From an uncultured cyanobacterium (GTDB lineage: Bacteria; Cyanobacteriota; Cyanobacteriia; Cyanobacteriales; Microcystaceae), in the NCBI GenBank assembly GCA_963807635.1, contig CAWEDJ010000100.1:1-45358 (forward strand): 45,358 nt of DNA, written 5' to 3'. The position numbers and the translations under genes were made by a program. This document shows positions 1 to 45,358 of this stretch, piece after piece. Below the pieces are notes generated by a model. It ran no database searches. It worked only from the letters and a program-made list of their open reading frames with translations, and was not told where the DNA came from. How positions within the stretch are numbered: the first letter of the stretch is position 1; every line of letters starts with the position of its first letter.

Positions 1-324
1 GTCTTTATTGAGCAAGTATTATTACCTCAGTTATGGGCAGGGGCAATTGTCGTGATGGATAATTTGTCTGTACATTACGCTACCGTCACTACAAATCTGA
101 TTGAATCTGTTGGAGCCAAGGTTAAATTTTTACCTTCCTATTCGCCAGATTTATCACCAATTGAGTTGTGTTGGTCTAAATTAAAAGAAATTATTCGCTC
201 TGCTAAAGCTCGAACAATCGAGGCTCTTGACGAAGCTATTACTAATGCGATCAATACCATTACTGATGAAAATGCTCTTGATTGGTTCCAACATTGTGGT
301 CTCTACTTTGAGCCTTTGAGATAG
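1..324 (+). CDS. IS630-family transposase, C-terminal part (5' end outside the window)
   Basis: The motifs VVMDNLSVH and FLPSYSPDLSPIELCWSKLK are typical of the IS630/Tc1 DDE domain. Confidence 0.9.
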   Translation, partial: VFIEQVLLPQLWAGAIVVMDNLSVHYATVTTNLIESVGAKVKFLPSYSPDLSPIELCWSKLKEIIRSAKARTIEALDEAITNAINTITDENALDWFQHCGLYFEPLR

Positions 325-359
325 CTTTTTCGTGGTGCGTTTGATCGGAAATTGCTGTA
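1..359 (+). mobile_element. Right end of an IS630-family insertion sequence
   Basis: The transposase is followed by ...GATCGGAAATTGCTG-TA (343-359), resembling an IS630 terminus ending in the TA target dinucleotide. The left end is not visible, so the boundary is unconfirmed. Confidence 0.6.
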
Positions 360-411
360 AAATGACTATATAATAAAAAATGATTCAAAATAACTAATGA
401 TATAGACCCCC

Positions 412-1536
412 ATGAGTGAGTATCAATATTACGAATTCCAGTGCGTTGATAGACCGCTTAATGCTAAGGAAAAACAAGAAATTAGTCAAATATCAAGTCG
501 AGCTAAAGTTACATCGACTCAAGCAATTTTTAATTATAGTTATGGTGATTTTTCCTATAAACCTGAAAAATTCTTGGCTCAATATTTCGATTTGATGTAC
601 TACATCGCGAATTGGGGAACCCAACAATTGATGTTTCGTTTTCCCAAGGATCTTATTTCTTTAAAGGCGATCGCGCCCTATTGTTCCTATCGATTTATTG
701 ATCACTCTAGTATGGGCGATTGGGTGATTTTAAATTGGGAATTTAGTCAAGAAGAAGGATTTTACGATTGGATTGAAGGCGAAGGAACGCTGTCTGAATT
801 GGTGGCGTTGCGACAAGAACTATTGGAGGGAGATTATCGGGGGCTTTATCTGGCTTGGTTAAAATCGATTACTTTGGCAAAGGAAGAAGAGGATATTGAT
901 TTATCTGAATTAGAGCCGCCTGTTCCTGCTGGTTTGAAGCAGCTTTCTCCTGCCCAAACTGCTTTTGTGGAAACCTTCGACATTGATGAAAACTTATTGG
1001 CCGTAGCCGCGACTGCCAGTCATAGTCTTTCTCCTAGTTCCGATGAATCTCTCCAAAATGCGATCGCGTCCCTATCTCGTTCTGAGTGCGATCGTTGGCT
1101 CTTAAAATTAGCAAAAGGACAAACCAATCTATCAGCTAAATTGAATCAAAAATTGTCTGAATCCATCGGAAAAAAGGCTCCGATTGAATCTGGGAAGCGC
1201 ACGATTCAACAACTATTTGATCTAGCAGAAGCGGAAAAAGAACGGGTTGAAAAAGTAGAAAAAGAAGCGGCCCAAGCTCAACGAATTAAAGCTTTACAAG
1301 CATTAGCTCCACGAGAGTCCCAAGTTTGGGAAGAAGTAGATAATTTACTCATCAAAGCCCAGAGCAATACCTATGATCAAGCAGTTAAGTTATTAGTCCA
1401 GTTACAGGATTTAGCGAGATATCGGGAAGATTATCTTCCTTTTCAGCAACGGTTGAAAGCCATTCGCACAAAATATAGCCGTCGCACTGGATTACTTGAA
1501 CGTTTAAACAAAGCGGGCCTTTTTTCGTCTTCCTAG
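412..1536 (+). CDS. Conserved hypothetical protein (MSEYQYYEF family) with a helical/coiled-coil C-terminus
   Basis: 374-aa ORF with the motifs SEYQYYEFQxxDRPL, YIANWGT and GDYRxLYLAWL, which I recognise from an uncharacterised widespread family. No function assigned. Confidence 0.8.
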   Translation: MSEYQYYEFQCVDRPLNAKEKQEISQISSRAKVTSTQAIFNYSYGDFSYKPEKFLAQYFDLMYYIANWGTQQLMFRFPKDLISLKAIAPYCSYRFIDHSSMGDWVILNWEFSQEEGFYDWIEGEGTLSELVALRQELLEGDYRGLYLAWLKSITLAKEEEDIDLSELEPPVPAGLKQLSPAQTAFVETFDIDENLLAVAATASHSLSPSSDESLQNAIASLSRSECDRWLLKLAKGQTNLSAKLNQKLSESIGKKAPIESGKRTIQQLFDLAEAEKERVEKVEKEAAQAQRIKALQALAPRESQVWEEVDNLLIKAQSNTYDQAVKLLVQLQDLARYREDYLPFQQRLKAIRTKYSRRTGLLERLNKAGLFSSS

Positions 1537-1547
1537 ACTTCTTTCAT

Positions 1548-1645
1548 CTATTTGTTCAATTTGTTTAATAATAATTTCAAATTAATTAATAACAACGCGA
1601 TCGCGTCCTTGATCTTTAGCCAGATAAAGAGATTGATCGGCTTGA
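1548..1645 (-). repeat. 98-bp diverged direct repeat of 4093-4190 (orphan 3' end of a GGDEF gene)
   Basis: Aligns without gaps to 4093-4190. The minus strand encodes QADQSLYLAKDQGRDRVVIN*, compared with QADQVLYLAKNQGRNRVGIN* in the intact gene. Confidence 0.9.
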
Positions 1646-1720
1646 TGATTCAAAACAAAAAGGCGCATTGAGTAACGCACCTTACAGCGATGGTGATCGC
1701 AGTATATCAAGGCGATCACA

Positions 1721-1939
1721 CTACAATTTTTCCCATTCATCTCGGCTAATATGAGCTTGTTTTAGGATTTTGCTCAATAAACCTATACTAATGTCCGCCT
1801 GATGAGGATTAGGAATCGTGAGTTTGAGTTCTCCCTTAACCAAGTATTGATGTTTACCACCTGAATAAGGCCCTTCAAAGCCTACTTTTTTAAGAAAAAT
1901 AACCAGTTCCCGCCATTTTATGGCTTTCCAAGTAGGCCT
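1721..1939 (-). pseudogene. hicA: HicA-family mRNA interferase toxin with its start codon lost (ATG>AGG)
   Basis: Manual translation gives (R)PTWKAIKWRELVIFLKKVGFEGPYSGGKHQYLVKGELKLTIPNPHQADISIGLLSKILKQAHISRDEWEKL*. It has the HicA GxH and IPxH motifs. The expected TGATG stop/start overlap reads TGAGG. Absent from the ORF track. Confidence 0.85.
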
Positions 1940-2181
1940 CAGGCAACCTCTTGGAGGGAATTTAAACCGACACCATCAAGCACGGGGAATTGATGACCCA
2001 AACGAATTCCCAAGATAACCCAGCCTTCTAAAGCATCTTGCAAGTTTTCTCGACAGGATTCTAGGGTGTTAGCTTGACTTCAAACACCTTCACAATCAGG
2101 AATTTCCCCATAAAAAGTACCGTCTTCTAGTAACTCATAGGTTGCCTTTTGCATAGCTTTGGCAATGTATTCAGTTATCAT
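1939..2181 (-). pseudogene. hicB: HicB-family antitoxin with an internal in-frame stop
   Basis: MITEYIAKAMQKATYELLEDGTFYGEIPDCEGV*SQANTLESCRENLQDALEGWVILGIRLGHQFPVLDGVGLNSLQEVA*. The TGA at 2082-2080 lies where Trp (TGG) is expected. Confidence 0.85.
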
Positions 2182-2208
2182 CACTGTTTGCTCAAACGAA
2201 TCTAAGTA

Positions 2209-3859
2209 GAGCTTGCTGAAAAAAGCTGAAAGCCTTATAAGAAAAGAGATGAGGGGATTTAGAGAGCAAAAAAAGTGCAAAAAAAAGGTCTAAAATGAGT
2301 GAAAAGGCTTGCACCCCTCCCCTTCCAGAGCATTGAACGATGTACCCCAAAAAAGAATCCGAAAAATCGACTGTTGAAAACTTCAAAATACCAAGTGAGT
2401 GGAAGCCAAAAGAAGAAAATCGTTGGGTAATCATGTCAAAAATAATTCCGTGGGAGGAATTTGAAGAAGAATATGCAAAACAATTTTCAGAAAATAAAGG
2501 AGCGACAGCCAAACCATTTAGGATGGCATTAGGGTCATTAATAATAAAAGAAATATTGAGAATAAGTGACCGAGAAACAGTAGAACAAATAAAAGAAAAC
2601 CCTTACTTACAATATTTTATAGGACTAGAAGTATATGAAAATGAGGAGGCATTTGATGCGTCACTGTTAGTACATTTCCGTCAAAGAATAGGAATGGACT
2701 TGGTGAATCAAATAAATAAAGCAATGGTAAAAAAAGAAGAAGAAATATTATCAGAAGTAAAAGAAAAAAGTGAAGGGGAAAATCAGAATAGAGGAAAGCT
2801 ATTAATAGATGCAACCTGTGCACCAGCAGACATCAAATATCCAACAGATATAGGAATCTTGAATGAGGCAAGAGAAAAAACCGAAAAAATAATAGACAAC
2901 TTGTATAAAAAAACTAAAAAAAAAGGAAAAAAACCAAGAACCTATAGAATAAGAGCCAGAAAAGATTACTTAAAATTGTCAAAAAAAACGCCGTCCGTCG
3001 AGAAAAGAAAGGAGAAAGGGCATAAAAAAACAAATCCAATATATCAAAAGAAACCTTTCCCATATAGAAAAATTAAGAGAAGATAAAGAGGTCGCAAAAT
3101 TAAGTAAAAAAGACGAAAAGATACTGTCGATAATACAAAAAGCCTATGAGCAACAAGTAGGAATGTATGAAAATAAAGAAAATAAGGTAGAAAATAGAAT
3201 TGTGAGTTTGACTCAACCTCATGTTCGTCCCATTGTTAGAGGAAAAGCGGGAACGCCAGTAGAGTTTGGTGCAAAACTATCAGCAAGTTATGTGAATGGA
3301 TATCTTTATTTATACCGATTAAGTTGGGATAATTATAATGAATCAGGCGACTTCAAAGGACAAATAGAAGAGTTTAAACGTGAGACAGGCTACTATCCCC
3401 AGTCTGTTCATGCTGATGCAATCTATCGCACAAGGGAAAATCGCGCTTTTTGTAAGGAGAAGGGAATTCGATTGAGTGGCCCACCCTTGGGAAGACGACC
3501 CACAAATATTAGTCCAGAAAAAAAGAAAGAAGCTCTTCAAGATGAAAGAGACCGTAATGCTATTGAAGGCAAATTTGGTCAAGCAAAGAGACGATTTAGC
3601 CTCAATCGAGTTATGACAAAACTTCCTGATACCTCTGAAACCGCTATTGCTATCACCTTTTTAGTCATCAATCTTTTTGCCCTGCTTCGGCAGGTTTTAC
3701 GTTTTTTTTGTCTTTTTCGGAAGAAGAGCTTATTTTTCTGCCCTCTTATTAGCCCAGCTTATGCTTTGTGTTGACAATTCATTTAACCCTTATGTTTTAC
3801 TCGCCTTAAATTCATAAATTAATCCCCTCTTCCTGTTTTTTGACTTTTTCAGCAAGCCC
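2209..3859 (+). mobile_element. IS5-family insertion sequence, 1651 bp, with terminal inverted repeats and target-site duplication
   Basis: Left IR GAGCTTGCTGAAAAAAG; right IR (reverse complement) GGGCTTGCTGAAAAAG. Flanked by the direct repeat TAAGTA (2203-2208 and 3860-3865). Confidence 0.92.
2340..3774 (+). CDS. IS5-family transposase, split by a frameshift in the A8 run at 2981-2988
   Basis: Motifs SDRETVEQIKENPYLQYFIG, LIDATCAPADI, RPIVRGKAGTPVEFGAK and RNAIEGKFGQAKRR. Removing one A restores SKKRRPS... and joins ORFs 2340-3086 and 3163-3774. Confidence 0.9.
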
Positions 3860-3957
3860 TAAGTATCGTAACAATTTTTGAGCTAAATATTTTTTAACTC
3901 CTACGTTAAGGATGAAAGCGATGATTGCAGTATTCAGTTTGGTAATGGCAACCATTT

Positions 3958-4084
3958 GTAGATTAAGCAACCTTAGGTTAAGGAACGCAACCCAACGAAT
4001 TAAGCGAGAATGATGTTAATTAATTTTGGAAGAGAATATTGTTTGTGTGGAAATGTTGGGTTTCCGTTTGTCAAACCAACCTAC
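3958..4084. repeat. Inverted pair of degenerate GTAG-type REP-like elements
   Basis: GTAG...GGTTAAGGAACGCAACCCAAC (3958-3996) faces GTTGGGTTTCCGTTTGTCAAACCAACCTAC (4055-4084). Confidence 0.55.
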
Positions 4085-4126
4085 AGCGATGGCTATTTGT
4101 TCAATTTGTTTAATAATAATTTTAAA

Positions 4127-5494
4127 TTAATTAATACCCACGCGATTGCGTCCTTGATTTTTTGCCAGATAAAGAACTTGATCAGCTTGAAAAATTAAAT
4201 CTTCTAAACAATTTTCTGGATTAGGAATCAGACTGGCGACCCCTAAACTGATGGTGATCTTTTTACTAATATTTGATTGGGCATGGGGAATATTTAAAGC
4301 AGCGATCGCTTTTTTCATCGACTCTGCCACGATGAGAGCTTTTTGTGCGTTAGTATTGGGTAAAATAGCAACAAATTCTTCTCCTCCATAACGTGCCACT
4401 AAATCTGTTGCCCTTTGAGGTACTTTTGCCAGGGTTTGAGCGACTTGAATTAAACAATCATCGCCCCCTTGGTGTCCGTAATGATTATTATAATTTTTGA
4501 AATAATCAATATCAATTAAAATAAGGGCTAAAGGTTTATTTTCGCGCTGGTGTCGTTGCCATTCAATAGCTAAATAATCATCAAAACGGCGACGGTTGGC
4601 AATCTGAGTTAATCCATCTATATTAGCAATTAATTTTAATTTTTTGTTAGCGGCTTGCAGTTCTAATTCCATTTTCTTTCTGTTGCTAATATCGCGTACC
4701 GTAATCGCAAAACCATCCCCTAACTTTACGGCAACAAAATGATACCAATTAGAGTTTGAGTTTTCAATGGGAAAGTAAATATCTTGTTCTAAAAAAATAC
4801 CCGTTTCGACCACAGCCACAAATTTTTCAAAAAGTTGAGTATCCAGACGATGAAGAAAACGTTTAAGCGAAGCTTTACCAATTAACTCCTCACGATTTTT
4901 ATTAAAGGCCTTAGAAAGAATAGGATTAACCACTAAGCAACGAAAATCTTCAATATTACCTGTTTTGGGATCACGGATTGCTTGTAGGACGGCAATACCA
5001 TCTAATGCAGAATTTAAAACACTAGAAAGTAAAGCTCTGGATTGATAGAGAACTTCCTCCGTTTCACGCCGTTTTTTGACTTCCTGTTGTAATGCTACTT
5101 TTTGACGTTGAATGGTTAACTGGCATTCTACACGGGCTACCACTTCTTCAATTTGAAAAGGTTTAGTCACATAGTCAATCCCACCATATTCAAAGGCTTT
5201 TACCTTATCAAAAGTATCATCTAAGGCACTAATAAAAATAATCGGAATATCGCGTAATGCTTCATCAGTTTTAATCGCTTCACAAACTTGATAGCCATCC
5301 ATGTCTGGCATTTTTATGTCTAACAAAATCAAGTCAGATTGCTTAACTTTTAGGGTCTTTAGGGCCATTTTGCCACTGGTGACACTCCGCACAGTATAAC
5401 CGAGTGTAGTTAATAAATCGCTCAGTAATTGTAGATTATTCGGAAGATCATCTACTAGTAAAATATTGCCTTTAGTTTGGACGAATTCATTCAT
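4127..5494 (-). CDS. Response-regulator diguanylate cyclase (REC - PAS-like - GGDEF)
   Basis: N-terminal receiver (ILLVDD, LILLDIKMP, DYVTKP), then DGLTQIANRR, an RxxD I-site (RATD) and an intact GGEEF. Confidence 0.93.
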   Translation of the reverse strand: MNEFVQTKGNILLVDDLPNNLQLLSDLLTTLGYTVRSVTSGKMALKTLKVKQSDLILLDIKMPDMDGYQVCEAIKTDEALRDIPIIFISALDDTFDKVKAFEYGGIDYVTKPFQIEEVVARVECQLTIQRQKVALQQEVKKRRETEEVLYQSRALLSSVLNSALDGIAVLQAIRDPKTGNIEDFRCLVVNPILSKAFNKNREELIGKASLKRFLHRLDTQLFEKFVAVVETGIFLEQDIYFPIENSNSNWYHFVAVKLGDGFAITVRDISNRKKMELELQAANKKLKLIANIDGLTQIANRRRFDDYLAIEWQRHQRENKPLALILIDIDYFKNYNNHYGHQGGDDCLIQVAQTLAKVPQRATDLVARYGGEEFVAILPNTNAQKALIVAESMKKAIAALNIPHAQSNISKKITISLGVASLIPNPENCLEDLIFQADQVLYLAKNQGRNRVGIN

Positions 5495-5515
5495 AAATAA
5501 AACCTAAAATTGATT

Positions 5516-8284
5516 TTAATCTTCTAAAAGTGGATTAATTAAATCAAATATTTGCTCAAATTCAAATTTACGAACTAATTTAGTCAGGCTTTGAGTGAGA
5601 AAGATTTCGGTACTAGAAATTTCTCCAATGAGGGTAATCACCTCTTCTGTATTTGCCTCAAGGGCGGCTTCTGATAGTTGTCTTAACCATTGCTGAGGCA
5701 TGATTTCAAAATTCTTTGTACTTAACTTTGCTGTTTCTAAACTAGAATGATCCTGCTCTTGATTTTGTTCATAAATATATGTTACTCCTAAATGCTTAGT
5801 TAATGCCTCAAAAATCATATTTTCTTTAAAAGGCTTACGAATAAAATCATCACATCCTGCTGAAAGCACGATCACTTTTTCTTCTTCCAATACACTAGCA
5901 GTTAAGGCCACCACTGCTGTTGCACTACCTTTAACCTGAGCTTTAATATATTTTGTGGCTTCATAACCATCCATTACAGGCATTCTCATATCCATAAAAA
6001 TTAAGTGGGGTTCCCATGCTTCCCAAATTGCGATCGCTTCTTGACCATTAGCGGCTTCTTTTACTTCAAATCCTAATGGTGTAAGCAATTTAACTAATAA
6101 TTGGCAATTAATGGGTTTGTCATCTACCGCCAAAATTTTGTAAATAGGTTGATCGGGAGCTAGGGCTAAAACTCGTTGTGTTGATTTGTTGCTTTCTTGA
6201 GTTTCTTTTCCTAATTTTACCTGAATTGAAAAGTTAAAAGTTGTGCCTTGATTGAGTTCACTTTTTACGGCAATATCTCCTCCCATTAATTGGACAAATT
6301 GACGACTAATCACTAATCCTAATCCTGTTCCCTCTTGACTTTCTTTGCCACTTTCTGTTTGCGAAAAAGCCTCGAATAACTTGCTTAATTCTTCTTGGGA
6401 AATTCCTTTTCCTGTGTCTTTGACAGTGAATTGTAAAAAATGATTTTCTGTTAGTAAAGGAGGATCGTATCTAACACTTAAAATGACTTCACCTTTCTGA
6501 GTAAATTTAATAGCATTCCCCAATAAATTGAGTAAAATTTGACGTAATTTTATCCCATCGGCGTAAATATAACGAGGTAAATTATCACCACGATCAAAGA
6601 TTAATTCTAAACCTGCATCAAACGCCTTTAAATATAACATATCTTCCAAGTTATCTAATAATTGATCTAGGTCAAAATCTTTTTGATTTAAAGTGGTTTT
6701 TCCCGCTTCAATCTTAGAAAAATCAAGAACGTTATTAATTAAGGTTAATAAATATTCTCCACTTCTTTGAATGATTCCTGCATTTTCGTATTGTTCTTTA
6801 GGTAAGTTTTTCGTGCGTAATATTAATTGAGAAAAGCCAATAACTGCATTTAATGGACTCCGCAATTCATGGCTCATATTGGCAATAAATGAACTTTTAG
6901 CTTGATTAGCAATTTCGACTTTTTTCTTCTCAATGACCAACTCTGCTGTGCGTTGTTCTACCCGATTTTCTAATGAATCAAGTATTGTTTTTAATTGATT
7001 TGCCATACTATAAAAAGAATCAGCAAACGTGTTTATTTCAGTAATCGCCTGGTTATTAAAAATCCGATTAGTCTGATTGTTTTCATATTGCCATTCCCCC
7101 TGTGCAATGGCTTTACTGGCCTGACTTAATTGCTTGATGGGTTTTGTCACCCAATTGGTTATGACCAGTCCAAACCCTATAGCAATAACGAGAGTAAAAA
7201 AACAAAGTAAGATAGTTATTTTAGTATTGGCATTGATCTCTTCCATAAAATCTGATTCAGGAATAACTGTTACTAATAACCAATTTAAACCGTATTTATC
7301 TCGATAAGGTTCCACTTGAGCTAATAGTTTTCTATGAGCTAATGAAGCAGATAAAAAAGTCTTCATTTGAATTTTTGCTAAGTTGCCATAGTCTTGTTTC
7401 AATTGAAGAGCGATCGCCTGGGTAACAGGATCTTGGCTTTTAGTTGCAGCTAAACGAATGGGCGGTTTAGGTTGTTGACGAATAAAAGGGATTTCGGTCG
7501 TAGAAGTCGCGACTAAATCCCCCGAAGGTTCCAGAATAAAGGCTTGTCCAGAGGGTGAAAAATCAAGCTGTTTTAAAAAAGTTCCTAAATCTGCCAAAGC
7601 TACTGAGTTTGCTAATATAAACTGTTGTTTTTTCTCTGTATTATAAATAGAAATGCCCATGCTAATACCGAGGGTGGGAATGACACGATAAGGAAAAATG
7701 GGTGACCAGCTTGGTTGAGTCTTATTTTTCGCGGACAGATACCAGGACGTTGTACGGGGATCTACAGGCATCGTATAAATGTTTTTTCTTACCCTACCTT
7801 GACGATCCACAAGAGAATAAATCCGTTGGTTTGGGTGACTCAGGGTAATGGTTCCCAAGATACTCTCTCCTGGTTGCAGTGTTTCTCCCGACAACTTTTC
7901 TGCTTGTTTAATTATTTCAGGACTAAAAAAACGAACATAAGAAACTTCTTCTCCTTGCTCATTGGCGATAAAGCTATTGGCCACAAATGAGGAGGAGTTA
8001 ATCTGTTGCCATAGATGTTGCCTGATGGCTTCGGGGTTGTTGATTTTCAGCGTCCCCTGCTCAATGGACTGAGCACCAAAGACCAATGCTTGATGTTGTT
8101 CTTGCAGAACCAGATCGAGGCGATCGCGGATGCGACCATTGGCCTGATTCATTACCTGATGCGCCAAATTCTTTACGGCGTTTTGGCCACTGCGATAGGA
8201 CAAATAGCCAACAAGTCCAACCGCGCCCACAACTTGCAGAACAAAAGGAATGATCAAGACTAATTTCAGAGGAATTTGTCGCAT
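5516..8284 (-). CDS. Hybrid sensor histidine kinase (TM - Cache-like - TM - HAMP - HisKA - HATPase - REC)
   Basis: H-box ANMSHELRSPLNA, N-box NLLGNAIKFT, G-boxes DTGKGI and GTGLGL, and a receiver with AVDD and FMDMRMP. Confidence 0.93.
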   Translation of the reverse strand: MRQIPLKLVLIIPFVLQVVGAVGLVGYLSYRSGQNAVKNLAHQVMNQANGRIRDRLDLVLQEQHQALVFGAQSIEQGTLKINNPEAIRQHLWQQINSSSFVANSFIANEQGEEVSYVRFFSPEIIKQAEKLSGETLQPGESILGTITLSHPNQRIYSLVDRQGRVRKNIYTMPVDPRTTSWYLSAKNKTQPSWSPIFPYRVIPTLGISMGISIYNTEKKQQFILANSVALADLGTFLKQLDFSPSGQAFILEPSGDLVATSTTEIPFIRQQPKPPIRLAATKSQDPVTQAIALQLKQDYGNLAKIQMKTFLSASLAHRKLLAQVEPYRDKYGLNWLLVTVIPESDFMEEINANTKITILLCFFTLVIAIGFGLVITNWVTKPIKQLSQASKAIAQGEWQYENNQTNRIFNNQAITEINTFADSFYSMANQLKTILDSLENRVEQRTAELVIEKKKVEIANQAKSSFIANMSHELRSPLNAVIGFSQLILRTKNLPKEQYENAGIIQRSGEYLLTLINNVLDFSKIEAGKTTLNQKDFDLDQLLDNLEDMLYLKAFDAGLELIFDRGDNLPRYIYADGIKLRQILLNLLGNAIKFTQKGEVILSVRYDPPLLTENHFLQFTVKDTGKGISQEELSKLFEAFSQTESGKESQEGTGLGLVISRQFVQLMGGDIAVKSELNQGTTFNFSIQVKLGKETQESNKSTQRVLALAPDQPIYKILAVDDKPINCQLLVKLLTPLGFEVKEAANGQEAIAIWEAWEPHLIFMDMRMPVMDGYEATKYIKAQVKGSATAVVALTASVLEEEKVIVLSAGCDDFIRKPFKENMIFEALTKHLGVTYIYEQNQEQDHSSLETAKLSTKNFEIMPQQWLRQLSEAALEANTEEVITLIGEISSTEIFLTQSLTKLVRKFEFEQIFDLINPLLED

Positions 8285-8300
8285 CTTTGAAAAAGTTATT

Positions 8301-8419
8301 CTAAGTTAATACTCACGCGATCGCGCCCTGAGTTTTAACCGTATAAAGAGCAAGTTACTCAGTAATTGGAGATTTTCAAGAAGATCATCTACAAGCAAAA
8401 TATTGCGTTTAGTTGGAAT
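8301..8419 (-). pseudogene. Internally deleted relic of a REC-GGDEF gene (5' end joined to 3' end)
   Basis: The minus strand reads IPTKRNILLVDDLLENLQLLSNLL, then out of frame ALYTVKTQ(G)RDRVSINL. These match the first and last ~20 aa of the 4127-5494 protein. Confidence 0.75.
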
Positions 8420-8456
8420 AGATTCGAGTATAAAAATAATAGAATAATTTTATAGC

Positions 8457-8829
8457 TTATAAAGTAATCGGTAAAAAAATGATTTGATCCTGATATTCAT
8501 CAGCGAAAGAGATTTCAGCAATAAGCAATAAGCAATAACTCTTCTATATTTTCACCAATAGTTAACTGAGGATCAAGAATAAAAATACCAGGAATATGTC
8601 TATCTTGCTGAAGATGATCTTTTAAATGAACAGGCATTGAACGTCTGTTATTAGTGACTAAAATAAAATCATACTCCTCGCACCAGACTAATATTTCGGG
8701 GTCTTTCGTTCCTCTTTTCGGTGTTAGAGGTTCTCCGATGACTAAAACAACTAACTCAGGTCGTTTTAATCTTAGCTGAGTTGGATAGAGAGGATTTACA
8801 TTTTCATCTACTAAATATTTAAGAGACAT
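8457..8829 (-). pseudogene. DUF5615 PIN-like toxin, truncated by a 7-bp tandem duplication
   Basis: Motifs YLVDEN, DPEILVWC and LVTNNRRSMPVHL. The current frame stops at 8515. Deleting one GCAATAA unit (8518-8538) restores ...LLLIAEISFADEYQDQIIFLPITL* (121 aa). Confidence 0.8.
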
Positions 8830-9157
8830 GAATTTGAGATTGACTTAATTTTTGTTGATACATTTTTTTAAATCTAGTCACAGAAGAGGGCGGACTTAAT
8901 TGCTGTTTTTTTCTTTGTTGATGACCCCATTCTAACCAGTCTGTGATGTATTGACTGACTGCTTCTTGATTGTGTAAATAGTAAAGGATGGTAGCATAAA
9001 TTTGTTCCATGCTAATTCCAGAAAAGTGTTTGATAATTTCTTCAGGCGATCGCTGTTTATAGATGTATTCATAAAGAATACTTTCAATACCAACTCTGGT
9101 GCCTTTTAGCCGAATATCATCCTCGGAGCAGAATTCAAAATATTCTTCTAGTTGCAT
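8819..9157 (-). CDS. DUF433 domain protein (putative antitoxin)
   Basis: IRLKGTRVGIESIL and SMEQIYATILYYLHN motifs; overlaps the downstream DUF5615 gene. Confidence 0.85.
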   Translation of the reverse strand: MQLEEYFEFCSEDDIRLKGTRVGIESILYEYIYKQRSPEEIIKHFSGISMEQIYATILYYLHNQEAVSQYITDWLEWGHQQRKKQQLSPPSSVTRFKKMYQQKLSQSQIHVS

Positions 9158-9288
9158 AACGTAATTTCCTGTGATTTTGAATAATTGATTTAGTCGTTCA
9201 TCTATTCAGTTTTTAAAAATATCAAATCAGAGGGAATCAGGCAAGCAAAATCGCATTCAAAACCCATTTCCTCCAAATCTCTTAAAAA

Positions 9289-11016
9289 TTAATATTTACG
9301 CTCCTTCGGTTCAAAGCGGTTAATAACAACAGGCATATAATTTAACTCAATACCTGCGGGAGAATAGTACGCCAAAGTATGTTGCAAAAAGCGTTCATCA
9401 TCGCGATCGCTGAAATCTTCCCGTGCATGGGAACCGCGACTTTCCTGACGATTGAGAGCCGAAGTCAAAATCATTTCTCCGACCACCATAATGCTGCGTA
9501 ACTCTAGGGCTTCAATTAACTCCGTATTCCAGGCGGGGTGTTTATCATCCAGGTAAATTTGCTCGTACTTAGCTTTAATTTCCTGTAATTTTAATAATCC
9601 TGCTTCCATCACTTCCTGGGAACGAAAAACACCGCAATACTCGGTCATACAATCCTGGAATTCCTGACGAACTTCATTGATTCGTAGAGTTCCCGATTGA
9701 TTGATTAAGTGTTGCATCTGTTCCTGGGCTTCCGTTAGGTAGGATTGGGCATCAAAGCTCGGAAGTTTACGATTTTTGACATATTCCGCAATGGTACGAC
9801 CTGTCCGACGACCATAGACCACACATTCCAACAGAGAATTACTGCCCAGACGATTTCCCCCATGCACCGAAACACAGGAACATTCTCCCGCCGAAAAGAA
9901 GCCTTCCGTTAAACTCTCTGCACTGGATCGGACTCGGCCATCGGTATTGACAGGAATACCGCCCATACAGTAGTGAATCGTCGGACGCACGGGCATGGGT
10001 TGCTCAACCGCATCTATTCCCAATAAACGATGGGCTTCTTCCCAACAAAAAGGAATACGGCTCATAATCTTTTCCCGTCCCAGGTGACGCAGATCGAGAT
10101 AGATAAACGGCCCGCCCGCACTGCCATCGAGGTTAACGCCCCGACCTGCCCGAATTTCCCTCGTAATGGCACGGGAAGTAATATCACGGGGAGCTAATTC
10201 CATCCGACTGGGAGCATAGTCTTCCATAAAGCGTTTGCCGTCACTATTAATCAAATAAGCTCCTTCTCCTCGGACAGCTTCTGAAATTAATACACCGACG
10301 GGATACAAACCAGTGGGGTGAAATTGCACAAATTCCATATCTTCTAAGGGAATTCCCGCGATCGCGGCCATCGCTAACCCATCCCCTGTGCAAGCATAAT
10401 CATTAGAAGTGGTGTTATAAACCCGACCGTAGCCCCCTGTAGCGAACATCACGGCCTTGGCTCGGACAATTTCTAAAGCACCATCTTCAATGCGATACAT
10501 CACCAGTCCCTTGGCTTCACCGTCTTCCAACACTAGGCGCATCACATACCATTCGTCATAGATAATGACCCCATTGCGGCGTAGATTATTGACTAATTCG
10601 TGTAAAATTGCGTGGCCCGTTTTATCGGCGGCATAACAGGTGCGGTTGTGGGAATGCCCCCCAAAAGCTCGTTGAGCAATGCGGCCATCCTCTAGACGGG
10701 AAAATAAAACGCCCAGGTGTTCCAAATCGATGATGACATCAGCCGCTTCTTTGGTGAGAATTTCCACCGCATCCTGATCAGCGAGGTAATCCGAACCTTT
10801 CACCGTATCAAAGGCGTGGGCTTCCCAACTATCTTCTGGATCGACATTCTTGAGAGCGGCGGCGATTCCTCCCTGGGCGGCAACGGAATGCGATCGAATC
10901 GGGTGGGTTTTCGCAATTAGAGCAACACTGGTTTCGGGGTTTAGGCGTTTAATTTCTAGGGCGGCACGGCAACCCGCTAATCCACCACCGACAATGACAA
11001 CATCATGTTCTAACAT
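9289..11016 (-). CDS. sdhA: Succinate dehydrogenase/fumarate reductase flavoprotein subunit
   Basis: GGGLAG FAD-binding motif, RSHSVAAQGG covalent-FAD motif, QFHPTG, HGGNRLGSNSL and C-terminal ERKY. Confidence 0.96.
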   Translation of the reverse strand: MLEHDVVIVGGGLAGCRAALEIKRLNPETSVALIAKTHPIRSHSVAAQGGIAAALKNVDPEDSWEAHAFDTVKGSDYLADQDAVEILTKEAADVIIDLEHLGVLFSRLEDGRIAQRAFGGHSHNRTCYAADKTGHAILHELVNNLRRNGVIIYDEWYVMRLVLEDGEAKGLVMYRIEDGALEIVRAKAVMFATGGYGRVYNTTSNDYACTGDGLAMAAIAGIPLEDMEFVQFHPTGLYPVGVLISEAVRGEGAYLINSDGKRFMEDYAPSRMELAPRDITSRAITREIRAGRGVNLDGSAGGPFIYLDLRHLGREKIMSRIPFCWEEAHRLLGIDAVEQPMPVRPTIHYCMGGIPVNTDGRVRSSAESLTEGFFSAGECSCVSVHGGNRLGSNSLLECVVYGRRTGRTIAEYVKNRKLPSFDAQSYLTEAQEQMQHLINQSGTLRINEVRQEFQDCMTEYCGVFRSQEVMEAGLLKLQEIKAKYEQIYLDDKHPAWNTELIEALELRSIMVVGEMILTSALNRQESRGSHAREDFSDRDDERFLQHTLAYYSPAGIELNYMPVVINRFEPKERKY

Positions 11017-11200
11017 CTGGCTTGGGGAATAATTTTCTATGGGCTTTATCTATGGTGACTCTCTAAGAGAAATTAATCAAGTATTGACCGCGATCACATT
11101 TTAGAATGAGAAAAAGTTAAATAGCGATCGCCAAAAACTAGGTAATTTACCGAAAGAAATCGAATCTTATTACCTTAATGTGAATTAATATGAGTTCGAC

Positions 11201-13441
11201 TTAACTGATCGATTGAAAACGACAAAGAGCTTCATGAATAACCTCAATCCGAAAAACCAATTCCTGAAGTTCCGTCGCAACAATATTATAATCTCGTAGA
11301 TATAGATGGGTAATGGTGTTGTGTTGTTGGTTAGCAATTTCAGTTAATCGCTCTTCCTGCCGCTCATGGAGATGGGTAAGGATATCCTGCATGGTCTCAT
11401 TCAGTTCGGGTAAAGGCTGGAGCGGTATAGGATTCTCAAGAGCCTCTACAAATTGCGTGAGAGCCTGGGTTACCTGATTAGTAAAAAGAGCCAGATCGGG
11501 ATGGGGTTCACTGCCCCTATGTTGTTCAAGTTGGGTTAAAAGAACGGTTACGCCTCGACCTAAGCAGGGAAGATAATTGGTAAGCGTAATCGCGGGTTCC
11601 ATTGTGGCAAAGGGAGTGTTGGGATCATCTAGTAATCGTTGGAGGGCGGCCTGCATTTGAGTATTGGTTAAACGGATTTTGTGGCGATTTTGGGTTAGAG
11701 CAATGGCATTATAGGGAGTTTCACCGAGATACACGGCCATAACAGATTGAAAATAAACATTCATGTCATTAATCAATTGGATCAAGGCACTAGAAAAGCG
11801 TAATTCCTCTTTCATTCGTAGGACACTAAAGGACAAAACAAAGGCGATCGCGGCTCCGATCAAAGTTCCGACTAAGCGAGCGGAGATAAAATCTACATTG
11901 CCTGAAGTGGACTGAATCGCGCTTAAAATGACGGCAAAGATAGTGACAAAAAAGACCGCTAAACTATAGTGAAAACGGATCAGAGAAAGAGCGATCGCCA
12001 TTGAACAAACGCCAATAATTTCTAATAACAAAGGGTTATGAACAATAGCCAACAACAAAGAAACGGCTACTAAACCCAAAATAGTTCCAATAATCCGTGA
12101 AAAGAAACGCTGAAAGGTCAAACTAAAGTCGGGTTTAAGCACAATAATTAAAGTCAAACCAATCCAAAGTCCGTGAGGAATATGGGCAAAGGTATAGATC
12201 AACACCCCCAACGCCGATCCTAATCCCAGACGCAGGGCATGACGAAACAGGGGGGATTCTGCATTAAAATTTTCATTGAGGGGTTCCCACCAAGATTTTT
12301 CTGACGGAATCCAGAGTTCTTTTTCGGCGGGAGTACGTTTGAGTTTTTGGGCAGGGTTTTGCCATTGATTGCGGTTATGGAGTTGTTGGGCGGTTTGGCT
12401 GGCGAGGTAAAGTTGTTGTTGTAATTTGTTTAATGAAGTTTTGATCTGTCCAACGGCGGCATAACTGGCGTAATTTTCAATCTCAGTTTCCAGGGTCTTT
12501 TTGTTGGAGGGTTTGCTGTTGCTCAACGGCTTTAATTAATAATTTCAGGCGATCGCAGTCGGGAATCTTAGCCGTTCCTAAAATTAACTGCCCAATGTTA
12601 TCTAGAATGTTGGCAACTTCTTTGTGGACATCCTCAAGCAGAATACTTACCGTTGTCAATTGCGGTAAGGGATAGATACGGATGACTTCCTGAAGGGTGA
12701 TGATCGTCGTCAAAATGCGATCGCTATCCTCAATCAGAACAATTAATAATTCTCGTAATTCACTTTTTCCCCAAAGTCCCACACGGGTATAGGTCAACAA
12801 TCGACGAGATTCCAATAATAATTGGCGTGGCTGAAGGGAGGCAGGACGTTTTTCAGGTTCAAGGGCAGAAAAAGAACTAAAACTTCTAAGATATTGGGCA
12901 AGTCCTCGGAAATTTTGGGCAACAACCTGAAGTAAGGGTTGATTCGGCTGAAGGGCCAGATTCCCAAGGCGACAAAAATCGCCCAGGCTCCTGCTAATAA
13001 AGCCACGAATAATCTTTGTAAAATAGTGTCAATATTCCCCGTCGGCAGATTAACCGCAATCAACAGAGATAATCCGATGACTAGCCCTGCAAATGCTCCA
13101 TTTTCACCATAAACTGTTAAATATCCCGCTAAAAATAGACCCAGAAAAACGACAACAACGGTTAACCCCAGCCAACCACTGACGAAGGAGCCGATCGCGA
13201 TCGCTACCATAATCCCCAGGGTTGAACTGAGCAGGGATTTAGCCCGAATGCTATAAAGTCCGCCCACATCCGCTAATAGCAATAATTGAGCCGACGAGCC
13301 GATATTTAACCCCAATTCTGGCTGACCAACGGCATAACCGATCGCGATCGGAATCGCTAGGGCAAAAAAAGTCCGAATGCCCCTAGCAATTTCAATCTTT
13401 CCCGTCGGATGGAGGAGAAACTCAAACCGTTTGAGTAGCAT
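11201..13441 (-). CDS. FUSC/YccS-family membrane transporter, split by two frameshifts (near 12950 and 12520)
   Basis: Three consecutive overlapping ORFs form N-terminal TM helices, a helical linker and a FUSC core (FRHALRL, LTLIIVLKP, RIIGTILG, ARLVGTLIGA). Confidence 0.8.
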
Positions 13442-13512
13442 AAATGTTGGCTTTTAACCAGTAGGATGGGGTGAATCTTGCTAGTATATAGGGAATTCTC
13501 CCGTCTTCCTAA

Positions 13513-14738
13513 TTAGGGATCAACCCAACGATCATCTGCCTTAATTAAATTGATTAATTCCTCCACCCCTTGATCTTCGGGAACCCGTTTAATTTCGTCC
13601 CGACCCCGATAGAGCGCGATATAACCCGCCTGTTTGCCCACATAGCCATAATCTGCATCGGCCATTTCGCCTGGCCCGTTGACAATACAACCCATCACCG
13701 CAATGTCTAGACCCGTTAAATGTTTGGTCGCTTCACGGACTTTGTGCAACACATCTTCCAGATTAAATAAAGTACGCCCACAGGAAGGACAGGCCACGTA
13801 TTCCACCATTGTTTTCCGCAATCCGAGAGCTTGCAAAATGCTATAGCAAACGGGAATTTCTTTTTCGGGGGCTTCGGTTAAGGAAACGCGAATGGTGTCG
13901 CCAATGCCGTCAGCCAAAAGGGTGGCAATGCCCGCCGTTGATTTGATGCGCCCGTATTCGCCATCGCCCGCTTCGGTTACACCCAAATGGAGGGGATAAT
14001 CCATACCCAATTCATCCATGCGTTTGACCATCAGACGATAGGCCGCCAACATCACAGGAACGCGGGAGGCCTTCATGGAAATAACAATATTATAAAAATC
14101 GAGGGATTCACAGATTTTAATGAATTCTAGGGCAGATTCCACCATTCCCAAAGGAGTATCGCCGTAGGTAAAGAGCATTCTTCCGATAGGGAGCCATGAT
14201 TCACCCCGATCCGCATCGCCTTACCTTGATCTCGCAAAGAAACGACCAACGGCTCTAGGGTTTCGCGGATTTTATCGCCAATTTCTGCAAATTCTGAGGG
14301 ACTAAATTCTTCGCGATCGCTTTTCGGTTTCTCAAAAACATAAAGTCCTGGGTTAATCCGCACCTTATCGACGTGTTTGGCCACTTCGAGGGCGATTTTC
14401 ATACCATTATGGTGAACATCGGCAACTAACGGGACAACTTGATAGGTTTTGGCTAATTTTTCTTTGATTTCTGCTAGAGCTTTAGCATGGGCGATACTGG
14501 GGACGGTCACACGAACAATTTCGCAACCAATTTCGTGTAAACGACGAATTCCTGCTACTGAGCCGTCAATATCGAGGGTATCTTCATTGATCATGGATTG
14601 CACGACCACAGGATTTTGGCCGCCGATGGTCACGTTTCCTACTTTTACGGGACGGGTTTTACGACGATGGATGGTGGTATCAAATTCAGGGGAGGTTTCG
14701 ATGGACGCGATCGCTGTTGGGTTTTCTAGGGTTTGCAT
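13513..14738 (-). CDS. ispG: (E)-4-hydroxy-3-methylbut-2-enyl-diphosphate synthase, frameshifted near 14180
   Basis: [43 protein letters not shown] and [12 protein letters not shown]. One missing A breaks LSERMLFTY. Confidence 0.95.
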
Positions 14739-14882
14739 AGATTTTGCAGAGGGGCAGTTCGGCCTCGCTCACTGTAAATTGATGTAGGTTCGTTTCTATT
14801 TTCGCAAAAAGTGGTCAGGATGGCAGAGCAATGGGTTTGATCTAGCGATAAACTTGGGTCAATGTCATTATCTAATTTTCAG

Positions 14883-16271
14883 TTAAGGCGGGGAATGCTT
14901 GAGGATAGAAAGTCTCTTTTTGATCTGCTGAACTTCTTCTAGTTTTTTTTGTTTTTCGTAGAGATCTAAGGCTCGTTCAAGATCGGCGATCGCCTTTTTT
15001 CGATTATTTAACGCTTGATAAAGAGTCCCTCGATTAAAATAAGCCTCCGCATTATGGGGATTTAATTTGATCGCTTGGCTGTAATCCTTGATCGCGGCGG
15101 GATGATTTTTGAGAAATTCATAGGTAATTCCCCTTTGAAGATAGGAATTATCATCCTTAGGCTCCAAATAAATCCCTTGATTGTGGTCTTTGATTGCCAT
15201 CAAAAAATTACCTAATTCTCGATAAGCAATTCCTCGATTAGTGTAGGCTAAAATAGTTTTAGGCTCCAGAAAAATAGCTTGGGTATAATCTTCGACAGCT
15301 TTTTGAGGGATACCTAATTGTAAATACGCGCCCCCTCGGTTAGTGTAGGCATCGACATTTTTAGGATCTAGAATAATTGCCTGATTATAGTCAGTTATTG
15401 CTCGTTGAAAATCCTCTAAAAATGTATAGGTATCCCCTCGATTAATGTAAAAAAAAGAATTACTCCTATTGAAACGAATTGCCTGATTAAAGTTTTTGAT
15501 CGCCTGTGGAAAGTCTGCTAACTTTTGATAAACCAGACCTCGATTGTTGTAAGCTAAAGCATAACGAGGATCGAGAACAATTGCTTGATCATAATCTGCG
15601 ATCGCCTTTTGATAGTCCTCTAAAACCCAATAAATTACTCCTCGGTTCAGATAAACTAAAGGATTATTGGCATCCAGAATAATCGCTTGATTATAATTTT
15701 CTAACGCTTTGGGAAAGTTCCCTAATGTCCCGTAGGAATTGCCTCGGTTGAAATACGCATTAGCTTGATCGGGATGGGCAAGAATCACGCGATCCAAATC
15801 TGCGATCGCCTTTTCAGGATTGCCTACGGTGTTATAAGTAATCGCTCGATTAAAATAAATCTCAGCATTATCAGGATTCAGACGAATGGCTTCGGTGAAA
15901 TCAGCGATCGCTTTTGCATAATCCCCTTGTTTTAGTTTTTCTAATCCTGCGGCAAAAATATCTTGATCGGCTTGGGCTAATACGGGTAAGACAAAAGAGA
16001 AAAAATAACGTTCTGGAACAATCCCAAAAAGAGTGTTAATTGTGATTAAAATAATTGTAATAGGAACTAACTTTTCCTGAAAAAAATTATTTTTAATGAA
16101 TACTTTATAAAACGGTTTAAAAACTATGCTATCACGGAGCAATTGATGGTTGTTTCGCCTTATTTTCTCATTCCCTAAATAGTCAAATTTTCTATCTTTA
16201 ACAAAATCAATCCTTGAAATGCAAATATTGGGGAGAGTTTTAATTCTAATGAAGTCGTCAATCTTGCTCAT
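14883..16271 (-). CDS. Tetratricopeptide-repeat protein, probably exported; true start uncertain
   Basis: About 10 tandem 34-aa TPRs (AYxNRG...AIxDYxQAIxLxP) following a hydrophobic segment that ends in VLAQA. Confidence 0.9.
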   Translation of the reverse strand: MSKIDDFIRIKTLPNICISRIDFVKDRKFDYLGNEKIRRNNHQLLRDSIVFKPFYKVFIKNNFFQEKLVPITIILITINTLFGIVPERYFFSFVLPVLAQADQDIFAAGLEKLKQGDYAKAIADFTEAIRLNPDNAEIYFNRAITYNTVGNPEKAIADLDRVILAHPDQANAYFNRGNSYGTLGNFPKALENYNQAIILDANNPLVYLNRGVIYWVLEDYQKAIADYDQAIVLDPRYALAYNNRGLVYQKLADFPQAIKNFNQAIRFNRSNSFFYINRGDTYTFLEDFQRAITDYNQAIILDPKNVDAYTNRGGAYLQLGIPQKAVEDYTQAIFLEPKTILAYTNRGIAYRELGNFLMAIKDHNQGIYLEPKDDNSYLQRGITYEFLKNHPAAIKDYSQAIKLNPHNAEAYFNRGTLYQALNNRKKAIADLERALDLYEKQKKLEEVQQIKKRLSILKHSPP

Positions 16272-16308
16272 ACATTACTACTGTATCTTGGTAAAAATTA
16301 ATATACCA

Positions 16309-17379
16309 TTATGTTTGAGCTTTTATGAATTCTGTTAAGCCTTGGAGTAATTTTTGATGATCGGCTTCGGTGCGAACAGCTACCCGAAAAAAGCGATCGC
16401 CGAGTTCAGGAAAACTAAGACAATCCCGAATTAAAAGATGATGATTAATTAAAAGTTGTTTTTGTAAGTGAGAACTAGCAAAATCGGTTTTTACTAAGAT
16501 AAAATTAACGGCTCCTGGGAGGGGCAACAATCCAGCAATAGCGGTTAAGTTTTTCTCTAATTGTGGTTTGGCTGAGTTTAACCAATCCCAGGTTTGTTGT
16601 TGAAAGGCTTGATCTTCAATTCCCGCGATCGCAGCAGCTCGGCAAATATTCACAGGCCAGGGATCGCGCCAAGCTTGCCACCGTTGCAGATAATCAGGAT
16701 GGCCAATTGCATAACCCAAACGTAATCCAGGCAAACTATAAAACTTCGTCAGCGATCGCAGAATAATTAAATTAGGATATTTTTCTACCAAACAAATGAG
16801 ACTTTCTGATTGCGCTGGCGGTAAAAAATCCATAAAGGCTTCATCAATCACCACTAAGGCAAATTGATCCAACAGAGGTAAAATTTCAGATTTTCTAAAA
16901 AGACGACCCGTCGGATTGTGGGGATTATTTAAGAGCAGACCTGTCTGGGAATAATCTGCGGCAGGAATAATTTCAGGTAATAGCTTCTGGGAAAAAATAT
17001 CGAAGGAAATCGCTTTTACCTTTGCCGAAAAAGTCGTTAATGCTCGATGGTAATCTCCAAAAGCGGGAGTTAATACAATAGTTTCTTTTGCTTTAGCTAA
17101 TTCCCGTCCTGCCCAAGTCAGCAACTCCGCCGAACCGTTGCCTGGCAAGATCCAATCCCCAGGAATATCATGAAAATTTGCTAAACGCGATCGCAGAAAA
17201 AAATAATTGGGATCGGGATAATTCCTGAGTTGAACAAAAGCCGCTTGGAGCGCATTAATAACACTAGAAGGCGGCCCCAAGGGATTAATACTCGCTGAAA
17301 AATCTAGCAAAGAAGAAGCTGGACAGCCCGCAATTTCTGCCGCCCAAGCCAAATTTCCGCCATGATTTGGTTGATTCAC
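16309..17379 (-). CDS. cobD: Threonine-phosphate decarboxylase (cobalamin biosynthesis)
   Basis: HGGN, DFSASINPLG, NNPHNPTG, DEAFMDF and the PLP motif SLTKFYSLPGLRLGY. Confidence 0.9.
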   Translation of the reverse strand: MNQPNHGGNLAWAAEIAGCPASSLLDFSASINPLGPPSSVINALQAAFVQLRNYPDPNYFFLRSRLANFHDIPGDWILPGNGSAELLTWAGRELAKAKETIVLTPAFGDYHRALTTFSAKVKAISFDIFSQKLLPEIIPAADYSQTGLLLNNPHNPTGRLFRKSEILPLLDQFALVVIDEAFMDFLPPAQSESLICLVEKYPNLIILRSLTKFYSLPGLRLGYAIGHPDYLQRWQAWRDPWPVNICRAAAIAGIEDQAFQQQTWDWLNSAKPQLEKNLTAIAGLLPLPGAVNFILVKTDFASSHLQKQLLINHHLLIRDCLSFPELGDRFFRVAVRTEADHQKLLQGLTEFIKAQT

Positions 17380-17673
17380 CTAAGCAGGAGTATTTTTATT
17401 CGGTGAAACCTTATCTTTAAATAATTTACCCGCAGAAAAAGCTGGAACTTTGGTGGCGGGAATAATCATTTTTTCGTTGGTTTTAGGATTGCGGCCTTCC
17501 CGTTCTTTCCGTGAGCGTGCTTCAAAGGAACCGAAGCCAACTAGGGTTACCTTATCGCCTTCAGAAACCGCTTCCATAATGGAGTCGATCGCTGCCGTCA
17601 GCACTGCATCAGCCTGCTTTTTGGTAACAGAGGCTTTCTCAGCGACGGTATGAATTAATTCAGCTTTATTCAT
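17380..17673 (-). CDS. hup: DNA-binding protein HU
   Basis: MNKAELI...VTLVGFGSFE...GRNPKT...VPAFSAGKLFK. Confidence 0.96.
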   Translation of the reverse strand: MNKAELIHTVAEKASVTKKQADAVLTAAIDSIMEAVSEGDKVTLVGFGSFEARSRKEREGRNPKTNEKMIIPATKVPAFSAGKLFKDKVSPNKNTPA

Positions 17674-18034
17674 TCGATAATCTCCTTTAGAGTCTCGTTT
17701 TTGATGTTTTTGGGTAAATCTCTCCCGTTGAAACTTCGCCAGGAGGCTTAACTAATCGGTTGATCAGACTAGATTTATGCGGGTTAATCGCTAGAATCCT
17801 GATAGACTAGCTATTTCAATGATTTATTCTAAGGGGTAATTGCCAAATTTGGATCAAATAAATGATGAATTTATAGAGATTTTTTCGGATTTATTTATAT
17901 TTTGTTACCTGATGCCCAATATTTAAGAAAAGTTCCCCCCTTATTTTGACTCAGATTTTTCTGTTTAAATGGGTTAAAAGTCTTTCTCCATCGATATTTG
18001 AGCCTTTACTGATCAACTCTATCCCCTCAAAATG

Positions 18035-18661
18035 TTACAAACTCAGCCAAGTAATTGCCTGACGAATCCAATCTTCGACATTAGGATTTTTTTGTAAAGT
18101 TGTATCTTGACCCAGAGCCGCGATCGCCCGATTAATCTCAGCTTGGGTATAACCGAGGGCCAAAAGGGTCATTTCCACATCATTAATAATACCTGAATCG
18201 GGGAGATTCGTTGTCTGGGGCAGTCCCGATACTTGCCGCCATTGCGCTAATTTTGTTTTCAGTTCGAGGGCAATGCGTTCTGCGGTTTTTTTGCCGACTC
18301 CTGGGGTTTTGCTCAATTGTTCAATATTCCCCATGACGATCGCCTGTACCAAGCCCTCTAGCCCCAGGGTATCCATCAGCGCGATCGCTAACTGAGTCCC
18401 AATGCCACTGACGCTAATCAGTTGAGCAAACAAATCCCGTTCAGCAGGAGCGACAAAACCAAAAAGTTGTTGTTGATCTTCTCGGACATAAAAATGGGTA
18501 AAAATTTGCAGCGTTTCCTGCTCGTCGGACATCAACGCTTGAGCAAAGCTAATCGGAATCTGGATTTCATAGCCCGTTTGATTCACCTCTAGGATGAGCA
18601 TCATTCGATTCTGAAAATTTTTACCAACGGAAACAAATTGCCCTTTGAGATAATTGATCAT
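18035..18661 (-). CDS. ruvA: Holliday junction branch migration protein RuvA
   Basis: VREDQQQLFGF, LISVSGIG and TPGVGKKTAERIALELK. Confidence 0.96.
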   Translation of the reverse strand: MINYLKGQFVSVGKNFQNRMMLILEVNQTGYEIQIPISFAQALMSDEQETLQIFTHFYVREDQQQLFGFVAPAERDLFAQLISVSGIGTQLAIALMDTLGLEGLVQAIVMGNIEQLSKTPGVGKKTAERIALELKTKLAQWRQVSGLPQTTNLPDSGIINDVEMTLLALGYTQAEINRAIAALGQDTTLQKNPNVEDWIRQAITWLSL

Positions 18662-18691
18662 GTTTTAGTGCAAGTCAAGTTTGCTACTTTT

Positions 18692-18756
18692 GGGCGTAAG
18701 CCTTGCGCCCCTACGATTCCCTAAAAACCTTATGTAGGGGCGAATTGCGTCCGCCC
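18692..18756. repeat. Oppositely oriented pair of GTAG-family REP palindromes
   Basis: GGGCGTAAGCCTTGCGCCCCTAC (18692-18714) and GTAGGGGCGAATTGCGTCCGCCC (18734-18756). Each has a GTAG head and a GGGCG...CGCCC stem. Confidence 0.75.
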
Positions 18757-18815
18757 TTGGACTAGATAAGATGAATCTATAACCCTAATTCCCAGAGAAC
18801 CCGCGTTTTGAATGA

Positions 18816-19819
18816 TTAACAGCTTAGTCCTAGCATAGTTTTTCGCCCGTGAGGTTCTAACAAATTCGATAAATCTGGCCCATCGGCACAATTCCTCCTG
18901 GATTGACAGGAAAAAGATTGCCATAATAATCTTGCTTAACTTGTTCTAGATTACAGGTTTGAGCGACTCCTGGCAGTTGATAAATATCTCGCAAATAAGC
19001 TCCCAAATTTTGATAATCCTGAATGCGGCGGATATTACACTTAAATAAACCGTAATAGACAACATCAAAGCGAAAAAGAGTGGTAAATAGACGCACATCC
19101 GCCAAGGTTACCTGATTTCCACAGAGGTAGCGATCGCGACTTAACACTTGATCAATTTCATCCAAAGTCACAAAAAGAGCTTGGCAGGCTTGTTCATAGG
19201 CCAATTGCGTTTGGGCAAAACCGCAACGATAAACGCCATTATTCACCGTTTGATAGATTTTTTCGTTCCAGTGGTCAATTTTTTCCCTTAAAGCTTCGGG
19301 ATAAAGATCAAGCTCAGGATGGGTCGCCCATTCATTAAATTCACTATTTAACATAACAATAATTTCTGCACTCTCATTGTTGACGATCGCCTTCTTTTTT
19401 TCGTCCCACAATACAGGAACCGTTGACCGACCCGCGTAACCTGGTTTTGCTAAAGCATAAAGTTCAGGTAAATTGCTACAATTTTCTTCACTGTCAGCCA
19501 TTACCCAAATTCCCGACTCTGCTGATGGAATCACCACAGAAACCGCGATCGCCTGTTCTAACCCCTTTAAGGCACGAACTACCAACGTACGATGCGCCCA
19601 GGGACAGCCCAATCCCACATAGAGACGATAACGCCCTTTTTCGGGTTGATAAGAATTATCGGGGTCTGTTCCCACAAAATTTCTAAACTCACTTTGAGGA
19701 CGAATATACTCACCTGACACATTGCGAGGAGCCAATTTCGACATCATTTGATGCCAAATCGTTGTCCAGACCCATTTTCCGAAACGAATAATAAATTTAG
19801 AGGGAAGAGCTTTTGACAT
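18816..19819 (-). CDS. Glutathionyl-hydroquinone reductase (omega/xi-class GST), with a probable frameshift near 18878
   Basis: CPWAHR active site, TVPVLWD, NNESAEI and NNGVYRCGFA. Adding one C restores the expected tail GPDLSNLLEPHGR... with a stop at 18816; the ORF track ends at 18857. Confidence 0.88.
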
Positions 19820-19908
19820 GGATATTTTAGGTATCTAAAAATACTTTTTGGGTTGTAAAAATCCTTAATGATAAAAAAGTGTCCTGGAGCTTTTTTCAGA
19901 AAAATTAT

Positions 19909-19960
19909 CTTAATCAAAGCTTAAACTAAAATAGCTTCCTTCTTGACTAACATTTAATTT
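19909..19960 (+). promoter_or_regulatory. Putative Pho box (SphR-type) array upstream of phoU
   Basis: CTTAATCA (19909), CTTAAACT (19920), CTTGACTA (19942) and TTTAATTT (19953) are all in 11-bp phase and resemble YTTAAYYW. The background is AT-rich. Confidence 0.4.
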
Positions 19961-20034
19961 TTCTAGCCAAATCCCAGTTTTTTAACTAAGATTATTATCA
20001 ATAATATCTTCATTATAATTAACCTTTTAAAACC

Positions 20035-20703
20035 GTGAGTTTATCCAGTCAAATTAACCATCCCGAACGCACTTATTTCGAGCGATCGCTCAAGCGTCTA
20101 GAGCAAGATATCCTCCGCATGGGGACTTCAGTCGAAGAATCCTTCCGCCTGAGTCATCAAGCCCTGTTCGAGCGAAATTTAGAAATTGCCCAAAAAATCC
20201 CCGAACTAGATAAGCAAATTGATCTGTACTATCGTCAAATTGAGCAAGAATGCGCGACTTTTTTGACCTTACAAGCTCCTGTTGCCCAGGATTTACGGTT
20301 ATTAAGTGCTTTTATGCAGCTTGTCAGAGATTTAGAGCGAATTGGGGATTACGCCGAAGATATCGCGGAAATTGCCATTAAATTATTTACCTATCCACCC
20401 CAGGACTGTATGACAGAAATTGCCGCCATGTCTCGTCATGCCCAATTGATGTTAGCCACCAGTTTAGTTGCTTTGACCGAATTAGACCGAGACGCGGGGC
20501 CAAAAGTGAAACACCTAGACGACACGGTGGATGATGCCTACGCCCATCTTTATCAAATTCTGGCTTTTCAACAAGACATTAAAGGCGTAGTAGAGCCGAC
20601 CGTCCTCTTGGTTCTAGTCATTCGACACCTAGAACGGATGGCCGACCACGCGACAAACATCGCTCAACGGGTTTCCTACATTGTTACAGGAGAACGAAAT
20701 TGA
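20035..20703 (+). CDS. phoU: Phosphate signalling complex protein PhoU (SphU)
   Basis: QAPVAQDLR, DLERIGDYA and HLERMADHATNIA. Confidence 0.96.
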   Translation: MSLSSQINHPERTYFERSLKRLEQDILRMGTSVEESFRLSHQALFERNLEIAQKIPELDKQIDLYYRQIEQECATFLTLQAPVAQDLRLLSAFMQLVRDLERIGDYAEDIAEIAIKLFTYPPQDCMTEIAAMSRHAQLMLATSLVALTELDRDAGPKVKHLDDTVDDAYAHLYQILAFQQDIKGVVEPTVLLVLVIRHLERMADHATNIAQRVSYIVTGERN

Positions 20704-20797
20704 CCCTAACTCGTTGTAATTATGCAAAAAAATCATGTCTTGTCTATCTAAGGCGCATAAAAATCGAAAAGTCGTGTATCGCAGATCACAAAAAAAC

Positions 20798-20825
20798 TTG
20801 AAAAATATTTATGAGAGTCTATAAT
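20798..20825 (+). promoter_or_regulatory. Sigma70-type promoter candidate for the porin gene
   Basis: TTGAAA-N16-TATAAT about 150 bp upstream of the start codon. Confidence 0.5.
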
Positions 20826-20976
20826 GTGAAGAATCTATACACAAATATTTTTCTATAGATAAGCTTGTATGTAGTTCAGTGCGTGAAAAATCAACGGAAT
20901 TACTAAGTCTCTAGCTTTGCTAGGCTGGTTTTTCGTCAATTTATTTTAGTGGTTTAGGTGTGAGGCACTAGTGACA

Positions 20977-22825
20977 ATGAAAAAACAATTATGGCAGCTC
21001 GTTAAAGCAATGCCTGCGGTTCTGGGGACTTCCTTTTTGGTTGCCCAAGGCGCGATCGCGGCTCCCGATTCAACAACAGAAGCAAAAACCCCTGCGGCAG
21101 GATCAATCCGTAACGCCTATGGTGGCAATGCCCCAGTTAGCAACTTCTGCGGACGGATTAGACCTAGTCCGTCGTCGTCAGCAATTAAAGAAATTTAACG
21201 ATAACAGCAGTGATGCGGGAATGTCCCAGGTCACCAGTGTTTCTGAATTGCGGGATGTGCAACCCACCGAGTGGGCCTACGAAGCACTCAAAAGTTTAGT
21301 TGAACGTTACGGTTGTATCGTTGGCTATCCTGATCGGACTTTCCGAGGCAATCGTGCCTTGTCTCGCTGGGAATTTGCGGCGGGTTTAAATGCTTGTATG
21401 AACGTCATGGAACGTTTACTTCAGGAAAATGTCGCCGTTATCCGCGAAGATATCGACAAACTTAAGGCACTGGCGCAACAGTTTGAACAAGAATTAGCCG
21501 CCTTGGGTGCAAGAGTTGATAACTTAGAAACCCGTACATCTTTCCTAGAAGACCACCAATTCTCCACAACAACTAAATTAAACGGAGTCGCCGTTGTTGC
21601 GGTCGTTGATCAGTTTGGAGGGGATAAAGCCCTAAATTGGCGGCAACAAAACGCTTTTGACAATAACCAACGATTAACTAATGGGGGAACTTCTTTAGCG
21701 AATCCCACCAGAACTCGCCCCGCTCAAGGAACAACCCCTGTGGAAGAGAATGCCACAATGGGCTATCGGGTTCGCTTGAACTTTGATACCAGCTTTACGG
21801 GCAAGGATTTACTCAGAACTCGACTAGAATCGGGCAATATTCCCAACTTAAATGGCCCGACTGGCACTAATAATGCTCGTTTATCCTTTGATGGTTCTCG
21901 CGAAAATCAAACCTATATCAATAAACTGTTTTACCGTACTGGTATCGGTAGCAACATGACCGCTTGGGTTGGTGCTTATGGTTTAGATTTAGACGATGTT
22001 TTCAACGTTTACAATCCTATTTTGGCTAGTGGCGACACAGGGACTCTATCTCGCTTTAACCGCTTTAATCCCTTGCTGTACCGCGCACAAACGGGTGCTG
22101 GTGGTGCGTTCAAATATAACTTTAGTAAAGAAATTTCTGCAACCGTTGCCTACTTAGCGGGTGGCGATCGCGCAGGAGATCCAACTAATGGTAGTGGCTT
22201 CTTCAACGGAGAATTTGCAACAGGCGCACAACTAGACTGGAAAATTACCGATTCTTTGGGAATTGGTGCAACCTTCCTCCATGCCTATTTCCGTGGCCCT
22301 TCGGCAAATGACTATCCCTACAACAATAATCAATCCGTCAATATCACCAACAGTACGGGTAGTGCAGTTGCCAGCGATCCTTTTTACGGTGCGCCAACGA
22401 CCCGCGATAGTTATGGTCTTTCAGGAAATTGGAGAATTACTGACACGATCAACCTGTCAGCAACAGGAGCCTATGCTTCTGCCTCTGCTCAGGGTTTAGA
22501 TAAAAACGGATTCAACCGTTCTGGCTATGGTGCTGATCTCTGGACTTGGAATGCGGGTCTTTCCTTCCTCGATTTAGGAAAAGAAGGTGCGGTTCTGTCG
22601 GTCGCGGGTGGTTTGATTCCCCAGGCAACCAATGTTACCAATCGTCCTGGCGATCCCATTAACCAAGACTTGGATGCGACTTATTTGATTGAAACTCAAT
22701 ATAAGTTCCCCATTAACAAAAATATTCTCATAACCCCAGGTGTCTACGTGGTTCTTAATCCTCAAGGAAATAGCAATAACTCTGCTATTTGGGTTGGCGT
22801 ATTACGGACAACCTTCACTTTCTAA
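20977..22825 (+). CDS. Cyanobacterial outer-membrane porin (signal peptide - SLH - coiled coil - OprB-like barrel), frameshifted near 21100
   Basis: The signal peptide MKKQLWQLVKAMPAVLGTSFLVAQGAIA is in one frame. QVTSVSELRDVQPTEWAYEALKSLVERYGCIVGYPD, QFSTTTKL and the terminal LRTTFTF are in the next. Confidence 0.92.
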
Positions 22826-22848
22826 TCAATACGAAGGTTAAAATAATC

Positions 22849-22887
22849 AGAGGGAATAAGCTGAAATAAGCTATTCTCTCTTTTTTT
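22849..22887 (+). terminator. Intrinsic terminator after the porin gene
   Basis: AGAGGGAATA...TATTCTCTCT hairpin followed by a T run. Confidence 0.65.
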
Positions 22888-22907
22888 ATGGCTATTTTAG
22901 AAATTAA

Positions 22908-22940
22908 TAAAAAAAATCCTCCCATTGAGGAGGAAATTTT
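22908..22940 (-). terminator. Intrinsic terminator candidate for the convergent gene
   Basis: TCCTCC-CATTGA-GGAGGA hairpin preceded by an A run (a U tail on the minus strand). Confidence 0.5.
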
Positions 22941-22970
22941 CTGTTCTTGAAGGAAAAAACTTGAACAAGA

Positions 22971-23480
22971 CTAATTTAACTGGCAAGAGTCTCGATAGCA
23001 CCACCGTAAAAGAGTGATACCAGTGACAATTTTTAGAATTTCCAGTAGCCAATAGCTCCATTGCAAGGAAATCATGTCCGTCGGCATGGTATGCACTCCA
23101 TTAAAAAGGTTCATCTCAAAACCAAATCCACTGAGGGCGGGAGTCAATCCGTAGGTATAAATGAGAGCGATCGCCAAAAGTAAACTGGATAAAACAATTG
23201 ACCAGCGTTCTTGTAAATGGGGTAGGGAATGATTGCGATTAAAAATCAAGAAGCCAGACAAAATCAAGGCGGCACACAATAATTCAAGATGGTTAAACAG
23301 ACCAAACAGCAGATAACCTGCGGTAACAAAGCCGCTCTGTTCCATCATGCCGGAAGCAAGCAAACTGGGAATAATCAGAATATCAATCACTAAACTCGCA
23401 CTAATCCAAAACCCTAAAGTGAACATCACTAGAGTTGTCCAACTGAGGGACTGAATGGAATTTTTCGACACACTATTCAT
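22971..23480 (-). CDS. Four-TM membrane protein (DUF4149-like)
   Basis: Four hydrophobic segments with the motifs GFWISASLVID, GMM..SGF..AGY.LF..FN and YWLLEILK. Confidence 0.7.
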   Translation of the reverse strand: MNSVSKNSIQSLSWTTLVMFTLGFWISASLVIDILIIPSLLASGMMEQSGFVTAGYLLFGLFNHLELLCAALILSGFLIFNRNHSLPHLQERWSIVLSSLLLAIALIYTYGLTPALSGFGFEMNLFNGVHTMPTDMISLQWSYWLLEILKIVTGITLLRWCYRDSCQLN

Positions 23481-23621
23481 AGGAATCCTCTTATCTCTAT
23501 CCTATACTTCTCTATTATTTAGGATGTTTAGGCGAGGCAACAGAAAGAGAGGGATTTCGACACGTAAATTTACATTAAACGACAAAATCAGTAAAAAAAG
23601 TTTATATTTTGGAATCATGAA

Positions 23622-24218
23622 TTACCAAAAATCTGTGACCTGATAACCCAATTGCGAGATCATTTTCCGCAGTAGGGGAAGACTCAAGCCGATGACATTA
23701 GTGTGGCAGCCGTCTATTTTTTCGATAAAAAGTCCCCCTTTTCCTTCGATCGCAAAGGCTCCTGCACATTGGAGCGGTTCCTGGCTCTCGACATAAGCTT
23801 TAATTGTTAAATCATCAATATCAGCAAAATGAACTTGAGTAATCCCACAACGGCTAATTATTTTATCTTGGGTTTGATCGATCAAAACATGACCCGTATA
23901 TAAAAAACCGATCTGACCCCGCATCACTTGCCAACGAGCGATCGCAATTTCCGCCGATTCAGGTTTACCGTAGGATTCGCCATTAACGACTAATAGGGAA
24001 TCACAGCCGAGAATGAGAGATTGCTCTAACTGAGCCGCAACGGTTTCTGCCTTAGAGCGAGCGAGGGCTTCCACCAAGGCAACGATGTCAGTGAAATGAA
24101 TTTGGGATTCATCAAAATCACTCGGTTGCACAATGGGCTGGATTCCCACCGTTTCTAATAATCTGCGGCGGGCGGGAGAGGCAGAAGCGAGAACAAAGGG
24201 CGGAATCATGGAGGACAA
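23622..24218 (-). CDS. maf: Maf-family nucleotide pyrophosphatase
   Basis: [34 protein letters not shown] and NVIGLSL. The ATG at 24209 is an alternative start. Confidence 0.93.
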
Positions 24219-24225
24219 TTAGGAA

Positions 24226-24786
24226 TTAAAAAACGGTGAAAGATTGAGCAGAGGTTTCAAATAAGCTTTTAACCTTATCCCAATTTTTTTCGGGAGTGGA
24301 AAGGTTAAAGGTGACTAATTTCCCCCGATTGACGGTGACACTGGCGAGATCATGACGTTCTTGATTATTCGGTAATTTAACCAGATATTCCAAGACGTAG
24401 TAAATCTTTCCGTCATTTTCGTGTTGATCTGCACTCAGTAATTCTGCTTGGCGATCGCTATTAGGATCATCATTAATTTTTTTGAGAAATCTGACTCCCA
24501 CTTCGCTGGGGGTTCCGAGTTCCGTTAGGGTTTTATTTTTGGTGACATCGCTGATGATTACGCTTAAATTCTCAGTCGTTTCAATCAAATCTCGAAAAAC
24601 CACATCGACCCCTGCCGAGGCATTTTTAACATCCACAGGAACCCAACCATTGGGATATAAAAATTGATAGCCATCGCCCGAATCTAGATAACGTTGCAAG
24701 CCACCGACTCCGATACTACAAGCCGTTAAACTAAACGTTGCGATCGCTAATAGGGTAATTAATAGGGATTTTAAGATTATTTTCAT
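24226..24786 (-). CDS. psbP: Photosystem II lipoprotein CyanoP (PsbP family)
   Basis: Lipobox LTAC, DGYQFLYPNGW, DVVFRDLIE and ENLSVII. Probable ATG at 24786. Confidence 0.9.
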   Translation of the reverse strand: MKIILKSLLITLLAIATFSLTACSIGVGGLQRYLDSGDGYQFLYPNGWVPVDVKNASAGVDVVFRDLIETTENLSVIISDVTKNKTLTELGTPSEVGVRFLKKINDDPNSDRQAELLSADQHENDGKIYYVLEYLVKLPNNQERHDLASVTVNRGKLVTFNLSTPEKNWDKVKSLFETSAQSFTVF

Positions 24787-24966
24787 AAATAAAGACGGGA
24801 GAACTGGAGTCAATTTCTAGAATATCACAAAAATATAACCGATAAAATAGCAGTAGCGACATAATATTTTATGTCCTTCTCTTGTGTACTTACTCTTAAT
24901 GATATTAAAGGTAAAATCCCGTATTTTAACTTTACTTAAAAATAATAAAAACTCTCCCATTTTGAA

Positions 24967-26802
24967 TTAATAACCCCTCGGTGTAATGACAAATCCTCCT
25001 TGATAATAGGTTGTAGAATTGCCAATTAAAATAACCGTTAACATATCAATGGGAAAATCTAACATCTTTTCTAAGGTTGTTATTGTGATCTTTTCATCGG
25101 GACGATAAACAGAACGAATCAAAACGACAGGAGTTTGGGGATCTCGATTTTCCAGAAAAATTCTTTGAGCTGTTTCAATTAATTCCGTTCGTTTTTGCGA
25201 TTTTGGATTATAAATCGCGGTTACAAAATCTGCTTGAGCAACGCCTAATAATCGCTTTTCAATGAGGGCTTTGGGCGTTAATAAATCACTTAAGCTAATC
25301 GCACAAAAATCGTGCATTAAGGGCGCACCCACTTTAGCCGCCGCCGCTTGTAGGGCAGAAATGCCAGGAAATACTTCAACGGTTGGCTGATTGTCTTTTT
25401 GCTCAGATTTTTGTAATTCTTCTAAGACTAAACCTCCCATACCATAAATACCACAATCGCCTGAAGAAATAACAGCAACTTTGAGTCCCCATTGAGCTAA
25501 TTCTATGGCTCTTTTGGCCCGTTGACGCTCCTGGGTGATGGGAAAGGATTCAACGATTTGCCCTGGTCGTTTTAACGGTTCAATTAAATCCAAATAAAGA
25601 GAATAACCAATAATCACATCGGCTTGACTAATCGCTGTTTTTGCCGCAGTGGTCATTTGTTCTAAGGCTCCTGGCCCAGTACCAATTAACCATAATGATC
25701 CTGTTTTATCTAGATATTCCACCGCAGATTGGGCGATCGCGATCGTCACGGCCTCTTCTTGACTTTTAATAATTTGTTTAGTCACTAAAAGTTGGGTTTC
25801 ACCGTATTTTTTAGCGGCACAAAGGGCCGATGCTTCAGCGACACTAGCAGTCCCGACTTCTTCATAAACTACTTCGGAGGGAGTAGGAACAATTTCTTGA
25901 TTTAGAATCTCTGAAGTAAAGGTTTTTAGGGATAAATGATGGATTTGGCAATACGCTAATAATCCAATTTCATCCGCCTTGATATCAATGGTTGCTAGGC
26001 CCGCGATCGCGTCTTGGGATAAGTGTTGTTGTTGAAAAACTTGGGTGATAGCGTTACTGATAAATTCCTGGGACGTACCGCGAATACAACCAATTCCCAC
26101 CCAGAGAACACGGGGATGCCATTGCACTTTCGGAAAATCAGATTGGGTTGCAAAATTTCTTTGCGTCGCACTAATCCAAATTCTGGCTTGAGGTTGCAGT
26201 TCCGAGGGATCAAAACTAAAGGGATGATCGGCGGATAACTGTTTTTGCCAGAATAAGCTTCCTGCGTCTTGAATCACTTGGATTTTTTCTTTTCGAGCCA
26301 AAACCGCACTAACCCCTGTCCAATCTCCTGCTCCTTTTCTCCAGCCAAAAGGTGTTCCTAAAAGATCAATGGCAGGTAAATTCAAGTCATTAGCGGCTCC
26401 CGTTAAAATCGGCGTTGCATCGAATTGAGTAGCAATTAAACGAGTTAACTGGTCGGCTCCTCCTTGATGACCACCGCATAAACTAATCACAAATTTCCCA
26501 TGGGGATCAATGACTAATATAGCGGGATCAGTGGCTTTATCCTGCAACAAAGGTGCAATTAAACGAACAACCGCCCCTGTTGCCAAACCAAAAATCAAGG
26601 CTTTGTGCTGTTCCCAAATTTGACTTAAATAATCTTTTAAATTGCCTGAATAGAACGTTGCATTTTCTATCCCAGATAAACTTTCAGGCACATATAAAGT
26701 CGCGCCCATACTTTGACAAAGGGGAGCAAGGGTCAGAGCCGCCTGGGGAGTCGTTGCGATCGCGGCAAGGGGAAAATAGGGAGCAAAAACAGATGAAGTC
26801 AA
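24967..26802 (-). CDS. cobJ: CbiG-CbiH fusion, precorrin-3B C17-methyltransferase; start approximate
   Basis: CbiG part: LATGAVVRLIAP, DKATDPA, GGHQGGAD and SVAEASAL. Methyltransferase part: GTGPG, SSGDCGIYGM, HDFCAISLSDLLTP and ITPRGY. Confidence 0.92.
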   Translation of the reverse strand: MTSSVFAPYFPLAAIATTPQAALTLAPLCQSMGATLYVPESLSGIENATFYSGNLKDYLSQIWEQHKALIFGLATGAVVRLIAPLLQDKATDPAILVIDPHGKFVISLCGGHQGGADQLTRLIATQFDATPILTGAANDLNLPAIDLLGTPFGWRKGAGDWTGVSAVLARKEKIQVIQDAGSLFWQKQLSADHPFSFDPSELQPQARIWISATQRNFATQSDFPKVQWHPRVLWVGIGCIRGTSQEFISNAITQVFQQQHLSQDAIAGLATIDIKADEIGLLAYCQIHHLSLKTFTSEILNQEIVPTPSEVVYEEVGTASVAEASALCAAKKYGETQLLVTKQIIKSQEEAVTIAIAQSAVEYLDKTGSLWLIGTGPGALEQMTTAAKTAISQADVIIGYSLYLDLIEPLKRPGQIVESFPITQERQRAKRAIELAQWGLKVAVISSGDCGIYGMGGLVLEELQKSEQKDNQPTVEVFPGISALQAAAAKVGAPLMHDFCAISLSDLLTPKALIEKRLLGVAQADFVTAIYNPKSQKRTELIETAQRIFLENRDPQTPVVLIRSVYRPDEKITITTLEKMLDFPIDMLTVILIGNSTTYYQGGFVITPRGY

Positions 26803-26855
26803 AATTAGCGCATGATGAAGGGGTCTATCTCCAATTATCTCATTTCTCACCCTTC

Positions 26856-29091
26856 CTAACGGGACGATTCTACGGCGATCGCTACAATCCGCCATTGATC
26901 ATTTTGACGAATGAGTTGATAACGCACTAATAAATCGTCATTTTGCAATTTAGTTGGCTTGGCATTAGAGTTGTCCTTGTAATACTTCGTTACTTCCTGA
27001 ACTCTCGCTTGAATGGTTGCTCGATTCGGATTATTAGGGTCAAATTTCAGGGATTTAATCTCAACCTTGTGGTCATACTGACGATAAATACCTCTTTGTT
27101 TGTCCCGCGCCGCTCGAACCTGCCATTGGGATAAAAGGGGTTCTGCTAAAATAGTTGATAGGGCCGCAATGTCATGATCTTGACCAAAAGCCTTTGATTT
27201 GCTCGATAACCAGCCCTCAATGACCCCAGAAGCCACATCATTAGTTAACTCTCCCTTGGGGATTAGATGGGCCGTCGCAGAAGCCGTACTAGGAAATTCA
27301 AGGGGAGCTTGGTTTAACTGAATATTTAATTGATCCCCTTGCAAGGCATTTAAAGGCGATCGCATGGATTGAATTCCAAAAATTCCCAATCCCAGGATGA
27401 CCAAACCCGACAAAACGACGGTTCCAAGGCGCACAGGATTAATGACCGTTTTGCGTTTACGCTTTCTTTTTCTACGGGGTTCGGGGTCTTTTTGCTCAGT
27501 TAAATCCAGTGGATCGGCGGTAAGAGGGGGAAATTTTGGGGTAAGAAGAGACTCTGCGGGGTTAGGCCAATAACCTTCAACCGAGGAAACCATATCGCCG
27601 TCAGCCACGTCACCCAGAGGAATAAGCGTCGCCGTACCCGTTTTTCCATTAGATTCTGAAGCATGACGGGCAGACCGAGAACGACGAAAATCAGCACGCC
27701 GTTTTCGGGGCGGGACATCTTCACTTTGCGTATTGTGATATTCTGCTAGATTTCTAGCCATGGGAGATTCCAACTCTGTGGGGGGATGCACGGAAAAATA
27801 GGGTGTGGGAGCATCGGGGGAGAGAGTTTCTAAATAGATCTGGACATCCGCATCGGAAAAATAGTCTTCTAGGGAGACTGTTTGGCCAGATAGATCTCGA
27901 AAATGGGGAAAAATCTCAGTCTGTAACCAACTTTCTCCATAGGAACAAAGTCCAGGCAGGAGATCGGGAGAACCCTGCGATCGCTGTTGAATAAAATCGA
28001 GAGCTTTGTGATCCTGACTTTTTTCGAGAGATTGATTAGCTAATTGGGTCTGTCCTAATAATAAAGCACAAATTGCCTCTTCAAGTCCAGTATCCTGACG
28101 ATTTTTAAATTTATTTAACAAACTTTGGCACTGGACGAGGTAACTTGGTTTTCTTTGGGAAAAACCTTTAGCGATCAGGGCGTAACTAGCCAAATAGCTG
28201 GCGGCGACGAGAAGGCCGTTCGGATTCTTCAACAAACAAAGAGAGTTGTTCATCCACCGTGAGATGATTCCGCAATTGTTGAACAAAACGCAGAAAGTCA
28301 TCAGTTCCTAACCCAGACCGATCATTCCCCCGACCTTCAATGCCCCGACGATCCTGGATCATTTCTTTGAGAAGTTGTAATCCCTGGTCGCGATCGCTAT
28401 TGTCATCCTGGCTCAAGGTTAACTTTTCCAGAATACGGTAGGGACGTAGACGATAAAGTTCATTGCGGATTTCCTGTTGAATAGTGGGATGAAGATTTTC
28501 TTCCTGCAACCAGGCTAGAGCCTTGACCCCAAAAAAAGAAGCCCTTTCATAATTCTGGTTTTGCCACTGTTCTCGACTTAATTCCAAATTAGCCAAAGCA
28601 ATGGTTAGGACTAAATCCTGACGACTGGTGGAAAATACCCTCGGATCATCGCAATTTCGTAGCGCCAACTCTCCATACTGACCAATCAGTTCGTATTCCC
28701 CTAATTCTTGAAAAATCAGTAAGGCTCCTATTAATTGAGGATCACTAATTTCGATCCAGGGGGATTGGGGGTCTAGGTCATCATTCTCAGCCGATGAATC
28801 AATTTCTTCATTACTATCTTCCGATGGGACAGATTCAGCTTGCTCTGGTGTCTCATTTTCAGCCCTTCCCCACCATTTTTGGGTATATTCTGCTCTTTGC
28901 TCTGCATCCGATAAAATACTGTAGGCTCTGTCTAATAATTCTTTCCGAGAGGCGATCGCCACCTCACTGTACTCACGACGGGGTAACTGAACTAATCGAT
29001 CTTGATAGGCTTGAGAAATCTGTTCCTCTGTTACCTGCAAAGGAATTCCTAAAATCCTATAATAATCGAGCGGGATTCGCACAGTGGACAT
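26856..29091 (-). CDS. ftn2: Cell-division protein Ftn2/ZipN (ARC6 homologue; J-domain, TM, DUF4101/IMS domain), frameshifted near 28210
   Basis: VRIPLDYYRILG, QAYQDRLVQLPRREYS, LRPYRILE, FLRFVQQLR, DLLPGLCSYGESWL and a C-terminal W..SKSKAFG..HD domain. Confidence 0.9.
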
Positions 29092-29412
29092 CCTCAAAAC
29101 AGCATTAGGGAGACGACGCTTAGCTCTACTATGGTAAAACCATTTCCCGATAGTTGCCCATGAGCCAAGACTCCTATCAATTAAGATAAATAGCATTTAA
29201 GATTTATAACATTAATTTTAAGATTATTGTGTGAATTTCCCAGGATTTTTAATTTGGCGCAATTTTGACGTAAAGATTGACAATCTGCACGGGAATGTCT
29301 CCCGTTCTTCCTAAAAAAATTAAGCAAAGATTTTCTTGGCTCGATCCAGTTAGCTGATAAATCTGAGATAATTCTTAACAACCTAATCTATTTTTACAGA
29401 GCTACAGACGTT

Positions 29413-30448
29413 ATGGTTGCTGAACGTATCCTACCCGAATTCAATACCGCGAGTATTTCCATGTCAAAGGAAAAGGGTCTTCTACTCTACGAAGACATGG
29501 TCTTAGGACGCTTATTCGAAGATAAATGCGCCGAAATGTACTACCGAGGAAAAATGTTCGGTTTTGTCCATCTTTACAACGGACAAGAGGCTGTTTCTAC
29601 GGGAATTATTCGGGCCATGCGGCGGGATCAGGATTATGTTTGCAGTACCTATCGGGATCACGTCCATGCTCTCAGTGCTGGAGTCCCCGCTAAGGAAGTG
29701 ATGGCTGAATTATTTGGGAAAGCAACGGGCTGTAGTAAGGGCAAAGGCGGATCGATGCACCTTTTTTCCGAACCCCATAAATTATTAGGAGGCTTTGCTT
29801 TTATTGGCGAGGGAATTCCTGTGGCGATGGGAGCGGCGTTCCAAAGTAAATATCGTCGCGATGCCCTGGGGGATGCTTCCTCTGATTCCGTGACAGCTTG
29901 TTTTTTTGGCGATGGAACCAGTAATAACGGTCAGTTTTTTGAGTGTCTAAATATGGCGGCTCTCTGGAAACTCCCTATTTTGTTTGTGGTTGAAAATAAT
30001 AAATGGGCGATCGAGCATGGCCCACGAAAGGGCAACTTCTCAGCCTGAAATTTATAAAAAAGCAGAAGTTTTTAATATGGTCGGGGTAGAAGTGGATGGA
30101 ATGGATCTATTAGCGGTTCATTCCGTTGCCGAAGAAGCCGTTGCTCGTGCCAGGGCAGGAGAAGGGCCAACTTTGATCGAAGCTTTGACCTATCGTTTCC
30201 GAGGACATTCCCTCGCCGATCCCGACGAACTGCGATCGCCTGACGAGAAACAATTCTGGGGAGCGCGTGATCCCATTCAAAAATTTGCGGCCTATTTAAC
30301 GGAATATAATTTGGTTTCCTCGGAAGAACTCAAGGAAGTTGATAAAAAGGTACAAGCCATTATTGATGAAGCAGTGAAATTTGCCGAAAGTAGCCCAGAA
30401 CCCGATCCGAGTGAACTCTATCGCTTTGTTTTTGCGGAAGATGAATAG
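29413..30448 (+). CDS. pdhA: Pyruvate dehydrogenase E1 alpha subunit, frameshifted near 30014
   Basis: [33 protein letters not shown] and [12 protein letters not shown]. One extra A breaks WAIGMAHER. Confidence 0.96.
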
Positions 30449-30486
30449 TTTACTCCGATGAATCTTGTCAAACTGGGATAAATTAA

Positions 30487-30510
30487 GGGCGTATCGCAAT
30501 GCGCCCCTAC
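30487..30510 (-). repeat. GTAG-family REP palindrome overlapping the stop codon of the adjacent gene
   Basis: GGGCGTATCGCAATGCGCCCCTAC, the same family as 18692-18756. A truncated copy, GCCCCTACGGA, is at 30902-30912. Confidence 0.7.
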
Positions 30511-30821
30511 GGAGCGTTTAAAAATTTGCGGATGTGATGTTCTTTGGCTTCCGTCATTTCGTAGGAGTCTTGTCCCATGCTTGCTTTGAAAATTTCTTCG
30601 GTTTGGGCTAATAGTTCGGGCGCGATCGCCTTCCACTGTTCACGGGTCTGCCAACGAATGACGACAATGAGTTCATCGGCAATATCAGGATTAATCCAAA
30701 TTTCTTTGCTCAAAAATCCTGATTGAGTTGCCAAAGCCTTTGTCCAAATTGCCTGATCCTGTTCAATAAATTTTTCCCGAACCTCTGGTTGAACACGGAA
30801 CTTGAGCCATTCAATAACCAT
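30507..30821 (-). CDS. TIGR03792-family protein (ABM-like dimeric alpha/beta barrel)
   Basis: MVIEWLKFRV...REKFIEQDQAIWT.AL...GFL.KE.W...IRW.TREQWK.I. Confidence 0.8.
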   Translation of the reverse strand: MVIEWLKFRVQPEVREKFIEQDQAIWTKALATQSGFLSKEIWINPDIADELIVVIRWQTREQWKAIAPELLAQTEEIFKASMGQDSYEMTEAKEHHIRKFLNAP

Positions 30822-30912
30822 AATTTATTGTTTGTGTTGCATTAGATTTGATGAGCATCAATATTAAGTCTTGATAAGTCTTACCCAAAAAGCAGAAAAT
30901 TGCCCCTACGGA

Positions 30913-31278
30913 CTAGGGGGATTGCTTAAGCAAAAAATTGGAAAATTCGATTAACTCGCTAAGAGATGAAGAAATACGCTTCACTTTGGGAGCCTTACCT
31001 TTGCGGAGAGAAGATTCAAAAAAAGCAAGATCTGTTTTTAATAATCGCAAATTTCGGTGCATTTCTGTTTGCAAGCCCACCCAAATACTCGCAAACGAAA
31101 GGTGTTCGACGCTTTCCAGGGAAATAGGCAAAATTTCTTCAGTAAATTGTTGCTCTATTTCATGAAATTGCTGTTTGACGGCTTCACCATCGGGTTGGGG
31201 AAGAAGTACCGCATCCTCTAGACTTTCGAGGCGATTGAGAAATTGTTGAATTAATTCCCTATGTAGTTTAGGCGACAT
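30913..31278 (-). CDS. patD: PatD-family protein
   Basis: QQF.EEI and QTEMHRNLRLLKTD motifs, about 120 aa, divergently transcribed from rel/spoT as I recall for cyanobacterial patD. Confidence 0.7.
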   Translation of the reverse strand: MSPKLHRELIQQFLNRLESLEDAVLLPQPDGEAVKQQFHEIEQQFTEEILPISLESVEHLSFASIWVGLQTEMHRNLRLLKTDLAFFESSLRKGKAPKVKRISSSLSELIEFSNFLLKQSP

Positions 31279-31534
31279 TGATCAGTTAATTATGCTACAG
31301 TATTACCTATAGTAAAGTATTTTTATTGCCATTGCCGTTGCGGGCTTATTTAAGAAATTATTAAGATAGAATACCCTCTTTGGACGAGTCTTGTTAAATA
31401 ATGTTAGAACATAGACTGAATCCAGTTAAGCTTGAAGATTTTTGTGTTTGCAAAATTCTTTGAACGGGTTTTCTGCATCAAATTTATTTTTCTCCGCGAT
31501 CGCCTTTCCTTCATTACTTTTTTTATTCAATGCC

Positions 31535-33790
31535 ATGAATGCCATCGCCACTCTGCCCAACCAGGCTACCATTCTTCCAACTTTTCAAGCCCCCAACATA
31601 GAACTACCGAGCTGGCTACAGGATTGTATGGAGCAATATCAGGCAAATCCCAAAGCCGAGGATTTTTGTTTAATTTGTCAGGCGTTCAAATTTGCCTACG
31701 AGTTGCATGAAGGGCAATATCGCAAATCGGGAGAACCTTATATTATTCATCCCATTGCAGTGGCGGGATTGCTTCGGGATTTGGGGGGTGATCGCGCCAT
31801 GATTGCGGCGGGTTTTCTCCATGATGTCGTGGAAGATACGATGGTTACGGTGCAAGAAATCGAAGAGAGATTTGGGAAAGAGACGGCGGTTTTAGTAGAA
31901 GGGGTGACAAAGCTTTCTAAACTCAATTTTTCCAGTAAAACTGAACACCAGGCAGAAAATTTTCGGCGGATGTTCCTGGCGATGGCTAAAGATATTCGGG
32001 TGATTGTGGTCAAGTTGGCGGATCGACTTCATAATATGCGAACTTTGGAGTCTCTTTCTTCTGAAAAACAACGACGCATTGCACGGGAAACGAAGGATAT
32101 TTTTGCCCCTTTAGCGAATCGCTTAGGAATTTGGCGATTTAAGTGGGAATTAGAAGATTTATCTTTTAAATATTTAGAACCTGAAGCCTATCGTAATATT
32201 CAATCCCTGGTGGCTGAAAAAAGAGGCGATCGCGAAGATCGTTTAGAACGGGTCAAAAAAACGCTCCTGAAACGCTTAGAAGATATTGGGGTAGAGTTAC
32301 TAGAACTCCAGGGACGACCCAAGCATCTCTATGGTATTTATCATAAAATGGAGCAGCAAAATAAGGAATTTGAAGAAATTTATGACATTGCGGCTCTACG
32401 AATTATTGTTAAAACTAATGAAGATTGTTACCGCGCCCTGGCTATTGTTCATGATGCTTTTCGACCGATCCCTGGACGCTTTAAGGATTACATCGGTTTA
32501 CCCAAACCCAACCGCTATCAATCTTTGCATACCACTGTTGTGGGCTTAAACGGTCGGCCCTTGGAAGTACAAATTCGCACCTTGGAAATGCACCACATTG
32601 CGGAGTACGGGATTGCGGCCCACTGGAAATATAAGGAGTCGGGGAATTCTAACCCAACCCAGTTGACCTCTGCGGATGAAAAATTTACCTGGTTGCGGCA
32701 GTTGTTAGATTGGCCCAGCGACATGAAAGATCCCCAGGAATATGTGGATCACCTTAAACATAATTTATTTGATGATGATGTTTATGTCTTCACTCCCCAG
32801 GGAGATGTTATTTCCCTGACTAGAGGTGCAACCCCCGTTGATTTTGCCTATCGCATCCATACGGAAGTCGGTCACCACATGAAAGGAGCGAGGGTTAATG
32901 GGCAATGGTTAGGGGTGGATACGGTTTTAAAGAACGGCGATATTGTTGAGATTATTACCCAGAAAAATGCCCATCCTAGTATGGATTGGCTCAATGTTGC
33001 GGTCACAACGGGTGCGAAACATCGTATTCGTCAATGGTTTAAGCGATCGCGTCGGGATGAAAATATTCTTCGGGGTCGAGAACTATTAGAAAAAGATTTG
33101 GGGAAAAGTGGCTTAGATGCTTTGTTAAAGTCCGCTCCCATGCAAGCAGTGGCCGAACGCTGCAATTATCATTCTGTGGAAGACCTTTTGGCGGGCTTGG
33201 GTTACGGAGAGATTACCCAAACTCATGTTGTTAATCGTCTGAGAGAAATTACCGTCAAAGCCCAGCAACCTGAACCCCATACGATCCCGACGCTCAATCC
33301 TTCTTCGCCATCGACTCAATCGGGCAAAGGAACGAAGTCTCCCATCGCGGGCGTAGAGGGTCTGCTCTACCATATTGCAGGGTGTTGTCATCCGTTACCT
33401 GGTCAACCGATTTTGGGGGTAGTCACGCGGGGGGCAAAAGGGATTTCCATCCATCAACAGGGTTGCCCTAATGTGGAAGGGGTAGAAGGCGATCGCTTAA
33501 TTCCCGTGAAATGGAATCGTATTCATGACAATGGCCAGACCTATCCTGTGGATCTAATTATCGAAGCGTTGGACAGGGTGGGTGTTTTCAAGGATATTTT
33601 ATCTCGTTTAAGTGATCAAAATATTAATGTGCGAAATGCGGGAGTCAAGACAAACAGGGGCCAACCTGCCATCATTAGTTTACAAATTGATATCAAGGAT
33701 CATGAACAGTTGGAACACATCATGGCCAAGATTAAAAATATGGGGGATATTCTCCATCTTCGTCGGGTCAATACGGTAGATGTTGGCTAA
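31535..33790 (+). CDS. spoT: Bifunctional (p)ppGpp synthetase/hydrolase (HD - synthetase - TGS - ACT)
   Basis: HEGQYRKSGEPYIIHP, FLHDVVED, KLADRLHNMRTL, KDYIGLPKPNRYQSLHT, GIAAHWKYK and DFAYRIHTEVG. Probable start MNAIAT at 31535. Confidence 0.96.
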   Translation: MNAIATLPNQATILPTFQAPNIELPSWLQDCMEQYQANPKAEDFCLICQAFKFAYELHEGQYRKSGEPYIIHPIAVAGLLRDLGGDRAMIAAGFLHDVVEDTMVTVQEIEERFGKETAVLVEGVTKLSKLNFSSKTEHQAENFRRMFLAMAKDIRVIVVKLADRLHNMRTLESLSSEKQRRIARETKDIFAPLANRLGIWRFKWELEDLSFKYLEPEAYRNIQSLVAEKRGDREDRLERVKKTLLKRLEDIGVELLELQGRPKHLYGIYHKMEQQNKEFEEIYDIAALRIIVKTNEDCYRALAIVHDAFRPIPGRFKDYIGLPKPNRYQSLHTTVVGLNGRPLEVQIRTLEMHHIAEYGIAAHWKYKESGNSNPTQLTSADEKFTWLRQLLDWPSDMKDPQEYVDHLKHNLFDDDVYVFTPQGDVISLTRGATPVDFAYRIHTEVGHHMKGARVNGQWLGVDTVLKNGDIVEIITQKNAHPSMDWLNVAVTTGAKHRIRQWFKRSRRDENILRGRELLEKDLGKSGLDALLKSAPMQAVAERCNYHSVEDLLAGLGYGEITQTHVVNRLREITVKAQQPEPHTIPTLNPSSPSTQSGKGTKSPIAGVEGLLYHIAGCCHPLPGQPILGVVTRGAKGISIHQQGCPNVEGVEGDRLIPVKWNRIHDNGQTYPVDLIIEALDRVGVFKDILSRLSDQNINVRNAGVKTNRGQPAIISLQIDIKDHEQLEHIMAKIKNMGDILHLRRVNTVDVG

Positions 33791-33804
33791 AAAGAAGCAA
33801 AATT

Positions 33805-34860
33805 TTATTTTTTTTCGAGTTCTGCTAATTTCTTTTCTAACTGTTTAACTGTTTGATAGATTTCGGGTAAGCGTTTATAAATCGCTGAAGATTTTAGATA
33901 AATCTTATGGGGAACGGCGGGACTACTGGAGACGATTTCCCCAGGCGCGACATCGTTATGAATACCACTTTGGGCAAAGGCGATCGCCCCGTCTCCAATT
34001 TTTGCTTGATTGGCAACCCCGACTTGACCTGCGAGGATAACGCGATCGCCAATTTTTACTCCCCCTGCAAGACCGACCTGGGCCGCCATTGCACAATTTT
34101 TGCCGATCTGACAACCATGAGCAATATGTACCAAATTATCGAGTTTGGTATTTTTGCCGATGCGCGTTTCTCCGACGGCAGGACGATCCACCGTACTATT
34201 GCAACCAATTTCTACCCCGTCTTCGAGGACAACGTAACCCGATTGTTCCATTTTTAACCATCCATCGGCGGTCGGGACAAAGCCAAAACCTTCTGCCCCA
34301 ATCACCGCGCCACTGTGGATCACGCAATCATTTCCCATTTGTACCCGTTCATGGATCGTACAATTGGCGTGCAGAATCACGCGATCGCCAATTTTTGCCC
34401 CTGGATAAATCACCACATTGGGATGAATACAAACGCGATCGCCCAAAGTGACACCTGCTTCAATCACCACATGGGGGCCGATGTAAATATCTCGACCCAA
34501 AACCACTGAAGGATCGATCACGGCTGTAGGATGAATGCGGGGAGCGGGCTGAAAGGGTTGATAAAAAAGTCGAATCACTTGGGCAAAGAGTAGACGGGGA
34601 TCGGACGTTGCTATCCATGCGATTCCTTGGGCAGTTGCTTGGGCTTGTAGGGATTCATCAAGGGGTAAAATCAAGGCATTAGCGGCAGTTTTAGTGAGCA
34701 TTCCCGCAAATTTTGTCCCCTCAATATAGCTGAGTTGACCCAGGACGGCTTCATCAATGGCGGCAACTCCTTGAATTTCTGGATTATGGTCGGGTTGAGC
34801 CGTGAGACTATGGGCTTTGATAGAAGGACTTAATTTTTCAACTACTTCGCTAAATTGCAT
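33805..34860 (-). CDS. lpxD: UDP-3-O-(3-hydroxyacyl)glucosamine N-acyltransferase
   Basis: Hexapeptide repeats, [18 protein letters not shown] and [12 protein letters not shown]. Confidence 0.96.
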
Positions 34861-35012
34861 GGGGATTCCTTGATGTATCCAGATTTTTTCTTACTGAATT
34901 ATACGCTTTGGGCTTCCGTTATTAAAGAAAAATAGAGGCGATCGCAATTCGATAAACTCACTGACTGTAATTTGCCCCTATTCAAGGTTTTTGCAGATTT
35001 GTATCGGCTTTT

Positions 35013-38000
35013 TTACCAAGGATTGCCAATCAATGTAAAAGCACTCCAGTAATAAGGATGGCTTGTATCCATATTTTTAAAATTTCGACGTAGAGAGAGA
35101 GGAACGGAGATGCTCAAGGAGCGATTATTGTCCCCGATCAGCATCTGATTTTTTTGAAGGCTAACTTTTTTGTGGAGCAAGCTCAACTGGGCTTGACGTA
35201 GGGCATCCGCTTTTGTGGGAGCTTCTTTTAGTTGGTTATAAAAACTGGTCATTAATGCCAGGGTTCCTGCATCGCTGACGTACCACAAGCTACCTAACGC
35301 TGTTCTAACTCCCGTTTTGACCGCTAATCCCGCAAATCCTAATTCAGCGTCGGGATCTCCCAAGGCAGTTTGACAAGCCGACAGGGTTAAAAGATCAATG
35401 GGTCGGTCTAATCCTAAATTGGCAAATTCATCTAGAGTTAGTTTTTTGTCACTGAACACTACAAAGGAATTGTTGCGATCGCCAGACTTGAATTCTCCGT
35501 GAGTAGCGAGGTGAACAATACTAAACTGATTAGAATTGAGAGCATTTTTAAAATTTTCGACGGTAAAATCTTGGTTTAAAAATATCTGACCTGGCCAAAT
35601 ATTTTTTGCAATTTCTGTTAATTCAGTAGGTACGGCGGGTAAAGGATTTTGATCAGAAAAAGTATCCGCTCCCATCCCTAAAACCTTTGCTCCTCGACGA
35701 TCTTGACGAGTTGTATCCGTGAGAGAAAGACTCGGAATTAAACTAACACTATATTTTTCAATAATGTATTGCTGGCTATCCGCATCATAAAGAGCCGCTA
35801 GGGGGAGAGAACGCAAACCCTGATCCAATACAAAGGTAAGGTTAGTAATCTCCTGATTTTTAAGAGCATCCTCAATCGGGCTAATTAACCACTGATAAAG
35901 TTGCTTGGATTGGGGTAGAAAATCTTCTACAGGAGCAATATTCGTTAGATTTTGTTGTAGTTGTAAAGAAGCTTTCAGGACTTGCTCACGAGTAACACCT
36001 TGAATGGATAGGGGCAAAATATTTTGGTCGCTTACTAAGACCACCTCTAGCTGATCATCATTTTTTCTTTCGGTATTCGCAGTTGAATTACGGGCGCGAT
36101 TTAATTCCCACAGCGAACTATTTTCCGTCAAAGACTCAGATTTAGCAGAACGAAAGAAGACATAAATTAAGACAGATTTTACCCCAGTGACTTGTTGAAC
36201 ACTCGTTAAAATGCTTGGAATATTGTTTAAGGGAATTTCAGGTTTAGAAGGAAGACCTAACTGATTGCTATAATCTGTTGTAAAACTTTTATCGAGGGTA
36301 TCGACAACCGCTACTGTCCCTTTTTGTGAAGAGTATGTAGTTAAACTATTGGAAGAAGTGGATGATTTTGATGGAACTTCGGAAGAAGAAGCTGGAGTCT
36401 GAGATGTGGAATCCTGTTGATTAGGTGGATTTACAAAAATAGGTACTTGGCTATCGGTTATGGGAAGTGAAATTCCATTATTCAAGAAGATATTACCGTT
36501 GGTGTTATTGAAAAGATAGGATTGGGTGGGATTGATAGTATATTCTCCCGATGTAATGGCTCCTTGTGTTCCATTTGCGCTGGCATTCCCGACAGTAAAT
36601 GGAGTATTTCCATTACCTCCATTACGAATGGTAATTGTTCCTCCTCCTTGGGAACCTGCACTGGAAAGACTTGCTGTCACACCATTTTGATCAACAAATG
36701 TTTGTGTCGCTCGGAAAAATCGGGCCGTTGTTATGTCAATATTTCCTCCCACACCGTTGGTACTTTGAGCATTAATATAACCCACTTGAACATCGTTATC
36801 TGGATCGATAAAAACATTGCCTGCCTTCTCTCCAGAGGTCGTAATTGCTCCTGTTGTAATAGCGGTTTTGGCTTTTATGGTAATATCTCCGCCGCTTGTG
36901 GAACCTGCTGTATTTAAGTTGCCTGTGTTGATTGAACCCGAAGTTGCGGTTAGGGCTAACTTTGCCCCAGTTGCGCTCGTATTAGATAGATCAATGTTTT
37001 GGGTTTTAAGGTTCTCTCCCGCCTGTACATTGAGGGAATGACTACCTTGAATATTTCCTGTTACGTTAATATTTCCACTGTTTCCCGTACTAATTGTGGC
37101 AATATTCCCTAGAGTAATGTTGCCATTGATGCTTAGATTTTGTCCTTGAGTCGTCAAGTCTGCATTAAGATTTGTGATCCCATTTAGGGTAAGTTTTCCT
37201 TTGGTATTAATCGCTTGATTAACGGTAATCGTATTGTTGGCGGCGGCTAAATTGAGATCAAAATTAAACGCGATCGCCTCTGCAACCGTAATAGGACTGT
37301 TATCATTTCCAATCGTCACGCTACTAAAATTAGGCGAAATGAGACTTAATTCGGCGGTGGTCAGATCCAGCGCATTGGAATCGATTGTGTTTGTGCCTCC
37401 GATTAAAATATTGCGCCCCGAACTACTAGACTGAAAAGTAAGTTTTCCTGTTCCTTGAATAGAGCCTGTCCAATCAATTTTATCAGCAATAAAGGTAATA
37501 TTTTGATTGTTCGTTTTGACCGTGTCAGCAAAGACAATGCTAGATTTACCTGCATTAAAAGTTACATCGTTAGTAATAGTAACGGGATTCTCAAAATAAA
37601 GAGGAGTAGTCCCATTAGTCGTTAGATTAGCATTAAGATTAGTTATACCTTTAAAGGTGATTGAGGCATCATCTTGTCCGTCGATTGTGTTATTGACATT
37701 AATTGAGCCAGAAGGAGAACTTAAGGTAATAGAGTCATTAAAAATTACATTTCCTACTACATTAATCAAACTGCTACTATCGGAACGTCCAATAGTAATG
37801 GACTTAAATCCATTTTGAATAGTATTTAATTCGGAGCTATCAAGATTAAAGGTTCCTGTTGCACCATTACCATCACCAATATCAATAGATGTTGATGCGT
37901 TTAAAGGCTGTAAGAACAAATTACCTTTACCTTGAATTAAGGTTGATGACAAGTTGATTAAATTACCCGATATGATAATATCTCTTGAACTTTGCGGATT

Positions 38001-41000
38001 GCCAATGGGAGAGGTTGAATCAAAATTAGGAGCATTAAATCCCGCGATAGCAACTCCAAATTGAGAACCTTCTCCAATGATACTAATTGTTCCTGTCGCT
38101 ATTGGGTCATTACCGATTTTGGCACTAATAAATACGCCTCCTCCATTACTATTTGCCAAATCATTTTTTCCATCAATAGTGATCGTTCCTGTACTTGAAA
38201 TAGTTCCTGGGCTTATTACAATTCCTTCTACTATTCCATTACCATTAAAAGCATTATTAGATAATGCTTGTCCAGTTAAGGTAATATTTCCACTATTACT
38301 TATAATAGATGGTATCCCGTTTTTAAGTAATATGCCTTCACCTGCTGTATCTCCAGCTTTTCCTTTTAATGTAATATTGCCAGTGGTGGAGCTAATATTA
38401 GCATTGTTAATATAGATACCATCAAAACTTCCTGTCGTGGCAGTTGTTTGTTGATTGGCATTTAAGTTAATTGCACCGCTAGTGGTTGTAATACTGGAAC
38501 CCGAATTTAGCGTAATACTTCGAGCCGCATCAAATTGAATATTTCCTGTTCCTGTGTTGATAGCAGAATTGGCATTTAGAATAATATCTTGAACTGCATT
38601 AATGCTAAAATTATTCGTCGTCCCTGTAACATTAGATAGAGTGAGATTACTTCCAGTAAGAGTTGTATTACCTTTTAACGTGACTGCATCGTTATAGGCT
38701 TGACTTCCTGTAGTAGTAATATCGCCATTAATTTGACTACTTCCTTCTGCGTCAGTGGTTACACTAGCTGCCTTGACTGTGTTATTAAATAGGGTTGTGC
38801 TACCACTATTAACGCTTAAGTTTCCTAATGCTTTTGTATTTCCGACTGAATCATTAAAGCTGATATTTCCTGTGCCACTGTTGAGGGTTAAATCGTTGGC
38901 TTCTCCACTTTGGGAGTCTACTGTTTTGTTGAAAGTGATGTTGCTGTTAGTAGTCGTTAAGGTTACAGGGTTCTGAATTTCTACGGTATCGTTATAAGTT
39001 TGATTTCCTGTGGTTTTAAGATCGCCATTAATTTGACTGCTTCCTTCTGCATCAGTGGTTAAACTAGTAGCCTTGACTGTGTTATTAAATAGGGTTGTAC
39101 CACCACTATTAACACTTAAGTTTCCTAATGCTTTTGTATTTCCGACTGAATCATTAAAGCTGATATTTCCTGTGCCACTGTTGAGGGTTAAATCGTTGGC
39201 TTTTCCACTTTGGGAGTCTACTGTTTTGTTGAAAGTGATGTTGCTGTTAGTAGTCGTTAAGGTTACAGGGTTCTGAATTTCTACGGTATCGTTATAAGTT
39301 TGATTTCCTGTGGTTATAATATCGCCATTAATTTGACTGCTTCCTGTTGCATCAGTGGTTAAACTAGTAGCCTTGACTGTGTTATTAAATAGGGTTGTAC
39401 CACCACTATTAACACTTAAGTTTCCTAATGAATTTATATTTCCTACCGAATTATTAAAGCTGACGTTTCCTGTGCCACTGTTGATGGTTAAAGCGTTGGC
39501 TTTTCCACTTTGGGAGTCTACTGTTTTGTTGAAAGTGATGTTGCTGTTAGTAGTCGTTAAGGTTACAGGGTTCTGAATTTCTACGGTATCGTTATAAGTT
39601 TGATTTCCTGTGGTTATAATATCGCCATTAATTTGACTGCTTCCTGTTGCATCAGTGGTTAAACTAGTAGCCTTGACTGTGTTATTAAATAGGGTTGTAC
39701 CACCACTATTAACACTTAAGTTTCCTAATGCTTTTGTATTTCCGACTGAATCATTAAAGCTGATATTTCCTGTGCCACTGTTGAGGGTTAAATCGTTGGC
39801 TTTTCCACTTTGGGAGTCTACTGTTTTGTTGAAAGTGATGTTGCTGTTAGTAGTCGTTAAGGTTACAGGGTTCTGAATTTCTACGGTATCGTTATAAGTT
39901 TGATTTCCTGTGGTTATAATATCGCCATTAATTTGACTGCTTCCTGTTGCATCAGTGGTTAAACTAGTAGCCTTGACTGTGTTATTAAATAGGGTTGTAC
40001 CACCACTATTAACACTTAAGTTTCCTAATGAATTTATATTTCCTACCGAATTATTAAAGCTGACGTTTCCTGTGCCACTGTTGATGGTTAAAGCGTTGGC
40101 TTTTCCACTTTGGGAGTCTACTGTTTTGTTGAAAGTGATGTTGCTGTTAGTAGTCGTTAAGGTTACAGGGTTCTGAATTTCTACGGTATCGTTATAAGTT
40201 TGATTTCCTGTGGTTTTAAGATCGCCATTAATTTGACTGCTTCCTTCTGCGTCAGTGGTTAAACTAGCTGCCTTGACTGTGTTATTAAATAGGGTTGTAC
40301 CACCACTATTAACACTTAAGTTTCCTAATGCTTTTGTATTTCCGACTGAATCATTAAAGCTGATATTTCCTGTGCCACTGTTGAGGGTTAAATCGTTGGC
40401 TTTTCCACTTTGGGAGTCTACTGTTTTGTTGAAAGTGATGTTGCTGTTAGTAGTCGTTAAGGTTACAGGGTTCTGAATTTCTACGGTATCGTTATAAGTT
40501 TGATTTCCTGTGGTTATAATATCGCCATTAATTTGACTGCTTCCTGTTGCATCAGTGGTTAAACTAGTAGCCTTGACTGTGTTATTAAATAGGGTTGTAC
40601 CACCACTATTAACACTTAAGTTTCCTAATGCTTTTGTATTTCCGACTGAATCATTAAAGTTGACATTTCCTGTGCCACTATTGAGGGTTAAATCGTTGGC
40701 TTCTCCACTTTGGGAGTCTACTGTTTTGTTGAAAGTGATGTTGCTGTTAGTAGTCGTTAAGGTTACAGGGTTCTGAATTTCTACGGTATCGTTATAAGTT
40801 TGATTTCCTGTGGTTATAATATCGCCATTAATTTGACTGCTTCCTGTTGCATCAGTGGTTAAACTAGTAGCCTTGACTGTGTTATTAAATAGGGTTGTAC
40901 CACCACTATTAACACTTAAGTTTCCTAATGCTTTTGTATTTCCGACTGAATCATTAAAGTTGACATTTCCTGTGCCACTATTGAGGGTTAAATCGTTGGC

Positions 41001-44000
41001 TTCTCCACTTTGGGAGTCTACTGTTTTGTTGAAAGTGATGTTGCTGTTAGTAGTCGTTAAGGTTACAGGGTTCTGAATTTCTACGGTATCGTTATAAGTT
41101 TGATTTCCTGTGGTTTTAAGATCGCCATTAATTTGACTGCTTCCTTCTGCGTCAGTGGTTACACTAGCTGCCTTGATTGTGTTATTAAATAGGGTTGTAC
41201 CACCACTATTAACACTTAAGTTTCCTAATGAAGTTGTATTTCCGACTGAATCATTAAAGCTGATATTTCCTGTGCCACTGTTGAGGGTTAAATCGTTGGC
41301 TTCTCCACTTTGGGAGTCTACTGTTTTGTTGAAAGTGATGTTGCTGTTAGTAGTCGTTAAGGTTACAGGGTTCTGAATTTCTACGGTATCGTTATAAGTT
41401 TGATTTCCTGTGGTTTTAAGATCGCCATTAATTTGACTACTTCCTGTTGCATCAGTGGTTAAACTAGCTGCCTTGACTGTGTTATTAAATAGGGTTGTAC
41501 CACCACTATTAACACTTAAGTTTCCTAATGCTTTTGTATTTCCGACTGAATCATTAAAGTTGACATTTCCTGTGCCACTGTTGAGGGTTAAACCGTTGGC
41601 TTCTCCACTTTGGGAGTCTACTGTTTTGTTGAAAATGATGTTGCTGTTAGTAGTAGTTAAGGTTACAGGGTTTTGAATTTCTATGGTATCGTTATAAGTT
41701 TGGTTTCCTGTGGTTATAATATCGCCATTAATTTGACTGCTTCCTGTTGCATCAGTGGTTAAACTAGTAGCCTTGACTGTGTTATTAAATAGGGTTGTAC
41801 CACCACTATTAACACTTAAGTTTCCTAATGCTTTTGTATTTCCGACTGAATCATTAAAGTTGACATTTCCTGTGCCACTGTTGAGGGTTAAATCGTTGGC
41901 TTCTCCACTTTGGGAGTCTACTGTTTTGTTGAAAGTGATGTTGCTGTTAGTAGTCGTTAAGGTTACAGGGTTCTGAATTTCTACGGTATCGTTATAAGTT
42001 TGATTTCCTGTGGTTTTAAGATCGCCATTAATTTGACTACTTCCTGTTGCATCAGTGGTTAAACTAGCTGCCTTAACTGTGTTATTAAATAGGGTTGTAC
42101 CACCACTATTAACACTTAAGTTTCCTAATGCTTTTGTATTTCCGACTGAATCATTAAAGTTGACATTTCCTGTGCCACTATTGAGGGTTAAACCGTTGGC
42201 TTCTCCACTTTGGGAGTCTACTGTTTTGTTGAAAGTGATGTTGCTGTTAGTAGTCGTTAAGGTTACAGGGTTCTGAATTTCTATGGTATCGTTATAAGTT
42301 TGATTTCCTGTGGTTTTAAGATCGCCATTAATTTGACTGCTTCCTTCTGCATCAGTGGTTAAACTAGCTGCCTTGACTGTGTTATTAAATAGGGTTGTAC
42401 CACCACTATTAACACTTAAGTTTCCTAATGCTTTTGTATTTCCGACTGAATCATTAAAGCTGATATTTCCTGTGCCACTGTTGAGGGTTAAATCGTTGGC
42501 TTTTCCACTTTGGGAGTCTACTGTTTTGTTGAAAGTGATGTTGCTGTTAGTAGTCGTTAAGGTTACAGGGTTCTGAATTTCTACGGTATCGTTATAAGTT
42601 TGATTTCCTGTGGTTATAATATCGCCATTAATTTGACTGCTTCCTGTTGCATCAGTGGTTAAACTAGTAGCCTTGACTGTGTTATTAAATAGGGTTGTAC
42701 CACCACTATTAACACTTAAGTTTCCTAATGCTTTTGTATTTCCGACTGAATCATTAAAGCTGATATTTCCTGTGCCACTGTTGAGGGTTAAATCGTTGGC
42801 TTTTCCACTTTGGGAGTCTACTGTTTTGTTGAAAGTGATGTTGCTGTTAGTAGTCGTTAAGGTTACAGGGTTCTGAATTTCTACGGTATCGTTATAAGTT
42901 TGATTTCCTGTGGTTATAATATCGCCATTAATTTGACTGCTTCCTGTTGCATCAGTGGTTAAACTAGTAGCCTTGACTGTGTTATTAAATAGGGTTGTAC
43001 CACCACTATTAACACTTAAGTTTCCTAATGAATTTATATTTCCTACCGAATTATTAAAGCTGACGTTTCCTGTGCCACTGTTGATGGTTAAAGCGTTGGC
43101 TTTTCCACTTTGGGAGTCTACTGTTTTGTTGAAAGTGATGTTGCTGTTAGTAGTCGTTAAGGTTACAGGGTTCTGAATTTCTACGGTATCGTTATAAGTT
43201 TGATTTCCTGTGGTTATAATATCGCCATTAATTTGACTGCTTCCTGTTGCATCAGTGGTTAAACTAGTAGCCTTGACTGTGTTATTAAATAGGGTTGTAC
43301 CACCACTATTAACACTTAAGTTTCCTAATGCTTTTGTATTTCCGACTGAATCATTAAAGCTGATATTTCCTGTGCCACTGTTGAGGGTTAAATCGTTGGC
43401 TTTTCCACTTTGGGAGTCTACTGTTTTGTTGAAAGTGATGTTGCTGTTAGTAGTCGTTAAGGTTACAGGGTTCTGAATTTCTACGGTATCGTTATAAGTT
43501 TGATTTCCTGTGGTTATAATATCGCCATTAATTTGACTGCTTCCTGTTGCATCAGTGGTTAAACTAGTAGCCTTGACTGTGTTATTAAATAGGGTTGTAC
43601 CACCACTATTAACACTTAAGTTTCCTAATGAATTTATATTTCCTACCGAATTATTAAAGCTGACGTTTCCTGTGCCACTGTTGATGGTTAAAGCGTTGGC
43701 TTTTCCACTTTGGGAGTCTACTGTTTTGTTGAAAGTGATGTTGCTGTTAGTAGTCGTTAAGGTTACAGGGTTCTGAATTTCTACGGTATCGTTATAAGTT
43801 TGATTTCCTGTGGTTATAATATCGCCATTAATTTGACTGCTTCCTTCTGCGTCAGTGGTTAAACTAGCTGCCTTGACTGTGTTATTAAATAGGGTTGTAC
43901 CACCACTATTAACACTTAAGTTTCCTAATGCTTTTGTATTTCCGACTGAATCATTAAAGCTGATATTTCCTGTGCCACTGTTGAGGGTTAAATCGTTGGC

Positions 44001-45356
44001 TTTTCCACTTTGGGAGTCTACTGTTTTGTTGAAAGTGATGTTGCTGTTAGTAGTCGTTAAGGTTACAGGGTTCTGAATTTCTACGGTATCGTTATAAGTT
44101 TGATTTCCTGTGGTTATAATATCGCCATTAATTTGACTGCTTCCTGTTGCATCAGTGGTTAAACTAGTAGCCTTGACTGTGTTATTAAATAGGGTTGTAC
44201 CACCACTATTAACACTTAAGTTTCCTAATGCTTTTGTATTTCCGACTGAATCATTAAAGTTGACATTTCCTGTGCCACTATTGAGGGTTAAATCGTTGGC
44301 TTCTCCACTTTGGGAGTCTACTGTTTTGTTGAAAGTGATGTTGCTGTTAGTAGTCGTTAAGGTTACAGGGTTCTGAATTTCTACGGTATCGTTATAAGTT
44401 TGATTTCCTGTGGTTATAATATCGCCATTAATTTGACTGCTTCCTGTTGCATCAGTGGTTAAACTAGTAGCCTTGACTGTGTTATTAAATAGGGTTGTAC
44501 CACCACTATTAACACTTAAGTTTCCTAATGCTTTTGTATTTCCGACTGAATCATTAAAGTTGACATTTCCTGTGCCACTATTGAGGGTTAAATCGTTGGC
44601 TTCTCCACTTTGGGAGTCTACTGTTTTGTTGAAAGTGATGTTGCTGTTAGTAGTCGTTAAGGTTACAGGGTTCTGAATTTCTACGGTATCGTTATAAGTT
44701 TGATTTCCTGTGGTTTTAAGATTGCCATTAATTTGACTGCTTCCTTCTGCGTCAGTGGTTACACTAGCTGCCTTGATTGTGTTATTAAATAGGGTTGTAC
44801 CACCACTATTAACACTTAAGTTTCCTAATGAAGTTGTATTTCCGACTGAATCATTAAAGCTGATATTTCCTGTGCCACTGTTGAGGGTTAAATCGTTGGC
44901 TTCTCCACTTTGGGAGTCTACTGTTTTGTTGAAAGTGATGTTGCTGTTAGTAGTCGTTAAGGTTACAGGGTTCTGAATTTCTACGGTATCGTTATAAGTT
45001 TGATTTCCTGTGGTTTTAATATTGCCATTAATTTGACTACTTCCTGTTGCATCAGTGGTTAAACTAGCTGCCTTGACTGTGTTATTAAATAGGGTTGTAC
45101 CACCACTATTAACACTTAAGTTTCCTAATGCTTTTGTATTTCCGACTGAATCATTAAAGTTGACATTTCCTGTGCCACTGTTGAGGGTTAAACCGTTGGC
45201 TTCTCCACTTTGGGAGTCTACTGTTTTGTTGAAAATGATGTTGCTGTTAGTAGTAGTTAAGGTTACAGGGTTTTGAATTTCTATGGTATCGTTATAAGTT
45301 TGGTTTCCTGTGGTTATAATATCGCCATTAATTTGACTGCTTCCTGTTGCATCAGT
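35013..45356 (-). CDS. Giant filamentous-haemagglutinin-like repeat protein with C-terminal CHAT protease domain (5'-partial, at least 3,447 aa)
   Basis: I read the frame codon by codon from 38159 through the first full repeat unit and found no stop. The remaining units keep exact 300-bp phase, and the variants I checked add no stops. The track starts at 38159 only because no ATG/GTG/TTG occurs in frame upstream. The sequence is G/N/T/S/I-rich and beta-helix-like, with CHAT motifs HLATHG, LTLSACQT, LGSLWYVSD and HPYYWSAFTLIGNPW. Confidence 0.92.
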   Translation of the reverse strand, partial: TDATGSSQINGDIITTGNQTYNDTIEIQNPVTLTTTNSNIIFNKTVDSQSGEANGLTLNSGTGNVNFNDSVGNTKALGNLSVNSGGTTLFNNTVKAASLTTDATGSSQINGNIKTTGNQTYNDTVEIQNPVTLTTTNSNITFNKTVDSQSGEANDLTLNSGTGNISFNDSVGNTTSLGNLSVNSGGTTLFNNTIKAASVTTDAEGSSQINGNLKTTGNQTYNDTVEIQNPVTLTTTNSNITFNKTVDSQSGEANDLTLNSGTGNVNFNDSVGNTKALGNLSVNSGGTTLFNNTVKATSLTTDATGSSQINGDIITTGNQTYNDTVEIQNPVTLTTTNSNITFNKTVDSQSGEANDLTLNSGTGNVNFNDSVGNTKALGNLSVNSGGTTLFNNTVKATSLTTDATGSSQINGDIITTGNQTYNDTVEIQNPVTLTTTNSNITFNKTVDSQSGKANDLTLNSGTGNISFNDSVGNTKALGNLSVNSGGTTLFNNTVKAASLTTDAEGSSQINGDIITTGNQTYNDTVEIQNPVTLTTTNSNITFNKTVDSQSGKANALTINSGTGNVSFNNSVGNINSLGNLSVNSGGTTLFNNTVKATSLTTDATGSSQINGDIITTGNQTYNDTVEIQNPVTLTTTNSNITFNKTVDSQSGKANDLTLNSGTGNISFNDSVGNTKALGNLSVNSGGTTLFNNTVKATSLTTDATGSSQINGDIITTGNQTYNDTVEIQNPVTLTTTNSNITFNKTVDSQSGKANALTINSGTGNVSFNNSVGNINSLGNLSVNSGGTTLFNNTVKATSLTTDATGSSQINGDIITTGNQTYNDTVEIQNPVTLTTTNSNITFNKTVDSQSGKANDLTLNSGTGNISFNDSVGNTKALGNLSVNSGGTTLFNNTVKATSLTTDATGSSQINGDIITTGNQTYNDTVEIQNPVTLTTTNSNITFNKTVDSQSGKANDLTLNSGTGNISFNDSVGNTKALGNLSVNSGGTTLFNNTVKAASLTTDAEGSSQINGDLKTTGNQTYNDTIEIQNPVTLTTTNSNITFNKTVDSQSGEANGLTLNSGTGNVNFNDSVGNTKALGNLSVNSGGTTLFNNTVKAASLTTDATGSSQINGDLKTTGNQTYNDTVEIQNPVTLTTTNSNITFNKTVDSQSGEANDLTLNSGTGNVNFNDSVGNTKALGNLSVNSGGTTLFNNTVKATSLTTDATGSSQINGDIITTGNQTYNDTIEIQNPVTLTTTNSNIIFNKTVDSQSGEANGLTLNSGTGNVNFNDSVGNTKALGNLSVNSGGTTLFNNTVKAASLTTDATGSSQINGDLKTTGNQTYNDTVEIQNPVTLTTTNSNITFNKTVDSQSGEANDLTLNSGTGNISFNDSVGNTTSLGNLSVNSGGTTLFNNTIKAASVTTDAEGSSQINGDLKTTGNQTYNDTVEIQNPVTLTTTNSNITFNKTVDSQSGEANDLTLNSGTGNVNFNDSVGNTKALGNLSVNSGGTTLFNNTVKATSLTTDATGSSQINGDIITTGNQTYNDTVEIQNPVTLTTTNSNITFNKTVDSQSGEANDLTLNSGTGNVNFNDSVGNTKALGNLSVNSGGTTLFNNTVKATSLTTDATGSSQINGDIITTGNQTYNDTVEIQNPVTLTTTNSNITFNKTVDSQSGKANDLTLNSGTGNISFNDSVGNTKALGNLSVNSGGTTLFNNTVKAASLTTDAEGSSQINGDLKTTGNQTYNDTVEIQNPVTLTTTNSNITFNKTVDSQSGKANALTINSGTGNVSFNNSVGNINSLGNLSVNSGGTTLFNNTVKATSLTTDATGSSQINGDIITTGNQTYNDTVEIQNPVTLTTTNSNITFNKTVDSQSGKANDLTLNSGTGNISFNDSVGNTKALGNLSVNSGGTTLFNNTVKATSLTTDATGSSQINGDIITTGNQTYNDTVEIQNPVTLTTTNSNITFNKTVDSQSGKANALTINSGTGNVSFNNSVGNINSLGNLSVNSGGTTLFNNTVKATSLTTDATGSSQINGDIITTGNQTYNDTVEIQNPVTLTTTNSNITFNKTVDSQSGKANDLTLNSGTGNISFNDSVGNTKALGNLSVNSGGTTLFNNTVKATSLTTDAEGSSQINGDLKTTGNQTYNDTVEIQNPVTLTTTNSNITFNKTVDSQSGEANDLTLNSGTGNISFNDSVGNTKALGNLSVNSGSTTLFNNTVKAASVTTDAEGSSQINGDITTTGSQAYNDAVTLKGNTTLTGSNLTLSNVTGTTNNFSINAVQDIILNANSAINTGTGNIQFDAARSITLNSGSSITTTSGAINLNANQQTTATTGSFDGIYINNANISSTTGNITLKGKAGDTAGEGILLKNGIPSIISNSGNITLTGQALSNNAFNGNGIVEGIVISPGTISSTGTITIDGKNDLANSNGGGVFISAKIGNDPIATGTISIIGEGSQFGVAIAGFNAPNFDSTSPIGNPQSSRDIIISGNLINLSSTLIQGKGNLFLQPLNASTSIDIGDGNGATGTFNLDSSELNTIQNGFKSITIGRSDSSSLINVVGNVIFNDSITLSSPSGSINVNNTIDGQDDASITFKGITNLNANLTTNGTTPLYFENPVTITNDVTFNAGKSSIVFADTVKTNNQNITFIADKIDWTGSIQGTGKLTFQSSSSGRNILIGGTNTIDSNALDLTTAELSLISPNFSSVTIGNDNSPITVAEAIAFNFDLNLAAANNTITVNQAINTKGKLTLNGITNLNADLTTQGQNLSINGNITLGNIATISTGNSGNINVTGNIQGSHSLNVQAGENLKTQNIDLSNTSATGAKLALTATSGSINTGNLNTAGSTSGGDITIKAKTAITTGAITTSGEKAGNVFIDPDNDVQVGYINAQSTNGVGGNIDITTARFFRATQTFVDQNGVTASLSSAGSQGGGTITIRNGGNGNTPFTVGNASANGTQGAITSGEYTINPTQSYLFNNTNGNIFLNNGISLPITDSQVPIFVNPPNQQDSTSQTPASSSEVPSKSSTSSNSLTTYSSQKGTVAVVDTLDKSFTTDYSNQLGLPSKPEIPLNNIPSILTSVQQVTGVKSVLIYVFFRSAKSESLTENSSLWELNRARNSTANTERKNDDQLEVVLVSDQNILPLSIQGVTREQVLKASLQLQQNLTNIAPVEDFLPQSKQLYQWLISPIEDALKNQEITNLTFVLDQGLRSLPLAALYDADSQQYIIEKYSVSLIPSLSLTDTTRQDRRGAKVLGMGADTFSDQNPLPAVPTELTEIAKNIWPGQIFLNQDFTVENFKNALNSNQFSIVHLATHGEFKSGDRNNSFVVFSDKKLTLDEFANLGLDRPIDLLTLSACQTALGDPDAELGFAGLAVKTGVRTALGSLWYVSDAGTLALMTSFYNQLKEAPTKADALRQAQLSLLHKKVSLQKNQMLIGDNNRSLSISVPLSLRRNFKNMDTSHPYYWSAFTLIGNPW

Positions 45357-45358
45357 GG
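38700..45358 (-). repeat. Coding tandem array of about 22 x 300 bp, with 600-bp and 3,600-bp higher-order periodicity
   Basis: Sequence lines recur every 300 bp. Unit peptide: TTDATGSSQINGDIITTGNQTYNDTVEIQNPVTLTTTNSNITFNKTVDSQSGKANDLTLNSGTGNISFNDSVGNTKALGNLSVNSGGTTLFNNTVKATSL. Confidence 0.98.

Follow-up and report, generated by a model that had tools for sequence, protein, structure and literature searches.

A probable length outlier in the widespread TpsA-CHAT family of cyanobacteria, annotated in databases and apparently unstudied

What protein ends in a 10.3-kb frame that runs off a cyanobacterial contig, and what might a protease at the tip of a giant filament be for? The window analysed here (45,358 nucleotides) is the entire contig C100 of a 107-contig assembly, and the missing start of the frame is a contig break. 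As a preliminary description of this DNA had it, one uninterrupted minus-strand frame reaches 35013; it begins open at 45356, comprises 3,447 codons free of stops (protein label P0001), and a chance ORF was rejected as its explanation. From N to C, it contains an array of 22.2 units of 300 bp (100 aa; 38688..45358), about 730 aa of non-identical sequence (previously put at about 750 aa), a Ser/Thr/Pro linker and a CHAT domain, all on the minus strand. Sequence comparison places non-identical beta-helix-like modules at 36918..38687. Homologue matches and AlphaFold delimit a conserved, predicted terminal beta-helix "cap" module (36489..36917) that serves as a family marker and is matched in 30 of 201 genomes of the phylum at E ≤ 1e-10. 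The linker (36327..36488; pLDDT below 50) is predicted to be disordered and includes, at about 36351-36431, the stretch quoted in the earlier account. It is followed by an alpha/beta pre-CHAT subdomain (35910..36326), delineated by AlphaFold and Foldseek, and by the CHAT peptidase itself (35013..35909), which ends in GNPW and the stop codon. Pfam finds no domain in P0001 other than CHAT, NCBIfam gives no match, and none of the 3,447 residues lies in a segment sufficiently hydrophobic for a transmembrane stretch. Elsewhere in the window are a 374-aa ORF with no Pfam match (412-1536), a split transposase (2340-3774) and a DUF433/DUF5615 pair (8515-9157), which we take to be toxin-antitoxin-like.

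The protease is the best-defined part of the chain. A profile search for PF12770, as earlier suggested, assigns aa 3150-3445 to CHAT with E 7e-72, and both dyad motifs are in place, His3286 in ATHG (codon 35499-35501) and Cys3328 in LSAC (codon 35373-35375), the latter being the single cysteine of P0001. The His-Cys dyad is invariant in 121 of 121 proteins (the 120 listed homologues and the query). CHAT is terminal in every one of them, with a G[NS]PW end in 120, in a set that was gathered with the CHAT end, so that other tips on such stalks fall outside it. Within the genus the domain is 77-97% identical; three comparisons between members put its dN/dS at 0.046-0.129, and that of the linker is about 0.5. 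Structure prediction of the C-terminal region (AlphaFold, 92 sequences) shows, with a mean pLDDT of 86, a confidently modelled cap rich in beta structure and, beyond a disordered linker, an alpha/beta unit of pre-CHAT plus CHAT. Foldseek matches the model of that unit to Csx29 first (E 3e-14), then to separase, SAVED-CHAT and DdvA, with gingipain R among the top matches, which points to a caspase/separase fold; a sequence search of the PDB returned only a non-significant match to legumain (E 0.94). Judged by its sequence, the CHAT domain looks catalytically intact.

The front end of the protein very likely lies on another contig, C105 (locus label L001), at whose right end the gene order is tpsB, TPR1 (membrane), TPR2 (exported) and tpsA, with the TPR1 and TPR2 genes at L001:8367-10687. 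Extending the search 5' in this way brought up the signal peptide, TPS domain and TpsB gene that had been proposed for an exported filament. A hydrophobic, signal-like stretch precedes a TPS domain (PF05860, E 5e-37; TIGR01901 above cut-off), and a tpsB with matches to PF03865 and PF08479 lies three genes upstream, two further tpsB genes being present elsewhere in the genome. This 5' part amounts to about 1,740 codons and is open at its 3' end. There is no exact overlap between the ends of C105 and C100, and the link to the window is indirect. At the ends of the 107 contigs, however, the only FHA-like open frames (rich in Asn, Gly, Thr and Ser) are the 3'-open frame of C105 and the 5'-open frame of C100; the source genome has three TPS-domain genes, and the join is supported by the other two being complete. 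The C105 half contains a module that shares 76% identity with one of the window's non-identical modules. The decisive result comes from the metagenome locus L065, one of nine loci, which carries both ends in one unbroken ORF of 3,364 codons behind a TPR2 gene of 91% identity: identity is 93% between its TPS end and that of C105, and comparison with the window gives 90% for the linker region and 97% for CHAT. C105 and C100 are therefore read as one gene, very likely encoding a single TpsA with a minimum length of about 5,190 aa (1,740 + 3,447). Overall we assign a probability of roughly 0.9 to the identity and architecture of the product as a TpsA-CHAT exoprotein.

Whether this particular copy works as assembled is a separate matter, independent of mechanism. 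The family could be real and the source copy non-functional or over-assembled, that is, with a true frameshift in the TPS domain, a shorter array, or both. We give this reading a minority share of appreciable weight. Near L001:11,260 in the C105 half, the TPS domain contains a frameshift; multi-copy elements disrupt the orthologues of the two closest genomes (30 listed copies for that in G005, 3 matches for that in G003); and contigs from two of the four sequencing runs compared (X4 and X5, from related strains) have a 606-nt deletion (34911-35518) that takes away the second half of CHAT, catalytic Cys and stop codon included. The gene seems to have been lost often in the lineage. Against a non-functional source copy, L065 is intact at the frameshift site, the whole 10.3-kb frame is without a stop and CHAT has a low dN/dS. 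The assembly is moreover indel-prone, because pdhA (29413-30448), ispG (13513-14738) and ftn2/arc6 (26856-29196) in the window are each also split into two overlapping ORFs, probably by assembly indels, and the TPS frameshift is likely an error of the same assembly. One contig from run X3 spans lpxD, CHAT and the linker, with in-frame indels in the linker; among the public sequencing runs, the best shares at most 27% of the window's words.

Doubt of a similar kind attaches to the array. Tandem Repeats Finder reports 22.2 copies of the 300-bp unit with 96% matches, and 14 of the 22 units are distinct at the DNA level. Units 1-10 differ from units 13-22 by only 14 positions in 3,000 nt (3,600-bp offset), compared with 3.3-4.0% differences at the other 14 offsets tested, and the array hence holds a higher-order duplication of 12 units (3.6 kb). 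This duplication may be a recent event or an assembly artefact, the latter in keeping with the over-assembly reading and with the 600-bp repeat assembly error suspected for slr1753 in the available text of PMC3514855. The array described previously is real, but its count of about 22 repeats is insecure. With 2,226 aa it is the longest near-identical array among the 147 sequences compared, the next having 1,260 aa, and tandem duplications are present in 73 of the 147. For three repeat units (32 sequences), AlphaFold predicts strands only, with a pLDDT of 95.8; we infer a beta-helix from TpsA biology. The ESM Atlas gives the repeat a low recognition score and no named family, and its N-glycosylation sequons (7 against 5.0 ± 1.7 expected) are not above chance. 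FHA has about 2,300 aa. With a length of 500 Å for FHA (PMC5422565, available sections), roughly 50 nm of filament would come from the array by itself at FHA-like density. The length variability of the filament is shown between relatives rather than within the species, and a reach set by repeat number is not supported: the middle of L065, the closest intact relative, consists of different modules and lacks the 100-aa array. At aa ~580-960 of the L065 protein (L065:1689-11780), the place of beta-helix modules is taken by an extended Gly-rich insert that includes a CxxC motif.

The claim of an undescribed system must be qualified, since the build is not unique. Searches limited to proteins of 2,150-5,000 aa gave 383 matches among 7,998 scored candidates, and TPS and CHAT are both present in 105 of the best 120 of these 383, bearing out the earlier statement that cyanobacterial fusions of FHA and CHAT exist; a search at 348-1,110 aa gave 2,738 matches among 8,000 candidates. 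To judge by sequence, the TpsA-CHAT build is common, shared by hundreds of cyanobacterial proteins, and the source protein is an extreme-length member of this widespread family: it exceeds the best 120 of the 383 homologues, the longest of which has 4,880 aa in a search that extended to 5,000 aa. The full-length TPS-CHAT genes in the loci examined (n = 22) are also shorter, ranging from 895 to 3,947 codons. Five near-complete genomes together have 41 TPS genes, of which 9 carry a fused CHAT; a separate same-strand CHAT occurs within 10 kb in 14 of 24 CHAT-less TPS loci, for which random points give a chance of 2-6% in a set of related, non-independent genes. Rows that were second pieces or below cut-off (2 of 43 for TPS, 4 of 112 for CHAT) are left out of the counts. 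A GT2 glycosyltransferase (PF00535) is present in 17 of the best 120 long homologues (P0030, P0035, P0051 and P0062 among them), N-terminal in all four checked and ahead of the TPS domain in three of the four, those in which TPS was detected, suggesting an enzyme that could glycosylate the filament. The family is annotated in databases and apparently unstudied in the literature searched.

Phylogeny and gene neighbourhood reveal how the protease is distributed relative to the filament. In a quick tree of the last 400 aa (39 rows, signal peptides judged by eye), one clade (SH-aLRT 98) mixes 17 TpsA-CHATs with 11 CHATs that are short and filament-less, with a signal-like N-terminus and no TPS domain, forcing at least three changes; this type of protease is therefore kept without a filament. 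Nine TPR-CHATs from the loci fall outside the clade, and two TPR-CHATs from the database fall inside. Stand-alone CHATs with a signal-like N-terminus, of the same clade as the TpsA-fused ones, are found at L021:6646-8163, L025:7810-9438, L041:6752-8134, L046 and L048. In the source genome, the two CHAT-less TpsAs are complete proteins of about 830 aa with a Cys pair at the end, by analogy recalling the disulfide anchor of HMW1 and HxuA. On contig C67 (L002:5504-11170), a separate TPR-CHAT gene comes immediately after such a short Cys-pair TpsA, a split TPS/CHAT pair; C39 carries the second short TpsA, upstream of a tpsB, at about 15,900-20,000 (genome G000), and C42 (L003:5945-8392) has a frameshifted TPR-CHAT.

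On these findings we build a tentative mechanism, to which as a whole we give somewhat less than even odds: CHAT would be a periplasmic anchor that sheds the filament on a signal. The protein would be exported by Sec and threaded through TpsB starting from the TPS domain, as the signal-like stretch, the TPS domain and the adjacent tpsB suggest. The stalk would be a series of exchangeable modules, predicted to fold as beta-helix, of which one has been amplified about 22-fold, and the exchange is seen between relatives. By analogy with the C-termini of HMW1, HxuA, CdrA and CdiA, the disordered linker might span the TpsB pore and the globular pre-CHAT/CHAT unit might stay inside. Regulated cleavage of its own chain or of a sister TpsA could then shed the filament, in effect CdrA and LapG in one chain. 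Available sections of PMC5422565 and PMC9086364 describe TpsA C-termini as often staying periplasmic and CdrA as released by periplasmic LapG. An envelope-resident processing protease is favoured by the filament-less CHATs, the coupling of TPS and CHAT and the absent hallmarks of contact-dependent inhibition (CDI) taken together; a cytoplasmic CHAT was rejected. Not all evidence points the same way. HetF cleaves after Arg (PMC9457339, accessible text), whereas the linker of the window has no Arg, 11 of 35 homologous linkers (21-237 aa long) are likewise Arg-free, and these linkers have no conserved Arg column, so that a cis cleavage site is not visible. Filament-less CHATs have nothing to release in cis, and a substrate in trans or a signalling substrate fits them equally. 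Also on the opposing side, no more than 7 of the 22 full-length genes have tpsB next to them or at a distance of one gene.

The strongest competitor in function is a periplasmic signalling protease, in which contact or tension sensed by the filament would lead CHAT to clip an envelope partner, such as the membrane or the exported TPR protein encoded between tpsB and tpsA, as proposed for DdvA; we regard it as possible, at odds well below even. It draws on the genes next to tpsB on C105. Hydrophobic segments are present in TPR1. The N-terminus of TPR2 is signal-like, and TPR2 also contains a conserved Cys pair and is similar to DUF928/TPR clusters (DUF928-like by the Atlas). Nine of the 19 TPR1 matches were inspected, and seven of the nine loci lie outside a tpsB-tpsA setting (L026, L028-L030, L032-L034); six of these seven have a same-strand CHAT within about 7 kb, which makes TPR1 and TPR2 a possible CHAT-associated module on gene order. 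The filament-less exported CHATs fit a substrate in trans, and DdvA offers a precedent for a periplasmic CHAT, its autoproteolysis being only proposed in the available part of PMC11506125. Weighing against signalling, most TpsA-CHAT genes are without an adjacent TPR1 or TPR2, G003 has a truncated TPR1 and has lost TPR2, and the locus contains no receptor, kinase or sigma factor gene.

A fully exported protease on a stalk, acting outside the cell on colony matrix proteins, neighbours or grazers with its reach set by stalk length, appears unlikely. The missing transmembrane stretch and the catalytic residue as the only cysteine would suit it, a TpsA protease (LepA) is listed in the sections available of PMC5422565, and the sharp divergence of the stalk modules between ends that are 93-97% identical is what one expects of an exposed part. 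It is opposed by the retention of the same CHAT clade without a stalk, by strong purifying rather than diversifying selection on CHAT, and by the single cognate substrates of the CHATs studied. A MARTX-type CPD toxin, the autoprocessing alternative raised at the outset, has effector domains flanked by CPD cleavage sites and uses type I export; it is a poor fit and was rejected, with CHAT as the sole Pfam domain of P0001, TPS export and no effector domain behind CHAT in 121 of 121 proteins, hence nothing behind the protease. Least probable by far, and likewise rejected, is the CdiA-like contact-delivered toxin that had also been considered: the size and build of the TpsA do match CdiA (180-630 kDa; PMC9086364, accessible text) and C-terminal caspase-like toxins have been proposed (PMC3482391, accessible text), but the C-terminus is invariant rather than polymorphic, the pretoxin motifs of PMC9086364 (VENN, (E/Q)LYN and others) are absent from P0001 and the listed four- and five-letter ones occur within 520 aa before CHAT in only 11 of 121 proteins, the same part of PMC3482391 lists Tox-Caspase with T2SS, T6SS, T7SS and PVC and not with T5SS, and no immunity gene is apparent, the 152 bp to lpxD (34861..35012) leaving no space for one, as was noted earlier, and 24 loci sharing no downstream ORF (10 of them have no ORF at all within 300 nt). 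A promoter and terminator scan of 34861..35012 gave one promoter-like site, at chance level.

If the filament-releasing mechanism holds, it would represent an undescribed caspase-controlled way of attaching and letting go in cyanobacteria. A broader proposition, which we put forward with the balance clearly against it, is that cyanobacterial TPS systems are routinely wired to caspase-fold proteases, fused or next door; that fusion gives a giant filament able to shed itself by a LapG-like periplasmic switch; and that in the colonial genus concerned the ends are fixed, with exchange and amplification of modules remodelling the stalk to more than 500 kDa. To our knowledge, no substrate is known for most bacterial CHAT proteases, and the type Vb systems of cyanobacteria have received little study. 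CHAT as a dedicated filament-processing enzyme would provide a role for hundreds of annotated proteins and a handle on the assembly of freshwater cyanobacterial colonies and biofilms. The source copy is notable mainly for its size and, because of the assembly doubts, is a poor experimental model. No study of a TPS-CHAT fusion was found in the main text of the open literature searched; in the portions available of PMC6058365 and of bioRxiv 10.1101/2024.08.29.610226, slr1753 of Synechocystis is treated as a hypothetical surface protein whose knockouts grew like controls.

Among known systems, TpsA-CHAT shares the signal peptide, TPS domain, adjacent tpsB and, by prediction, the long beta-helix with CdrA/CdrB and LapG of Pseudomonas aeruginosa, HMW1 and HxuA of Haemophilus influenzae, and FhaB/FhaC and SphB1 of Bordetella. 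In CdrA, HMW1, HxuA and FhaB, the C-terminal part can stay periplasmic and release is proteolytic, and the maturation proteases are separate and encoded outside the TPS operons (PMC5422565, as far as its available text goes), whereas in TpsA-CHAT a clan CD protease is fused C-terminally or, in other loci, encoded next door. For T5SS, PMC3482391 lists HINT as the processing protease. With HetF of Anabaena, Csx29/TPR-CHAT of Craspase, DdvA of Myxococcus and separase, the family has in common PF12770, the His-Cys dyad and a predicted fold of pre-CHAT plus CHAT, and the CHAT of DdvA is periplasmic (PMC11506125, available part); it differs from them in having a predicted beta-helix filament in place of a TPR domain in the chain. 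CdiA/CdiB/CdiI resemble it in that a large TpsA carries a C-terminal enzyme and differ in their polymorphic CT, pretoxin motif, immunity gene and orphan cassettes, none of which TpsA-CHAT has. The closest likeness of all is to the database entries named "CHAT domain-containing" or "filamentous hemagglutinin family protein", which show the same succession of TPS domain, variable helix, cap, linker and a CHAT ending in G[NS]PW.
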